In this document: piece by piece, positions 1-64,000 of the stretch
Position numbering within the stretch: position 1 is the first letter of the stretch
Layout of the letters: each line of letters starts with the position of its first letter
Assembly: GCF_902459465.1 (NCBI RefSeq)
Contig: NC_047073.1
Coordinates: 5,890,001 to 5,954,000, forward strand
Reading direction: 5' to 3'
Length of the DNA: 64,000 bases
From: Asterias rubens
Lineage: Eukaryota
Translations under genes and position numbers: made by a program
Notes under the pieces: model-generated
Seen by the model: the letters and a program-made list of their open reading frames with translations, nothing else
The model's database searches: none
Told to the model about the DNA's origin: nothing

Positions 1-3000
1 AAGATTAAAAGCATGACTGACTGGTATATTTTAAAGCAACGGGAGCTCACAAAAGGAGTAACTCAGAAAATTGAAGAGCAGAAAACACAATTACAGAAAT
101 AAACACCAAATACAACAGATATTGAAGAAGGTCATAGAACAAAGGTCAGAGGTCAGAGCACCAGCAGAATACAGGGTAATTAAAAACCAAATTTTCCCAA
201 CATCTGCTGGTGCAATCATTCCTAACTAGTAATAGAGCAAAGAGCGGAAAGTATGACACAGAACGAGAGAGAAATGCAGGAGAGAAAAACGCTAGAAATA
301 CCTGTACACTACGTCAGGGATGAAAAACAGTTAAGATATGACAGCAAGTTGTATAGATTTGAGGGAAATGACATGGACATAAGGCTGTTGATATGTAAAG
401 AGAATTAGAAAGGCTGTGTGAAGGAGTGTAGGGAAAAAAACTAGAAAGCAGTGTTTAAGGCACACAGTTTTTATTTTTTATTCTTTTTTTTTGTTTTATA
501 ATTATTTTATTTTTTCAGCCTTCTTTATGGAATGATCTCCAAAGTTGTGGTCCAAAGTGGAATGTTTTATCAATAATTCACAATCAGGCAAGTTACATAT
601 TTTGATTTGGGGATGCCACCAGGATCCATGTCATCACCATGGTTATGACCTTCTTGGCCAGACAGTCAAAATTGCACATAGCGCTGCCATTGTACAACAC
701 ACTCCAAATCAAAATACATAACTTGGTTCTGTGTCTGGCTTTGAAGAATTGATTTCAGAATAAAAAGGTATTGACCAACCACCCTAAGTGCCCTATAAGC
801 AGAGACAATCAAACTCATCCTCAAGGTGTTCTCAATTTGTCTTTCCTTATATACAAGATTTTTCTTCTTCTAAAAAATAAAAAAGGTGCAGGAAATTCTA
901 TGCACTATTCAATTTAATACTGGCAATAATGCGTACAACTTAAGGGGTGCGTTATGGCAGTCATAATCAATAACCGTTATGGTCATTGGCCAATTCGATC
1001 GAAACAGTTATTGGCTATGAACGCCAAAATGCACGCTAGAATGGTTGGTAAATACAGATTAAAAAAAGCTCAACTTCGAATTTGACATGGAGCCAATTCC
1101 AATTTCAGGCAGTTCACGTCATTAATATTATTTTATAAAAAAAACAAAAAACAAAAAACAACAACATGCAACTACACGTCCCAACAATATCGTCTGTATC
1201 TACAAAATCTGAGTTTTTTATACTCTGAAAAAATCTTACACTGTATTTCAATCTACAAGAAATGGATTTAACATTACAACGACTGGTACCAAAATATATA
1301 TGCAAGCCTCAAAAATCTTGTTTTATCTTCTTCTTCTTAACAAAGCATCCCAAATTGGTTTTTAAAAATCTTTAAAAAACAAACAAAATTTTGAAATCAA
1401 AGCAATATTCAAACCGAATAACCCAAACAAAATAGAAATGAACGACCCTGCAACTATTTCATGAATTTAACAGGATGCTGAAAGATCAAACTTTGTATAT
1501 TGAAAAATTAAAATTTACGTATAAGTTGTACAATTTCGAGGGTAATGGCAACAAAAGGAAAAATCCATGTTTCATGTTTACTTTTGAAAAAAGAAATAAT
1601 AAATTAAGAGAAAAAAAGGAGGAAAAAAACAGTAAAGAACTCAAAAACCATTTTTGGTTAGTGGTTTTAACATTGTCAAAACATGGAACAGTACTGACTG
1701 ATTTGGGTTGGTTCTTGGGTTAACCAAGTTTTCCCACATGCTTTTTAGCTTGTTGTTTTCTTTTACTTTACAAATTGCACCTCACAAACTTATTTATAAA
1801 CAAACGAAAGTAGCTAGCAATACCCATCTCAAGAATTGCAGCTTTGATGTTTTGCTTCTTCTTTTTAAGCCTCAGATATCATCTTGGCTCCAAAAATAAA
1901 AACTCAACTTAATTGCAAAGTTAAGCAGATAAATTGTTTAACTCGGTGGAAGCGACCCCCGAAACGATCCCTACCAAGTAAATACTAAATTGTAGTTCAA
2001 AATCTAGGATTCTGCGGCATTTAAGAATGACCTTTAACCTCATAAATGTTTGGGTTTATATGCACAAGTTTAAAAAATATATTGTAAGAACCTGTATTGG
2101 ATGGATTGTCTAAGTGCGGTTATACAAACAGGAAAATCAAACACCACCCCCCCCCCCTCCCAAATCAAGGTTTTAGTCTTGTGTCTCCGAAAAAGACTCC
2201 ATCGGCTCTTTGCTCTATTATCAGTATATACAAACCACCGTCCTCTCTCATTTATAATTAACAATATAATAATTATCGTTATAACAAATCTACGAATTAT
2301 TGCCAAAAATGCACATTCTTAAATAAATTCATCTGCTTGAAACAGAAGACATTCAAATTCCATAAACTTTTTTTTTTTTAATTTGTGAATAAAACGGGAC
2401 AATTTGTGGTATGCAGCCCAAATGTTAGAGAAGTCTAAATTAATATGGGTCTGCAAACAATATTTGGACCTCGAGATTTGAAATTAAAAGAAGTGAAGTA
2501 TTTGTTTTTGTTAATTCATATACCTAAGACTACCACCTAATATTAGACAAACACAATCCAAGAAACCTTTTTTTAATAATCAGTGATCACTCATATACCA
2601 TGTAAAACATCATTACTCTTTTTATTAAAAATTGAAAAACCGAAGAAAAGTTATTTGTGATAAAGTTTTTTTTGTTACAACTGCATTCTCAAGATTGATA
2701 GAAAAAAAAATTACAATAAATTTGTCAAAACATGCACCAAAACCTGTTCACCACAGCAAAATAAAAGACAAAATCCCATGGAAATATTACAATTTCAGAG
2801 ACTTCGATAACTAATCTAGAAATTTATGAAGAGAAAATAAAAAATACTTCCAGACGATATCAAAAGGAGCAGATAATTCAAACATGTCTTTGCTCAATAT
2901 ATTTTCAAACAACACATCACACCGTGCCTTGACTAAGAACATAAAATGAAAGCCTGTTTTCTTGTTCGTAAAAAACTTGATTGTTCCAGTACTACCCTTT

Positions 3001-3744
3001 CAATTTCTGTTGGACTAAAACACTCCCTCAAAAAAAGACAATCGCTTTGTTTCGGGTTTTTTAAAACACGCTTGTTTTGAGATCAGATGATTGAATGATC
3101 TCCTCCTTTCTTTCACGAACACCAACAACAAAAATGATAAAGATATTTTGATCCACAGAAGTCTCACAGTAAACAAGTTAAAATAGCATCAAAGCATGCA
3201 CAAAAAAGTCCCTTGTTTTTATCTTTTAATAAATCTTGGTATTAAAAAAATAATACACCTGACAGCTCTGTCCTGGTTTATTAAACCAAGAATACAATTT
3301 GTACATCAGTTACAATTACTTATATTCTCACAAATTCCTTTCAGTTCCACTGAACTTTCTGGACTTTTTTTATTGTTTCTTTTGTTTTGGTCCTGGGACC
3401 ATTAAGGAGCACAAATTGTGCAAAAACAAACCCACTTTGTGTTTTCATGGTTACACAATTGGCTCCTTGTAAAATGAGTCAGAGAATGAAAATGATGGAA
3501 AATTTATCGTCCCTTGACTTAAAAACCCCCTCTACCAATCATGGTACACCCCGCAGAATCTCAATATAATACAAATCCATTTGAATTAAGGGTCTGCTCC
3601 ACTCACTCTGTGGGGGTAGAGCAATAACAGAATCTTCCATGTCCTCTTAGTTCACCACCCCCATTTCTATAGTGCGAATGGAGAAGTCCTTATGTCTTAT
3701 CATTGTCGAGGAGCATATTCCATGTGGTAAGCAGGGGTGGATTT
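1..3744 (-). other. Putative long U-rich 3' UTR or downstream region of PTB
   Basis: Follows the stop codon; strongly U/CU-rich on the minus strand; several AATAAA; the true 3' end cannot be fixed. Confidence 0.5.
589..725. mobile_element. MITE-like inverted-repeat element
   Basis: caagttacatattttgatttgg ... ccaaatcaaaatacataacttg imperfect TIRs. Confidence 0.55.
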
Positions 3745-3816
3745 CTATGACATCTGCGTTTTGGAGAAAGACACCCTCAAGTGGTTTGACTCACTTAACT
3801 GGCAGTTGTGCTGAGC
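3745..3816 (-). CDS. PTBP1: PTB last coding exon (AQHNCQLSESNHLRVSFSKTQMS*)
   Basis: HLRVSFSK is the PTB C-terminus; ccttgcag|GCT; TAG at 3747-3745. Confidence 0.97.
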   Translation of the reverse strand, partial: AQHNCQLSESNHLRVSFSKTQMS

Positions 3817-4136
3817 CTGCAAGGGAGAAAACAAAGAAACTCATAGTAGATGATAACATTTTAAGACGCTTTGATGAAACAAAGAAAACAACTCAATCTT
3901 GCAAACAAATTACTTATTTACATTAATAACTGGCTAGTACCAACATGTCTATAAAACAATAACAATAATATAATAATAATAAAAAGATATTTATAACAGT
4001 TAAAAGGAAACTAATGCCTATAACTAGTGCCTGTAACTGGCCAGTACAAAAATGACCATAGTATCCCAACTTGTACCAAAATGTCCTTAGCAGGCTCAAC
4101 TGGGCAGTAGAGCAAAAAGCAGCTGTACGAGGCCTG

Positions 4137-4282
4137 CAGCCGATTTCACGAAATGCTAGAATTAAAACTATCTCAAGTTAGGATTTATCTTAAGGTCTGC
4201 ATGCTACAGTGCAGAGTTGGGACTCGTCCTAAGTCCTAAGATTAATCTTAAGTTAGGAAGAGTTTGGTGAAATCGACGGCTG
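4137..4282. mobile_element. MITE-like element
   Basis: TIRs cagccgatttcac ... gtgaaatcgacggctg. Confidence 0.55.
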
Positions 4283-4743
4283 CACCCAAATGACCATAGC
4301 ACCCACCATAATAGCCCTGATAACATTTTCCTACGCTTTGATGAATCAAAGAAAAGGACTCAATCTTGAAAATAGATTATTCATTTTAATACAGCAATAA
4401 GAGTATTTGCAGTGAAAGGGTTTAAAACCCTGGGGAAAACATCGGTAATTGACAAAGACCAGTATCCGCATTTTGTGTGACCTTACATACACAAACAGTA
4501 ACAAACCTAAGAAAGAGTAAGCTCATTTAACCATCTGAGATGCAAGAAAGTATGAAAACCCCAGTTTGTTTTCACTGTGTTTAAACATCCAGTTACTGTC
4601 TTGAGAGCTCAAAACTAATTTGCCGGTTTCAAATGTACGTTCATTACCTCGTACCACTCTTTTATTTTCTTACTATGAAAACTTGTTAGCTTGCTGTCTG
4701 AACTAATGTGATTTGAGATTTGAGAATTGAGAAAGAGACTTAC

Positions 4744-4807
4744 GATGAGAGCGTGGGTGGATTCTTCCACAGAGTTCATCTGAATCAACGCCATACGACG
4801 ATCCTTC
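4744..4807 (-). CDS. PTBP1: PTB RRM4 exon (KDRRMALIQMNSVEESTHALI)
   Basis: Matches KDRKMALIQMGSVEEA; ttacag|G and ATC|GTAAGT; 64 nt. Confidence 0.97.
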
Positions 4808-5379
4808 CTGTAAGTTATAAACACAAATATCATTCACGGTTAACTGCTGGCTTTGCCCTGAAAGTAATTTCACTAAAACGGACCACAAGTATGTGAGCTT
4901 CATGGTAGAATTGAGCCTTTGATGACACAAGAATGGAATTCTAGTCAGTACATGTACACCACGACAATGCTCATCGCAAATTTGTCTATTGAAAATTTTT
5001 TTAGTGGTTTTCAAATTTAAAAAAAAATGGCTGCCATTGCTTGTTCTTCTACCTCATGATTTGTCAAAGGTCAAACCTGCATATGCATTGGCCCTATGCT
5101 CACAAACAGTGCCTTGCTGAGGTCAAAAGATCATCATGTTTTGGCTGAAACTTGTGCTTAGTTCATATGCACTAGCCATGCTAGCCACATTCAATCGTAT
5201 GCACTAGCCTCATTCAACTGTTTACCCAGCAAGTAGCTATTCACATGGTGTTACCTTAAACCAAATATATAACCATTCCGGTGTTTGAAAAGGGTCTAAA
5301 AACATTTAGGGCAGAAGGTAACACTGGTGATGAAATCTATAGAAAAGGTTGCAAAAAGGGACAAAAAATAGATACTTAC

Positions 5380-5454
5380 GGGAAAAATTTGAAAGACACA
5401 ACTGATCCGTGCTGACTAAAGGCACTTTGAAGATCATCTTCTGTTACACTGGCT
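5380..5454 (-). CDS. PTBP1: PTB RRM4 exon (ASVTEDDLQSAFSQHGSVVSFKFF)
   Basis: gatacag|A and CC|GTAAGT; 75 nt, phase 2-2. Confidence 0.95.
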
Positions 5455-6072
5455 CTGTATCAACAAAAAGAATCATATTATCATCACTAGTGAGAGTTTA
5501 CAAATTTGTTAGTCGGCAGAACAAGCTGGGGATCTTATCCCCTCAGCCACATTGCGCATTGATGGAGGAAAAGAACTGTACATGCACATGTACATGTATA
5601 TCTGCTGAAGTACATGTACTTCATTAATCAACAGAATTGAAAGGTATTTTCCAGACTCATGATTTGTTTCGGTGAGGTATTGTTTTTCAATTGTAAAACA
5701 CAAGACCGCTGGACTTGTCTGGCCCAACACTACAACCACTGGCCTCGGGCCTACGATCCAGTGTATGGTTTGAGCCCTGCAGCATCTGGAACACTCCTTT
5801 GGAGGTTTTCCAGAAGTCAAATGGACGGGTCCATGTTTGCTCACTGGACACTTAACCAAGAAGGGGTGAGTACATATTCACATTCAAACTGGGGACCTAG
5901 TATAACAAAAGAGGACAATAGGGTTCACGGTTCGGAAACCGTGTACAAAACCAATGGCAGCTGTTGCAAAAAAGTTAACAAAGTATAAACAAAAGACGGC
6001 GATTGGAGGTCCACAGTTGCACGCGTTTACACACGTATGTGGAGAGATAGTGGAATGATACCCAAAACTTAC

Positions 6073-6191
6073 GGAATGTTTGAAAGATGCAGGGTAGCGG
6101 AGGGTGGGAATATGTTCTGGAAATTTTTGGAGCCAGGCTTCTTGAACCGATGGAGCGGTGAGTTGTTGTAGTCTTTAGTCAGACCAGCATC
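6073..6191 (-). CDS. PTBP1: PTB RRM3-4 linker and RRM4 start ([40 protein letters not shown])
   Basis: Invariant PTB motif [30 protein letters not shown]; tttcag|GAT and CC|GTAAGT. Confidence 0.99.
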
Positions 6192-6521
6192 CTGAAATAT
6201 GACGGGTACATTAAAAAGTGAACATAAAGAGGAATGTTACTTAATTAGCACTTCACTGTGCATAGTGGCCATAACTGGACAGTCCCAAAATACCCATAGT
6301 GGCCATAACTGGCCAGTCCCAAAATACTGGAAGCTCGACTATCTATGCTTAAAAACTCACAATGATGGCAAAAAGTGCAGCATATTGTGTTAGTAATAAA
6401 AAGTCACTGATGATGAATAAATGCATACAAAACGTCTGACCGACCAAAAGGCTGCATTTTTTATCGTCTAAAAAACAGATAAAAGAATTTTAAAAACTGC
6501 AAGGAATCATGTGTGTCTCAC

Positions 6522-6619
6522 CGGCTGTCCCTCTCTCGGCATGGCCACCTCACGATACTTAGAGGGCGCTACCCTCAGCTGCTTCCCAAACAACTTCACA
6601 CTATTCAAGTTAGCAAGGG
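6522..6619 (-). CDS. PTBP1: PTB RRM3 end (ALANLNSVKLFGK...SKYREVAMPREGQP)
   Basis: ttttag|CC and CCG|GTGAGA; 98 nt; PREG motif. Confidence 0.95.
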
Positions 6620-6787
6620 CTAAAACAACAACAAAAATAAAAGTATTATCACAGTGACAATTGTTAAAGTTGGCAGGCCTCAAAATAACCCACCATCCAC
6701 AGCAATTGCTGTGACGCCCTGTGCTTTTGCTGTGGTGCCCTCTGCAAGGTTTCAATATAAACTTACATTTTCCCCGTAAAAGTTCCC

Positions 6788-6934
6788 ATAAGCCACTTCA
6801 GAGTGTCAGCGGCGCACGTACGTTACTGCTGACAACGGGGTTTGTCTATGTATTGTCAAAAGGATATGAGAGATAGACAAAATCCATTGTCAGCAGTAAC
6901 AGACATGCGCAGCTGACATTCCGAGGTGGCTTAT
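6788..6934. mobile_element. Palindromic MITE nested in an older repeat (about 6715-6975)
   Basis: ataagccacttcagagtgtcagc ... gctgacattccgaggtggcttat; the flanks rejoin to match the repeat at about 29425-29535. Confidence 0.7.
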
Positions 6935-7047
6935 TACCACTAGAAAATTGCTGTACCCCTTCAAGAGCTATATCCGGGTGTTGTCTTACTTGTGGGCTTG
7001 GAATGCAGGCTTGGAATGCAGGGTTGGAATGTGGGATTGAGTGGGTA

Positions 7048-7159
7048 GGGTTGGGGAAAGGCAGGGTTGGGGAAAGGCAGGGTTGGGGAAAGGCAGGGTT
7101 GGGGAAAGGCAGGGTTGGGGAAAGGCAGGGTTGGGGAAAGGCAGGGTTGGGGAAAGGTA
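7048..7159. repeat. 16-bp minisatellite (gggttggggaaaggca) x7
   Basis: Seven consecutive copies read directly. Confidence 0.95.
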
Positions 7160-7329
7160 GGTAGGAGAAGGGGAAGGAATGGTGGACCCTACCTTTTTCA
7201 ACCTGGTGCCCTTAAGCCATCTAAATAAAGATATTTTCTCACCTTTGGCGATTGGGCTTAGGTTAGGGAGCAGGGTTAGGGAGCAGGGTTGGGAGGATTG
7301 AAAGGTAATGGGAGGGGGTTATACCGTAC

Positions 7330-7422
7330 CTGTCTGAGCCTGGTGTGCATCAGCCATCTGAATTAGTGCGTTGTCTCGCTTCTCGTACAAAATCTTAACT
7401 CTTTTCACGTCACCATATACCC
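7330..7422 (-). CDS. PTBP1: PTB RRM3 exon ([30 protein letters not shown])
   Basis: Matches PTB VYGDVQRVKIL...NALVQM; ttacag|GG and CAG|GTACGG; 93 nt. Confidence 0.97.
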
Positions 7423-8022
7423 CTGTAATAACCACAGCATTATAACAGATATTAACTCTCAAATTCTGGGGCAGATCAATAAATTTGAATATTAGTTTAA
7501 GTTAGGGTTAATTAGTAGTTACCACCCGGTTAATAACTTAACAATTCTTGTAAGCTTATAATTGAACACCTAAGCCGTGATCAAATTAATCCTTAAAAAT
7601 GCCTAATTTCAATACGTCAATCAATCTTCTAAGTAGCATGAAAGAAATAAATTTGTTTAAAGAAGCTTTTGGCCAAAAAGGTTTGAAATGCCAAAAACAA
7701 ACTTAAAGCAAGATTTTGAGCTACAATTTGTGCTTGTTCAAAAAGTAGAGAGTCTTAAAACAACTAAGGCTAAAATTTGGAAGTAATAATAAGAGTTATT
7801 TTTCAATGATTAACAAAATAATAACGACAACAAAACAAACCAAATCAAAACTATCAGAAGACAAATCTCCCAGAGGAAAATAAACTCAACCCAAACCACA
7901 AACAAAACTTGACTAACCCTTTCGTGAACCGTGAACCTAAATGTGTTGACTGTCAAATTACTTTTTAAAACCTACAAACAGTTTTGAGTTTTAGAAGCTA
8001 CTGTACCAAATTTCGAGGTCCA

Positions 8023-8177
8023 ATAGACCTTATGCACATGACGTCATTTCAGTACGGCGCCCCCGCATTGAGGTCAAAAGGAGGTTGTTCATTGGCCAAT
8101 CTATGTGCGTTTCGATTGTATCTTCACCGTTTGACCTCAAAGATGGCGGCTGGATGACGTCAATGCATAAGGTCTAT
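8023..8177. mobile_element. MITE with ATAGACC...GGTCTAT termini
   Basis: atagaccttatgcacatgacgtca ... tgacgtcaatgcataaggtctat. Confidence 0.75.
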
Positions 8178-9614
8178 ATGAATGGCTCTCACTGGCAGTA
8201 AATTTCAATCCAGGACGCTGTTTTCAAAATTCAAAGATCTGAAATGTCTTTCAAAAAGATGACATTTTACCACCACCAAAGGTTCCTCTTCTTGAACTTG
8301 TATTCCCCCCCCCCTTGCCACACCCTCAAGAAAAAAACATGTTAAAACAAAGATTGTTACAATATTTTCCCCTTTTCAATACTTTTTGGTACAGTATATT
8401 GGTAAACGAAAGGGTTATATAAACAAACAGACAGCAAAGCCATTGAGGGTTTTGAATCGTGGTGGCCGATAAAAGATAGGTGTTGTGCGAAGGGAGATTG
8501 GTCATGCAAGACTAATTTTATATCTCTGACTTGTTGTCAATTTTCTTAGTTTGTTTTCATAACAAAATTCTTATGAAAGAAGGCTTGGTGTAACACCACA
8601 AATTGTCTTTTTGAATCAATTTCATTCTTGATTTCTGTGTGCAACTATAAACAATTTTTTAAAAAAATTGGCTTTTCAAGAAGATTCTAGAAAATCCGAT
8701 CACAACTTTTATCCTCAAGAACTCTACAATGTACAAAACCTTTTTAATGCTTTAAATTGAGATGATGTAATTTAACCCTTTTTTTTTACAGTCAGTTGTT
8801 AAGTGTCAATGTTATTTGTTTTTGTTCACAGCAAAGAGGTCATTTAAAAATCGTTGGGGGAAAACTACACATGCATCTAGTCAACACTTCCTATCAGGTC
8901 AAGAATCATGCAAAAGCCAAGAGATTTAGAGTTTTAGATGTTCTTATGTTTTGATTCCTTTTTTTTCTTTTGCTTTGTGTTACAGAGTTTCCCAAAGAAA
9001 TAATAAGAGGGCTTAGAAACAGACACACCTAAATTCAGGAGTATTAGGTATATAAAACAAACCAAACCACAGCAAACAAAATCATAAATATACACCCCCA
9101 CTAATGCAATGGATTATTCCATTCAATATCAAAATCAGATATAAAAAGGAGAGTCCATTTCGGTAGTTCAAAAAAATACTTCAAAAAAAGCTTTTAGTTA
9201 TAAGTTTCTCAATAACTGTGCATCAAGTTTTTTTTTCAAAACAAATCCATCAAAATGTTGCTTGTGACATTTTTCTCGCAAATTGGCAAAAATTTCAAGC
9301 AAGGCAACAATGGTAGTTTTTGTTAAGGTTGCGATTCTAATCATGTATTGTTTTTTTCCACAAGTAAAAAAAAAAGCTTTTCTATTTGTTGGGGCGACAA
9401 CAATAATAAAACCTGCACCACAAACTCTGCTAAATTCTGCTCAACTCTCATGAACAAGGGTTTGCTCTCTCAACAATGACTTGCTCAATACAACTTGTTA
9501 TATTTTCTAACCCCAACAAGAAACATGAATATATTGCAAACCACAAGTTGAGAAAATAATTTCGCGTGAAAACAAAAGACCTTTCATTCTGGCATTGACA
9601 TCTTGTTTAAATGT

Positions 9615-9747
9615 TAGGCCGTGTCCGAATTGGCGACTTCGGCTACAGCTACGGCTAGGGCGCGCGCGTCTGCTATTCTTCAACACTGACAGACGTGCTG
9701 ATCTAGCCGTAGCTGTAGCCAAAGTCGCCAATTCGAACACGATCTTA
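9615..9747. mobile_element. MITE, family copy 1
   Basis: taggccgtgtccgaattggcgac ... gtcgccaattcgaacacg; near-identical copy at 15888-16021. Confidence 0.8.
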
Positions 9748-10651
9748 CATTCATTTCAGTGGCCTTTTTTGGAATCATGGCCTCCGGCTTTGGTTCCGGC
9801 TTTGGTTCCGGCTTAGGCTCCACAGGGACACACAATATTATTGTCAGTGAAACCAACAGCTACAGCCAAAAGCCGCAACCGAACTGAACGACTTTGGCTA
9901 CGGCTATGCAGCAGCAATGTTGAAGGGTTGGCTTTTTCATCCATCTGGTCATAGCCACTACCAAAGCCGGACACAGCCATAGCCAACTGTTATCTTCAGT
10001 GTAATTTCAACAAAGATAACCGCCAATGCGCACCTTGAGTTGGAGAAGACTTGAGCAGAGTTTAACAGGGCATAAATAAACATAAATGCTAAGCAATGAT
10101 ACAAAGGTTAATTAACTCAAAACGGTAAGGAGGGCTGGGGAGTATTTTGCAGACCACTGCATTATTGACTTGTTGAACTTAAGAGTACCACTGAGGCTTC
10201 AGTAAAGCTGTACTGAGAAATTTGTGTAAAGCTAAACAGCTAAAGGCATTATTACACGATAATAACAAAGATGGAGCTAATGCATTTTAGTAAGTTTCAA
10301 ATACATGGATTGTATTGGAAATCTAAAAATGCTCTTCCACCATAGGTTTCCAGTTCTAGTATTTTGATAGAATTTAGGTGTTTTTTGTTTTTTCCAGACT
10401 CTTTACAGGCATGATGTTCCAGTTTAGTGTGTTCAAAGTTTGATGTAATTTTTTTGAATAACATGTCGCAAATGAACTCACTGGACAATGGTCTGCAAAT
10501 ATGGGTAGGGGGGAGGGAGGGTGGTCTAGGATCTAGGGTATGGTTAAGGTTAGGATGGAGGTGGTGTTGGGGCAATAAAGGATTGGGTTAGGGGGTAATT
10601 TGGTCAAGGGGTTGAAGGGGTAAGGGGACAAAAACGTAAAATAGTGCATAC

Positions 10652-10685
10652 CAAAGAGGGTAAAGAGAGCCTGAGGCGTGACGAG
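10652..10685 (-). CDS. PTBP1: 34-nt RRM3 exon (LVTPQALFTLF-G), equivalent to PTBP1 exon 11 / PTBP2 exon 10
   Basis: gcatag|CTC...TTTG|GTATGC; exactly 34 nt; matches VTPQSLFILFG. Confidence 0.96.
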
Positions 10686-12245
10686 CTATGCGACACGTGT
10701 AGAAGGCGAGAGGTTGTGAGGGCGATACAGCGACAATATGACACATAGGAGGCAGAAAGAGGAGAGATGGAGAGAGAGAAAAAAATCAACAATTTTAAAA
10801 ACAATAATCATGTTATTTTGAGGGGGGAAACATTTGGTGCATGGGCATCGTCACCAGGTGGCTAAACTGGGCTATATTATCACCATGATAACGCATCATC
10901 GCAGGCAGTGATCATCTAACTTTATCTAGTCAACTTTCTTTGAAACAGAATACAAAGGAATAATTGTAGTGATTGTTGTACTTTTGTGCTCCAGGTTTAA
11001 CCAGAATTGTTTATGTTTGCATCTATAAAATAATAAGCTCTACATTAACACATGCATATTTTTAAAAATCGCTTTTTAATCTTCTGAAAATATTGTTACG
11101 ATTGCTTTGAAAATTTCAATTATTTGCACTTTTCAAATCAATAAAATGACTAGAAAAATTGCAATGACAAAGCAGCCACACATGTCTAGTTTTCCTGATA
11201 AAATCAACCTTTGAGAGGGCAAGGCCATTTTCATTTTGCAAAGGGCACTTCTATTGGAAAATCTTAACACCTACGTGGATTTTTTGTAGGGCACCATGGC
11301 CAAGGCTAGAGGTCATAGCCCTGGCCTCGGTATAATTCATGAACGAACTTTCTACCCAAATTAAGAATGAATATACAGTTTTAAAGGTGCCATTCCCGCT
11401 TAAATATCACATGCCTCTGTCTCAAGTACACAGACGCATGTACAAAAGTCAAGATTGCCACTTCGTAAAAAGGGGTCTGTATGCAACATGGCAAATATAA
11501 GAATACGACTTGCGTATATACAAAGAAAAGTCATAAAAATGCAGCAGGGAGTATACACTAGGAGTTAAAATCCGTAGCTGAAGATAAATAAAAAGCCGAA
11601 AAATAAGAGAGAATACTGAAGCCCCTCTTACCAGGCATTCAATGAGTTTTAAGGACTTGTCAGAGATATAATGTCAAGGTATGAAACAACTGTAGGAGCT
11701 AAGAACTAAATTGCACAGACTCGGGGGCTGTGACATTAAAACATGCAGAGAAGAACTTCATTTATACATGTATGTGTCAAGACTGGAAGCTGCTGACTGT
11801 GTCTATAAAGGGCTGGGAAATCTGACAAAAGATAACAAGTTTCTAGTTTTGGTTTTGATCAAGCATAACACAAGGATTGAACATACTTATTGATTGAACC
11901 TGATACATGTAAGTCATGCACTGAAGAAAGCATTGAACATTGAATCTGTAAAACTTGTGTGGTAAATACATCCTTATGAGGAGTTGAACATTCAACTAAT
12001 TTCCATTGTTCCATTAGATCACTGGGTTTCATAAAATATTCCTGAAATTAGAAGGCCACTAACTTATTTGAAAAAGAAAAACTTTTAGATTGTTTTTCGC
12101 TGAAAAGAAAGAGTGGTCCTGCCAAGTCTACTCTGAGAGGGAAGTGACTTTTGAAACTTTTTCTAGTGTGTTGAAGTTCACCCTGTCTATTATTCTTTTC
12201 TAAAAAGAAGGCCATCAACTGAGTTGGGAAGGCAAAGCAACTTAC

Positions 12246-12451
12246 TTCAGTGTTGAGATTGCTGACTAACAGTACTGGTGTCCCTTGCATGTTGTGCATG
12301 CTTTGCATGCTTTGCATGCTTTGCATTCCCTGCATCCCCTGCATTCCGTGAAGGCCTTGCATTGCTAGAGTGTTTTGGAAACGCAGGGCAGCTGCCGCCG
12401 CTGCGTTCTGCTGCATGCCACCTCCGATGAAGGCACTACCAAACCCAGGAA
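12246..12451 (-). CDS. PTBP1: PTB linker and RRM3 start (VPGFGSAF...MQG repeats...TPVLLVSNLNTE)
   Basis: VLLVSNLN is the RRM3 RNP2; atgttag|TT and GAA|GTAAGT; 206 nt. Confidence 0.95.
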
Positions 12452-13832
12452 CTAACATGGCAGGGGATAAATAACATAGAAAAAGGTTAGATATATGGCA
12501 AACTCCTAGCCTGGTTACCATTCAACTGTTTACTTCACAAGTTTCTTTCTTAGTGAGCATATTGTTTTGTTTTCTCTCTTCAGATCAATATCAGATTATT
12601 CAATTCTCAGTCAGTTTTCAACAACAAAATATTTTGTATTTACATATCCACACACAAAAGTGGATTCCAAAAAGTTAAAAATACAGATCTCTTGAAACAG
12701 TTATAAACTTTGTAAAAACAAAAGTCAAAGTAATTCATATATTATAAGAAATGGAGGCTGAGTTAATGAGAAATAATATTTTCAGTAATTTAAAGAGGTG
12801 AAGAAAAAAAAAGTCTGAAAAAGAAAATGGTCCAAACAGATGACTAAGAATTGAGAATTCCCGCCTGAGAGAAGCAGTACATCTGAAGAACTACGACACC
12901 CACTTGTTGTGACCACCGCCAGTTCTGACCCCACCCACATTGCACATTCGTATGTATAAGTCAACGGGCTATTAATCAAAATGAAGCTGGTCTTCTTTAG
13001 AATTTTGCTTGTGTTTTGTCTAAACAAAATGTGAGATATATCTTCTTTTTCCTTGCTCATAAAATGTTTCTCCTTAGCATAAAGACGTATAGCCCACAAA
13101 CTTGTGGTTTTAGCCTTCAAGAAAGGCTCTGCTAGGGTATAAATGTCAAAACTTTTCTTTTGCAGCACACAAACTTGTTACAAATTAGAAAGAAACAAGA
13201 ACGAAATGAAAAAATGAAATGAAATTAAGAAGGAAACTTGGGGAATTGAGGGAAAAAAAACGGTCTGTGAACAAATTTAGAGGTTTTGCAGTGCAGGATT
13301 GTGGATGCTATGATTGCAGTAAACAGCCCAAGTAGAAGATGTTAGGACATTCAAAGCAGACCAACCGGTCAGGCCATTGCCAACTAGCAAGTCACGAGTC
13401 TCTCAATAGAACTAAGAAATTATCAGATTCTTTCCTGGAATATAGCTATTTTTCTACGGAATGAAGGAACTCTGTAATACTCTAGGGGTCAGCAGACTTC
13501 CTTGTCTCTTTCCATCTGGCAATGTTGCTCAGATCAAAACAAACAACAATGACTTTTAGAGGCAAAACTAACTCAATTGGACCCAAGTCACTGTTTTCTA
13601 CTGTGCCAACACGTTGCTTTTGCACAGACCTTTTCGCAAGTACCCATTGCGCAAGCGCTTACCGCTGAATGAGGTCCTTTCTGGTCTAGCTAATGATTGC
13701 TAGCTAGACCAGGATGCACCTCATTCCATGCCTACGGCGACAATGTCTATGGTCAATGTACCACAGCGCCCTCTAAGGGCTATAGGTCACAAGATCTGAT
13801 GTATTAGAGCTTGTACGCTAACACCACAAGAC

Positions 13833-13937
13833 AAATTATGGCTTGCTATTGCTACGGCTATAACTAGGGCGGGACTGCATTTGTGACAAATGCAGTCCCG
13901 CCCTAGTTATAGCCGTAGCAATAGCAAGCCATAATTT
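13833..13937. repeat. Perfect 52-bp inverted repeat with 1-nt spacer
   Basis: Arms are exact reverse complements around g13885. Confidence 0.92.
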
Positions 13938-14769
13938 TGTCTATTCTTCTTTGAGAGTGCAAAGCCAACAGCCACAGTTGTTTACATGGTCTAATGTTGT
14001 TTGCCAAACCACCTCTGGCTTGGGCTCCACCAGTCATTTTGATAGCTTCAAACAGGCAGGGGGGAGCCTAATGGTTACCCATGATTTTTATGAAGTGACA
14101 CAGTCTGCTGCCACCGGTGTCTCTGATTGGTTGCTCTATCATGAGGTAATGATGCTGAATACTACAATCATAGCAATGAAGTGGTTTTGAACTATCGTAA
14201 GCACGGACCGTGACCGTTCGGTAAATGGAAACATGTGGGGAGGTGACAATGATTGAGCTCAACTACAAACTCATTAAATGTTAATTTTAAACATGCTGTC
14301 AGTGACAGAGCCTTGTGGTTAATGGAACTTTGCATCAAAACACAACATGCCCACATTAACAAGAACTCAAATTAGAAATAAATAAACTGTGATTTACAGA
14401 TATTAAACTATTTTAAAAACCTGCTCATTATTTAGCTTGGTTTTTTATTAATGCAAAACTCAACTCCCCCGTGACTAAAGTGGTACTGTCAAGAACACTA
14501 AGAATCTAAGGCATAGGAACATTCCAACACTGAAAGAAAGGTAAGTGCATAAAGCAAAAGAGCACCAAAAAGTTGAGATAGAAAATCAGAAGCTTCAAAA
14601 TTTCAGAATTAGATCGAGCTCTACGAAATGGATTTGTTTGGGTCAACTTTACAACTCATCAAGTTGCCAAAAAGTGTCCAAAAAACAGAAAAAGGTTAGA
14701 GATTGAAAAGGTCGGGAGAAAAAGATTTTTCCCAAAGATTTTTAGTTGGTTTTTGTTTTGTGGGTATAC

Positions 14770-14871
14770 CTGCCGCCGCTGGAAAGCCCGCTAGCGTGGC
14801 AGCTGTCGGACTAAATGGTGACTGACCCATGGATGCTATCTGTGAAAACGGATTTGACATCATTCCGTGTC
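14770..14871 (-). CDS. PTBP1: PTB RRM2-RRM3 linker exon (GHGMMSNPFSQ...AGFPAAA)
   Basis: tgtttag|GA and CAG|GTATAC; 102 nt, phase 1-1, open frame; Ala/Pro/Gly-rich like PTB linkers. Confidence 0.8.
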
Positions 14872-15887
14872 CTAAACAAAGGGGTAAGAATACGCGTACC
14901 TCTTTACTGATTATCAGTCTCAAAATCAAAATCACAAAATATACCAAGAAGAAAATAATACTGTAAAATGCCACAGCAAGATGGAACTAGTTATTGAAAG
15001 GAAGCTCGGCATGATATCAAAAAAAATCAAATTAAAGACAAAAATGAAGCATTTGTAAGTAACTTCATATTATTCAGAAGTGGTTTACAAGACCTGAGGT
15101 TTTGCCTCTTGAGATTGTAACCATCCACAAACTATACCATCTGAATTGTTTTCTTTCGGAAAGTTTGTCAATAAGCTATTTTAGAATTAGATTTTGAATA
15201 AAATGTTTGGTACAACGACTTGATTGGCCACTGGAAAGCCATGGGATTCAAGTGACTGTCTCTCTGCTTGATAACTTTTTTCTGAGGTATCTGAACAATT
15301 TTGGATTCATTTACAAAATGTGTCTAGGATGACAAAAAAACATTGATACTAACAAAGATAGTTTCATGCATTACCACTTCAACATTGAGGTGTAAACAAA
15401 ACAAACAAAAAAATTATGAAACCGTTTTTAAAATTGATTGTGAGAAAATTGAAATTACATGAGTTAGATAACAATTGTTTTCCACATCTAAACAGTTAAA
15501 TGTTTTTACCAACATCAAAAATTGTTAATCAATTAAAAAGTAAACAAAAATTGATGAATTCTATAAAATAAATAAAAAAAGGGGGGGAAATGGGTGAAAA
15601 ACAATTAAAATGTGTGAGGTTACATTAAAAACAAAATATTAAATAAACATCAACATACTTGTAAAATGTAAATAAAAACAACAACAACAATCATGAGGAA
15701 GTTAATATTGCAGGGGAAAATGGTGTTAGATAGATTGTTAGGACTTGGCAGCCATTTTGGTCTGGTTCCCTAAACGCACTGTGTTCTTCCTCACAATGGG
15801 AAGGTGTCAACATGAGAAGTACCAGTCTATCTGATTCAGCCCTGAAGTGCATTATAAGGACAAAATGGCTGCCATTTCATAAAAATC

Positions 15888-16021
15888 TAGGCCGTGTCCG
15901 AATTGGCAGCTTCAGCTACAGCTACGGCTAGATCAAGCACATCTGCCTATTCTTTAACACTGACAGACGCGCTGATCTAGACATAGCTGTAGCCAAAGTC
16001 GCCAATTCGGACACGGCCATA
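15888..16021. mobile_element. MITE, family copy 2
   Basis: taggccgtgtccgaattggc ... gccaattcggacacggcc; homologous to 9615-9747. Confidence 0.8.
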
Positions 16022-16440
16022 CACTGTGAGGAAACATTAAGGCCAGTTGGACAATGATGCTAGCTTTAAAAATACTATTTTGGTGAAAGTGTAACTTTCT
16101 GCACAAAAATGAAATGCATATTTAAACAAAAATACAAATGCAAGAATGGCAGTTAGCATAGTGAAATTATTGAAACGTGTCAAACAAATCAAGCAAACAT
16201 TGATGAAGACTGCCAAGAATTTGCCTATATATTCAAATGGAAATGAGAGGGCCCTTTTGCTATGAATTTGGCTTTCAAATAACCAGCCCAAATTGTGCCA
16301 CTCTTTTTTACCCCAATACAAACAGTTGTCAACCCAGTGGTACCCATACTTACCCCATATTTCAAATGAATTGACCCTTTATTGTAACAATCCTTGCGGC
16401 AATCCCCTAAAAAATTTCCATTTTTCACCCAATGAGTCAA

Positions 16441-17200
16441 TCTAGTATATCCCACATGTACCCATCATTAAGCTAGTTCCATCTAATCTCCAAGGTTCAA
16501 TTAATGAGTTAACCCAGTAGATCCTAATGTAGCTATTAATGTCCCCAGTTCCATACAATCTCCAGGGTTCACAATATGATTTTAAACCCAGTAGATCCCA
16601 CATGTACCCATCATTGGCCCCGATTTCATTCAATCTCCAGGGTTCACTCAATGAGCTACCCAGTAGATTCCACATGTACCCATCATTGGCCCCAATTCCA
16701 TTCAATCTCCAGGGTTCACTCAATGAGCTACCCAGTAGATCCCACATGTACCCATCATTGGCCCCGATTTCATTCAATCTCCAGGGTTCACTCAATGAGC
16801 TACCCAGTAGATTCCACATGTACCCATCATTGGCCCCAATTCCATTCAATCTCCAAGGTTCACTCAATGAGCTACCCAGTATATTCCACATGTACCCATC
16901 ATTGGCCCCAATTCTATTAAATCTCCAGGGATCACTCAATGAGTAAACCCAGTATATCCCACATGTACCCATCATTGGCCCCGATTCCATTAAATCTCCA
17001 GGGTTCACTCAATGAGTTGACCCAGTAGATCCCACATGTACCCATCATTGGCCCCGATTCCATTCAATCTCCACAGTTAACCCACTGAGTTAAGCCAGAA
17101 CCCAATGAATTAACCCAGTAGATCCCAAATGTACCCATTATTAGTCCGAATTCCCTCCAACCTCCAGTGTTAACCAAACAAGTTAACCCAGTGGATCCTA
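16441..17200. repeat. 72-bp minisatellite, about 10 copies, degenerate at the edges
   Basis: Unit aatctccagggttcactcaatgagctacccagtagatcccacatgtacccatcattggccccgatttcattc; appears as a 24-aa period in the ORF track. Confidence 0.93.
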
Positions 17201-17219
17201 AGGGTTTCCCCCTCCTTAC

Positions 17220-17385
17220 CCCCTAATCCAATGCCATCTCCTGGGTGGATACCATCTCCCGTTGGTAGGTCACGTGTGTAATCTCTGCTCTTCTCATTGT
17301 TGTATTTGACAACGAGTGCAGGGAGTTTAGAGAACTCAATGTGCAAGGTGCAGCAAGCATTGTAGATATTCTGTCCGTCTAAGGC
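17220..17385 (-). CDS. PTBP1: PTB RRM2 C-terminal exon ([20 protein letters not shown]...[18 protein letters not shown])
   Basis: Near-identical to the PTB signature [19 protein letters not shown]...KYNNDKSRDYT; ttgtag|GCC and GGG|GTAAGG; 166 nt. Confidence 0.98.
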
Positions 17386-17489
17386 CTACAAAAGGAGACA
17401 CAAACATTCTTTAATACCAATAATTCCATGGCCTTTTTGAGGGATGGTGGACACACTAGGAGTGCAGTTTGGTTTGGGTATAATATAAG

Positions 17490-17626
17490 TTATCACACCA
17501 GCGCGAGTGGAATACAAAAAAATATAGCGCTTCTGCCTCCCATATCCAACGAGGCCGAATGCCGAGTTGTATATGGGACGCAGACACGCTATATTTTTTC
17601 GTATTTCACGAGCGCGTGTGTGATAA
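17490..17626. mobile_element. Palindromic non-autonomous element (ttatcacac...gtgtgataa; possibly Crypton-like)
   Basis: Long imperfect inverted arms (gaatacaaaaaaatatagcg / cgctatattttttcgtattt); superfamily tentative. Confidence 0.55.
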
Positions 17627-18159
17627 CAAATTTATCTTCCAGTCTCACTTGCAACGTGCAAAACTTAAAGCTTAAGAGCATTAGTTAACGCGCACAAAGT
17701 TGAGAATGTAATTTTTGCACTGTCCATATACGGAGCGTGACAAAATGACATTTCACAATACGCAGAGAAAGTAGGATATAAAACAGAGGTCGTAGCATAT
17801 ATGTTTTTACCCCCCTAGTAGTTCGAGCTTCTGATTGGTGGATTAGCGCGTACTGGAAGATAAAGACCATTATCATGTTGCAACCATCTTGGACATGTTC
17901 CCTGCCTCCATAACAGTAATGAACACCAGTATTCATTGTAATAAAAGGAACCAGACTATTTCTCATTCCAGCCTCAGTTTGGTTACATTAACTTGAATGG
18001 GGGACACTCAAGATGGCCGTACCATGACAAAGGTCAATACAGACAGATTTACTCAAACCCAACAGTGTCATACATGTAGTATTGTGTCCACCATGTCTCA
18101 AGCCTGGCTTATGCAAATGGTTCTGTAGTCACCACACAGTTTGCTTTAATTGCAAGATA

Positions 18160-18310
18160 AATGGCTCAGTGGTTTCTTTTCTTCCCTTTATCTCTGCGGA
18201 CCCTAGTTCGAATCCAACCTCAGACCAGAGCCTAGCATGTGGATTGGGTTTCCATTAAGTCCCTACTGATTGCGTGGGTTTACTCCATTAGGGTTTTTTA
18301 TCCCATATAA
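18160..18310 (+). mobile_element. tRNA-derived SINE fragment
   Basis: tggctcagtgg A-box-like and gttcgaatcc B-box motifs. Confidence 0.55.
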
Positions 18311-18446
18311 ATTAGTTTGACCACTTTGTCACATTCCCTTTAAATGTATAAAAAACTAATAATAATAATAATAATAATAATATTTGAGCCCTAAACAAAT
18401 ACAAAATCTTACAGTTTCCTAAAGAATGGGCTACTTGTGTACTTAC

Positions 18447-18505
18447 AATTTTGGCATCATTAGCTTCTTTGCTATTGTTGAACTGGATTAGAGCTTGGAA
18501 AACAT
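18447..18505 (-). CDS. PTBP1: PTB RRM2 middle exon (N-VFQALIQF...DAKI)
   Basis: FQALIQF is the RRM2 RNP1; aaacag|AT and ATT|GTAAGT; 59 nt. Confidence 0.96.
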
Positions 18506-18872
18506 CTGTTTGGGAAGAGGACAAGTTAACAAGAGATTAGTTTTAAAACAATTACAATTAGAGCGGTTTATGATATTTAAATGAGGGCCGAATTTGATAT
18601 TTATAAACTTAATTTGCTTGGCAAAAAACAATGTAGGGAACCGTTACAATAAACATCACAAACATCCTGGGTACAAGGTTTGGTAAAAATGGGTCATCCG
18701 TTATTTAATAAGCTTGGGCAGTTTTTGTCTATGGTTAACCATCGCCAAACTATTGGGGTATTCAAACAAAACTACAAACAAAAACTGTGGAATTCAGTGC
18801 TTCCAGCACCAGCCCTTTACAGGGCTAAGCGTGGAACTCTGTGGCAAAAAGTCCCATGAAATAGAGCCCAGG

Positions 18873-19028
18873 TAAAGCCCGGTTCATACTTTTGATGTCA
18901 CATGGCTGTTTTTGCAGCGAATGTTTCGCAGGAGTTGAGCATAAGTCAACCGACGTAAATTATTCATTGCGATTTGTGACGTCAATCGTGTCGCATTCAC
19001 ATTCGCAGGAAGTATGAACTGGGCTTAA
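18873..19028. mobile_element. PIF/Harbinger-like MITE (TAA-flanked)
   Basis: taa-agcccggttcatactt ... aagtatgaactgggct-taa; second copy at 44177-44309. Confidence 0.8.
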
Positions 19029-19074
19029 GATGAGAGATCAACACAGAAGACTGACTTCATTTAGAAGAACTTAC

Positions 19075-19300
19075 TGTTCTTAGTGAAGGTGACTACCTTC
19101 AAGATTGTTCCATACTTGGAGAAGATTTGGTGTAAGGTGTCCACATTGACGGGGTAGATCATGTGTTCAATGACGGCACGGAGTACGTGCTGAGGACCTC
19201 CTGGGCTGTCTGCTACTTTGGGTGACGAGCTTATGGAGGAAAACTGATGCTGAGGCAGGAGTGCTTGTGTTGCTTGTAACGCTGCCTGGGCTGCCACGTT
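19075..19300 (-). CDS. PTBP1: PTB linker and RRM2 start (NVAAQAALQA...VLRAVIEHMIYPVNVDTLHQIFSKYG...FTKN)
   Basis: Clear PTB RRM2 match; atacag|AAC and AACA|GTAAGT; 226 nt, ends in phase 1. Confidence 0.97.
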
Positions 19301-20608
19301 CTGTATAATAGAATGCAGGGAAACAAAGGTGTTAGGAAAACAGTTTTTTTATATTAAACAAATCGCTCATCTCGTTAATTTCTCCAGACATTTATGGGGG
19401 TTGGTTACATGGAGCTGTTATAAGCAGAAGATATTGCTGGGCAAGTTTATTGGCTTAGCAAATATCACCTTAGTACTTGCAGATTGTAAACATAGAATAG
19501 ATTGCCTGTTTCTGCTATACGGGAATTGTACATTAAGCAGCTTAGATAAAGCTTAACATGTTAACCCGAGTTGAATTTCATCCGGTAACAAACTTACTAA
19601 TAAGGCTTTATTTAAAGGTTGCAGCCTTTTGGATTTTATTTTGAAGTTGAGGAGAGCGATAAGATTTTGTGAAAAAGTGCGAGAGGGTGAGATATACACA
19701 GAGATCATAAACAGATAGTATGAGTTTCCAGATTGTTTTTAAGAAACAGAGTACAATAACAGAAATAGTGAAACAATATCAAGTACAGTCAGATAGGTAT
19801 GGCACTTAGTTTTTAAACAGGCCTGGAATCACATTGAGGTCGTGACCTTTGACAACCCCTGTGGTCTTCGTTTTTACATGGCCACCCCTGTTCCCATAGA
19901 CGTGTTGATGTTCTTTTGGCAACGACCCCAGCCAATGTTCAATTCCAGGCATGTGTAAATGGACTTTACAGATGAGATTGAAAACTGTATACAGGTTGCT
20001 CAGAAAGGTCTTTGAACGAACTTTAACTGAAAAGTCAATGCCTGGAGTGAGCATTTCTAAGAATACATGTACAGGACTCCAAAATTGACACTTGACTGCA
20101 AGTCTGAGGCCAGTGATTTCAGAACCTAGGCATGTTGAGCTACAAGCCCTGAAGTCTTGTGAATTTTCGCCCCAAATTTGATAATATAACTTTTCTGTGC
20201 AAGTTCTCACCTTCAAATACATGCACTTTTTTTTCTTCTTTTTTACTTTGAATTTGTGTATTAAATTAGCCAAAGCCTGTCTGCTCACTGTATACAATTT
20301 TTCTAAACAGATAATATATGTTCCATGCTCAATAAAAGTATTCATAAATTATTCTCATCATGGTAAATTATTCTAGGGCATGTGAGATAATTTGACACAC
20401 AGTCAAATTATTCAGAGTCGCTGGAAAGACTTTACTGCTTAAATTCACTTACTGGGGAGTTTCAGACAGTATATGGCAACATACAAACCAGGTAATGTTC
20501 CATTGGTTATGTATTTCTAATGCACAATCAATATCGATCGTCTTTATACGTCTGCCACTACCAAGCAACCCCAAAACACTCCAATTGAAAACTGAAAAGC
20601 ATTCCTTT

Positions 20609-20780
20609 CAGGTCTGATACTTCAAGGAGGCAACCAAGGTGATTACCTCCTTGCCCCCTGGTTATTGCCTTGGTGCCCTTGAAACGCTCAAGTAGTAACT
20701 TACAGTTTCATCATAGGGTGCCTTGCATCCCATATAAAATGCCTTGGTGCCTTTGCCCTTTCAAAAAAAAACATGCATGA
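20609..20780. mobile_element. CAGG...CCTG short element (hAT-like MITE family)
   Basis: Shares ggtcattgccttggtgccc...gccctttcaaaa with 36137-36271, 39856-40025 and reverse copies near 11200-11340 and 31840-31900. Confidence 0.7.
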
Positions 20781-21397
20781 TTGTCTAAAACAAATTTAGT
20801 GGAGGACAAATTTTCCCCGTACATTTATATACATGTATGACTTAATAATGCGGTTTTGCCTTGTGCCACAGCAGCATAAAAAGTGTGCAGAGTCACTCGA
20901 TTCCTAACATATGGTGACTTTCTGGCATTTAAATGTCAATGTAACATCCCTGAAAGAACAGAGCACCGTGTAGTTTGGAAATTAAAATGTTAATTGTATC
21001 TGGCATGACATCCAGGAAGTTCAAATGAATCAAATTTCACTCTTTTTTTTCTAAAGCTGAAACTCTGTCTTTTTTTTTATTTTTCAACATTTTGTTTATT
21101 ATCAATATCAAGCATTGTGTTTGGGATTATCACAGGAGGACTAAAACAGTCACTTTAAATTTTGTTTGTGGAAACACCACGTGTGTATTGCCAGGCAGAT
21201 TTAGTTCTTTCGAGGGCTGTCTGGCTTTATATTCTACTACCGCAGAGTAGGTTTTCGAGAAAATCGATCGGCTTTTCAATTTGTAAGGGTAGACTTGAGC
21301 ATGGAACATATAATACGTTGTTTATTTTATGTGTAAATGTCTTAAGGTGAAGAAGATGGAAATATAAGAAAAGATAAAAAGAGACACCAACAGACAC

Positions 21398-21514
21398 GGT
21401 GTTCTTGTCCAGATTGCCAGAGTAGGAGTCACTGTCTGGGAGGAGAGTCCCTGACGAGGAGGGATTGTTTAGCACAGCATTCACAGCAGCAAGGGCAGCC
21501 TGTACCGCCACCGT
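21398..21514 (-). CDS. PTBP1: Candidate alternative cassette exon in the RRM1-RRM2 linker (TVAVQAALAAVNAVL...SGNLDKNT)
   Basis: Acceptor cttcttgtag|ACG in phase 0; peptide resembles PTB AQAALQAVNSV..SGNL; donor uncertain (ACC|GTGTCT gives 117 nt in frame, TTG|GTGTCT at 21388 gives 127 nt and a frameshift). Confidence 0.6.
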
Positions 21515-24500
21515 CTACAAGAAGTAGGAAGTTGAGAAGAGACGAGGCGAAAGGGAAGAGGGAGGAGGATGAGGAGTGTGGGGAGTATGGTGAGAGGTGG
21601 CATTGGAAGAAAGAGTATTGGATTGAGGGAGATGGGAGGAATTTAAAAGGGGTAGAAATGGGAGGAGTCATGCAAAATGGGAGGAATCATGCAATGTGGT
21701 TGGAGCCAGGCATTGTGGGAGGAGCCAGACAATGGAGTGAAGCCATTGAAGTTGGATTAAAGGTGCAATTGGATTATTTGGGATGAGATGAGATTGAACA
21801 ACGGACAGATTCAAGATTTGATGAAGTCAAAGAAAGAGAGATGAGCAGAAGACAAGTATGGTTATAACATTGGGGGATCCAAAATGGGTTGGGTTACAGT
21901 AGGAGTGGATCAACAGAAGGGCGGAGTCACAAAAGGGGTGGGGTCACAGAGGGGTGGAGTCACATGAGGGGCGGAGTCACAAAAGAGGGCGGAGTTACAG
22001 AAGTGGTAAAAACAAAAAGTTGACAAAGCAAACAATCATGATCAACATGACACACGGGGAGGTCAGCAAGTGAGATCAAACCAAATGTGGGTGATATAAA
22101 AATAGACAATTTATTTTTTTTAAGTGAGGTGAGGTGAAGGAAGTAGGTGAAGCAGAACAAAATGAGGATTTGAGCCAGATGGCATTGTATGAGTTCCACA
22201 AATAGAGAAGCGTTTTGATTAGTGGACCAAGGAAGGGTCAGGTAAAGGAGGAAGAAAAGACAAAGAGTTAAATGACAGATCAAGTTGAAATCAAAGAATT
22301 ATAAATGTACATGTTTTTTTCAAGAGGAACATGTTTACATCCATGATATAATAATTAGGTTGTGATGTGAAATGAGAAAGAAGTTGATAAGGTTATGTCA
22401 AGATGGATTGGAGGAAAAGAAATTATGAAAAGAGAAAATAAAAAGAGAGTTAAGGCTGATTAGAAATTGATTTCCACATTTGGTTTATATTTCTTTCAGT
22501 AATACAATATTGAAAACCAAGACTAACAACAACTTGTAGAAGGTATTGATGAACTAAAACTGGGAAAAAATGTTACTATCAAAAGTGACAAAGTTGTTTT
22601 CTATTAGGAGAAATGGTTTTCGACATTGTGGCTTTTTGTACAATTATCTTGTTTCCTTAATGCATTAAACATCATCGCAACTATAGTGAATGTGCGTAAC
22701 TGAAGTCTTCGATCAAAATGAGACACTTCTCATTTGCCATAATTTGAAGGTCTCTGGTATTGTCTGGACTCTGTCCTATTAACTAAAATGGTCTGAATTG
22801 CTACAGGACTTTGATTTGAGTCCGTAAAACCGAGTTGATTTTGATGAATTGCAGAGTTAAAGTAAGTACCGTTGCATTGTATTGTGAGTTGCGCCCCCCA
22901 GTGTCCTATACACAATAAGATGTTATAGTGTTAAAGGATTGTTAAGAAAGGATGCAATTTATTTTATTTTTTCAAACAAACAGCGAGGGGAAAATTAATG
23001 AGAGTAAAAAAACAAGTTAGCGATAAATCATACAATAAGTTAGGAAATGAACGTGAAAGTTTAATAGATGATTTTATAATGATGTGAAATAGCGGTTGAA
23101 GTTAATGTTGAGGATGAAGGATTGAAGTATACGTTAAGAAATGGTTTAAGGCCAGGAGTAAGAGAGGAGGGGTGGTAGGTAGAGGGAGGAGAGATGATAA
23201 GGAGGATGAGAAATTAAAGAAAATTGAAGGTGATGGGAGTGACGCAACCAAAGGAAAGACAAGATGAGCAGGGATGTGGAAAACGCATGAGTACAGAGAT
23301 GAAGACAAATTCAAGATGAGGAATCAAACGGGGAGATATGGGGGAAAGTTGGAGGAGGTTTTCAAGAAAGATGAAATCAGAAATGAAGGGGAGAAACAGA
23401 AAAAGGAAGAGGAAAATGGGAGAGATAAAAAAATAACAAGATGTTAGCATTCAAGGCATCAGATATGAATCAAAAAAGATGATTTGCAGAGAACAGATGC
23501 ATAAGTTTCTTTTCAACAATTAACAAAAGAAAAACAACTTGTGCTGAAAAAGTTTTACAATGTTTTCTAATTACCAAAAAAATTAATTCAGCGAGAAGTT
23601 TGAGGGTTTATTTTGAAGTAAGAATCAGAATGGATCGGGATGCATGTGAAACAACATAGCATGATGAAGCACACGAATCGACACACAATCAGAAGGATAC
23701 TCTACAACAGTAATCCCCGGTATTTTGAGGGGACAAGCAAGGACGAACAACCCTTTTTCACAGCATTCCTTTCTTTCTACACACACACAAAGTATTATTC
23801 GTTTTCAATGACAATTGTTTGTCAAAAAGCCTTAGGACTGGTAAGAGTGTTGGCTCTAAGGACGGTCGCCCATGGTAACACTACACGTTGTTATTTCAAA
23901 TGTGTGTAGAGCAGTACAGCAAACCAGAAGCCTTTGATACAGTACACGGAAATTGTGCCTAGCGGCCCTGATGCCCCCCCCCCCCCCTCCCCTCCCCTAA
24001 ATAGAATTGGGACTGGTGAGACAAATTTCTTTCGTTTTTTTCCCCCGCTTTTTTTTTTTTTTTTTTTCAGCACCTTTTCTTTGCTGGACAATGGAGGAAA
24101 TGTTGTTCCCTACTGGGATGAATTGTGTGACTGTCTGGAATGTACAAGGGTGTCTGGTTAGGAGCGATAATTGGTTTACATTAGCACCGGTATAGCACAA
24201 CAGGTGTATTGCTGAGAAATTGGGGGAAGGGTGGGGGAAACAGCATTGGAGATATCTAATGAAGGAATTTTGCAATCTTCTGTATCCAAACAGCTTTTCT
24301 TCTACTTTCTTGAAGGTTTTCTTCATCTAGTGTCAATACAAAATAACAACAAAAGCAACAACTAATTAAATACAAACACACAAACCCCCCCCCCCCCCAC
24401 CCAGACAAGCAGACCAAAAGAACGGTTTTAAATTCTTCACAATTTAAAGACGAACCTACATTTAGACTGTAGAACTTGTACAGATGTGTGGTTACTGGCC

Positions 24501-25732
24501 AAATGGTAAAGTTAACTGGTGTTTGGCTAAAAGTGGTCCAGTGGGTATTTCAAGCAATGGCATTCCTTTCTAAATCTTGACATAGAACTTTCATTTACAA
24601 AATGTCTTGAAAAAAATTGGGACCCCCTCTTTTTGTAAAAAAAGAAAAAAATTGCAAACCCCAATTTAAAATTATGCTTAGAACCCTTACACAGATATCT
24701 ACCCCAACCCTAATTACATACTTTACTTGGAAGGTTCTTTTCTTTCACATTCTTCACCTCTACCCCTTATATCATAAGCTGTGTAAACACAATAAGTAGC
24801 TGAGCAAAAAATAGTGTCGGCGACCAGAAATGGTTTACCAGCCAAAATACCATTTCACATGTACAATAATAATTTGTAACTGGTTTCCTGTTCAATTTAG
24901 CTAAGCCAAAAATTTGTTAAGCACTTTTCTTTTGTGGCCTTGCCGGTAACATTTGAGTTCCGTCTCCGAAGTTACACTAGTTCTTGACATGCTGGCCACA
25001 GACAGTGGCTGAGACAATCTTGCTTTTAGTTCAACGACAACTAAAACTCTCGGCCGGCCTCGCTGATCTTGTTTACCTGTATCCCCGATAGATGTTGTCG
25101 TTTTGCGCAGCGATTCCTTAATCCCAAACGAATAGATTAACGGCGCCTATGAGTGGTTTGTACACCAGGGCTTGGCTAAGGTGACATATTTGCCGGGTTG
25201 CCGTGGTTACAGTCTATTCACGGTTTGGTCTGAGAATAGCGTATTCAAGAGTCGTTCCGCAGCAGTGCAAACTTGACACCTTGCGAGGGGGAATTAATCA
25301 TGCATGCTTGGGTTTTAATCCAGCCGGTGTCTTTGTGCATTTCTCGACAAGATGGCCCAATTTTTACGATGAGAAAATGCATTTTATTACATACACATTA
25401 ACTTGAGAGAATCGGGGAGTGATGTTAAGCGGATGCTGGCTTGCGCATTAAAGCGGATTTGCACCCCACCTTAACGGTCAAGGGTTGTGAAATCAAACCA
25501 GGATGGAATTTGTGAGAGCGCTTTAAATTACCCCCCCCCCCCCCCCCCCAACCCAGAGGGTATTATGTGTAATCTGTAGTACTTTTATATATAAATATTC
25601 AGGTACTTCGCCTTTTTAGGGGTATCATGTTTTTATATGCAACGGCAATAATTAATTATGGGCCACATTGTTGGCAAAGAGAAACATCTTTGAGCTTCAG
25701 TCATTGGTAAGGCATTGCAGATTATTGCAACA

Positions 25733-26040
25733 TTATTGAGATCGACCAGTGCAAAAAACTTGAAAAGCCCAATGTGAAAATGAGACCAGTGAAACAAACT
25801 TGGAAAATTCAATGAAAAAAATAGGACCGGTGAAAAAACTTCCTCTACAAAATGAAACCTGTGAACAAAAAAATTGATGGCTCAAAGAGAAAATGAGACC
25901 AGTAAAAAATAACTTGGAAAGCTCAATGCCAAAATGAGACTGGTGAAAACAATTTAGAAAACTCAATGAGAAAATGAGACTGGTGAAAGAAAATTGGAAA
26001 GCTCAATGACAAAATGGGACCAATGAAAAAAACTTTAGAA
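25733..26040. repeat. Degenerate tandem repeat (aaaatgagaccagtgaaa...aacttggaaa.ctcaatg)
   Basis: About six recurring copies of roughly 45-55 bp. Confidence 0.75.
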
Positions 26041-28628
26041 AATGGGTCGTCATTTTGCCATACAAAGGTGTCGCATGATATCATTTTGTTGTTCTACATG
26101 GCATGTCACATCCATTGCATCCATAGTTAAACACAGAGTATAAAATTGAGCTCAGCTTTCTATTTCCAGCCCTGATACTTCAAGACGGCAAATAGTCCTA
26201 TTGCCTCTAACTTCTGCCGCAATGCCCTTCAATATCCCCTTTTCACTGAAGTTTTCAGTAACCTATAAACTCAAATCCAATTTATGGTGTCAAATTTTGT
26301 CACTGTTTCTCAAAGAAATTTTGCTTTTGACATTACAATTTGTGCAAAAAAACCGCTTAAACTTGATACAGTACACTTTTTTAAAGTGTTTATGAAGATC
26401 CTCTCAGTCTCTTGCCGGAAAAAAAAACACAGAGCAGGTTTTCATTGAATTTATCTCTTCACAAATATCCTTGGATTTTTACAGCATTAAATAAATCCTT
26501 CAAAATAATTGCGTTCAAATTATTTTGACAAATAACGAAAACAAATCGCACAACCGGCTAGGCTTGACATAAATAGTTGGCGGCAAGGCCAGCCTCTTTA
26601 CGGGACCATGAATTATTGCCTGATTGCTCCCGGACAAAATGACGGCTGTCCATTATTAAATAATAGCAAATAATAATGACGTCTTTATAACGTGGATATC
26701 CAAGAAAGTGTTTTGGTGGTTTTTTATTTTGATTACATAGATGATGACTGTAAAGTACGATTTGATTGATCAGTTTGTGAAAATGTCTGCAGGAGGGAGG
26801 AGGGGGGGGGTTCATTATTGGCAAGCACTGAGCAGAAAAGAGGATAAAACGGGAAAGGACTCAAAGGTAAAACAATTCTTTCCGCCAGCTCTCTGAGAGT
26901 AACATGGGGGCATAACTTGGATCATCCATTAGGACTGTCTCCTCGTTCGATTTTAATTCAAAGGGATAGAGCGGGATGATGCAATTTATTCTCCAATATC
27001 TGAGATTGACGGAGACTGATCGGCCATTGATTGTGCCCTGACACAATCGCATCTAAATTAGCCGCTCATGTTGTCGTCAACGGGCCAAGGTTGTTTTGTG
27101 GACACTCATCATTTCCATCTTAACTGCCCCCAGTGAGGAGGCAATTTTATTTTCAAGTCAAATTCCCTCAAGTAATTTTTTTTTTCTTTTCCCAATTCCC
27201 AAAAGGTCACTACAAAACAAATTATCATCGAACCATCTCCAGTTTTTCAAACTCCCAAGAGTGACCAATCTTCTGAATTGCAAATATTGTTCTTATTTTT
27301 CTATATATACATATAACAAATCTCAGAGAATCTATCAGTTCACGCAACATAGATTAAAAACCCTGTTATGATTCTTCTCGAGGCTTTAATTGGCTCAACC
27401 CTTTAAAAGCAAACCCCTACCCCCCCCCAAATCCCTCACTTCGAAGTTGAGGTGTTTTCTGTGATAGCACAATTTAGCAGCAGCTTAACTCCACTCCAAA
27501 TACTGCCAGTGGCATAGTGCTATACAATTTCACCGTCTTATAAATTATGCAACGACGTTCAACGTCGTCATTGGATCGGAAAGCGGGAAAAGCCTGTATC
27601 GGATAAGCGCAAGGTCTTAAAATGCACTTCAGGTTGTACCCAGGCGTAATAATGAGTTTGCGCAACGTTACACCGAGTTAGAACAAGTTCCTGTTCAGTT
27701 GGTGTGAAGAAGTTAATGCATCTAATACCCTGCGCCCTAAATTCATATTTTGTTACACACGTCAAATCCACTGGCACTCAACGGTACTTGATTTTTCACT
27801 GAGTGGTTCCAGTACTAGGATGGACTCGTTGAAAATTCACTTTCTGTGTTTTCGGGAAAATACTGTCATGCTTACTTGGAACGGGATGGTAGAGCTCTTT
27901 TGTTTATAAAAGAAATCTGACTCCTGCATATTCTGCTTATTGATATGTGTCATTCACAAACAAAATTATGAAAAGGCAAATTTTATGAGCATTCGTGTAC
28001 AACTATGTCGCAGATATAAATGTACAGGTAATTGTTCTGTGCAATATGTTCCACAACAACACTTTTGTCAGACTGTCCGTTCTTTCCTCAAAAAGAAACT
28101 TCCCTTCAAAAAAAAAATAGTGGTTTGATCCCTTGTTAATTTATAGGTAAAATTCAACAAAATAACAGAACCAGACCATTCTGTGGGCCTTTTATGTAAC
28201 ACAGCAATTAAATTTATACATTTTACAAACAAATGATAACAAAATAGAAGCAACCAGGTTAAGAAGCCATTAAAAAATATTTAATTTAAAAAGTTAATTT
28301 AAAAAACTTAATAAGCAAAATTGTACTCTGAAAAATTGACTAATGGAATTTGTGGAGGAGATGGTGAACAGCGCAGTAATGTAATATTCGTGTATGCCTC
28401 GTGCAGCCAAGTAATTTCCCTGTAATTGTAGCAATTACCTGATTTCGATCAATATGAGGAAAGGTTCAAGGTATATTCAGGTTAGTCTAATGTAGTTAGT
28501 CATGCAAGGTTATCAGTAATCGTTATTAATTATTAGTATCGGCCTATATTTTATATTTTTGACTTGGTGCTACTTAAGTGAAGCTTTGTATGGTGTCAAG
28601 GATCAGAATCAACTATAAGTAATAGTGG

Positions 28629-28882
28629 ACTTGCAGGTACAACTATGTAAAAATTCTCCCCCTTTTTTTCCTCTTTTTTCTGAGGGAGTGTTGGCTCTGA
28701 AACGAGCCAGTTTTGGTCTCGATGCTCCTAACTGCATACTCTGGTCGCCTTCGGGAGAAAAGCTGGAAATCTTCCTCAGCTTTCTCCTGAAGACGAGCAG
28801 AATATACTAGTCGAACACTGGCTTTTTTCAGAGCCAACACTCCACTAAGAGAGAATCATTACATGGTTGTACCGGTAAGTTT
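28629..28882. mobile_element. Head-to-head inverted pair of Penelope-like/retrozyme terminal units with decayed hammerhead cores
   Basis: Both arms are homologous to the 54130-54535 units (gagccaacactcc, tttctcctgaaga). Confidence 0.6.
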
Positions 28883-29777
28883 AATTTCTATTTATAGATT
28901 ATTCTTAGTGCTGCTTTCCAAAAACCTTCTTTCCAGCGCAAGAATGCATGTTTGTTGCATGCAAGTTTGTTGTGAAATCTTAGTCTCCATCCAACTGATG
29001 GTCTGATTGAGTCAGTGAAAGCGTTATTCCGTGTCTGCGACGGTAAATTATAAATGTGATTCCACGACTCCGTTCGGCGATCTTTTGGAGTTTGTGTTGG
29101 CTCTAGGGGTATCTGGGCTTCATGTACACGCACATCAATCGAGCCAAAGTAAATTACAATCTGATTAATACATTTCCCACGGGGAACTCTTGACTTCAAT
29201 GATCTATCAGAATACTTTAGAGCAAGGTAACGCATCGCTAAATCATTTGTAACCTGCTGAAAGATGCAGGATGTCTCATTGGGTCAGGGAAAAGCTCATC
29301 GGCTTCCATTAGTGGCGACAGGTAATGGAGAACGTTTTATGCTTTGTCAGAGATGCTGTATACGTTTATCTGTTTACATGTAAAGGCCTTGGGGAAAAAA
29401 GGGAACCAATAGCAATGGCCAGGGTGCCCTGTGCTTTTGCTGTGGTGCCAGCTGCAAAATTTACATTTCCCTCCTAGAAGTGCCCCTTTCCAGTGGAAGA
29501 TTGCTGTACCCCTTCAAGTGCGAAGTTCAAGGCCGCCAATAGACTTTTCAGGCGATTTAATATTAATTTTACAGATATTTCTGAGTGCCAAAAGAAATCG
29601 GTAATCAATCTAAAATAGGAGAAATATCATGCCTTTTAAACTTTGACAAAAACAGAGAATGGATTTTTGGAACAGTTGGGGTTTGTTAGGAGTGGAAGTC
29701 GAAGATGGAAGATGTTTAAAGGTTGAGAATTGAGATGGAGCTTAACAGCGGGTGTGTGTTCCTGATGATGAACCTAC

Positions 29778-29924
29778 CTGATGTGCCGGGGAGTTATCTG
29801 TCTTCAACTCCTGATGGGTGGAGAACTGGACAAAGACAGGCTTGCCGTGCAGTGTAGTCGTGACTTGGTTGTAGTAGGATATCATTTTTGTGGATTGGCT
29901 AACATCGGCAAGCTCTATAAATGC
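29778..29924 (-). CDS. PTBP1: PTB RRM1, C-terminal part (AFIELADV...VQFSTHQELKTDNSPAHQ)
   Basis: Matches PTB AFIEM...IQFSNHKELKTD; atttcag|GCA and CAG|GTAGGT; 147 nt; missed by the ORF track. Confidence 0.96.
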
Positions 29925-30279
29925 CTGAAATAGTGATAGGGGAGGGACATTGAAGAATTATTGTTAATGTGGGCCGAAATGAATTGGAACACAAATGATC
30001 CAAGGGGATGATAACTCCAACTTTAACTTCATTTTTTTCTAAATTTTATTTTATACTGCAATCAAACAAAAATTACAATTCGATACAATTTAAATTTTGG
30101 TCAAAATACAACTGACAAACAACTTGTTGTCCTTAAACTGTCTTACTTGTTCCAACATTGCATGCTAAATGCATTTCTAAATTTAAATAAACTACAAACC
30201 ATTCAGCTTCTAACCACTTAGCAGCTTAAATTTGATGAGCTATCATTCATAAACATGTATGTGTAGTCTTAGTGATGTA

Positions 30280-30535
30280 TCATTCGAAGTGGTCTAGTTT
30301 GCCGGACCCAAGCTCTTGTGTTGTCAGCAGCAGCAGAGTGTGGGTTCGAATCCTGTGCCCTTGAGCAAAGCACTTAACTACAACTGCTTTGTAAAAAAGT
30401 TGGGATGGTAAAACGCACTCTGTTCTACCACTGTGAAGAGGGTAACCCAGTCTCAGCCCCAGGAGAAGGTGGCAATGTGTCCCCGGTGACAGGTCGGTTT
30501 GGGTTAAAGGTAGCCCTCACCTTCAAGTGGCCATC
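30280..30535 (+). mobile_element. tRNA-derived SINE with CORE-like domain
   Basis: gggttcgaatcc B-box followed by cccttgagcaaagcacttaac. Confidence 0.75.
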
Positions 30536-30618
30536 CAACCTTTTGATGATAAGCGATCCCTCATAATAATAAAAAAACAATACAAATACAAATATTTTTG
30601 TTTGAGAAGTCCACTCAC

Positions 30619-30759
30619 CTGGCCTTTGTTTCTGATGCATAGGACCTTGGTGATAGTTCCAAACGGAACACCTAGGCTGACCACCTCAGCTTCATTCACG
30701 TCTGGCGCTAAGTTACGGATGTGAACCACCCGGGACGGAGGTGCCGCCTCCCTCTTCAC
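30619..30759 (-). CDS. PTBP1: PTB RRM1, N-terminal part (VKREAAPPSRVVHIRNL...RNKGQ)
   Basis: PSRVVHIRNL matches PTB RRM1 RNP2; tttgctcag|GTG and CAG|GTGAGT; 141 nt. Confidence 0.97.
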
Positions 30760-31701
30760 CTGAGCAAAGAAAAGACAAAACAGAATTGAGGATTAAAATT
30801 TCAGTTGCCTTAAAAGAAAAGACAGCTCGGTTGGGCTATACAGTTCGTCAAGGTGGCTTGGAAGCAGCTGTTGTGGAAGGGATGCCAGAGGGATATCGCT
30901 GTTTCATGGGCCGATCATAGATGCACTGGGTAGACAACATCCTAGAACAATCGGGTTGTGATATCACCCGGAAAGACGAGCTGTGTTGGGAGCGATGTCA
31001 GTGATCCAAGGGGTACAGTTTGAGGAGAGCACAGGTCTACGTCTACTGGAGAGAGAACGATCTCACTAATCAAAACATTGTTCATCTGACTATCTCCGGC
31101 TATGGCTAAAGCAAATAAAATAATCTTGTACATACATATTCAATGCAATCACTTGTCAGAGCCAGATCCAAAGCCAATCAATTTTTACAAAGACTTATGG
31201 GATGAGGTTTGGTTAAGTAGTTTCTACGCAGCTGAAGTCGCTGTTTCTGAGTTACAGCCTCACTTGAAATGATTCCGTAAGTGCAGAATTATGCAGTTAA
31301 TAGCGCCATAATATTAGGCCCTGATGAGATCCCATTAACCCTAACTCCTCAGTGCAATCCATCATTGCTCATAATACATGTAGGACTCATATAGGCTTTT
31401 TGTTAGTGTAACTACCTTTCACAGGTAATGGCTTCTTAATATACATCTTACACAAGAGCCCAATTTCATATAGAGGACTTAAAAGCAGAAAATATAACCT
31501 TCTTCTGCTAAGCATAAAGGAGCTGGATACCAGTCACACATGTGACACAGCACTCTGGGTGGTAACCTTATATTGGTAAGCATATAATCATACTTTTTGC
31601 ACTTGAGCGGATCTAAGAAAAAGGGATCTGGCCTGGAACACAAAAAAAACAGTTCCTTGAATTACAAGGGCTCATTCCATGTGTTTTGCTTGTTAGGGCA
31701 A

Positions 31702-31788
31702 GGCTGCATTTCCTTGGTATAACAAAAATAGGCTGCGTTTCCTTGGTATAACAAAAATAGGCTGCGTTTCCTTTGTATAACAAAAATA
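31702..31788. repeat. 29-bp tandem repeat x3
   Basis: ggctgcgtttccttggtataacaaaaata. Confidence 0.9.
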
Positions 31789-31900
31789 AGTAAAGGACGC
31801 CTCGATCTACGTAGGAAATAGTAAATATCTACAGGATCATTTCAAGGGGCACCAAGGCAATGACCGGGGCAAACTCCCCTGAAGCAATCACGCCTGCCAT

Positions 31901-32172
31901 ATTTGTCTTAACACTCAAGGTGTCCCTTAAGGTATTGCATACAGCAGTCAGTGAACACTTTAAATGCATAACGATGATACAACAACATCTTATTTGTCTT
32001 AACACTCAAGGTGTCCCTTAAGGTATTGCATACAGCAGTCAGTGAACACTTTAATGCATAACGATGATACAACAACATCTTATTTGTCTTAACACTCAAG
32101 GTGTCCCTTAAGGTATTGCATACAGCAGTCAGTGAACACTTTAATGCATAACGATGATACAACAACATCTTA
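31901..32172. repeat. 90-bp tandem repeat x3
   Basis: atttgtcttaacactcaaggtgtcccttaagg...gatacaacaacatctt, near-identical copies. Confidence 0.95.
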
Positions 32173-33802
32173 CAACACATCGGTGTGAATGAATGCTCAG
32201 ACCACCAGAACAGTCCACCAAAACGCTCACGTTCCTAGTCTCATGAATACCACTTGTCTACTTTTAGCATAAACGGAGCCAGACTAGACGATTGTTCCTA
32301 GCCTTGGTTTAACTATAATATTTTATAATAACCAACTGATAGTTGATACAAGAATGGTAAATAAACAGAGGTTGGAATATTAATGCAAAACAAAAAGGTC
32401 TGAAATTGAAATCTAAATATTATTAAAAAGACAGTATGAATGAGGGCATTTCCCCCTTTTGATAACCCATTTTTTTCCAGGAACTTTTAGGAACAACATC
32501 CTCAGCGCTAGAGATGTGGATTATAAGGCAGGATTTCTTCACTCACATTGGAAGAAAACAACTAGCTCCTTTTTCTACCATACCAGGCAGAAGTTTAAAA
32601 AAAGTCTGAATTCAGATAAAAATAATTCATTCTCCACCCTGGTTTAAAAATTATTGGTACAAATTTCTCTACACTAAGAAAAGTGAAAGTATTTCCCTCG
32701 GCTATCACTACTGTTTGCTTTATGTGTCATGTTGTACATAATTATTTGTACAACACTTTGGATCCAGAAATAAAATACAACTAAAGAACACATTACTATG
32801 GTTCTGATACTGCCTTTAAAAGCATTCCAGTATTTTTTGTGTGATGTGACTGGTTTGGCCTTGCGGTTATGTTAATGTGTCCAACAGGTGGTAAGTGTAG
32901 TGGAAGGCTAAGCGAGGGCACTGAATGGAAACACTGCTATGGTTCTGAAGAGGGGAAAAACTACAATTGAACGTATGTTGATGATGAATCCATGGCAGAA
33001 GCAGCCATTGTCAAGTTATCATAGGGGGACACGATGTAAAAGCTACATTATTTATAGGCAAAACAAATGTTGGGTTTCATTTAAGATATTACAGCAGCTT
33101 GTGAGCATTTGTTCTTATCGGTTACTTCCTCTATTGGGGAAAGAAAAGTTATTGTTTCAGGTTTTTATTTTTCCTACATGGGATTGTCGGCCTCAGACAG
33201 TACAGAGTACATTTTAATAATTAGCTATCTTTATTTATTACACACCTAACCACTCAATAAGCGCCAATAACGGGATTGATAGGAAACAAAGAAGAAATGT
33301 TCAGTTTTAGATGTGGGAGGTAAACCCCAAATGGGGATAACCCAAGCAGTCTGGTATGGATGGAAAACCCAATCCATACATGTACATTTATGCAAGGCTC
33401 TGGTATTGATGGTAAAGCTCTGTGATCGCACAGTAAACATTGGTGTTGAGTAAAAACTCAAAACTAAGGTTTATCCCAATTCAGGAATTGTTCTCATTTC
33501 AACCTGGGAATATGGGGTAAAAACAAGACAATTACTAAAAAAGACTCTTGAAAGACAAAACAATGACATGAAAGATGTCATTCGGAGACACAAAACAAAA
33601 GGAGAAATACATCATCAATAGTGCTATCACTAATTACTAGGTTTGGATGATGACGAGTCAGTTTTCAAACGGTACGTGGAAACTATCTGAACTTGACACC
33701 ATATTGATAAGCTCAAAGATAATATTTCTTCCATTACATACAGACACTAGATGTGTAGCTGTACTACCAATGTTGTATGTAGTACTTGCACAAAGGTGTA
33801 TA

Positions 33803-34140
33803 TTAAAGCCAGTGGACACTTTCGGTATACAGTGTTGTCCAAGGCCCACACTTCGTGTATCACAACTTATATATACAATAACAAACCTGTGAAAATTTAG
33901 GCTCAATCGGTCATCGGAGTAGGGAGAAAATAACGGGAAAACCCACCCTTGTTTCCGCACGTTTCGCCGTGTCATGACATGTGTTTACTCAAATCCGTAA
34001 TTCTCGTTGTCGAGAATTGATAATTGTTTGAATGTTTTCTCAAAAAGTAAAGCATTTCATGGAATAATATTTCAAGAGAAGTCTTTTACAATTACCTTCT
34101 GTAAACCCTGTAAGTTATTTGTAAATCTGTGAACTTTTTT
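33803..34140. mobile_element. TTAA-flanked non-autonomous DNA element, truncated
   Basis: Starts ttaaagccagtggacact; internal ataacaaacctgtgaaaattt shared with 57394-57775. Confidence 0.65.
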
Positions 34141-34711
34141 TCTTTTTTTCTGTTACGAAAGTGTATAATGGCTTTAATCCAACTGTGCCATATTTCACAT
34201 AGTAAAAAGAATGTTATATTAATATCCGAGTCACACATATTATTTTTATTGCGTGGCCTCTACACATACAACAACATTTTAACATTCTCTCAGCATTGTA
34301 CCCAACTAACCATTATCAACATTAGTAACACACAGAACCAACGAGGCTTAGAATAAATACAAACTAATAATGATAGCCCAAAACTAATTAACAATATAAC
34401 AATTGTTTCTTTCAACTAACATGTATTGCAATCCTGTTTTGTCTCAGCACAATAGGTGGAATATGTGCACGTGTACAAACAAAAAAGCAGACATGTAAAA
34501 AACCGAGCCATATGGATGTAATACTAGCGTGTCATGGATGGTTGCACAATTCTCTTCAGTTGAACATCTGAAATTTTGATGGCGACTGAGTGAGAGGACA
34601 TTGATAATTCATCAGGAATAACAAAAAAAATGTACCACTGACAAGCTAAAGGGATGTATGGATAGAATTGGTTTGAGCTCAGTAGACAAGTAGGGTACTT
34701 AAGGAACTTGA

Positions 34712-35344
34712 TTAAAGGGACACGTTACCTTGGATCGGGCCAGTTGGTCTACGAAAAGGGTTTGAAACCGTTAGTTATAAAATGCAATATGGTTAGAAAG
34801 ATGTTTTAAAAGTAGAATATAATAATCCACTTAAATAAGCCTTGAAATTGCATGGTTTTCATTATACGTCGTTCTCCAACGAGACACGCCAATTTGTGGA
34901 GTCAAGCTTTTGACTCCACAAAGTAGCCGACCGTGTGAGTTCGCAAAGTAAAAGGAAAACCATGCAATTTCGAAGGCATGTTGTGTTGATCATTATACTC
35001 TACTTTATAAACATCTTTCTAACCATATGTGACCATCCACCACCAATGGGCTGTAAAGTCGCACTTGTACATTGCAGAGCCTATTAAATAGAAATCTGAA
35101 TAAAAAAGTAGGTGGCTTTGAGAAATCATAACTTCGTCAAGAAAAGTCTGATTTAAATGTGGATGGTATCATTTTGAAGCTGATTACACACTCTCTCCAA
35201 AAATGCATTGAGCCCATAACAGTAAAAGTGTCAACTTTACAGCCCATTGGTGGTGGATGGTCACATATACGCATTTTAAAACAAATGGTTTCAAACACTT
35301 TTCATGGACCAACTTGACCGATCCAAGGCAGTGTGTCCCTTTAA
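34712..35344. mobile_element. TTAA-flanked palindromic MITE (Kolobok/piggyBac-like)
   Basis: ttaaagggacac..ccttggatcgg ... ccgatccaagg..gtgtccctttaa with long inverted arms. Confidence 0.85.
35028..35265. mobile_element. Nested MITE with perfect 32-bp TIRs and TA target duplication
   Basis: TA-tgtgaccatccaccaccaatgggctgtaaagt ... actttacagcccattggtggtggatggtcaca-TA. Confidence 0.88.
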
Positions 35345-36136
35345 CGGACAGCGAAATGAGAGCGTGGACAATGGACAACATTGTCTGTTAGATCGTACTA
35401 GACCTACGTGTAGGGTTTCGTACAACATGCTATCCACTCAAGATCCTACATTTATATGCGTGCAATGTACGTCATTCCTAATTCTTAATACCATGAGATT
35501 TGTTTTCCCCAAAATTATCCCATTGTTCAAACACTGTTTGCGTGTAGGAGGGAAAAGTGAGTTAACATTATAACAAAAAACATTTTGGTTTTTATTTTTT
35601 TGGTCTGTTCCATTGAGTCTTAATCTAATTGTCCAAATGGAATCCAGTGTATTTTTGCACAGTATTTCCATGGGAACTCTTGACTTTCTGTTTATTCTGA
35701 GTACAATGTTCAATCAAGCAGCCGAATTAAATAAAACAGGTCAAATACACACCAATCCAATCTTTGAGGAATAGTCGGAGACTCTTGAAAGATTCTTTAA
35801 TTTCTTAGCTGGCAGACTAATTTGGACTAAATTGTCCTTCAAAATTGTTTACTCTTTTCCCAGCATTGTGGATCTAAACCATTTCTTATATTCTGCTGTT
35901 AAAAGGTACTCGTTCTATTCCTTATAGCCATCTATCTTAATCTTTAAAGGTAGGTTGTGCAAATTTGTGATGCGATCAAGCAAAATGAGTCGTCTATCGA
36001 CCCAGGTCATTTTGATTTGCTTATTCCTATAAATTTGAAAAGACAAGGGGAGAACCCTGGTTGGTCGTGTCTATAACAATGGTGAGAGCATACACAAGTA
36101 CTTTTAACATTGACACTGAAGTCAATATACGTAGTC

Positions 36137-36271
36137 CAGCCTTGATACTTCACGGAGGCAAGGAAGGCGATTGCATCCATGCCCCCTGCCTTGGTGCCCT
36201 AAAAATGTACAACTTCCACATAGAGTGCCCTTTACCCCCTTGCCCTTTCAAAAACGAAGCATACAGGCCTG
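36137..36271. mobile_element. CAGG...CCTG MITE family copy
   Basis: Ends gccctttcaaaaacgaagcatacaggcctg. Confidence 0.7.
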
Positions 36272-39200
36272 ATAGCCACACCCCAGACACAGACACATTC
36301 CCAGCCCTAGCCACAACCACATTGAGAACTATTCACACCATCAAACCATGGAAGCTACCTCCATGATAAAACACTGCAGTAAATTACTCCTTCAAGGCAA
36401 GCAAAGCCATGCAGAAAAGATAGAGGTGTATCAACCCTAACCTCATCAAAATATCACAAGTTGAAGTCCACATCTAATAAAAGTAATCATCCAAGATCGT
36501 CACAAGGCTAGACGACCATCTATAGAGTGGTGCCACCATCTTCATCTCAGTGTTTGGAATAACACTAGTCAGGGCACCAGACAGGAAACAAGCCTTGTAC
36601 CCGTTGCCATGGCACCTCTCCTCTACACAAATGTAGCCATGTAGATACAAGTAATGAACTAATAAGCTTGCCTCCTATTGTAGTCATAAAAGCCACGTTA
36701 CGGTTGGAAAGCCCCGTAAAAAGACGCCACTGTCAGCCTGTTCAGAAGGGCACCCATTAGGAAAATGGCCTCCATGTAAAGAAAGTGCATGTAATTACCA
36801 TTAGGCTAATGGTCATATACGCTAATCACACATTCATTAGTAATGAATTCAATAATTTATACGTGGCTTACTAAATTACAGTAGAACGGGAGAGTCAACT
36901 CAGAAGCTTAAATGTCAAGATGGCTGACCCATATTGCAGGCTGGAGTACAAAAAATACAAGGTTCTACTCGTCCCAAAATAGCTTCTTTTTTCTTCAATG
37001 CGTCTCATTTCTTCATCTAAACCTTGCATGTAAAACCACATTAGGTTTGAACTTGCAGTTATCTTAATGACAACATATGTATGTATGAGTGCCGCATACT
37101 TTCTTTTTATATTAAGTGGTTTGTCAGATGACGCTATTGTCCAACAAAATTTAATGGTGCAATAACGATGATTCATTCTACACACACGCAAGTTCTGAAA
37201 TTGCACTTAATCTATATTTCACTCCTCGTGGAAAAATTTACATATTTCCTAATAGGTAGGGGTGCCCTAGAGCCGACAAATTCTAAATGTATTTGTATTT
37301 ACGAATGTGAAATTAAAGAACGAAGGCCTTTCCGATGTTTAAAGTGATTATCATTTGACCAAACCAAAACTAACACTTTGGGTCTGGTACCCTCTCAGAA
37401 GATTGGTATTGAAAGATTTGCGAAAGAGGCACCAGAGAAAGAAACGCTGTTTCTGAATTTAACAGTGGATGTGGCTGGATCACATTAACATGTATCTGCC
37501 TTTTCACAAATACTCGGTACGCGTGTGTTAGCTGTGGAATGGGGTTAATGCTGGTCTAGCTAGCAATCAAGTTTGATCGTTAGCTAGACCAGCATGCGAA
37601 ATGGGTATTCCGAAAAGTTTTATTGAAGCATAGGTTCAGTTAGCAACAACCATAGCAGCCGATTCATACGCAGCCTTAATACATTGCAAATATTCTGGTT
37701 GTTTTCAAATGAATGTGCAAAGAGTTCTGGTTACAAAGACAGCTAATGAAAACATGTTCCCATCTGGAAACACTTTCTTCAAACTTACGAACCATGATGC
37801 ACTCTCTGATAACCTTCAAGCTCTACTTCACGTTTTCTCACAATTTTCTCATTTCAAAAAATTAGTCTCCTGTTGTTTCGACGCTCACTGTCTCATTCTC
37901 TTCTATGAATCGTGTTTTTATTTAAAAAATCCTTTGTAGCGTAAGTAGGTCTCTTTGTCAAATAAAAAAAGTATCCGAGAGATGAAACAAACAAAAAGAG
38001 GGAGAGAAAGCAACCATCGATCCGCAACCATGATTTATTTCAGCCATCACCCGACACAACCAGACATCATATCTCTCTGAAAAACATGTACCTGGAATAA
38101 CCATTTCTCCAGTTACAAATTGCTTGGATGCAATTAGGTGAGAGGGATTGGGGTACCCAGCCAGCCAGTGCGGACTTGGACTGCTGTTTAATAATACAAC
38201 CAGTGGGCCGTGTTGGGCGATATATAACACACTTAGAATAATCATCGCAGCGGGTGCTTTTGTAATTTCTTGCATGGCCAGCTCTGGGATCGGATTAATT
38301 TACACTGGCAGACTCCGCCGTAACAGTCTCAGGGAGTATGTTTCTAGGAGTCGACACTGTGAGAATAAATGTTGTTATTGAAGTTTCCTGAGAGAAACGA
38401 TCGGGTAAAACCCAGAGGGCTGCGGAAACCTGTCAAAGGAATCATTTCGAAGATTGCAGAAATGTTTACCTATCAACAATTTTCAAATTTATACAAGTTT
38501 GAAAAACTGAAAATTTGTATTCATCACTGTTTTTAAGGGGGGAAGCAAGTCATTTTCAAACATCTAGTTTTGAATCATCATCATCATCACCATGTCCCAT
38601 AGCCTTAAGGTCGGCCTTTTGGGGCAACCCTGCTTTCTTGACGATTAGGCCCCACTGTTTTTGGACCTCCACCATTTGTCTAGTGCTTGCTAAACTTCCC
38701 TGTGTGAACTTTCACCATTATTATGACCAGAACAAAAGAGGTCCACGTGATGTTGGGACTTGACACACTATGTGGACTTAAACACGTCCGCCCAGTGTTA
38801 TAGGAGAAAAATGTCTAAGCTACATGGATGCAAAAAATAGGCTGTGAGTATCCATGTGTGTGTTTTGTTTGTGCTTGGTATTTTTTTTTGCTAATCCAAC
38901 AAGTCCAAACAACAGAGGATAGTTTTTGAAAAAGTAATCGGACATGGTATGTAAATAATATGATGAACAAAATGTAGGGAAATCGTCCTGGAGTTGCTGT
39001 TTGGACTTGTTGGATTTTTTTTTCTGTACCGAAAGGGTCCAATGGCTTTAAAGGGATGCTGCAGTGAATTCAAATAAAACAGTTAACTTTGCTGTCATTA
39101 ATTTCTGATATATGTATTGAACATCAATAAAATGTGTTTTGTTTATTCTCGATATATCTTACTTGCGTAATAAGCGAATAAGTCATGCCCCCCCCCCCTT

Positions 39201-39855
39201 TTGTGGATTGTTACCGCCCCCCTACCATCGATGTCACGTCGGGAATTCAAACATATCGTCGGCAAAAAGAGTCTGGTCCCTAACTACACGCGCCTAGGTA
39301 CCAGCCCACACTGTGCACACGTCTCTATATGAACACAGCCAGGGGGCCCGACGGCTCGGGTTACCGACATGATGTCACGTTTATGCAAGAAGGCTCCCTT
39401 TTAGGGGTGTGGTCGGTTCCCCTAATCTCTTGAAAACCATTTTTAAAATACTTGCGCATTTTATACAAAAAAAGAAGAACAAAAATTCAGGTTTAAAAAG
39501 TCATGTTTAATCATTTAAATGAATAAAAAAAAACACTGCAGCCACCCTTTAAAATCCAATAAGTCCAGATAGCAACTCCGGGACAATTTGTTCTAAAAAA
39601 AATTCATCATATTTTTCATTTATCATGTCCTTTTACTTGAACACAAATGACCCTTTGTCTATTCATTGGGATAACCAAGTTTGCTATAGAGGCTGCCATG
39701 TAGTAAAGTACATCACTCATCAAAACAATGGGAAAATGGTCTCAGTAATTAGTGTTTGTGGCGGGAATTGCACGCTTCGGCAGCCATGGAAAACTGGGAG
39801 TGTAGCATATTAAGACTGAGTGCATGCTTTCATCATCTGCTTTGGTTGGTAACTA

Positions 39856-40025
39856 CAGGCCTAATCTCTGTCAATGGAGGTGATTGCCTCCATGCCCTTT
39901 GGTCATTGCCTTGGTGCACTTGAAATGCTCCAGTAGAAGTTTATAATTTCTTCACAGGGTGCCCTTTACCAGAAAGAAAATACCTTGGTGCCCTTGCCCT
40001 TTTAAAACTGAAGCATACAGGCTTG
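39856..40025. mobile_element. CAGG...CCTG MITE family copy
   Basis: caggcct ... aaactgaagcatacaggcttg. Confidence 0.72.
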
Positions 40026-40064
40026 CACTACATTAACAGTATTGCACAACAGTATGACATCCAG

Positions 40065-40200
40065 TGGCTGAGCCATCTAGGGCACCAGACTGGTAGTCTG
40101 ATCAGCAGAGTGTGCACTCTGGTCCTAGTCCTGACACTTGGAGCAAGACCATCGTCCATTATTGCTTGGCCCTTCGAATGCTGCATAAAGCGATTGGTGT
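40065..40200 (+). mobile_element. Decayed tRNA-derived SINE
   Basis: gtggctgagc...gggcaccagac...cagcagagtgtg...ttggagcaagac, similar to 30280-30535. Confidence 0.5.
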
Positions 40201-40775
40201 GAGTATTGTCAAATGCATTTTAGAGAGCCAAACACACTTATTGTTAGAGAAGGGCTTGCCCAGGTATTTTGTGGCATAATGGCTGCAGAATGCACAACAG
40301 CACCTTGTTAAAAAAAAAAAATCTTTTTAATGGATCTCATAGTTCATAGGTCTGTGATATCGTACAGTAAAAAGACTTGCAAGCGCGCAATTTTGATTCA
40401 TTGGTTCACAAGTCCAGGCCAAACCAAGTAATAAGTAGATCTCCCTGTTTTGTTCAACTCACAAGCTAGATCCACACTTTGATGTGGAAGCTTCCAATGA
40501 CTCCCATGTGCATCTCAGCCATATAATGCTTTCCAGTGTGAAATCAAGCAATGGGTTTGACCCCAGGAGACCCGAGAGTGTTCAGAACAATCAGTCAGGT
40601 TCTCCCTCATATCCTGTTCCAAATAGATAATGTCCCTGGAAAACCCTCGGCTGATTTTACCACGATAGATCGATATGATTAAAGGCCTAGGCCACAGAGA
40701 AACTACAATCCTGGCCAAAATGCTTGGGCCAGCCATTCGCAATGTGACTGCATAGAGTAAGGACAGAGAAGGAGT

Positions 40776-40966
40776 ACACCGATCCAGTAGGCTCCGCCCA
40801 CGACGCACTTGTGAGCAAGAACACGTGGGGCTCTCCGATGCCTTTCTGCACAACTCTGCCGCGCGCGCCAAGATACGCGCACGCATGTCGGACCTTATTT
40901 GTCGAACCTTCGTTGCGTTGTGATTGGTCAATACGCAATGGGGCGGAGCTTAGTGGATCAGTCTGT
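40776..40966. mobile_element. MITE
   Basis: acaccgatccagtaggctccgccc ... gggcggagcttagtggatcagtctgt. Confidence 0.7.
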
Positions 40967-42532
40967 TACAACTAGAGTCTGTGTCTTTACTCTATGGTGA
41001 CTGTCCCCCCCCCCCCCCCCCCATCACAATGAGAGCCAACATTGAAATGAGGCACAGTGCGGGGGCCGGGATTGTACAACTAAAAAGTAATGATTTTGAT
41101 TTCATAATTGAGTTCAGGCTGTGGGTCATTTGGCACTGGGTTCTCCCTTGAAACATCACCCTTTTGGAAGAGCTAGTTTGTAAGGACTACATGTAAATGT
41201 AAGTTCGCGGCGAAGACATCATGTGAGTGTTCTCTTCTGAATATGTGTGGTTCTGAATAAGCTTTGCGTTTTTTTAATTTTGGGATCTACTGAATACCGT
41301 CACCAAAAATACAGCCTTTGCTTTGTATATCCATAAGTTTTCTTTATTTTTATGTAAAAACTAAATCAGATGCAGTATTGATTTTGTTTATATCGCGGTA
41401 TTGAAATTGAATACTGATCATTCCAGTATTTCTAAAACGGCTCTTGGTATTTTTGTATTGAGCCAAATATAATATAGAAAAACCCTGGAATAATTGAGAC
41501 TCGACACTTGAAATGAAAAGCTTGCCAAGACAACAAACAGAGCATACCATTTTCATTTTCTCAGAACCACACAAATCTACAAGAGAAAATTAACATGGCG
41601 TCACCGTGAACTCTTATTCCTTATTTGACTAACCACAGTGCAGAGCTATTTAATTTACTCTCAGCCGTTGTCATGTCTGGCAAAGCCAAAAAAATCAAAC
41701 AAACATGCATTTCATTCAAGAAAAAATTATCCCGCCCTGAAAAGAATAAAACTCTAGGCTTGTAAAGACTCGTTTATGTTGGCTGAACTCTTTTGCCTGT
41801 TTTACCATCTTTAACCCTGTTTTAAGGAACCAAGCTTCAGCATCACTGACATGATTCTATGTCATCCATTGTCATGTCAATGAGAGCCTCTTTTATAATA
41901 AAATGTAAATGAGAATCTGAACTAAGTGTTTGTAAAGATAGTTTTGTATTGATCATTGAATAATATACAGGCGTGATATAAGTGTAAGGCAGAAAACACT
42001 TGAGTATTTAAGACTGACATTTGGACCTGGCCAACGGAGAACCAAAATGGATCAATTTCATTCCATATCGGAGACTACAATTACGGTTTGTTGGCGACGG
42101 CCGATTTGCGATAAGTTTGTTGTTGCAGTAACACTGTACGGGCCTAGTAGCCGAATTCTCAACAAAATACTCAATTACCTGCATGATTGCAGTCATCAAG
42201 CTTTGGTGTACTCAGCCTATTGGCTGCGTATGTGGAGTTTTTTGTGTGTTTTTCAGGGAGGGCATCTTAATTCCATATGGCTAGGCCGCTTGGGCAATGG
42301 AAAGTTATTATCATCAATCACATGTCATTGTCGTTTCTTGTTCAGGTATTATATACTGTACAACCATTCCACTCTGGCTCACTAAGGGACGAAAATCACT
42401 AGTTTAGTTTTTCCTTATTTGATTTTTTTCTTTCTTTTTTCTCTCTTTTTTTCTTAGCTGAAAATCTTTAAGTCCCCATTGACATGTTAACTCAGAATAA
42501 TGCATTGACAACTGTAGGATTTATTTTGTATT

Positions 42533-42565
<33 letters not shown>

Positions 42566-42864
42566 TATCATTTTCCAAAATGGATAAAAGGTGTATTCCC
42601 TCTAGAGCTGGATTGAAACATTGCCTGATGAAATGTAGGTGGTAAGAAGAAAAAGACTTCTTAAAGACCGGACCTCAAGAGATATGGATTACATGTTACA
42701 CTTGAAGTCAATGTCTGCATTCTAACTAGAAGAGACAGTCAGTAGTGAACTGATGAGAAGTTGACTGAAGTGCAGTAGAAATAAAGACTTCATTCTTCCA
42801 GTTGAGTAACACCAAAGCAATATTCTACTTGGGAGTTTGTTTGGATTTTTTTTTCATAGGTAAC

Positions 42865-43198
42865 TTAAGGATACTGGACACTAATGGTCATAAATGAAAG
42901 TAATTGTATAGCATAAAACAAAACTTGTTGGTAATATGAGCAATTGAGAGCTGTTGATAGTATAAAACATTGGGAGAAAGAGGTAATTTCTCACTCCAAT
43001 ATTATAAAAACTTCAGGCCTGAAGCCTTTTATTATGCATCTGAGAGCACACAAATTTGTGCAACAAGGGTGTTTCTTCTTTCATTATTCTATTGCAACTT
43101 TGATGACCAATTGAGACCAAATTGTATGAATATGTTCAAGATAAACCGAGTCATAATACCGGTGTTTGACAATTACCAAAAGTGTCCAGTGCCTTTAA
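42865..43198. mobile_element. TTAA-flanked MITE family copy
   Basis: ttaaggatactggacacta ... aagtgtccagtgcctttaa; opposite orientation to 57394-57775. Confidence 0.8.
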
Positions 43199-44176
43199 CA
43201 CTAGGCTTGACTGTAGAAATGTTGTCAATGTTGTTGTTTTTCTTGTGTACAATTATAACTATGATCAAATTGATTGAAGAGATTGTAATAACAAAATGGA
43301 ACGATCTGAGTGCATTGGGACACAGGATATCAACGATTTCCTATCCAAGGAAAACAAACCTAGAATGAAAGTAGAAGGATATAACATGTTTCATGTTTTG
43401 TCAAAAAATGTTAAAGAAATTGAAATTCTCTAGTATGAATATTTTGACAAGACAAAATAAACTACGTTATGTTTTGATTGTGCTATAACGGATAAGAAAA
43501 AGCTTCCCCTGGACCTCAACTGATAAATAAAAAAAAACACGGATATGGAAAAATAAGAACAGCTATAAAATCGTTTAAATCTCTAAGCAGTTATCTTTTT
43601 CTGAACTGTGGAACTGTGATTATTGTTTTGGCATTTTTATAAAAACTGTTGCTGTTGGCATATCGACCCAGACGTTTTTTTGTTTTTTTTTGTTTTTTAC
43701 ACCATTACTCCTTGTGAAGTTGTGACTATCACTGTATCTGTTATTACACAGATACATACAAAATCTGATGCAATTTATATTCAAGCAATATAATCAAGTA
43801 TTTTAAAGACAATTTGAATGATGAGTACCCTCAGGTAACTGTGTATTGTGAAGAGTATAATTCATGCAGCACTTAATGCAGAGCCATTGTTACTGGTAGT
43901 GTGGCGCCTGTAAAAAAGAATTCCATGGAGTAAAACAGATAGAAAAGCTGTATGAATACATGAAATATATAATTACAACAAAGCCTGTTAGTTAGTAATG
44001 ACGTTAAAAACGGACAACATCATTGTTCTCCCTCGATGACCATGGATTACCATACAGAACACTACAGACTGTATTTTTGGGAAAGGTTGGTTTATAACAG
44101 GTGCATTTTCCAAAAAGATTTTGGGGTTTGGAACGAATTGCCTGAATAATAATTTGTTGAATTTATATTGCCTTTA

Positions 44177-44309
44177 TAAAGCCCGGTTCATACTTTTTGC
44201 GAATGCGTATGCGAAGCAAATGTGACGTCACACCCTCCTTTCGCAGCGAATTTGTGACGTCAAGATTCGCTTCGCATTCGCAATCGCAGGAAGTATCAAC
44301 CGGGCTTAA
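44177..44309. mobile_element. PIF/Harbinger-like MITE copy
   Basis: taa-agcccggttcatactt ... aagtatcaaccgggct-taa. Confidence 0.8.
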
Positions 44310-45019
44310 CTGCCCTCTTCCCAGACCAGCCTGTTTGAGGGTGCCTTCAACTTGTTCAGTGACTAGCCAGCAGGACTAGTTAGTTTGTCTGCCAGCTTTT
44401 CCACTGGTCTATTGAACATGTATACTTGTCAACATTGAACTGGCCAGCCCGACCACTAGGAAAGAAGTTGGACTGGTGCTCAGGTGTTTTGACCAGAATA
44501 AAGTGGATAACTTTTAATGGGAAATGCCTTCATGAGTGAAGCTAGAGGACAATATTATAAACAATCTGAGTTTTAGCTGACATTGACATTAAAAAAGGGG
44601 AGTGACTTTTTGAAATAATCACGCTCTCCAATTAGCAGAAAATTCAAAGAGCTGAATACAACATTTGTTGCTTGAACATTCAGAAAGTGTTTTTTATCTT
44701 TTGTCTTTCCAGTTATTCTTTACCATTTTCCATGTTCATCTGAGGAATCAAATACACCAACTAGACAAACATGAGACAATGTAGGTTTTTAGACATGCTG
44801 ATGGTATAGCACAAATGGTAACCCGTACAGGCAGATTATTCAACTCATGGCTAGATGTAAAACATACACATTGAGCACTTTTTGCAAGGCAAGGAGGGGG
44901 AGAGGGGATTGAGGGGAGAGGGTAGGTGTCTAGCACCTGAGGACACACAAAAACAGACAAGACAGACTGAGATTAACAGGGGAAATATTTAAGAAGAAGA
45001 AAAACAAAACCCTTGTTAC

Positions 45020-45118
45020 CTTTTTGGCATCGTTAATGGGTGAATCACCACCGCCGAAGGTAGAGGCGAGGGGATTAGTGGTGGTACCGTTTGGTGTGAA
45101 CAACTCATCTGAGCCCCG
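45020..45118 (-). CDS. PTBP1: PTB exon with NLS/PKA region (RGSDELFTPNG...INDAKK)
   Basis: Matches PTB KRGSDELF...KK; acceptor ccacag|CGG, donor AAG|GTAACA; 99 nt, phase 0-0. Confidence 0.93.
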
Positions 45119-48100
45119 CTGTGGTTGGTGGACGAAGGAATGGAACGAGCGAGTGTAACGAACGAGCGTACGCACGTACAGGACGGAGGTGAAGAAGAGA
45201 ACCGAGAGGAGAAAAAGAAACAAAAGTGGAGAAAAAAAATGCGGCAAGTCAGAAGAGGGAAGTATGAATGGACAGAGGATGGTTAAAAACGACGTACATG
45301 CAAATGGACCTTGCCCCCAAAACATTTCATAGCAACACACTGGTGATATTAAGCAGCTTTTTGGAAATTGTTGAAAATGATAAGATAAATTAACCTTTTT
45401 GTTGTCTGACCAATAAGACAATTTAGGTCTTGTTCCTGAATGAAAACACAATCAATTCAGCTTTGCTGACTGACGACAAAGGAGCACAAAAAACGCTGTC
45501 ATGTTAATTAATTTCAAATGACAGGTAATAAAGGCTCTTTCATTAAACTGTTTCTGTATTACAATAATTTTTTAACACCATGACTTTTTTTTTCTTTCAT
45601 GGGCGCTAAAATATTTTGGAAAAGGTCCATTTTAAATGTAAGAATATTTTAAGCATAAAAGAAACACAGTTGAATAACAGTTTGTATTTAGGGTACCATA
45701 ACCAATCCAGTCCAAACAAAAACAGCGATTATCCTACAGCGACTAACACATAGAAAAAGTGATTGTTCTTGTAGTTATTAAGGTAAATAACTGCATAAAT
45801 AATAAGACATTAAAAATGGCAAGAGATGTCCACCCCCTCTGCGCAATGGAATGCCCCAACGAAAGCATGATTTCCTACACGTATGGGAGGAGGATGCAAA
45901 ACAATGTGCGACCAGCAGGGGTGTGTGATAGAATAACATCAAACATAATGTAGTATTAAAAAAGCACGGGCGGGGGGGAAAATAGCTGTGATGAAGAAGG
46001 GTAGTTATAATTAATCAAAAAATTCAAACTACAAGAACATGCAAAATAAATGCAGCTTTTACGTCTGAATTCGTGCAATGATTGGTGTTAACGAAAAAAG
46101 GATGAAACTTGTTTTCACTCTCTGTCCTCGAAAAAAAAATATATATAGTCAAGAAATAGTTTTGAGAAGTTGACCAAGTTGAGATGATGGACACCCACAG
46201 CGCTTAGGTTACAAAGTATTTGAAGACGATAATTAGTCAGGTTTTAATGGAGCAGAAGGCCGGGGGGGGGGGGGGGGGGGGGGGGTTTCAGAACAGGAAA
46301 AAAAAAAAAAACTTTTGAAAGAGAGGATGTGGAAAGTTTACGTCCAATTAATTTGCAAAGGTCATTTCACGGGATGGACTTTCTAGAAGACTCCATCTTT
46401 GTTTTTTTGTCAGTGACAAGAACTTTTCCACCTGTATCCTAACATAAGCAATAAATTATCTGCACTCTACACACACTAATTTATACAAGTTAGCAATACG
46501 CATCCTGTGCTACATTAAACCCCGTCTCCTTTTGGTGATTTACTGGGATCCTTCCTCAATCTAACAAAATCCAATACCAAATGGTTACTCAACACTGAAA
46601 TTGTTGGACTCTGATTATTATAGTACGCATTCTCGAGACCTGGTCTCAGTTTTATGACTGTCTCACGACAATTTCTCAAGATCGTCTTAAGATCGTCTTA
46701 AGACCGTCTTGAGACTTTTCTTAAGAAATTTATTGTGGTGAGGAAGGTTGTTTTTACATTAAAAACAATTCCCAGATAAAGAACGAATTTATTTAAAAAT
46801 AGAAATATATATTGGAAATGAGATGATGAAATCCAAATTTCTATTGAGCTTCTCACATACATTACACATCGATCCTGTTTCAGTGCCAAATCAAAACCTT
46901 CCCATCTATTATAAACTTCCCACCAGAGCCCTAGTCTCGAACACTGTAAATGAGATCTTTAATATGGCTCTTCCAAGACAAGATTGTTAAGTGGAAAGAG
47001 ATTCCACAAGTGGTTTCCTCGGGCTCCTACTAAAGCGCCTTCCAATTCCACCAAGTCTTTTTATTCAAGAAATAATCATCACCATGCATCATCCTCCTTT
47101 GAGGAGCAACCCATCCTCAAGGACCTTCTACCAATAACCACCTTTATAAATCTCTTTCATTAGTTCCTCTTTTTGTCCGTCACAAAAGACCAGGGATATT
47201 TTTTATATACATAAAAACCATCCCTGTATAGATACTTAACGAGGTACAGTAACAGCGTTACCATATTTGCGGATCATTTGCGGATCCGACTAGTAACAAA
47301 AGGGCTTTAATTCTCAAGGGGACGGCAGACACAGCACCGTCTCCACTTCTTATTCTCCTCTCCTGAAAAGCACAGGATTTTAATTTGATTTGCTCTATAT
47401 GTCTTGGGACAGACGGAACATTTCCGAGACAGTCCTTTGATTACACAATCTAAGTGACATTAAAAGGACCTTCACAAGGACTAGAGTAAAGTAGGGACTC
47501 TGGTCTGGTACGACGAAGGACAAATCCAGTCCAGCAGGAAATCTTAAAGGGTAGACTCATAAATTTATGTCAAGTTCCTAAAACATTTACAGAGGAATCA
47601 CAGTAACCCAAACACTGAGTCAGGGCTGGAAATACTACTAAATAGATCACTGGCTAGAGTGTAATATTTTCCAGTTACCACCCCACCCCTTTCCACAAAC
47701 TGAAAAAGTGTTGTTGTTTCAAAACACATAAATTGAAGATTACCAATATATGCCTGCTTGAGCTTTGTATACTGTGAAGGCGACCGGCCACTTAAAAACT
47801 CTGCAATTATGTATAAAAAGAGAAACATAAATACTTTGGGTTTGGCGTCAAATCTTCTGCCAAGTCTCATGACATTTATAATCTGCAAATTGTCTACTGG
47901 AGACTTTCTCACATATTCAAGCCCTGCAAATCTAGCATTTGCATGATACACAAAACTAGCCCCTCCTCCTGCCACTAAACATAAATGGTCTATTTACCCA
48001 GTCCAATCTTACCAACAAACAAGTCTCAGACAAACAGCCTTCACACAGTTACTATGTGATGTAGTTGTCAGATACACAGCCAGAGCTTTAGACAAAAGCT

Positions 48101-49650
48101 AGCTTTTAGTGACACTTGGCTTCCTCTTTTGTTGTGGTTGGGCCGTTTATAATACTGCATTAGGATTCCCATTCAAAGAGTAAAGAGTTTCCCTGCAAAG
48201 TATAATATTAGTTCCACAAGCACATGGTGACACAATTGACTCGTGCAAACACCCAAGTACAGCTGTGCAAGTTTTGTGAGCAGTCCTTGAATTTGTTAAT
48301 CCTAAAGCTTGGGATTGGAAAAGATTACTGGCCAACCATGGATTTAATTATAAAGAAGAAATCTGGGAGGGGATAAGCTGGAATGAGAATCTTTTTAAAG
48401 TCTCACTGAAATTTAACTCACAGTGTCAATACATATGCATAGCAAGACCCAGACATTTTCTATTCTGCATTCAAAGCAAAGTAACAATATTGGTGGGGAA
48501 ATAGTCTGGCCCATTTTAACAGTCAGATTTCACTATTTCAATTGCACACCAAGAACTAGACTTCGGTGGTAGCCTTAAAGTCTCAAATAAAGATCCAGAA
48601 AGAGCTATTTATAGCCATGTAACCACACCAAAGGCACAAAGTTACAAAAAGCCTGGCCCCTTTTTAGAAAAACAGGTTTATTTGTCATTATTGTATAGAA
48701 AACTGGGTGTATGACCCTCCAGTCAACACTCTTTCATGGTGCATTTTGAAGGGAAAACAACCAAGAACCAAGACAAGGCGAGCATAAAAAGCTTCTAAAT
48801 CAACAATGACCCTTTTCAAAACAGTGGCTCCAGCTTAAGGCTCAGTCAGCTTGTTTGAAGACCCTCACCACAAGTACAAACAAGTTAATGTTAGCCTCAG
48901 CCGAAGCCAAAACATAAGCCATGGAAAAGAACCAAAGTATTAGAGTAATAGCACCAGGATAAAATATGCTAATATAAATGGAGCTTGTGGTGCATCTCCT
49001 TGCAACCTTCCATCAATTTGTCGCAAAGCAGCGGGAAATTGAGGTGAAAGAGGGGAAGCTACTTTTTACTTGGATCTATTATTGGCACATTAATCAAATA
49101 AACACAGCTGTAGACTCTCTGATCACACAAGTGGAAGTTTAGCTAATCTCTTTATCTACCTCACAAGCTATGCAAGTAGGCCTACCCCCATGGACAAGTT
49201 AATGTAGCATGGTCAATACTCATGAATGATAAGAGATTCAAAATTGGGCTCTTTCCAGTGTGCACCGATGACAATCTTTGAACATGGACCCCGCTTACAA
49301 GTTACACTCAATTGACAATCAAGGATTGAGATCCAACTTTTTTATCATGACCACATATCAAAATCTTATGGTATAGACATCTGGTCTAGAATGTAGGTGT
49401 CATGTGGTTCATATGTTTCCAGTCCTTGTGGATCCCACCCCCAGCCCCTAGCTGTTTCCCAAGACAGCACTAAAATAGTCATATACACTGTTTGTCACAA
49501 TCATGTACTGGTGTATGGGGAAAACCATAGCGAAAGTACCACACACTATAATGGTTTGACCATTGTAAAACCATGGTAAAACCAACAGTCTATTCTTAAT
49601 CCATAATGCGATTATTCATTCAACTTTATGGGCAAGTTGCGAATGGGCCA

Positions 49651-49931
49651 TATTTTTGACCGCGTGAGGGCGCTCTCAATCACTTCCGGGGGTATATTCA
49701 TTCATACGCAAAACAGTTTTTAAAGATTGGAACACATTATAACCACAGACATCTAATCCATCACAGACAATAAGACTTTTAAAGGAGCCGTTATAATCCA
49801 CCTCTAAAGCAAATTGAAACTACGGCGCAACAAAAGTGACAGAACGCCTATTAATTTGTGCAGGGCGAATCGCGTGTACCCTCGGAAGTGATCAAAATAC
49901 TATTTATAGCGCCCTCGCGCGGTCAAAAATA
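49651..49931. mobile_element. MITE-like inverted-repeat element
   Basis: tatttttgaccgcgtgagggcgct..atcacttccg ... cggaagtgat..agcgccctcgcgcggtcaaaaata. Confidence 0.7.
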
Positions 49932-50630
49932 AGGGGCATTGCAATAGACCGAAAAACAACAAGATCTGAATTGAAATATCACTAAATAAGCACTTCAAAT
50001 CTCAAATGAAGACAAGTCAACAAATACATGCTGGTTAAAGGCAAGGTAAATCTTAGGTTTTGGGATATTGTCGGTTGTTGTAATCCTATGTATAGAATAA
50101 AACTAACCAGTGACAATTTCATTTCAAAAGGTGGTAGAGTTTTTGAGATATCCCCTTAAATCTAGAGCAGCTATGTCCACCCAGGAAGAATAATCTGTCA
50201 TTGAAAAACACACAAGCTGAGAAACCCTTTCATCCAGAAAGGTTTCTCAGATTGAAATGTTGTTGAAAACCCCTTTCTCTCAAACCACATTCCTTTGAAG
50301 GGAATCGTTTCTTATAATGTTTCACATTATGAAAAGCTGCAATGCTTAGTATTTTAAAAGAAAATTCATATGGTCATTAATTTTTGGAGCAATTACCAAA
50401 GGATAGCATCCCTTTAACAGAAAATCAAAACCCTATGCAAAAATCACTATCATTTAAAGGTGTCAACCACTTTCAATCGAACTACCATCGGGAAGAATCA
50501 AGCTCAACATGAAAATTCACTTTCACCAAAATCAAATCCTCCCCTTTGCATAATTAAGAAGTGTTCTATGGCAAAAGCAAACTCTGTTTACCTAGTACCC
50601 AAGCATACCTGCTAATGTATGTTCCCATAC

Positions 50631-50684
50631 CTTTAGTACATAGCCAAACAAAGCGCTTTTACTCGCAAATAAACCTAATCTCAT
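50631..50684 (-). CDS. PTBP1: Candidate alternative first coding exon (MRLGLFASKSALFGYVLK)
   Basis: ATG at 50684; AAG|GTATGG donor in phase 0; joining to the next exon rebuilds K|RGSDE exactly as in vertebrate PTBP1. Weak Kozak context. Confidence 0.3.
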
Positions 50685-53462
50685 GAATCTATACACAGTG
50701 TATAGCTACGCAGGAATCAAACCACTCTCACCTAGCAATTTATGTTAACGGAGAGAGGGCGAAAAAAATGGCAGGCGACGATGGATGGGAATAATCCAGA
50801 ACTTTTCGAAATCAGATTGTGGCGATTTAAATCCATAATTGCATTTTGACTTTCAAGAATATTTTAGCTGGGGCCAGGGTTGAATTGCATTTTTGCTGGG
50901 GATTGTTTAAAGGGACGTGTAACAGTATAATATAGAAATATCCCACAGAATTAACCAACTCATTCATTTGTTTAATATAAAACATTGTAACATAAATTCA
51001 AGCCCTTGCAAGTTGTTGATATGCTGGGTGGAATGATTGGTATCCTTGCTTCTGATTGACAAGAGCTACAAAGGCCTACCTCATAAAATATTCCATTTCA
51101 CAATATGGCAATAATCAAAGTAATAAACCACAAAAATTGGCAATAACAATGCAAGCTGTGCTAGATCCCCAATGCCAAAACAAAAATATTAATCCCACCA
51201 CCCCCAACACCAACCCCCCATAATTCTGTACCATTGTTCCTCATACAAAGCTTGGAGTTCAAGGTGAAACCCACATAACAGTGCAATTATCTGGGTGGAT
51301 GCTATGAAGGACCTTACACGCTCAATTCTGAATCAATATTCATCGCTACAGCCACATTGCTGCCGTTATTGCTTGTTAAAAGCCTCTTTTCCTAGCGGCT
51401 TCCCGAATAAAAGACCAAGGGCAGTTCTAGCAATGCCAGTCCCTTATTTAATTATTCCATATTTGACCCGCACTTCCAGACAAAACAAAATGTGAATTTT
51501 TTGTATTATTAAATATGTTGTGAGAGAGACGGGTTTACATGTGTAATTTTAAGTAGATACACAATCAATCTTCATAAAAGGTTGTCTTTTGACTACATGT
51601 ACGCAGTTCTACATGTAGATATATTGTTTCTTTGTCCCCTTGTGGCATTTGTGATCCCCAGGATTCAGAATTAATATCAATTTCAGACCTTATATTTGGC
51701 ACAATCAAACATTTATTCATAATTCAAAGCAATGTTTATAGTTTCAAAAAGCTTTACAACTTGGATGTGCAGTAATTAAAATGCGAAGTTATCCATTCGA
51801 TTCATAACCATTTTATTGTTTTAATCCTGAACAATTCAATTTAACTAACCTGTGAAAATTTCAATTCAAAAGGTGGTAGCGTTTTGGGATATGTTCTTGC
51901 AGGAAGAATAATCCATAATTGGAATACACAATCTGAGTGTCTCAGAACGACATTTAAATATGGAACCACATTCTCTAAAAGTCAAACCACATAAAAGAGA
52001 ATCATTTCTCAAAATGTTATACACTCCACAGCTGCAGTGCTTCTTACCCAGTAAGTTTTTTGGCCATTAATTTGTGAAGTACATCTCATTACCAAAAGTA
52101 TACTCCCCTTTAACCAATTTTCACTAACTGTGTCTGCCGCTTGAACAACACACAATTCAAACCGTCTGGCAAATAATTTTCCCTCCATCATATGAAGTGT
52201 TTGTCACTATTAGCTCTTGTACTACAATATTATTTCAAAGGGTGGAGGGTTTGGGTTTTCTTTCTAAAGGTGAAATTTTATGTCAACATGTCTTTGATCG
52301 CCAACCAACCATGAATTTGAAGAGAAAAAAATGTGCACTGTGGAACACAATATTAGCCCTGGGACAACATTGATGTTACCCCAGGTATACCTAATAGGGT
52401 CTTAACCTCTATCCCAAACAATACAAACATGTGAATTCATCAAGCAGTCCACTCCGATTACCCCCGGCAACAAAAAGAACCATTGAGTCTGGAGTGGTTC
52501 TTTTATTACACACGGGGAGTGTACAACGTAACCCAGGCTGGAATAGTTTCAGCGATATTTGGAAACCCAAACCCTGCCAATCTGTTGAGACGTGGCAGTC
52601 TAACAATTGCGAACAACGATAACCAAAACATCAGCCCTGGAGAAGTGAATTTTACTTTACTAAGTTCAAGAGAGAGTATGGTCAAAACATGACCCTGAGG
52701 TCAACGCTGCAAACAAGAGGAGAACTTTCAACAATATTGATTCAAAGTTACACTCAAAGTTTAATTGCTTTTTGGTGGTTTTGATACCTGATAATTTTAT
52801 TTATACCTGCACCATGGCTACAAAGCTTGGCAATTAAATTAATTCAACGCCACAACATTTTAGGACCAACAAGCAGTTGCGTGGCTTTACAAAAGTCTGT
52901 GAAGTTTTGGTTCCTTACTATTTTTAATTGAGCCAAAGAGAAAAGAATGAAGGTCTGAAGAGAGCTCTTCAATAATTAGGAGAGGGTTAAACTTTTATTT
53001 TGCGCAAATCAATAAAAGAATGTTTAAACAAAGTTGGCCGCTTTTTAATGAGTCTCAGAAGTTTCTGTTCCTTTAAATTCATAATGTAGCCAAGAAAAGA
53101 ATGAAGGTTTGAAGGGGCGCTCTTTAATAAATAGGAAAGGGGTTAACATTCTATTTTGCGCTATTCAATAAAAGTACATTTAAAAAAATAAAATAAAAAC
53201 TATAAAATGAATCAAGTTTAGCTGCCAAGTTAACGTTTTGACGACTATTTTTTTATTGATACAGTGTTACAGTTAAAGGCAGTCCTAGGGGACACAATTC
53301 ACCACTAGAAAACATCTGTGATTTCAGTTAAAGTTTTATACTGCTACAACATTACTAGCTAGCATGGTCACATGTCCAGCATCTAGCAAAAGGTCTCAGC
53401 TGAACAACCTTGAGCCTATCATAGATAAGCCGCCAGCCTGCTGTTAACCATCACATCAAGTT

Positions 53463-53835
53463 CAGGACAGAAACCCTCACAGAAAAAAAAGATGTACCAG
53501 AGAATTTAACAGCTGCTTGTAATTGACCTCCGAGGCTTCCCCTTCAGAGACAGTGAATCTACCTGGACAAAAATAAGAAACCCTGGCAAACTAAACTAAC
53601 AACTTTCTTTGCAAGAGAGATCTATTCTAAGTTACAGCCATTGATCCTACAGAACAGGACAGAAACCCTTGTAGATAAAGAGAATCCAACAGAGAACCAA
53701 ACAGCTGCTTGTCATTGACCTCCGAGGCTTCCCTTCAGTCTAGAGATAGTGAATCAACCTGGACCAAAAAAAAACCTAAACTAACAACTCTCCGCAAGAG
53801 AGATCTATTCTGAGTTACAGCCGTGGATCCTACAG
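53463..53835. repeat. Direct duplication of about 190 bp (2 copies)
   Basis: caggacagaaaccct...ttgacctccgaggcttccc...gagagatctattct.agttacagcc..gatcctacaga repeated. Confidence 0.85.
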
Positions 53836-54129
53836 ATATACTAATTCCATAATCGTTTCCACCGAGCAGCCTTCACCCCCAAATACCTCCGTGTCATCTT
53901 TTCCTCCCACATGCCATAAATGACTAACAATATTGAAATCATATGGGGATCGGGGCTCATTACAGAAAGGAAGTGGCCCTACAATTTCTGCAAATGTTAT
54001 GTCAACTATAAAGCCGAGTCCACTTATCGCCCCCAATTACTGTGGTTTATTCACAGAGTAAGAACCGGACTTGGTTGTAATAATCGAGTACCGCATGTAT
54101 GAAAGGCAAGCTGTGGCCATGATGAACAG

Positions 54130-54535
54130 GGCACCGGACTGTTGTCATAAAGTTAGCTTTTTCCTGAAGACGAGCAAAGTATATTGTTTGAAACGTCAAG
54201 ACCAAAACCTGCTCTTTTCATAGCCAACACTCCCGCAAAAGAGAATGAGGAAAATCTCAGACTGCTATCATAAAGTTAGCTTTCTCCTGAAGCCAAGCAG
54301 AGTATACCGTTTGAAACATCGAGACCAAACCGGCTCTTTTTAGAGCCAACACTCCCGCAAAAGAAAATTAGGAACATCTCTGACAGGGGCACCAGACTGT
54401 CATCTTTAAAGTTAGCTTTCTCCTGAAGCCAAGCAGAGAATACTGTTCGAAACATCAAGACCAAACCGGCTCTTTTTAGAGCCAACACTCCACCAAAAGA
54501 GATTTATTACACTGGTTGTACCCACAAGTTTACTA
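54130..54535 (+). ncRNA. Three tandem units carrying minimal type-I hammerhead ribozyme motifs (Penelope-like pLTR/retrozyme), partly degenerate
   Basis: CTGAAGA-c-GAGCAA(agtata)TTGTTT-GAAAC-GTC at 54164-54197; variant cores at 54287 and 54423. Confidence 0.6.
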
Positions 54536-55780
54536 TTATTTATGGTTTAATCTAACCCTTTTATAGTGTACACATGCAGTGACAAACTCTAAATCTTGCC
54601 ATGCTAAAAAGAGGCCATATTGATTTGCCTTTCTATGTGTCTGGTCACACTGATTTGAAATCTTCAGGGGTTGAGTGCAAACAATAATAAAATCCTGCAA
54701 ATGGTTTACCGCGAGCTCATCTTAGTCAAGCGATAAAACCTCCCTGGACATTCAAGGTGTTACAGTAATGGATTGAATCTACTAATGGGAAAGCTAGAAG
54801 CTTGGAAGATAAATCTGCCAAGAGAACATTTTAGTGAAATAAAGATCTATGAAAGAAAACTGAAATCCAGGAGAAAATACATCCTGATAAATCACAGGCA
54901 TGTTTTTTTGTTGGTTCTAGACACAAAGATGGCTGTGCCACAAAAAAAAGATCTATGGATGTTAAGTCAACAAAAACAAACCCACAAAATGTTGAATATG
55001 TCTGTTGCAAAATTTAGAATTTGATACTTTTTCATAACAACATTTGTTCAATTGCCTTGATATTGTACTTAGATCAAATTTAATGAATTAATCATCATCT
55101 GGACAGTTGGACTAATTAAAAACAAATAAATCTACTGTTTTTGTAGTTTTTGAGATTGTTCTCCGTTAAAAGTTTGGCTACTTTCACATAAAGTTACAAC
55201 TACTGTATAACAAAAAAATCTACATCGTTAGAGACATTGGTGTGTGAAAGAAACCAGTACTTTCCAAATGAAATAGACTTCCCCCACACCCTAAAAACAC
55301 AAACAAACAAACAAACTAACAAACAAACATTAACGGGAAAACAAACCTAAAACGGAGACCTAATGACTAAATCCCAATGCACAAAAAAAAAAAAAATCAA
55401 TATGTTAGCAAAACACATTCTTGTCAATATTGGTCTGTACTGGTCTGGTACCCTAAATCAATCCATTAAGATCTATATCATCATTACAACTTACGAGCAC
55501 ATATCCAGACTTAACATCTGGTAGTTTGGTAAATTATTACTTTGCATATTAACAAAAATATTGAACACAAGTGAAGAAAATGCTTCGGGCAAAGAGAAAA
55601 AATAGCAATATGGCCACATGTTCAGTTTCATGAAGATTATAAGCAGAATTAGTTTCAAATTTACCACCAAGATGGATTTAATAAGCATTTAACCGAACAA
55701 TTATCTCAATTTCTTTTTAAATAACCCAAGAATTTTGTATTGGTTGGTGCGTCAAACATTATTCCATGCAATATCCTTAC

Positions 55781-55927
55781 CAGTCCTCTCTTTCGTGTTG
55801 ACGAACTGTAGACATAATTAGCAGCAGGGTGGGAATGGGGTACCGCGACCAACGGTACCGTCCCGTAAGGTGCACCGCTTGGCGCAAGTATCATCTCACC
55901 ACCGGCGTATGGATCAACAAAGTACAT
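55781..55927 (-). CDS. PTBP1: PTB homolog, candidate first coding exon (MYFVDPYAGG...SSSTRKRGL, 49 aa)
   Basis: ATG at 55927; donor CTG|GTAAGG at 55781/55780 in phase 0, which matches the phase-0 RGSDE exon. No homology recognised for this peptide apart from a basic RKRG end. Confidence 0.6.
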
Positions 55928-56239
55928 TTGGTCGCAATACGCTCTTTCAAAGTAAACTCAATGCAGCTGGTGTTTCCCTTAATCACATGCGATACAGGGC
56001 TCTCTCTCTCTCTCTTTGATTGTACAGTTAAATACAATTCCAGCTGGATTTGGAACTCCCAAAGTGTGACCACACACAACAGACGCAATGACACAACTGG
56101 AAGAATGACTCTAGCTGGATACTTTTGTGTAGCTGCTGAAAGCAGATCCTGTTCGACCAGAGTTTTTTTCCGCCTCCTTTTATTGTGTGTGTGGGATGCT
56201 CAACACAGCAAGCCTGTCTACTGCACACCGTCAGAGCTT

Positions 56240-56245
56240 GACTGA
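56240..56245 (-). promoter_or_regulatory. Possible initiator (TCAGTC) for the 55.9 kb first exon
   Basis: Inr-like TCAKTY about 310 nt upstream of the ATG in a locally GC-richer stretch; motif match only. Confidence 0.25.
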
Positions 56246-57393
56246 AGTGAGTGAACAAACGGTACGGCGGCTGTGAGGAGTGCAGCGCTACTCGCCTGGC
56301 ATGGTTGTTTGCTCGGTAAACCGTGTCGCTATTTAGCTAGGGTCAATCCTTCAAACTCATAAAGGAATCACTCGACTAGAACCAGCTTCATCCATCAAGG
56401 GTTTTTCTTTTTTTAGCCGTTGAGCACACCAACTGACTCCAGAAAAATCATCCGAGTTGCGTAACCGATAGCTCAAGCATACAAGCCTATTATATTCCAG
56501 TTGTACTCTGCAAGCCACTCTCTCCTTCTCAGTCCTTCAGCAAACACTGAGAGTGTTTTCCCTGAAGCTACAGCCAGCCCCAGTCAAATACCCCAGCTCA
56601 GGCAGAGATTAAAGAAAAGCAACCCAGGGTCATCCATTCCACTGTGTATTACCTTTCCCTTCTCTGAGTACCATTCATTCCAGTGCAGATTTACTCAAGT
56701 AACCTTCCATTCTGAGACAGCATTTACTAAGCTTCAGCGAACTCATGATTTCTTTGCATTCATGCAGGGATTCAACAACAGATATTGGTAAAGTAGCCAC
56801 AGGGTTGCAAGGCCAAACCCAACAAAGGGAAATAATCCCAGTTTACAGACACAATAATGGCTGACAAGGACCACATGAATATTCACACATGTGGCAAATC
56901 CTTTAAAATAACAAAATCACTGTTTGGGACAGGTAAAGAAATTATCCAAAGCATGCAGAGAGTAACTAAAGGCACGCACAGCTTTTTAAAAAAGTTTTTC
57001 TTCATGCAAAAAAACAAGTGTCTACTTGCACTTTATTGGCGTTATCATTCCTTAAAGTTTGTTTTTCCAACAGGTTGTCCAAACAAATTGAACTTTTGTT
57101 ATCTCTTCAGTTTCTTACCTATGACCTTGATGTGATTTACTTATCGATAAACAATTATAATCCCTCTCATGTTACGAAACACAGCCAATTATACCTGTTC
57201 CTCTCCAGGCAAAATCACAACTGTTAATCTGAAATAGCGCCCTCTCTGGCAAGGTTTTACTGAACCAAAGACTTTCTTAAATTTTTATTGAATATCAAAT
57301 GCTACACGTGTCTGAAATTTCTGTTCAGAATTACTTTCCTTTTTTGTTTTGTGTGTACATGGTGGGAGGGGGAGGGGGTCAGGGAAAGACAGC

Positions 57394-57775
57394 TTAAAAG
57401 ACACTGGACACTATTGGTAATTGGGTCATTCCGTGTCAAATCTACCCCCAAAAAGCCAATTTTGTCAAAGACCAGTCTTCACAGTTGGTGTATCTCATCA
57501 TATGCATAAAATAACAAACCTGTGAAAATTTCAGCTCAATCGATCGTCGAAGTTGCAAAATATTAATGAAATAAAAAACACCCTTGTCGCATCATGGGCA
57601 CACGAAGTTGTGTGCTTTCAGATGCTTGATTTCGAGACCTTCTAAACTTGAGGTCTCGAAATCAAATTCATGGAAAATTACTTCTTTCTCGAAAACTACT
57701 TCACTTCAGAGGGAGTGTTTCTCACAATGTTTTATACTAACAACCTCTCCCCATTACCTGTTACACTGCCTTTAA
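57394..57775. mobile_element. TTAA-flanked MITE family copy
   Basis: ttaaaagacactggacacta ... cactgcctttaa; internal palindrome gatttcgagacct..aggtctcgaaatc. Confidence 0.85.
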
Positions 57776-60700
57776 ATCTATTAAACACAATGGTGATGTG
57801 ACAGAGTAATCAAAACCTGCATGGTTCTCCCCATGGCACTAGCTAGCATATTGGGCAGATAAGCGCAAAGTGCGTGCCAGTATGCAACAATCTTGGCAAC
57901 TACGCAAAAATTGTTTTTATTACATGTATTTAAAAAAAATTATCATCAAGATAAAACCATTAATATACCCAAGAATACACATAAAATCAAGATAAACACC
58001 AAGTGGAAAATATTCCGAAGACCTTGTTTCAACTCAGCGTCCTTCGGACAAACTAAAAAAAAATTGGTTCCTAATGTCGACAAACAGTTTCGAAAAACCC
58101 TGGGGAAACCCCTGACCTGTCTACAAACACAGCTATTCAGCACGTATATTTTGAAGTGTGACACCATTACGATTAGGCAACAACACGTGCATGAAGTTTG
58201 CTATTCATGCTCCAGATTGCACACATACAACATTTGCACATTGTAGTTTTTATCAATAGATTTAATATTAATATGCACATCATGTGACAACATGTGTGAC
58301 AACATGTAGATGTGGTTGGATATATCCCTATAGATCAGTCACACAGAACAATGGGGAAAACAAAATACTAATTTAGCCCAGGCCCAAATCAGCAATGATG
58401 AAACATGTCATCAATAACATATTTTGGCACTGAAGCGGCACTGTGAATTGCTTTTCAATATGATTAAAAGCATTCAGCCATACGATCAAAGAAGAAGGGG
58501 ACAAAACCAGGTAATTAGGAAGAAATATTGAAATCACCTGACATTGAAACGGTCAGAGGGACTAGACTTGTGCGAGTCCCCTATTGCGATGTCTGTTAAT
58601 GGTGTTTGTTATAGTTGACTTCCTCGTAAACAGAAACAGAGAGTATTATGCTCGTATCAACCAAGTTTGGGTATTTTTTACTGATTTTATTTTTACGTGA
58701 CGAGATGATGAAATGAGAGCCACTTGAAAGAATGACATTTTAAATACAATGCCAAATGCCATGCATCTTTTAGTACTTTGTTTAGACATTGCCACTAAAA
58801 CTCAGGAACCGTGACTGCAGTTAAGCCATACACAAGCTCAAAGCTGACTTCCTTGAACTTTCACAAAGGTCATTATTAGTCACGTGTTGTGTTTTAACCA
58901 ATAAAAATGTGTTATAAATAGGGCCAAATCAGATTGGAAAAGTCAACAGCGGCGCTGTTCCATTTGAAAGCGCCGATGCAGACTGAATCGCCCTCGTACA
59001 TTCATAAATAAATTAACACGTAATAAATCCTTGCCTTCAGATGCAATATTGGGGTTGCGTGATGAGATGTCTCTCAATCTATTATGCCTGAATGAGCTTA
59101 ATCACTCCCACTAGAAAGTATCACGTGAGACCGGACAGAATGGTTCCATTCCGTGACAAGAGGAAACGAAGGACATTAGTTTCTAATGTTGAATGAATTG
59201 TGAAGATCTTAAATTTAATTAGTTTGAGCTAAGCACCAAATAAGAGCTTGAACTAACTGTTGGCCATTGAGAATGTAATGTTGTGAAAAAGTATCATTTT
59301 AAGCCTCAAATCCGGGCTCAAAATTAAAAATGGACCGCAGGCCTGACGTCAGTGTTTTTGTGGTGGGTCAGTAAACTTAGGACCGGACAAGTCCGGTGGT
59401 CTTGTGTTTTTGAATAATTATCTTAATCAAATATGACTACAGCAATTTATTAACCCCTATTCTCTACCCACAACATTATCATCTTCCACCCTCCACCTTC
59501 CAGAATGAATACCCGCCCCATTAACCATCAATGCCTACCAACTCACACCCCTCAAAATGCCCTGCCCACATCATTTGAATACCCTCTGAAACGAGGCGCG
59601 TTTTCGCTTCAGGAAAAATTGGTGGACTAATCTTCAGGAACAGCCCCCTCAAGTGGTCATGATGATACCCTAACACCATTCTCTCCAGGATCCAACCCAG
59701 TAACATTAAACAATGTCAACCCTGTTTAACCCCTACCCTGCCCATTATCTCAATACCAACAACAGTGCTCTCAAAATGCCCCACCCACATCATTTGAATA
59801 CCTCTGAAACAAGTCGTGCTTCCACTTTCAGATAACCCTCACTCTGCATCTTCAGTAATACTCAAGCTCATCTCACTAAACCGACAGTACGTTTTGATGA
59901 AGCCTTCACTAAATACACCTAAGAGCAAATTGGTCCAGACATAAAATTACTCGCAAATTGATAATTTTCCCACGGGCGGGCGGACGGCAGAAGTTATATG
60001 GCCTTGCTGTTTACAAATTGAACGTGAGTGCTTGTGGAAACAGTGCCGTTTGGAGACTGATATTTGAAAGTGCGTTTACCTTCAACAGAGAGTCAGATGC
60101 ATTGGGGGGGGGGGGGGGGGGGAGACCTTGTGGTGGCCGAGTCTATACTTTTAATTGATGAGCCTCAATGCATGATTTGATTGGAAATTGGGGGGGGGGG
60201 GGGAATATAGCGGCACGTTAAGAGCATTATCTATGTCTACCCACCTACAAGTAAGTAAAATCTAATAGCAAAGCCACCAGACTTCCAGGGACTGTGCCTT
60301 TGAAGAATGGCGACAGTGAGTCAGGAATCTGGGATCAGACTAAGCAGAGCGAGGGCGCTCTTCAACTTTACAAGGGCATGCATGTAGTTATAATAAAAAT
60401 GGGTATATGATTGTTTGGGGTTTGCTTTTAAATGGTAAAAGATACCAAAGAATTGAGTGCACGCTAATTTCTCATCTCAACTCATCTGCATAGACCATTG
60501 CCCCCCCCCCCAAAAAAAAAAAAAAAAAAACATTTATAATGAATCTGGGTTAAAACCTTTAGCTTTTCAATTACAGGCAGGGTCTCGAGTGATGGATAAA
60601 CACTGTTTACTTACTTAATTCCCATGTTTTTCTGCCATACCCTGTTTATTTCTTTGGCTGAATGTATGTTAGGCTTACGCGAACCTCTGCGCAAAGCTGT

Positions 60701-63700
60701 CAAATCCGCCATGGGACAACTCCCGGTAGTGGCTGAACCACTGACCTGCTGCGTTTTAAGTGCAGTTGTGTTAAACCACTCAGCGATTGAGCCTGCCCAG
60801 TGGCTATATCATCAGCTTGATACCAAACGGAAACAGGTAGAACTCCAATTTGCATTTAGTCTACCAAGACTTGATAATCACACAATCACTTGTCGTGCTG
60901 CGGAATCGTTAGTAACATTAAAAATATATTGATCTGAGCTGGTTGCTATTTAAAACAAAAATTAAGAGCTTTCAACGTTTGCATCTTGCAATCAGGAAGA
61001 TTTCAGACAACAATCAGGGAGATACTTAGAAATACATTCAACATAACAATTAAATAGGGAAACAGTTTCCAAAATCAGGGGGATTTTCAAACTTTGTTCA
61101 TCAGAACACGGAAAGATTGGTTTATTTTCAGGGAACTTTCTGCAGAATCATGGAGAGTTGGCGACTCTGCAAGTGCACGAAAATCATTTATCAACTCTTC
61201 TTCTGGTACTTCATGCCAATTCGGAACAATGCTAATTACAAATGCTGAAGTTTTACACAGATCTTCATTGCTATGGTTTTGGCTTCAGTGCCCCTTTGAA
61301 TTGCTACCCTAAACGTTCCTATTTTATTAATTTTCCTTAAGGAATTGTAGACCGATAAACAAATTGCAGCCCATCAAAGTTTTCCTGACCTGACAGCTCA
61401 AACTTGGGTTTCTAAAGATGGAAAAGGGCATTTTAACACCTTTTTTTTGGCCAGTGGGGCTCAGCCGTCCAAGATTTTCTCTTTTTGTTTGACACACAGA
61501 AAAATACACCTGTTCCAAAGATGTTTTTCAACCCGGGTGCTAATCAAAAGTCAAAGAGGTAAGTTTCTGAAAAAAAGGCTTAAATCTTGTGATGATGTTT
61601 CTGGGCTGAAAGCCAATTCCCAAATCAATACAAATGCACAAAATGATTGTAAATTATAATGTTGAATTTTAGTCTCTTTTGTTTCCGCTCTTATTTTGAA
61701 AAGCTACAAACATGCATTTAATTTTACAAAAATAATATTGCAGTGTTTTTTTTGCATGCCAAAAGAATATTCTGAGCACAAAATATAATCAGGAACAAAA
61801 AAGTTTTTTTTTTATAGCTAGTTACACACACTGTATACACCTGAATGGACACACCTGTGTATTACAATTGTAGATGTTCACATGGAATTATTTAACCTCA
61901 AACCTCCTCAATAAAAATTATCATAATTGGCAATTATAAAGAACTTCTTGCTAAGAGCTGAAAACGCTTTTGTTTGGTTAAATCGATGGCCTTGTAGCAA
62001 ATCATTATTGCTCTTTTATACTCCAAACTCCCTCAGGAATAAGCCATAGTTTTGGTGTCAATTGGTGAACCACAAAATTAGCCATCATCAAAAATACAAT
62101 TCTCATTAGATAGAAAAATATTTTTGGGGAAACTGACGTGAATACTTGCCTGTTTAAGAAATAGCCAACAGCTATATAGCAGGTACAGGAACCAGAAAAA
62201 CGCGAGGCCTTCTAAACAGTTGTTTTTTATTCCCTTTTCCAGTAATAAATTTGATTCTGTTTTTGTAATTAAAACCCTCACCTTCCCAAATCCCCAAACA
62301 ATCCTTCTCAGGAAGTTGTGCGACACTTTTTTAGGATACAGTACTACCGGCCCAAAATAACAGAGAGCAGGCACATCGATCTCATATTCAAGTCCAACCG
62401 TTAGGGTATTGAGTAATTTTAGAGTGGTTAATTTGAGGAGTGAGGAGTAGTTACAACATCTCTAGCCCCTCCCCCCCCCCCCCACCCAAAAAAAGAAAAA
62501 AAAAAAAAAATGGGGTTCACGGTTTTATTTTATTTTGTACCCAACCCAAATCCTACACAATCCATCCCCTTTTAACTACTGAATCAACTTTGACCAGCGA
62601 AGGATATCTTGTCTACGGCAAGCCTGGATCTTCAAAGGTGCAAGTCCATGTTTATACTGCACAGGGCAATTCCAGATGAAAACAAAAATCATCCCTTTGG
62701 GAATAATTTGGAATGGGCCATTAATAATTTAGTCACTTAGGCCAAGACCAAGGCCACAAACAGAAGACATGGCCTCTGTACCATGGTTCGATGGATTCAC
62801 TCTATTAGAATCTATTGGTTAATTGAGACGGTGCAGGTCTCCATTAAGCTGATGGATTATGACTGATGCTATGGTTCCGAGCTGCCAAAACACCAAGCAG
62901 GTTCGAAGTTTAATAAATAAAAGTCCAATTAATACACGCTTTCAACAGTTACAAGAAATCGCCAATTAGTTGTGTTTGCCTATTATTACATCACAGGGTA
63001 TATACAAAAAGTAAGAACGAACCATATCCTGTCACCAATCGGATATTGACAAGGTACACCTAATTAAAAGCATATTAACTTTTCTGTTTCTTCCCCAATT
63101 AACAAAACAAAGCAATGGATTTGTCAGACAAACAGAGAGCGAGGTTGCCGCTTTAATTGGAAAACGCTGCAGGAGATCCATGACTCCTTTGAAGACGGCT
63201 CGCAGTGGCCATGTGACACCGAAGCGGACGTGGAAAGCGCGGACTCTTATTGATTGATGACTGGCGGGCAATTCTTAGCAGTGTGTTAGATTACGGAGGC
63301 CGATCTATTACCTAGACTACAGAGAGAAGAGCGGGAAGAGAGGAGACGGGGAGAGCCAGAGAGCAAGGCGGTATTGTGTGAACCGGGTACACACAGGGGG
63401 GTTGATACTCGATAGGAGTTTGTGAATAGGGCGTAGTTTGTGAACATCGTGTCCAGTGTAACCATTTTGTAGTGTGGTCGGGTGGCTCCAATTTCATAAT
63501 AAACTCCTGAAGTGTCCTTTACTCTACATGCTGCTGTTTGCTGTGGCGGCAGTTGAACACAGAATGAATGGGATTACTACTATTAAAAAATGCGTCAACT
63601 CATGGTAAAAGGAAGTAAAAATGTGTTTAAAAAAACAATTGTGAACTTGTTTGGTTTCCTCCTTTTGTTGTTTGTAATGTATTTGGATACATAGATCAAG

Positions 63701-64000
63701 GTGCATTATGTTAAAACTATCGCCAAATGTTTCATTCATTCACTATGTCTAAAAGAAACAAGGGTTTCAGAGGTTTCTTTCTCCAGCAATGTGAGCAACC
63801 CTAAGCAGTGATGAAGAGTCTGGGTGCCAGGCAGTGTTTTCACACATTGTTTGATGGTGCGTCAACTTTCTACCCAGGATGGCTGAGGTGCTCAAACTTT
63901 GCCAGTGACAAACATTTTTACAGTTCATGTGTTGAATATGTATGTATTTCCACATCCATAGTAAACCATGCAGGACTTCCAACTCTAGAATGGTGCAAAC

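What the first reader, a model, noticed from the sequence alone, without database searches (positions are those of the whole stretch)
19301..29777. Candidate multi-cassette distant-branch-point switchboard in the RRM1-RRM2 intron
Seen: this one intron holds three AG-free, pyrimidine-rich zones on the pre-mRNA strand (601, 939 and 177 nt). Each starts near a branch-point-like motif and ends at an AG opening a short exon-like segment: one with a stop, one duplicating the helix after RRM1, one a 28-nt stop exon. Known: long AG exclusion zones mark distant branch points and regulated exons, and PTB binds such CU tracts. The classic vertebrate PTBP1/PTBP2 autoregulatory switch is the 34-nt RRM3 exon, not this intron. 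Inference: a second autoregulatory layer that I do not know to be described, choosing among full-length, linker-extended, RRM1-only or NMD products.
Basis: partly seen in the sequence, partly recalled or inferred. Interest (0 to 1): 0.85.

Follow-up and report, generated by a model that had tools for sequence, protein, structure and literature searches.

The report
Two real exons behind giant AG-free tracts
The supposed single 10.5-kb intron of this PTB (polypyrimidine-tract-binding protein) gene holds two real, in-frame, jointly used alternative exons that lengthen the link between the first two RNA-binding domains, and each follows an unusually long (601 and 939 nt) AG-free, CU-rich tract of the kind PTB itself binds.

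Summary
The AG-free, pyrimidine-rich zones are real. On the minus (pre-mRNA) strand they measure 601, 939 and 177 nt. The two long ones hold no AG where base composition predicts about 9 and 16, while GA is at expectation. They are the longest gaps of any dinucleotide in the window.

RNA reads and assembled transcripts show that two of the three candidate exons are used. E1 (22905-22870, 36 nt) and E2 (21514-21392, 123 nt) are spliced to each other, and E2 is spliced to the RRM2 exon. Both are in frame and have no stop. They sit in one transcript piece, and they appear to be alternative: about 26% and 69% of RRM2-exon depth in two runs, and near parity in a third.

Together they add 53 residues to the RRM1-RRM2 linker. 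That includes a second copy of the short helix that follows RRM1. The 28-nt stop exon has no read support.

So this is not a four-way switchboard and no NMD product is shown. It is a coordinated, in-frame double cassette behind very long AG exclusion zones that are 4-9 times richer in PTB motifs than the intron around them. PTB self-regulation and distant branch points are plausible but untested. Conservation in other echinoderms could not be tested. The same first-stage scan noted other very long AG-free zones elsewhere in this genome.

The parts
29778..29924 (-). Second RRM1 exon. It ends ...SPAHQ in phase 0 with donor CAG|GTAGGT. It is the inferred upstream partner of E1.
   Evidence: tblastn to named PTBPs; translation. 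The E1-E2 unitig carries 30 further bases beyond E1 whose last two are AG, as this exon's are.
22908..23508 (-). Z1: 601-nt AG exclusion zone upstream of E1. It is 72% pyrimidine, with 30 YTCTYY-type PTB motifs per kb.
22870..22905 (-). E1: 36-nt in-frame cassette exon of 12 aa with no stop. Its donor is weak (ACG|GTACTT).
   Evidence: Joint 21514->22870 in 4 raw reads (X19) and in the 219-nt unitigs of X13 and X14; translation
21517..22455 (-). Z2: 939-nt AG exclusion zone upstream of E2. It is 71% pyrimidine, with 39 PTB motifs per kb. It contains two short tandem-repeat blocks (21656-21734 and 21880-22007).
21392..21514 (-). E2: 123-nt in-frame cassette exon of 41 aa. Its first 16 residues are a predicted helix that duplicates the post-RRM1 helix. 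Its donor is weak (TCT|GTTGGT).
   Evidence: Joints 19300->21392 (6 reads in X19; unitigs at 8.8x in X13 and 40x in X14) and 21514->22870; helix prediction; alignment
19598..19625 (-). Candidate 28-nt exon with an in-frame TAA, behind the 177-nt zone Z3 (19628-19804). Its use is not supported.
   Evidence: Depth 0-0.7 in the 19450-19649 bin that holds this candidate exon (up to about 3 in the next bin, over Z3), and no listed joint. The acceptor has an A-rich, poor pyrimidine tract. The zone is not exceptional.
19075..19300 (-). First RRM2 exon. It begins with the constitutive copy of the helix (NVAAQAALQATQALL).
18447..18505 (-). Small 59-nt RRM2 exon that the protein alignment missed.
   Evidence: Joints 18503->19075 and 17384->18446; sequence
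17254..17385 (-). Third RRM2 exon.
10652..10685 (-). 34-nt exon encoding ...VTPQALFTLFG, the counterpart of the vertebrate PTB switch exon. It is preceded by a 174-nt AG-free, CU-rich zone (10688-10861).
   Evidence: Its usage was not tested.
45020..45118 (-). N-terminal exon (RGSDELF...) preceded by a 189-nt AG-free pyrimidine tract (45121-45309).

Best explanation
The stretch between the RRM1 and RRM2 exons of this minus-strand PTB-family gene is three introns, not one. They are separated by two real cassette exons, E1 (36 nt) and E2 (123 nt).

The two exons are spliced together, stay in frame, and are included or skipped as a unit. Inclusion inserts 53 residues into the RRM1-RRM2 linker. 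Twelve spacer residues from E1 push the helix region away from RRM1. E2 supplies a second, more vertebrate-like copy of the alpha3 helix followed by a disordered Ser/Asp-rich tail.

Both exons have weak donors. Each is preceded by a very long CU-rich tract from which AG has been purged. I read these tracts as extended polypyrimidine and silencer platforms. They hold many UCUU/YUCUYY sites, so PTB itself is the prime candidate repressor. High PTB would favour the short-linker form and low PTB the long-linker form.

AG is absent because any AG placed behind such tracts, or behind a branch point inside them, would be taken as an acceptor.

Shown: the zones, the exons, their junctions, their frame, and their co-occurrence. 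Inferred: alternative use (from a unitig break and depth ratios), the E1-to-RRM1 junction, PTB binding, the direction of regulation, and the branch-point positions.
For: - Zones and statistics.
- Junction reads and unitigs: 19300->21392, 21514->22870, and a 219-nt unitig laid out as 30 nt of RRM2 exon, 123 nt E2, 36 nt E1 and 30 further nt.
- The RRM2 unitig ends exactly at 19300. Its depth is 12.8 and 156.5 against 8.8 and 40 for the E1-E2 unitig in X13 and X14. In X19, E2 depth (about 13-17) is similar to the RRM2 exon (about 14-17).
- Frame and absence of stops.
- The only two differences from the RNA source inside E2 are synonymous third positions (my codon count).
- AG-free zone per acceptor: 21-100 nt for ten ordinary exons, against 601 and 939 here.
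- PTB motif density is 30-39 per kb in Z1 and Z2, against 4-7 per kb in the flanking intron.
- Helix prediction for E2 residues 2-16.
- E2 matches the constitutive helix in 9 of 14 positions (7 of 2000 shuffles reach the score) and matches a vertebrate PTBP1-like linker.
- Precedent: PTB exon 11 has a 381-nt AG-free zone with a verified branch point at -351; Fugu has 590; all studied distant-branch-point exons are PTB-regulated (PMC1431707).
Against: - No direct evidence exists for PTB binding or for any response to PTB level.
- The skipping isoform was not seen as a read. It is inferred from assembly-graph structure and depth.
- The RNA runs carry an organism label that may not be the window's own, and they differ by about 1-2% in exons.
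- In X19 inclusion looks high, so in some samples the exons may behave almost constitutively.
- Z2 is C-rich and partly made of tandem repeats, so other pyrimidine or poly-C binders and simple repeat growth are live alternatives.
- Conservation of the zones in other species could not be tested.
Confidence: 0.5

Rival explanations
1. Passive by-product. E1 and E2 use ordinary proximal branch points. The long CU-rich tracts grew by slippage and tandem duplication of pyrimidine-tract units. AG is missing only because any AG arising behind a strong pyrimidine tract creates a harmful cryptic acceptor and is purged. There is no PTB feedback and no distant branch point.
For: - E1 has good branch-point candidates at -37 (TCTTAAC), -112 and -135. 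E2 has weak yUnAy sites at -56 and -77.
- About 200 nt of Z2 are tandem repeats.
- AG is the most avoided dimer in pyrimidine tracts generally, sea urchin included (PMC10946897).
- An AG-free tandem repeat with no exon exists at 7010-7188.
Against: - About 730 nt of Z2 are non-repetitive and still AG-free, against 12 AG expected.
- Ordinary exons of the same gene have zones of only 21-100 nt.
- The two extreme zones sit in front of exactly the two alternative, weak-donor exons.
- E2 has no CURAY-type branch motif within 549 nt of its acceptor.
Confidence: 0.28
2. The tracts are regulatory but are read by other pyrimidine or poly-C binders (PCBP/hnRNP K, hnRNP C, TIA, U2AF) rather than by PTB. 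The gene would then be a target of another factor and not self-regulated.
For: Z2 is 32% C, with repeated units such as CTCCGCCCC, CCACCCC and CTCCTCCC. CUCUCU cores are rare, at about 2 per kb.
Against: UCUU and YUCUYY motifs are 4-9 times enriched. PTB genes are known to regulate their own and each other's exons through exactly such tracts (PMC1431707, PMC1940037 abstract).
Confidence: 0.15
3. Three independent cassettes with branch points at the far ends of the zones would choose among full-length, linker-extended, RRM1-only and NMD products.
For: The acceptor at 21514 is seen in junction reads and the one at 22905 is implied by the unitig. The 28-nt segment would introduce a stop and a frameshift.
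Against: - E1 carries no stop as spliced, and E1 and E2 lie in one unbranched unitig.
- There is no coverage or listed junction for the 28-nt exon. NMD targets can be rare, so absence is weak evidence.
- No truncated product is evidenced.
Confidence: 0.06
4. E1 and E2 are plain constitutive exons that a reader without tools missed. The apparent skipping would be an assembly artefact or come from a paralogue or allele.
For: In X19 the depth of E2 equals that of the RRM2 exon. No skipping junction was listed.
Against: Unitigs break exactly at both flanking exon edges with 30-nt overlaps. The depth ratio is 0.26 in X14 and 0.69 in X13. Both donors are weak.
Confidence: 0.08

Closest known systems
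Vertebrate PTBP1 exon 11 / PTBP2 exon 10 self-regulated switch with a distant branch point (Wollerton 2004; Gooding 2006, PMC1431707)
   Same: It lies in a PTB gene. It is an alternative exon behind a long CU-rich AG exclusion zone (381 nt in human, 438 in nPTB, 590 in Fugu). PTB is the expected repressor.
   Different: Here the exons lie in the RRM1-RRM2 linker rather than before RRM3. There are two of them, used together. They are in frame, so they change the isoform and do not trigger NMD. The zones are longer (601 and 939 nt). The 34-nt counterpart also exists in this gene, with only a 174-nt zone.
Distant-branch-point exons of alpha-tropomyosin (exon 3) and alpha-actinin, and the class of human exons with AG-free zones of at least 150 nt (165 of 67,334 introns; PMC1431707)
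   Same: A long AG-free pyrimidine tract between a possible branch point and the acceptor, an association with alternative splicing, and PTB motifs.
   Different: No branch point is mapped here. The size is beyond those cited. The organism is an invertebrate.
Mammalian PTBP1 exon 9 isoforms (PTB1/2/4), which are in-frame linker variants between RRM2 and RRM3. This comparison rests on my own knowledge and was not checked here.
   Same: In-frame alternative exon use that changes the length of an inter-RRM linker and thereby possibly the protein's activity.
   Different: It affects a different linker, involves a single exon, and duplicates no helix.
Predicted insect PTBP isoforms with an insertion at the same site (Anabrus simplex X3 = P0254, Zootermopsis X7 = P0268, P0252)
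   Same: The insertion comes directly after the RRM1 '...KTD...' segment. In Anabrus the inserted piece is itself a second AHAALQ-type helix placed ahead of the constitutive AQAALQ helix.
   Different: The sequences are unrelated to E1 and E2. These are automatic gene models. Their genomic context could not be read because the genes span 423 and 903 kb.
Transient alpha3 helix of PTB RRM1 (Gln144-Val154; Maris 2020, PMC7192611)
   Same: E2 begins with a predicted helix containing QAAL..V. Its Leu and Val align with Leu151 and Val154, the residues that pack on RRM1.
   Different: With E1 included, this helix starts about 14 residues further from RRM1, and a second copy follows in the RRM2 exon. 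Docking was not tested.

Membership tests
PTB / hnRNP I (PTBP) gene | RRM1-RRM4 segments in PTB order, with best matches to named PTBPs | tested here: met
   tblastn of 12 PTB-family proteins places 9 or more collinear exons on the minus strand. The query proteins are named PTBP by NCBI. Pfam RRM_8 and RRM_5 match single exons.
PTB / hnRNP I (PTBP) gene | 34-nt exon just before RRM3 whose skipping shifts the frame | tested here: met
   The exon 10685-10652 is 34 nt, encodes ...VTPQALFTLFG, and has AG and GT borders. Its alternative use was not tested.
Exons with an extended AG exclusion zone or distant branch point (Gooding 2006) | AG-free zone of at least 100-150 nt directly upstream of a used acceptor | tested here: met
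   601 nt before E1 and 939 nt before E2. Use of the acceptor at 21514 is shown by junction reads; use of the one at 22905 is inferred from the unitig.
Exons with an extended AG exclusion zone or distant branch point (Gooding 2006) | Branch point mapped towards the 5' end of the zone | not testable with these tools
   Only motif scans were possible. E1 has both proximal and distal candidates. For E2 the first CURAY motif is at -549, with weak yUnAy sites at -56 and -77.
Exons with an extended AG exclusion zone or distant branch point (Gooding 2006) | The exon is alternatively spliced | tested here: inconclusive
   A unitig break at both flanking exons and depth ratios of 0.26-0.69 indicate an alternative path. 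No skipping junction read was listed.
Self-regulated unproductive-splicing (AS-NMD) switch | Inclusion or skipping creates a frameshift or premature stop | tested here: not met
   E1 is 36 nt and E2 is 123 nt. Both are in frame and without stops in the used frame.
Self-regulated unproductive-splicing (AS-NMD) switch | A poison exon is actually used (the 28-nt candidate at 19625) | tested here: not met
   Depth is 0-0.7 in the bin holding the candidate and no joint is listed in four runs. Low abundance of NMD targets means absence is weak evidence.
Self-regulated unproductive-splicing (AS-NMD) switch | Splicing choice responds to the protein's own level | not testable with these tools
   This needs knock-down, overexpression or CLIP.
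RRM1 alpha3-type helix | Helical segment with the conserved QAAL..V hydrophobic pattern after RRM1 | tested here: met
   E2 residues 2-16 are helical in the AlphaFold2 model, with pLDDT 75-82. QAALAAVNAV aligns with QAALQAVNSV of P0032. Packing on RRM1 was not tested.

The most novel reading that the evidence does not exclude
E2, and perhaps E1, would be spliced from branch points 550-940 nt upstream of the acceptor, which would be the longest branch-point-to-acceptor distances known. The roughly 1.5 kb of CU-rich RNA would be a sensor of PTB concentration that toggles a helix-duplicating linker module, giving feedback on protein activity instead of protein amount. This would be one case of a genome-wide class of kilobase-scale AG exclusion zones in front of alternative exons in this animal. 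Other first-stage notes report zones of 0.55, 1.76 and 3.9 kb elsewhere in the genome.
Probability: 0.18. Interest if true: 0.8.

Novelty: new variant of a known kind. Interest (0 to 1): 0.6.

Why it matters
PTB is the textbook repressor that acts through long pyrimidine tracts and distant branch points, and its own exon 11 is the model case. This gene adds a second, differently wired layer. It is an in-frame double cassette in the RRM1-RRM2 linker behind AG-free tracts longer than any cited for PTB genes.

If PTB reads these tracts, the protein would tune the form of its own RRM1 helix and linker, and not only its dosage. That helix and linker are thought to set the relative orientation of RRM1 and RRM2 and to sense RNA structure.

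The locus is also a clean natural substrate for asking how far a branch point can lie from its acceptor. Together with the other very long zones noted in this genome, it suggests a systematic survey in echinoderms would be worthwhile.

Tried and rejected
1. Retrieving echinoderm PTBP proteins or isoforms to check annotation and fetch orthologous introns all failed.
   - The representative search gave only distant PTBPs.
   - The full-length query turned out to be a shrimp protein, and its top 120 hits were all arthropods.
   - Exon-sized queries found no echinoderm fragments.
   - Scaffold-plus-exon alignments were misaligned by paralogous RRMs and were not used.
   - Two metagenome scans found nothing (one search was a size slip).
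2. Insect loci with an insertion at the same site could not be read. The isoform look-ups were not on record, and the longest isoforms' genes span 423 and 903 kb.
3. Two short contigs carrying RRM2-exon ORFs from unknown invertebrates (L001, L002) were too short to show an upstream cassette and have no long AG-free zones. A third had no DNA.
4. BLASTP of E2 against the RRM2 exon gave nothing. A Smith-Waterman comparison with shuffles was used instead. There is no DNA-level similarity between E2 and the RRM2 exon, nor between Z1 and Z2, so a recent duplication is rejected.
5. No plus-strand ORF explains the purine-rich complement of the zones.
6. Run X20 had no coverage of this gene's exons and is uninformative.


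Full report
**Observation**

On the minus strand, which is the pre-mRNA strand of a PTB-family gene, the window holds AG-free stretches of 601 nt (23508-22908), 939 nt (22455-21517) and 177 nt (19804-19628). The two long ones are 71-72% pyrimidine but are not simple repeats. Only about 200 nt of Z2 are short tandem repeats.

AG is specifically missing. Block shuffles that keep local base composition expect 8.6 and 16.2 AG, and 1 of 20,000 and 0 of 20,000 shuffles reach zero. The mirror dinucleotide GA occurs 9 and 21 times, as expected. These are the two longest gaps of any dinucleotide on either strand of the 64-kb window.

The 177-nt zone is not exceptional. Similar zones occur elsewhere, including inside an exon-less tandem repeat at 7010-7188. 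No plus-strand ORF accounts for the purine-rich complement.

**Gene model**

tblastn with PTB-family proteins (named PTBP by NCBI in shrimp, wasp, anemone, fish and others) places collinear exons on the minus strand from 30759 down to 3751. Pfam RRM_8 and RRM_5 match single exons. (19300).

Reads also revealed a 59-nt RRM2 exon (18505-18447) that protein alignment had missed. The 34-nt exon that corresponds to the vertebrate switch exon is present at 10685-10652.

**RNA evidence**

Two searches for runs and one laying of reads were available. I laid two raw RNA-seq runs and two runs held as Logan contigs, all carrying one species label, on 17250-23249.

The constitutive junctions appear as expected: 17385/18447 with 10 reads and 18505/19075 with 15 reads in X19. 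Two further canonical GT..AG junctions appear:
- 19300 joined to 21392, with 6 reads in X19 and one contig each in X13 and X14.
- 21514 joined to 22870, with 4 reads in X19 and the same contigs.

The contig is a 219-nt unitig. Its layout is 30 nt of the RRM2 exon, the 123 nt of 21514-21392, the 36 nt of 22905-22870, and 30 further nt whose last two bases are AG, as are those of the RRM1 exon. Hence E2 (21514-21392) and E1 (22905-22870) are real exons and lie in the same transcripts.

The unitig ends exactly k-1 bases into both neighbouring exons, and the RRM2 unitig starts exactly at 19300. That is the signature of a branch in the assembly graph at both exon edges, meaning an alternative path exists. 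Unitig depths are 8.8 against 12.8 (X13) and 40 against 156.5 (X14). In X19 the per-base depth of E2 (about 13-17) is close to that of the RRM2 exon (about 14-17).

I therefore take E1+E2 as a jointly included alternative module whose inclusion ranges from about a quarter to most transcripts. The skipping junction itself was not among the listed rows, so alternative use is inferred.

The 28-nt candidate at 19625 lies in a bin with depth 0-0.7 and has no listed junction. X20 did not cover the gene.

**What the exons encode**

The RRM1 exon ends in phase 0. E1 is 12 codons (DTGGRNSQYNAT) and E2 is 41 codons, with no stop in either.

E2 begins TVAVQAALAAVNAVL. This matches the start of the RRM2 exon (VAAQAALQATQALL) in 9 of 14 positions, and 7 of 2000 shuffles reach that score. 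It also matches QAALQAVNSV of a vertebrate PTBP1-like linker (P0032). There is no DNA-level similarity, so any duplication is old.

AlphaFold2 on E2 alone gives a helix for residues 2-16 (pLDDT 75-82) and disorder for the rest.

In human PTB this segment is the transient alpha3 helix (Gln144-Val154) of the 42-residue RRM1-RRM2 linker. Leu151 and Val154 pack on RRM1, and the helix is thought to set the RRM1-RRM2 orientation (PMC7192611). E2 keeps both Leu and Val. The constitutive copy has Thr at the Val position.

Inclusion therefore roughly doubles the linker, moves the first helix about 14 residues away from RRM1, and leaves two helix copies in tandem.

The two differences between the window and the RNA source inside E2 (21452 and 21455) are both synonymous third positions (my codon count).

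**Splice signals and the zones**

For ten ordinary acceptors of this gene the AG-free zone is 21-100 nt. It is 174 nt for the 34-nt exon, 189 nt for an N-terminal exon, and 601 and 939 nt for E1 and E2.

PTB-type motifs (YUCUYY/YYUCUY) reach 30 and 39 per kb in Z1 and Z2, against 4-7 per kb in the adjoining intron. UCUU reaches 21-23 against 2-5 per kb.

The donors of E1 (ACG|GTACTT) and E2 (TCT|GTTGGT) are weaker than those of the flanking exons (CAG|GTAGGT and ACA|GTAAGT).

Branch-point motifs give no decision:
- E1 has TCTTAAC at -37, CGCTAAC at -112, TCCTAAC at -135 and TGCTAAC at -539.
- E2 has only weak yUnAy at -56 and -77, nothing more until -224, and its first CURAY motif (TGCTGAC) at -549.

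**Interpretation**

The architecture is that of known PTB-repressed exons: an alternative exon with weak signals behind a long CU-rich tract from which AG is excluded.

Gooding et al. report a zone of 381 nt with a verified branch point at -351 for human PTB exon 11, 438 nt for nPTB and 590 nt for Fugu. Only 165 of 67,334 human introns reach 150 nt, and all studied distant-branch-point exons are PTB targets (PMC1431707). Distal branch points are linked to exon skipping and slow splicing (PMC5378181).

I therefore favour regulated inclusion through these tracts, with PTB itself as the likeliest reader. This would be feedback on isoform choice, not on dosage, because no frameshift or stop is produced.

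The main rival is passive. Pyrimidine tracts that grew by local duplication would lose AG simply because any AG behind them would be a harmful acceptor. That general avoidance is documented, also for sea urchin (PMC10946897). Against a purely passive reading, about 730 non-repetitive nt of Z2 remain AG-free (12 expected), and the extreme zones sit in front of exactly the two alternative exons.

Other pyrimidine or poly-C binders remain possible readers, since Z2 is C-rich.

**Comparison and novelty**

An alternative insertion at this very site exists in predicted insect isoforms. In Anabrus the inserted piece is itself a second AHAALQ-type helix. A helix-duplicating cassette in this intron is therefore not unique to this animal, but I found no paper describing one.

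I could not retrieve echinoderm PTBP proteins or orthologous introns. Whether public gene models already contain E1 and E2, and whether the zones are conserved, both remain open.

First-stage notes on other parts of this genome report AG-free zones of 0.55, 1.76 and 3.9 kb in front of alternative exons. These notes are unchecked, but they suggest this is a recurring design in this genome.

**Verdict**

Two of the three predicted exons are real. The 'switchboard with NMD and RRM1-only outputs' is not supported. What remains is a new variant of a known kind: a coordinated in-frame double cassette in the PTB linker behind record-length AG exclusion zones. Self-regulation and distant branch points are plausible but untested.

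Noticed in passing
window 10652-10861 (minus strand): A 34-nt exon encoding ...VTPQALFTLFG is the counterpart of the vertebrate PTBP1 exon 11 / PTBP2 exon 10 switch exon. It sits behind a 174-nt AG-free tract with the highest CUCUCU/UCUCU density in the window.
   Followed up: partly
window 45020-45309 (minus strand): A 99-nt N-terminal PTB exon (RGSDELF...) is preceded by a 189-nt AG-free tract that is 76% pyrimidine. Whether this exon is alternative is unknown.
   Followed up: partly
window 18447-18505 (minus strand): A 59-nt RRM2 exon was missed by protein alignment and revealed only by junction reads.
   Followed up: yes
window 20650-20849, 18850-19049 and 17450-18050: Intronic pieces show very high RNA depth (200 or more in raw reads, thousands in contig depth). 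The reads are only 90-95% alike and mostly continue into unlike sequence. These look like fragments of abundant, expressed repeat families rather than products of this gene.
   Followed up: no
window 7010-7188 (minus strand): A tandem repeat with a unit of about 16 nt (CCCCAACCCTGCCTTT, about 8 copies) forms a 179-nt AG-free zone with no exon behind it. It shows that repeats alone can make such zones.
   Followed up: partly
window 25744-26035: A 40-nt-period tandem repeat of about 7 copies lies in the upstream part of the intron.
   Followed up: no
proteins P0254, P0268 and P0252 (insects): Predicted PTBP isoforms of Anabrus, Zootermopsis and an unnamed JGI transcript carry an insertion directly after the RRM1 '...KTDQTHSNA' segment. 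In Anabrus the insertion is a second AQAALQ-like helix. This suggests recurrent or ancient cassette exons in this intron across phyla.
   Followed up: partly
same genome, other windows (notes s1-150871, s1-178630, s1-172739): First-stage notes report AG-free zones of 3.9 kb, 1.76 kb and 550 nt in front of alternative exons of other genes. This may be a genome-wide class.
   Followed up: no

What the first reader, a model, noticed from the sequence alone, without database searches (positions are those of the whole stretch)
21515..22463. 939-nt AG exclusion zone with a predicted branch point ~940 nt from the acceptor
Seen: the plus strand has no CT dinucleotide in 21517-22455 (about 80 Cs by hand count, none followed by T), so the pre-mRNA has no AG for 939 nt before the 21514 exon. 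At the 5' end are CTAAT (22463-22459) and TTAAC (22453-22449), followed by a strong tract (tctctttttattttctcttttc). The zone is full of UCUU/CUCU and has two Rbfox UGCAUG motifs (21669-21674, 21688-21693). Known: branch points usually lie within ~40 nt of the AG, and human PTBP1 exon 11 has one a few hundred nt away. This zone would be far longer.
Basis: partly seen in the sequence, partly recalled or inferred. Interest (0 to 1): 0.85.

Follow-up and report, generated by a model that had tools for sequence, protein, structure and literature searches.

The report
Long AG-free tract before cassette exon
In the sea star Asterias rubens, the gene for the splicing repressor PTB has a 939-base pyrimidine-rich intron stretch with no AG at all, directly in front of an optional in-frame exon; this is the known mark of a distant-branch-point exon, here unusually long, but the branch point itself is not mapped.

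Summary
On the gene's sense (minus) strand there is no AG from 22455 down to 21517 (939 nt). Base composition predicts 17, and each third of the zone is AG-free on its own. None of 1228 control 300-nt windows elsewhere in the window lacks AG.

The window holds the Asterias rubens PTB gene. The "21514 exon" is real. It is a 123-nt in-frame cassette exon (21514-21392), annotated in RefSeq isoforms of A. rubens and A. amurensis, and it is skipped in the dominant assembled mRNA.

A second, unrelated 601-nt AG-free zone precedes an annotated 36-nt cassette micro-exon (22905-22870).

Within this gene, constitutive acceptors have AG-free zones of 23-102 nt. Four of the five exons that vary among the annotated isoforms or correspond to the vertebrate regulated exon have 176-941 nt.

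The zone therefore fits the known class of distant-branch-point exons (Gooding 2006), which includes vertebrate PTB exon 11.

A branch point at about -940 is plausible: CTAAT and TTAAC with the best pyrimidine tract sit at the zone's 5' edge. It is unproven. Fifteen YTRAY motifs lie between -243 and -946, and a minimal UnA lies at -20.

The length is not unprecedented (human PTPRS 1126 nt, unvalidated). UCUU/CUCU counts match composition alone.

Verdict: a new, extreme member of a known kind.

The parts
21517..22455 (-). AG exclusion zone 1: 939 nt, 70% pyrimidine, no AG on the sense strand
21515..21516 (-). Acceptor AG of the 123-nt cassette exon (cttcttgtag|ACGGTG)
21392..21514 (-). 123-nt in-frame cassette exon of 41 aa (TVAVQAALAAVNAVL...NLDKNTVS). 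Its first 15 codons are a diverged copy of the start of the next exon. Present in A. rubens isoforms X1-X3 and A. amurensis X1-X5 and X7; absent from A. rubens X4 and A. amurensis X6.
   Evidence: codon comparison
21386..21391 (-). Weak donor GTTGGT of the cassette exon, followed by about 50 nt of pyrimidine-rich sequence with five UCUU (21340-21391)
22459..22465 (-). Branch-point candidate TTCTAAT (A at 22460, -946). The boundary AG lies 3-4 nt downstream of it, inside the window where an AG is normally bypassed.
   Evidence: bypass rule from PMC1431707
22449..22455 (-). Branch-point candidate CCTTAAC (A at 22450, -936), just inside the zone
22427..22448 (-). Strongest pyrimidine tract of the zone (tctctttttattttctcttttc), directly after the TTAAC
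22062..22224 (-). Internal strong branch-point candidates: CACTAAT (A 22219, -705) and TGCTGAC (A 22063, -549)
21659..21734 (-). 19-nt tandem repeat (4 copies) that carries both UGCAUG motifs (21674-21669, 21693-21688)
21880..22007 (-). 17/33/50-nt tandem repeat (sense unit about UGUGACUCCGCCCCUYU) inside the zone
22908..23508 (-). AG exclusion zone 2: 601 nt, 0 AG against 9 expected, not homologous to zone 1
22870..22905 (-). 36-nt in-frame cassette micro-exon (DTGGRNSQYNAT) with weak donor GTACTT. It has proximal TTAAC motifs at -26 and -37 and a distal TGCTAAC plus pyrimidine tract at -539 (23449-23443).
29778..29924 (-). Upstream constitutive exon (end of RRM1, ...SPAHQ, phase 0)
19075..19300 (-). 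Downstream constitutive exon (alpha-3 helix, linker, first half of RRM2). The only part of 18700-24600 present in the long mRNA contigs.

Best explanation
The 939-nt zone is a selection-maintained AG exclusion zone in the 3' splice-site region of a regulated, in-frame 123-nt cassette exon of the Asterias rubens PTB gene.

Proposed mechanism, following the model established for vertebrate distant-branch-point exons:
- U2 snRNP engages one or more branch points far upstream of the exon. These lie at least about 240 nt away and possibly at the TTAAC/CTAAT plus pyrimidine tract at -936/-946.
- The second step of splicing uses the first AG downstream of the branch. Any AG arising between branch and exon would truncate or destroy correct exon use, so it is removed by selection.
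- The long pyrimidine-rich tract between branch and exon, with a short pyrimidine tract after the exon and weak donors, is a platform for repressors. PTB itself is the obvious candidate. These set the ratio between the skipped form (dominant in assembled mRNAs) and the form that includes the 36-nt and 123-nt exons.

What is shown and what is inferred:
- Shown: the AG depletion, the exon and its alternative use, the branch-point-like motifs, and the contrast with constitutive acceptors.
- Inferred: which branch point is used, that PTB is the binding protein, and the direction of regulation.

My sub-probabilities:
- The zone is maintained by splicing-related selection: about 0.85.
- At least one branch point further than 240 nt is used productively: about 0.6.
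- The -936/-946 site is a major branch point: about 0.3.
For: - AG depletion: 0 against 17 expected, uniform over all thirds of the zone. It is specific to AG on the sense strand, and no control window lacks AG.
- The zone ends exactly at the acceptor of an exon annotated in RefSeq isoforms of two species.
- The exon is alternative. Isoforms A. rubens X4 and A. amurensis X6 lack it. mRNA contigs of 674, 4706 and 5615 nt join ...CAG directly to 19300, with zero depth over 21458-22836 in four RNA runs.
- AG density is normal directly upstream (25 in 412 nt).
- A second, non-homologous 601-nt zone precedes the neighbouring cassette micro-exon.
- In this gene the constitutive acceptors have zones of 23-102 nt, mostly with YTNAY at -20 to -40. 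The cassette exon 2, the 34-nt exon, the micro-exon and the 123-nt exon have 191, 176, 603 and 941 nt.
- YTRAY motifs are absent from the last 243 nt and enriched in the distal 416 nt (11 against 6.3 expected).
- The most distal 237 nt is AG-free on its own (3.4 expected, P 0.03), which suggests selection reaches the 5' edge.
- Both cassette exons have the weakest donors in the gene.
- Precedent: PTB exon 11 (zone 381 nt, branch at -351 validated), nPTB exon 10 (438), ROD1 exon 2 (168) and Fugu PTB exon 11 (590). The mammalian three are PTB-repressed (PMC1431707, PMC1940037).
Against: - No lariat or branch mapping was possible.
- A minimal UnA (cucaAc) sits about 20 nt from the acceptor, and other constitutive introns of this gene (exon 9, exon 18) also lack a proximal YTNAY. 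A conventional branch point therefore cannot be excluded.
- The micro-exon has good proximal TTAAC motifs and still has a 601-nt zone. A long zone does not by itself prove sole use of a distant branch.
- UCUU and CUCU are not enriched beyond composition. Only UCCUC/CCUCC are mildly enriched (z about 3), so PTB binding is unsupported beyond pyrimidine richness.
- Both exons are in frame, so the vertebrate NMD-feedback logic does not apply here.
- No RNA structure brings the distal branch close to the acceptor (z +0.5).
- Conservation of the zone in other species could not be examined.
Confidence: 0.6

Rival explanations
1. Conventional or mixed branch-point use. The exon is normally spliced through a weak proximal branch (UnA at about -20, or -56/-77). 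The long pyrimidine-rich tract is primarily a silencer or binding platform. AGs are purged because any AG placed behind such strong pyrimidine tracts and the many upstream YTRAY motifs would be a potent cryptic 3' splice site. The zone then says little about a single branch at -940.
For: A UnA core is present at about -20. Constitutive exons 9 and 18 of the same gene also lack a proximal YTNAY. Zone 2 coexists with good proximal TTAAC motifs at -26 and -37. Human introns commonly use several branch points (PMC5959240).
Against: If upstream branch motifs are active enough to make an inserted AG harmful, they should also branch to the first real AG, which is the exon's acceptor. This rival therefore shades into the main model. 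The last 243 nt contain no YTRAY, while the distal part is enriched in them. In PTB exon 11, a well-scoring -51 branch motif was dispensable and the -351 one was essential (PMC1431707).
Confidence: 0.3
2. By-product of composition or repeats. A G-poor, pyrimidine-rich or repeat-derived sequence happens to lack AG, without selection related to splicing.
For: Three tandem-repeat arrays cover about 235 of the 941 nt. Gooding et al. describe a 369-nt human zone caused by a repeat. G is only 9% of the zone.
Against: 17 AG are expected from composition, and 12.5 in the non-repeat part. GA occurs 21 times. Control pyrimidine-rich windows have normal AG counts. The zone has no other copy in the window and is not homologous to zone 2. 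RNA depth over it is zero, while true high-copy repeats nearby reach depths in the thousands. The zone ends exactly at an annotated acceptor.
Confidence: 0.04
3. A constraint unrelated to this gene's splicing, for example a DNA-level property of a purine/pyrimidine-asymmetric tract or a feature read on the plus strand (where it appears as absence of CT).
For: The strong strand asymmetry (GC skew up to 0.7) could in principle favour non-B DNA.
Against: No plus-strand transcript or ORF of note is seen. Such models do not predict loss of exactly one dinucleotide, or an end exactly at an acceptor. The same pattern recurs before other optional exons of the gene.
Confidence: 0.03

Closest known systems
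Vertebrate PTBP1 exon 11 (with nPTB exon 10 and ROD1 exon 2): PTB-repressed exons with distant branch points
   Same: Same gene family. An optional exon lies behind an extended AG exclusion zone rich in pyrimidines, with a branch-point consensus and pyrimidine tract at the zone's 5' end. Zones are 381 nt in human PTB (branch at -351 validated), 438 nt in nPTB, 168 nt in ROD1 and 590 nt in Fugu PTB (PMC1431707, PMC1940037).
   Different: Here the exons lie in the RRM1-RRM2 linker, not between RRM2 and RRM3. They are in frame (36 and 123 nt), so they switch protein isoforms rather than triggering NMD. The zone is 1.6 to 2.5 times longer. PTB dependence is untested. The sea-star gene also has the 34-nt exon, with its own 176-nt zone.
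Alpha-tropomyosin exon 3 and alpha-actinin SM exon (the classical distant-branch-point exons)
   Same: A branch point and pyrimidine tract far from the acceptor (-175 in tropomyosin), an AG-free interval between them, and repressor sites within that interval and downstream of the exon.
   Different: The distances are several-fold shorter, and those exons are mutually exclusive pairs. Here two cassette exons are mostly included or skipped together.
Human PTPRS intron with an AG exclusion zone of 1126 nt (Gooding et al. 2006)
   Same: A kilobase-scale AG-free interval before an exon, with several candidate distant branch points (-1079, -829, -288). It is also unvalidated.
   Different: The PTPRS zone spans nearly the whole 1132-nt intron, and the mouse orthologue has only 229 nt. 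Here the zone is the 3' 69% of a 1355-nt intron, and a second zone closes a 6.9-kb intron.

Membership tests
Distant-branch-point / AG-exclusion-zone exons (Gooding et al. 2006) | AG exclusion zone of at least 100-150 nt ending at a genuine 3' splice site | tested here: met
   The zone measures 941 nt by their definition. The acceptor is confirmed by an exact match of RefSeq isoforms to 21514-21392.
Distant-branch-point / AG-exclusion-zone exons (Gooding et al. 2006) | The first exclusion zone is much longer than the second, so AG spacing is normal upstream of the zone | tested here: met
   25 AG lie in the 412 nt directly upstream. The median AG gap in the window is 12 nt.
Distant-branch-point / AG-exclusion-zone exons (Gooding et al. 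2006) | Branch-point consensus with an adjacent pyrimidine tract near the 5' end of the zone | tested here: met
   TTCTAAT (-946) and CCTTAAC (-936) are followed by a tract that is 87% pyrimidine.
Distant-branch-point / AG-exclusion-zone exons (Gooding et al. 2006) | No good branch-point candidate in the conventional -18 to -40 position | tested here: inconclusive
   No YTNAY lies within 55 nt and no YTRAY within 243 nt. A minimal UnA (cucaAc) lies at about -20.
Distant-branch-point / AG-exclusion-zone exons (Gooding et al. 2006) | The zone is not simply a repeat that lacks AG | tested here: met
   Tandem repeats cover about 25% of the zone. The remaining 706 nt still expect 12.5 AG. There is no second copy in the window.
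Distant-branch-point / AG-exclusion-zone exons (Gooding et al. 2006) | The exon is alternatively spliced | tested here: met
   Isoforms with and without the exon exist in two species. The dominant mRNA contigs skip it.
Distant-branch-point / AG-exclusion-zone exons (Gooding et al. 2006) | The long zone is conserved in orthologous introns | not testable with these tools
No other echinoderm locus was obtainable.
Distant-branch-point / AG-exclusion-zone exons (Gooding et al. 2006) | Branch point mapped experimentally far upstream | not testable with these tools
PTB autoregulatory AS-NMD switch (vertebrate exon 11 type) | Exon skipping or inclusion shifts the frame and creates an NMD substrate | tested here: not met
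   The 36-nt and 123-nt exons are both multiples of three, contain no stop, and are annotated as protein isoforms.
PTB autoregulatory AS-NMD switch (vertebrate exon 11 type) | PTB-binding motifs (UCUU, CUCUCU) enriched around the exon, and PTB-dependent repression | tested here: inconclusive
   Motif density is about 3 times the window background but equals the mononucleotide expectation. Dependence on PTB cannot be tested here.

The most novel reading that the evidence does not exclude
The TTAAC/CTAAT at -936/-946 is a productively used branch point. Sea-star spliceosomes would then find a 3' splice-site AG almost 1 kb downstream of the branch, more than twice the longest validated distance. 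Kilobase-scale AG exclusion zones would be a regular device for regulated exons in this genome: unchecked notes of this scan report 550-nt, 1.76-kb and nearly AG-free 3.9-kb zones before other optional exons. That would give a natural substrate for asking how the second catalytic step locates its AG. It would also show that standard lariat pipelines, which search only the last 250 nt of each intron, miss a class of branch points.
Probability: 0.27. Interest if true: 0.75.

Novelty: new member of a known kind. Interest (0 to 1): 0.45.

Why it matters
- It extends the link between AG exclusion zones and regulated exons from vertebrates to an echinoderm, within the same gene family. Four of the five exons of this PTB gene that are optional in the annotated isoforms or correspond to the vertebrate regulated exon carry long zones.
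- If the distal branch point is used, the known branch-to-acceptor distance would more than double. This bears on how the 3' splice site is chosen.
- The lariat-mapping pipeline I read (PMC5959240) searches only the last 250 nt of each intron, so it would miss such sites.
- For annotation, the zones are a cheap sequence-only flag for optional exons.
- The included exon places a second, more vertebrate-like copy of the RRM1 alpha-3 helix directly after RRM1. That helix is reported to respond allosterically to RNA binding by RRM1 (PMC7192611, PMC11417363), so the splice choice may change how RRM1 behaves.

Tried and rejected
- Reads: I laid four RNA runs on 18700-24600. Only the skipped isoform was assembled. 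This shows presence of skipping, not absence of inclusion, and it used the only read-laying run, so no lariat search was possible.
- Run index: two RNA runs of a sister species hold 4 of 24 sampled words of 21290-21610.
- Protein search with the exon ORF: nothing found, because full-length isoforms fall outside the tool's length range.
- Searches with a shrimp PTB and with a profile that included window exons: the first was dominated by arthropods. The second, mostly vertebrate hits, did bring up the Asterias isoforms that settled the exon question.
- Metagenome scan for relatives of the RRM2 exon: none found.
- A. amurensis locus: the gene range is too long, so no DNA was returned.
- Cluster names of ten representatives: no echinoderms among them.
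- RNA folding of the zone: no more stable than shuffles, so no structural bridging of branch and acceptor.
- My early donor guesses (117 nt in frame; 127 nt frameshifting into a TGA, read as a poison exon) were wrong. RefSeq uses TCT|GTTGGT, giving 123 nt in frame. I dropped the poison-exon and mutually-exclusive-exon ideas.
- Homology between the two zones: none found.
- PTB-motif enrichment beyond composition: none found.
Full report
**Observation**

CT occurs at plus 21515 and next at 22456. The sense strand therefore has its acceptor AG at 21516-21515, the next upstream AG at 22457-22456, and no AG in the 939 nt between them.

The zone is 38% U, 32% C, 21% A and 9% G. Composition predicts 17 AG and none is seen; none of 20000 shuffles reached zero. 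GA occurs 21 times, so this is not general purine-purine avoidance.

Further controls:
- Each third of the zone is AG-free on its own (P 0.0045, 0.0012, 0.009).
- After removing three tandem-repeat arrays, the remaining 706 nt still expect 12.5 AG.
- The gap is 50 times the mean sense-strand AG gap. The largest gap of every other dinucleotide is 8-16 times its mean.
- Outside the two zones, none of 1228 sliding 300-nt windows has zero AG.
- Pyrimidine-rich control windows have 8.6 AG observed against 8.7 expected.

**A second zone**

Directly upstream on the sense strand, 23508-22908 (601 nt) is also AG-free, against 9 expected. It is not homologous to zone 1, and zone 1 has no other copy in the window.

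**What the gene is**

ORFs on the minus strand showed PTB motifs. A profile search returned Asterias PTB proteins. The window encodes, exon by exon and without mismatch, A. rubens XP_033636984.1, "polypyrimidine tract-binding protein 1-like isoform X1". That is 18 coding exons from 55927 to 3748.

**The exon behind the zone is real and optional**

Alignment of the four A. rubens and seven A. amurensis RefSeq isoforms shows two in-frame cassette exons between the end of RRM1 (...SPAHQ, 29778) and the RRM2 exon (19300):
- A 36-nt micro-exon at 22905-22870 (DTGGRNSQYNAT), which sits behind zone 2.
- A 123-nt exon at 21514-21392 (41 aa, donor TCT|GTTGGT), which sits behind zone 1.

Isoform content:
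- A. rubens X1 and X3 have both exons.
- A. rubens X2 has only the 123-nt exon.
- A. rubens X4 has neither.
- A. amurensis X1-X5 and X7 have both; X6 has neither.
- The peptides are identical in the two species.

In four RNA runs, the long assembled mRNA contigs (674, 4706 and 5615 nt) cover only 19075-19303 of the stretch 18700-24600. The three extra bases (CAG) match the end of the 29778 exon, and depth is zero over 21458-22836. The skipped form is therefore the dominant one in those samples. Contigs drop minor variants, so this does not contradict the annotated inclusion forms.

Two other RNA runs hold 4 of 24 sampled words of 21290-21610, about what exon-only content would give, but I could not lay them.

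The first 15 codons of the 123-nt exon are a diverged copy of the start of the next exon. Nine residues are identical, and seven of those nine codons differ synonymously. This points to an old duplication kept under protein-level constraint.

**Context within the gene**

| Acceptor class | AG exclusion zone |
|---|---|
| Constitutive acceptors | 23-102 nt, mostly with YTNAY (often YTAAY) at -20 to -40 |
| Exon 2 (skipped in A. amurensis X3 and X7) | 191 nt |
| 34-nt exon, homologue of vertebrate exon 11 | 176 nt |
| 36-nt micro-exon | 603 nt |
| 123-nt exon | 941 nt |
| 99-nt optional exon (14869-14771) | 28 nt |

The 34-nt exon is not skipped in any annotated isoform. I count it here because of its vertebrate counterpart.

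The two cassette exons also have the weakest donors in the gene, GTACTT and GTTGGT. Most other donors are GTAAG, GTGAG or GTAGG.

**Where the branch point might be**

- No YTNAY lies within 55 nt of the 123-nt exon's acceptor, and no YTRAY within 243 nt.
- Fifteen YTRAY motifs lie between -243 and -946. Eleven of them are in the distal 416 nt, against 6.3 expected.
- The 5' edge of the zone coincides with TTCTAAT (A at 22460) and CCTTAAC (A at 22450), followed by the zone's best pyrimidine tract.
- The boundary AG is 3-4 nt after the first of these, inside the window where an AG is bypassed according to Gooding et al..
- The most distal 237 nt is AG-free, with 3.4 expected (P 0.03). This is modest evidence that selection reaches the edge.
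- Other good candidates are CACTAAT at -705 and TGCTGAC at -549.
- Against an exclusively distant branch: a minimal UnA (cucaAc) lies at about -20, two constitutive introns of this gene also lack a proximal YTNAY, and the micro-exon has good TTAAC motifs at -26 and -37 yet still has a 601-nt zone.
- The zone folds no better than shuffles (z +0.5), so nothing suggests a structure that shortens the distance.

**Which protein binds**

UCUU and CUCU are three times denser than in the window at large, but that is exactly what the composition gives. UCCUC, CCUCC and CUCCC are about 2.3-2.9 times over expectation in both zones (z 2.2-3.0). The two UGCAUG sites lie in one 19-nt tandem repeat. About 50 nt after the exon is pyrimidine-rich, with five UCUU. 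PTB binding is therefore a reasonable inference from precedent, not something the sequence proves.

**Comparison with what is known**

Gooding et al. 2006 (PMC1431707) defined this class.
- 165 of 67,334 human exons have zones of 150 nt or more.
- PTB exon 11 has 381 nt with a validated branch at -351, while a good -51 motif was dispensable.
- nPTB exon 10 has 438 nt, and Fugu PTB exon 11 has 590 nt.
- PTPRS has 1126 nt, unvalidated, with only 229 nt in mouse.

Spellman et al. 2007 (PMC1940037) show that PTB exon 11, nPTB exon 10 and ROD1 exon 2 all combine such zones with PTB repression.

The sea-star zones fit the class on every feature I could test. The "no conventional branch point" feature was inconclusive. 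Conservation and branch mapping were untestable.

They differ from the vertebrate PTB switch in three ways: position (the RRM1-RRM2 linker), consequence (in-frame isoforms, not NMD) and length.

Unchecked first-stage notes of this scan list further long zones before optional exons elsewhere in this genome: 550 nt, 1.76 kb, and a nearly AG-free 3.9 kb. If these hold, the architecture is recurrent in A. rubens rather than unique to this gene.

I found no paper on this in Asterias. The lariat pipeline of PMC5959240 searches only the last 250 nt of each intron, so it would not see such branches.

**Verdict**

This is a real, selection-shaped AG exclusion zone in front of a real, optional exon. It is an extreme new member of a known class, in the gene family where that class is best known. 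The specific claim of a branch point about 940 nt away remains a plausible but untested prediction, at about 0.3.

Noticed in passing
window 10652-10685 (minus strand), zone 10686-10862: The 34-nt exon homologous to vertebrate PTBP1 exon 11 / nPTB exon 10 is present in the sea-star gene (acceptor ...gcatag|CTCGTC, donor TTTG|gtatgc). It has its own 176-nt AG exclusion zone. Skipping it would shift the frame.
   Followed up: partly
window 45017-45118 (minus strand), zone up to 45311: Coding exon 2 (102 nt) is absent from A. amurensis isoforms X3 and X7. It sits behind a 191-nt AG exclusion zone that is 75% pyrimidine.
   Followed up: partly
window 14771-14869 (minus strand): A 99-nt exon (GHGMMSN...AAA) is optional; it is missing from A. 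rubens X3 and A. amurensis X4. It has only a 28-nt AG exclusion zone, so not every optional exon of this gene has a long one.
   Followed up: partly
window 21392-21514 versus 19256-19300: When included, the cassette exon puts a second copy of the post-RRM1 alpha-3 helix directly after RRM1. This copy (QAALAAVNAV) is closer to the vertebrate QAALQAVNSV than the constitutive copy (QAALQATQAL). The constitutive helix is pushed about 41 residues away.
   Followed up: partly
window 18897-19093 and 20473-20866: These stretches in the introns flanking the RRM2 exon attract summed RNA contig depths of 1,000-19,000, with many partial and rearranged matches. They look like high-copy transcribed repeats (SINE- or MITE-like).
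   Followed up: no
window 16442-17008: An intronic tandem array with a period of about 66 nt reads as repeated 22-aa units (LGSSLSEPWRLNGIGANDGYMW) on the minus strand, and is also open on the plus strand. It is probably a minisatellite, not coding.
   Followed up: no
window 22834-23014: A marine metatranscriptome contig (run X4, 181 nt, no mismatches) runs co-linearly across the micro-exon and both of its splice sites. It is either unspliced pre-mRNA or DNA carry-over.
   Followed up: no
window 21517-22455 and 22908-23508: The C-rich pentamers UCCUC, CCUCC and CUCCC are about 2.3-2.9 times over composition expectation in both zones. CAUC and UCAU are over-represented in zone 2 (z 5.5 and 3.1). 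This may point to binders other than PTB, for example poly(C)-binding proteins.
   Followed up: partly
protein P0001 (643 aa, unnamed representative): This PTB homologue contains the first half of RRM2 and its preceding linker twice in tandem (residues about 100-180 and 205-287). This could be a gene model that strings together two alternative copies of that exon in another animal.
   Followed up: no

Follow-up and report, generated by a model that had tools for sequence, protein, structure and literature searches.

An optional micro-exon between RRM1 and RRM2

The window, a stretch of 64,000 nucleotides of the Asterias rubens genome, carries on its minus strand the PTB gene of this sea star, encoding a splicing repressor. 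The coding sequence of isoform X1 maps exactly to the window over all 2,004 nt, in 18 exons separated by GT-AG introns. Between the exon that encodes the second half of RRM1 and the exon with which RRM2 starts lie two optional exons, and the elements of this interval are listed in the direction of transcription (exon borders are marked by a slash).

29778..29924, minus strand: upstream constitutive exon, second half of RRM1 (X1 mapping)
22906..22907, minus strand: AG of the micro-exon 3′ splice site, in the context tgtgtatag/GAC (spliced mapping of X1)
22870..22905, minus strand: 36-nt in-frame cassette micro-exon coding for DTGGRNSQYNAT (X1 mapping, AG/GT borders)
22864..22869, minus strand: weak micro-exon donor GTACTT (ACG/GTACTT), five of nine matches to CAG/GTAAGT
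21515..22869, minus strand: 1,355-nt intron between the two optional exons (X1 mapping, gap scan)
21392..21514, minus strand: 123-nt in-frame cassette exon (TVAVQAALAAVNAV...) (X1 mapping)
19075..19300, minus strand: constitutive exon (NVAAQAALQATQ...), start of RRM2 (X1 mapping and RNA contigs)

The upstream constitutive exon ends with ...NSPAHQ in phase 0 at the donor CAG/GTAGGT, and in XP_033636984.1 (X1) and XP_033636986.1 (X3) the residues DTGGRNSQYNAT sit between ...NSPAHQ and TVAVQAAL.... The A. rubens RefSeq isoforms X2 and X4 lack the micro-exon, and its 12 residues are the sole difference between X1 and X2. In Asterias amurensis, six isoforms (X1–X5 and X7) include the exon and X6 omits it. 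The Asterias isoforms surfaced with a profile that was deliberately weighted to the exon pieces of the window; a clean PTB profile search returned only arthropods and vertebrates. The range of the A. amurensis PTB gene is 107 kb. The 123-nt exon bears a second copy of the helix α3 motif and has a very weak donor (TCT/GTTGGT, 4/9 matches). All four combinations of the two optional exons preserve the reading frame, and the micro-exon without the 123-nt exon is found in no annotated isoform.

The annotation message is simple: 22905–22870 is a genuine optional exon that is already in RefSeq. The initial annotation had read the acceptor at 22906, the phase-0 translation DTGGRNSQYNAT and the donor ACG/GTACTT exactly as they appear in RefSeq X1 and X3, and had interpreted them as a cryptic exon that could be a micro-exon, a poison exon or an alternative last exon. 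Of these readings, the micro-exon is correct in detail, and it recurs in the six A. amurensis isoforms. The word cryptic does not apply to an exon that RefSeq already annotates, and an exon of 36 nt that is in frame and without a stop codon is no poison exon.

The evidence for use of the micro-exon rests on RefSeq Gnomon models, and those of A. amurensis may not be fully independent of those of A. rubens. In the contigs of three RNA runs, only the form skipping both optional exons occurs, with no micro-exon junction. Contig depth is zero over 21461–23627, 19075–19303 is covered at a depth of 84–99, and exon 19075..19300 is the only one of this stretch that is present in these contigs; the ENA contigs (n=3) are confined to the RRM2 exon region. 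The RNA forms were inspected in assembled contigs, which can miss rare forms. A single metatranscriptome contig lies over the micro-exon (22834–23014, 181 nt, depth 3.2); it aligns colinearly with the genome, hence unspliced, and reaches 108 nt into the upstream intron. Exact-ORF look-ups around the AG-free zone upstream of the exon and an ORF-level protein query across the 123-nt exon gave no match, nor did a degenerate micro-exon pattern in JGI metagenome contigs, and an Apostichopus PTB isoform look-up returned no record.

Contigs without the micro-exon, taken together with the computational nature of RefSeq XP models, would fit an annotation artefact in which Gnomon took up a few mis-spliced or mis-aligned reads and the resulting exon was carried to the sister species, the AG-free tract being unrelated. 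We regard such an origin as very unlikely. Without transcript alignments, a Gnomon-type predictor would not propose an exon of 36 nt whose donor departs from the consensus. The pairing of isoforms X1 with X2 and X3 with X4 implies that both inclusion and skipping have evidence behind them, and the exon begins at the first AG after 601 nt devoid of this dinucleotide, a position that would be strangely coincidental if the exon were noise.

The sequence also contains what a read-through product would need. An in-frame TAG (22803–22801) follows after 34 codons and an AATAAA (22115–22110) lies about 755 nt beyond the weak (5/9) donor, both as initially listed; reading on to the TAG and polyadenylation past the AATAAA would yield an RRM1-only PTB or an NMD substrate, and the unspliced 181-nt contig crosses both splice sites. 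That such a poison event or alternative last exon operates here is nevertheless highly improbable. No annotated isoform of either Asterias species terminates at this position, the zero contig depth over 21461–23627 in three runs stands against 84–99 at the next exon, and the annotated use of the micro-exon keeps the frame. The unspliced contig itself, at a depth of 3.2 and extending 108 nt into the upstream intron, looks as expected of pre-mRNA or DNA. The initially proposed RRM1-only last exon finds no support in the annotated isoforms or in the contigs of the three runs. Nor does the site have the form of a recursive splice site: the acceptor junction reads tatag/GACACT, with no reconstituted YAG/GTRAGT.

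AG depletion upstream of the optional exons

The intron sequence preceding each of the two optional exons is distinguished by the absence of a single dinucleotide, over the following intervals.

23509..23510, minus strand: AG that bounds the 601-nt zone on its 5′ side (AG gap scan)
22908–23508, minus strand: AG-free zone of 601 nt upstream of the micro-exon (window sequence)
21517–22455, minus strand: second AG-free zone, 939 nt, last part of the 1,355-nt intron (gap scan)

The gap scan bears out the initially reported AG-free stretch, with zero AG between 22908 and 23508 on the minus strand. From AG to AG (23510–23509 to 22907–22906, start to start), the distance is 603 nt, which ranks second in the 64-kb window; the first, 941 nt, lies directly downstream and the third measures 191 nt, and the largest gap on the plus strand spans 202 nt. 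The 601-nt zone consists of 21.5 % A, 28.6 % C, 6.8 % G and 43.1 % T, corresponding to 72 % pyrimidines and 28 % purines. Its mononucleotide composition predicts 8.8 AGs where none occurs (Poisson P = 1.5e-4), and shuffling the zone 20,000 times never produced a sequence without AG. GA, by contrast, is present nine times against the same expectation of 8.8, and in the 939-nt zone 21 GAs stand against zero AGs; in a binomial test of AG versus GA, P is 0.002 for the 601-nt zone and 5e-7 for the 939-nt zone. The depletion in the 601-nt zone is specific to AG and goes beyond its low purine content. TG exceeds expectation (31 versus 17.7). Immediately upstream of the 601-nt zone AGs return, with the next AG gaps being 58 and 133 nt, and the 240 nt on its 5′ side hold about six AGs, yet are 70 % pyrimidine.

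Across the gene, the AG gap amounts to 603 nt before the micro-exon, 941 nt before the 123-nt exon, 176 nt before an optional 34-nt exon, 191 nt before a fourth optional exon (45118–45020) and only 28 nt before the optional 102-nt exon. At the other coding exons the gaps range from 23 to 102 nt (leaving aside the first coding exon, whose start is the ATG). Long AG gaps in the PTB gene thus go mainly with optional exons.

The motif UCUU reaches 23.3 per kb in the 601-nt zone, compared with 4.6 per kb across the remainder of the intron; relative to the composition of the zone, neither UCUU (z = 0.1) nor CUCUCU (z = -0.1) is enriched.

Several other accounts of the zone were tried and rejected. 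A microsatellite or tandem repeat does not account for the missing AGs, since the 601 nt contain only one 26-nt two-copy repeat. The idea that an insertion or transposon divides one originally long tract is unsupported. In blastn comparisons of the 22458–22905 segment and both AG-free tracts with the whole window, no further copy was found and the tracts are mutually dissimilar; terminal repeats in the segment are absent except for a single weak 14-nt inverted pair, and the repeat-like pile-up of RNA contigs that is present at 20476–20869 and 18900–19096 is absent there. An RNA structure that draws a distal branch near the acceptor is likewise unsupported: for 621 nt spanning the zone, the predicted minimum free energy is -44.7 kcal/mol (z = -1.67), with almost no structure.

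Candidate branch sites and a model of micro-exon inclusion

Motif scanning of the 601-nt zone reveals one distal and several nearer branch-site candidates, the principal ones being:

23443..23449, minus strand: TGCTAAC, top distal branch-site candidate, branch A at 23444 (-538) (in silico)
23016..23045, minus strand: TCCTAAC and CGCTAAC, nearer branch-site candidates (in silico)

The distal TGCTAAC matches TACTAAC in six of seven positions and lies 65 nt inside the zone. Of the 40 nt that follow, 88 % are pyrimidines, up to 14 of them in a row, and the strongest pyrimidine tract of the entire zone (about 23442–23390) comes directly after the motif. The initial annotation had drawn attention to this GCTAAC (23448–23443) and its long pyrimidine tract; both are present, and the distance between the candidate branch A (23444) and the acceptor G is 538 nt. 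Closer to the micro-exon, TCCTAAC (branch A 23040, -134), CGCTAAC (branch A 23017, -111, with 80 % pyrimidine over the next 40 nt) and TCTTAAC (branch A 22942, -36) are found. The -538 site makes a good branch-point candidate, one among several; the acceptor could also be served from -36, -111 or -134, in which case the distal 470 nt would not be needed.

If one of these three nearby sites were used, the exon would still be real, and the distal part of the AG-free zone would have arisen as a side effect of a pyrimidine-rich regulatory platform, through mutation bias or partly by chance, and not through 3′ splice-site scanning from a distant branch. We consider this unlikely. Three motifs of the CTAAC/TTAAC type within 134 nt of the acceptor, one of them (-111) followed by an 80 % pyrimidine tract, speak in its favour, as does a G content so low that only 8.8 AGs would be expected anyway, and the excess of TG hints at mutational skew. 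Set against these points, purines are tolerated and GA keeps its expected count where AG is absent, and the probability of extending the AG-free state over the 470 distal nucleotides at the local rate is about 1e-3. Moreover, the pattern is repeated in stronger form at the adjacent optional exon (AG 0, GA 21), and the long AG gaps of the PTB gene mainly accompany optional exons.

The explanation that we favour and hold to be probable is that a real optional 36-nt micro-exon of PTB is preceded by an AG-free zone because its branch and working pyrimidine tract lie far upstream. One or more branch points and a working tract at such a distance from the acceptor would keep the 601-nt zone AG-free: after the first splicing step, the spliceosome would pick the first AG downstream of the branch, so that any new AG within the zone would shift the 3′ splice site. 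Since the local pyrimidine tract is poor (56 % pyrimidine in the final 25 nt before the acceptor, joint lowest among the 17 acceptor sites of the gene) and the donor is weak, inclusion of the micro-exon would depend on favourable conditions. With about 23 UCUU per kb, the CU-rich zone probably serves as a platform on which PTB itself or a related repressor lands; binding of PTB is plausible but not specifically signalled, because the UCUU density matches the pyrimidine content (z = 0.1). Both the distant branch point and any regulation of the micro-exon by PTB are what we infer from sequence features.

Together with the 123-nt exon, the two zones would form a two-step switch, in which the choice of a branch in the upstream zone would lead to inclusion of both exons, a branch in the downstream (939-nt) zone to inclusion of the 123-nt exon only, and a branch near 19300 to inclusion of neither. 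A bolder and rather doubtful extension holds that the tandem zones (601 and 939 nt) could act as a graded sensor of PTB concentration, with the zone of branch choice setting three in-frame forms and thereby rewiring the α3 'sensor' helix of RRM1. Inclusion of the 123-nt exon would substitute a second helix copy, and the 12-residue insert would uncouple the helix from RRM1, such that autoregulation would proceed via isoform change instead of NMD, using branches more than 500 nt from the acceptor and beyond any mapped experimentally.

The helix α3 hinge and comparison with known exons

At the protein level, alignment with mammalian PTBP1 places the 12-residue insertion at the start of RRM1 helix α3 (human Gln144–Val154). 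The mammalian motif QARAQAALQAV begins at residue 144 in this alignment, and the insertion point between ...SPAHQ and NVAAQAALQ... corresponds to the junction of human N143/Q144 with A145. The helix boundaries Gln144–Val154 are those reported for PTBP1 (PMC7192611), where α3 has been characterized as a transient sensor helix (Maris et al. 2020, NAR 48:4521; PMC11417363). In AlphaFold2 models of the RRM1–RRM2 segment, the micro-exon residues have a pLDDT of 35–43 and no secondary structure; the helices are predicted in X1 (both exons) and in X4 (neither exon), with α3 at low confidence in both, and the models do not distinguish the two forms. That the 12 residues would act as a flexible spacer between RRM1 and α3 is conjecture, and the effect on the protein stays so because α3 has low confidence with and without the insert. 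In the literature compared here, an alternative exon at the α3 hinge is not described for vertebrate PTBP1.

The micro-exon marks the hinge before α3 as a naturally variable site, and the proposed allosteric role of this helix thereby becomes testable with natural isoforms. At the RNA level, the locus is a second, independent spot in a PTB gene with the layout of a distant branch point, the known case being vertebrate exon 11, and here two AG-free zones in tandem precede two frame-preserving exons. If the branches truly lie 500–900 nt upstream, the locus would provide a convenient natural substrate to test the reach of 3′ splice-site scanning and to study its control by a repressor that coats the scanned tract.

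Micro-exons of up to 51 nt are a preferred target of repression by PTBP1 (PMC4317164), and RBFOX enhances them (Li et al. 2015, Genome Res 25:1); a related preprint reports lengthened distances between branch point and splice site at neural micro-exons (PMC12871342). The sea star exon resembles this class in its length of 36 nt (within the limit of 51 nt), a multiple of three that preserves the frame, in its weak splice sites (donor 5/9, proximal pyrimidine tract 56 %), in the extended pyrimidine-rich intron upstream and in the insertion of a short surface or linker peptide. It departs from the class in that its host gene is the repressor itself and in the lack of any GCAUG over roughly the first 1.1 kb downstream: GCATG is absent from 22869–21694, and the nearest copies are at 21693 and 21674, about 1.18 kb away. 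The 601-nt zone also exceeds by an order of magnitude the lengthening reported at neural micro-exons of vertebrates.

A closer likeness exists with the distant-branch-point exons. AG exclusion zones measure 381 nt at human PTB exon 11, 438 nt at nPTB exon 10 and 590 nt at Fugu PTB exon 11 (PMC1431707), and the branch point of PTBP1 exon 11 was located at -351 by mutagenesis (Gooding et al. 2006, Genome Biol 7:R1). In verified exons of this class, a branch consensus together with a pyrimidine tract lies close to the 5′ end of the zone, and all those that have been studied in experiments are under regulation by PTB (PMC1431707). The sea star micro-exon belongs to the same gene family, a long AG-free and pyrimidine-rich zone ends at an alternative exon with weak splice signals, and TGCTAAC with its pyrimidine tract lies near the 5′ end of the zone, a likeness at the level of a motif match. 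There are differences, too. Vertebrate exon 11 belongs to RRM3, whereas the zone described here occupies the intron of the RRM1–RRM2 linker, and the micro-exon is in frame (36 nt) with no coupling to NMD; the sea star homologue of exon 11 (34 nt, 10685–10652) has an AG-free zone of only 176 nt. In contrast with the known zones of 381–590 nt, the sea star zone extends over 601 nt in tandem with one of 939 nt, which places both among the longest reported for the family, and its branch has the standing of a candidate. The sea star layout matches the known AG-exclusion-zone class, of which it is a very long example.

The PTB gene and its 36-nt cassette exon

The minus strand of the window carries the gene for PTB (polypyrimidine-tract-binding protein). 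A clean PTB profile search returned arthropod and vertebrate proteins only; the Asterias clusters surfaced with a profile (alignment A3) weighted to the window's exon pieces, and comprise four A. rubens and seven A. amurensis isoforms. The A. rubens RefSeq isoform X1 (P0334, XP_033636984.1, 668 aa) matches the window base for base; its 18 coding exons span 55927 to 3748 and are separated by GT-AG introns throughout. In this protein the 12-residue peptide DTGGRNSQYNAT sits between ...NSPAHQ, the end of exon 29924-29778, and TVAVQAAL..., with which the 123-nt exon (21514-21392) begins.

The segment 22905-22870 is a cassette micro-exon of 36 nt that keeps the reading frame and is part of the annotation. 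The initial annotation had called it cryptic, a label that falls away since the exon is already in RefSeq, and had offered three identities: micro-exon, poison exon or alternative last exon. The first of these holds, in that RefSeq isoforms use the very acceptor and weak donor it named, while a poison exon is contradicted because the micro-exon is in frame and contains no stop codon. Its reading of the individual elements is borne out by the sequence: GCTAAC at 23448-23443, the acceptor tatag/GAC, the exon reading DTGGRNSQYNAT, the donor ACG/GTACTT, the in-frame TAG at 22803-22801 and the AATAAA at 22115-22110.

The 12 residues of the micro-exon are the sole difference between A. rubens X1 and X2, and none of the 4 A. 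rubens and 7 A. amurensis isoforms contains the micro-exon without the 123-nt exon.

Optional exons in the annotated isoforms
Micro-exon present, 123-nt exon present: A. rubens X1, X3; A. amurensis X1-X5, X7
Micro-exon absent, 123-nt exon present: A. rubens X2
Micro-exon absent, 123-nt exon absent: A. rubens X4; A. amurensis X6

AG-free zones, candidate branch sites and splice signals

A direct count of AG gaps agrees with the 601-nt AG exclusion zone of the initial annotation: minus strand 22908-23508 holds 601 bases without AG, between AGs at 23510-23509 and 22907-22906. The resulting 603-nt gap before the micro-exon is the second longest on either strand of the 64-kb window.

Other long AG gaps in the window
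22457 to 21516, minus strand: the longest, 941 nt, just downstream of the 601-nt zone
Minus strand, third longest: 191 nt
Plus strand, maximum: 202 nt

With its pyrimidine-rich composition (72 % C+T, 6.8 % G) the zone would be expected to hold as few as 8.8 AGs, yet none is observed (Poisson P = 1.5e-4; 0 of 20,000 mononucleotide shuffles AG-free). The control dinucleotide GA, the mirror of AG with an equal mononucleotide expectation, occurs nine times (binomial P = 0.002), and in the neighbouring 939-nt zone (21517-22455, upstream of the 123-nt exon) 21 GAs accompany zero AGs (P = 5e-7). Purines as such are tolerated in the 601-nt zone; the exclusion is specific to AG. Across the gene, long AG gaps mainly accompany optional exons.

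Length of the AG gap upstream of each acceptor
Micro-exon (36 nt): 603 nt
123-nt exon: 941 nt
34-nt exon 10652-10685, homologue of the vertebrate PTB exon 11 / nPTB exon 10 NMD switch: 176 nt; weak donor TTG/GTATGC, 5/9
99-nt cassette exon 45118-45020, which A. amurensis X3 lacks: 191 nt, the longest once the three exons with long AG-free zones are set aside
102-nt cassette exon 14871-14770 (34 aa, GHGMMSNPF...), absent from A. rubens X3 and A. amurensis X4: 28 nt
Other coding exons: 23-102 nt (first coding exon excluded, as it starts at ATG)

Within the 601-nt zone, the best branch-consensus match with the best pyrimidine tract lies far from the acceptor, and three candidates are nearer.

Candidate branch sites (minus strand; distances from the micro-exon acceptor)
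A 23444, -538, 65 nt into the zone from its 5' edge: TGCTAAC, with 88 % pyrimidine in the following 40 nt
-134: TCCTAAC
-111: CGCTAAC, then an 80 % pyrimidine tract
-36: TCTTAAC

Hardly any RNA structure is predicted in the zone. UCUU reaches 23 per kb, compared with 4.6 per kb in the remaining intron, at a density not above the prediction from the base composition of the zone. The local signals of the micro-exon are the weakest: the last 25 intron bases before it are 56 % pyrimidine, joint lowest of the gene's 17 acceptor sites, and its donor matches 5/9 consensus positions. The donor of the 123-nt exon matches 4/9.

The 939-nt tract has features of its own.

21674-21698, minus strand: a 19-nt tandem repeat in which two successive units each contain an RBFOX-type TGCATG motif, ~160-180 nt 5' of the 123-nt exon
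21880-22007: tandem repeats of 17-, 33- and 50-nt period (gene-strand units ...GTGACTCCGCCCC...)

Transcript evidence and the introns around RRM2

The RNA check relied on assembled contigs, from which rare forms are lost. In the contigs of RNA runs X1, X2 and X9 (run handles, distinct from the isoforms) the RRM2 exon is the sole PTB piece on the stretch examined, and neither the micro-exon nor the 123-nt exon is present; the assembled form therefore most likely skips both optional exons, the partner exon at 29778 lying outside that stretch. An alternative last exon finds no support in the annotation or the RNA contigs: no isoform ends at 22905-22870, and contig depth in the three runs is zero over 21461-23627, against 84-99 on the constitutive exon 19300-19075. 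Run X12, a marine metatranscriptome, yielded one 181-nt contig (22834-23014, depth 3.2), colinear and identical with the window across both micro-exon splice sites and flanks, as expected for pre-mRNA or DNA; it also places sea-star nucleic acid in an environmental RNA sample. A micro-exon inclusion junction was not seen in the assembled contigs of runs X1, X2, X9 and X12, and the evidence for use of the micro-exon is the RefSeq models. The Gnomon pipeline is not known to propose an exon as short as 36 nt, and with a non-consensus donor, unless transcript alignments call for it. The A. amurensis models may be partly dependent on those of A. rubens.

The introns around the RRM2 exons have further features.

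20476-20869 and 18900-19096: RNA contigs stacked thousands deep, with numerous partial matches and loose ends, suggestive of transposon fragments or expressed repeats within the introns on either side of the RRM2 exon
18500-20750: ENA metagenome contigs L001 and L002, ~99 % identical, lacking ~107 nt (20128-20234) and ~114 nt (18568-18681), intronic indel polymorphisms
RRM2 exon region: contig L003, 91 % identical, which may come from another asteroid species
16445-17008: long ORFs of repeated peptide units of ~23 residues on both strands, a sign that the intron separating the RRM2 exons contains a tandem DNA repeat

Protein hinge, proposed branch choice and known systems

In an alignment with mammalian PTBP1, the junction between ...SPAHQ and NVAAQAALQ... 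falls between human N143/Q144 and A145, the start of helix alpha3 (Gln144-Val154; PMC7192611), which forms and docks on RRM1 upon binding of structured RNA (PMC7192611, PMC11417363). The helix motif occurs again in the 123-nt exon (VQAALAAVNAV), and the micro-exon places 12 hydrophilic, glycine-containing residues ahead of that copy. The AlphaFold2 model of X1 assigns the 12 residues pLDDT 35-43 without secondary structure; the two copies of the helix, like the single one in the model of X4, are predicted helical at low confidence. Among ~180 PTB proteins, inserts at the alpha3 hinge are rare outside Asterias. A few isoforms from other species (proteins P0226, P0215, P0322, P0262, P0047) have unrelated inserts just before helix alpha3, such as one of 18 aa in isoform X7 of a termite and one of 26 aa in isoform X2 of a bat, and this intron position may be a recurrent alternative-exon site, or these may be retained-intron artefacts.

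In distant-branch-point exons the first splicing step uses a branch far upstream, selection purges AGs over the entire branch-acceptor interval, which holds regulatory elements, and the exons are alternatively spliced (Gooding et al. 2006, PMC1431707). The PTB family offers precedents, with AG-free zones of 381 nt (human PTB exon 11), 438 nt (nPTB exon 10) and 590 nt (Fugu PTB exon 11; PMC1431707). Because the layout fits this class and its PTB-family precedents, the 601-nt zone can be read as the probable trace of at least one branch point lying well upstream of 22906. Since the tract is CU-rich, every studied exon of the class is a PTB target (PMC1431707) and micro-exons are preferentially repressed by PTBP1 (PMC4317164), the regulator is likely PTB or a paralogue-like repressor, whose binding we infer. 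The annotated isoform set suggests an ordered splicing choice: a branch in the upstream zone would commit to the micro-exon, whose donor would then pair with the acceptor of the 123-nt exon; one in the downstream zone would yield the 123-nt exon alone; and one near 19300 would skip both.

Judged by sequence, the micro-exon appears to work like an AG-exclusion-zone distant-branch-point exon, showing all the sequence-level features of a class defined by a mapped distant branch, here a candidate. In size, frame and weak splice sites it agrees with the micro-exon class, but no GCAUG, a feature of that class, lies nearby downstream. Compared with the known PTB exon 11 case, the sea-star micro-exon lies in another intron, within the RRM1-RRM2 linker, and preserves the frame, whereas the known case is coupled to NMD; its zone is longer and stands in tandem with a second one that is longer still.
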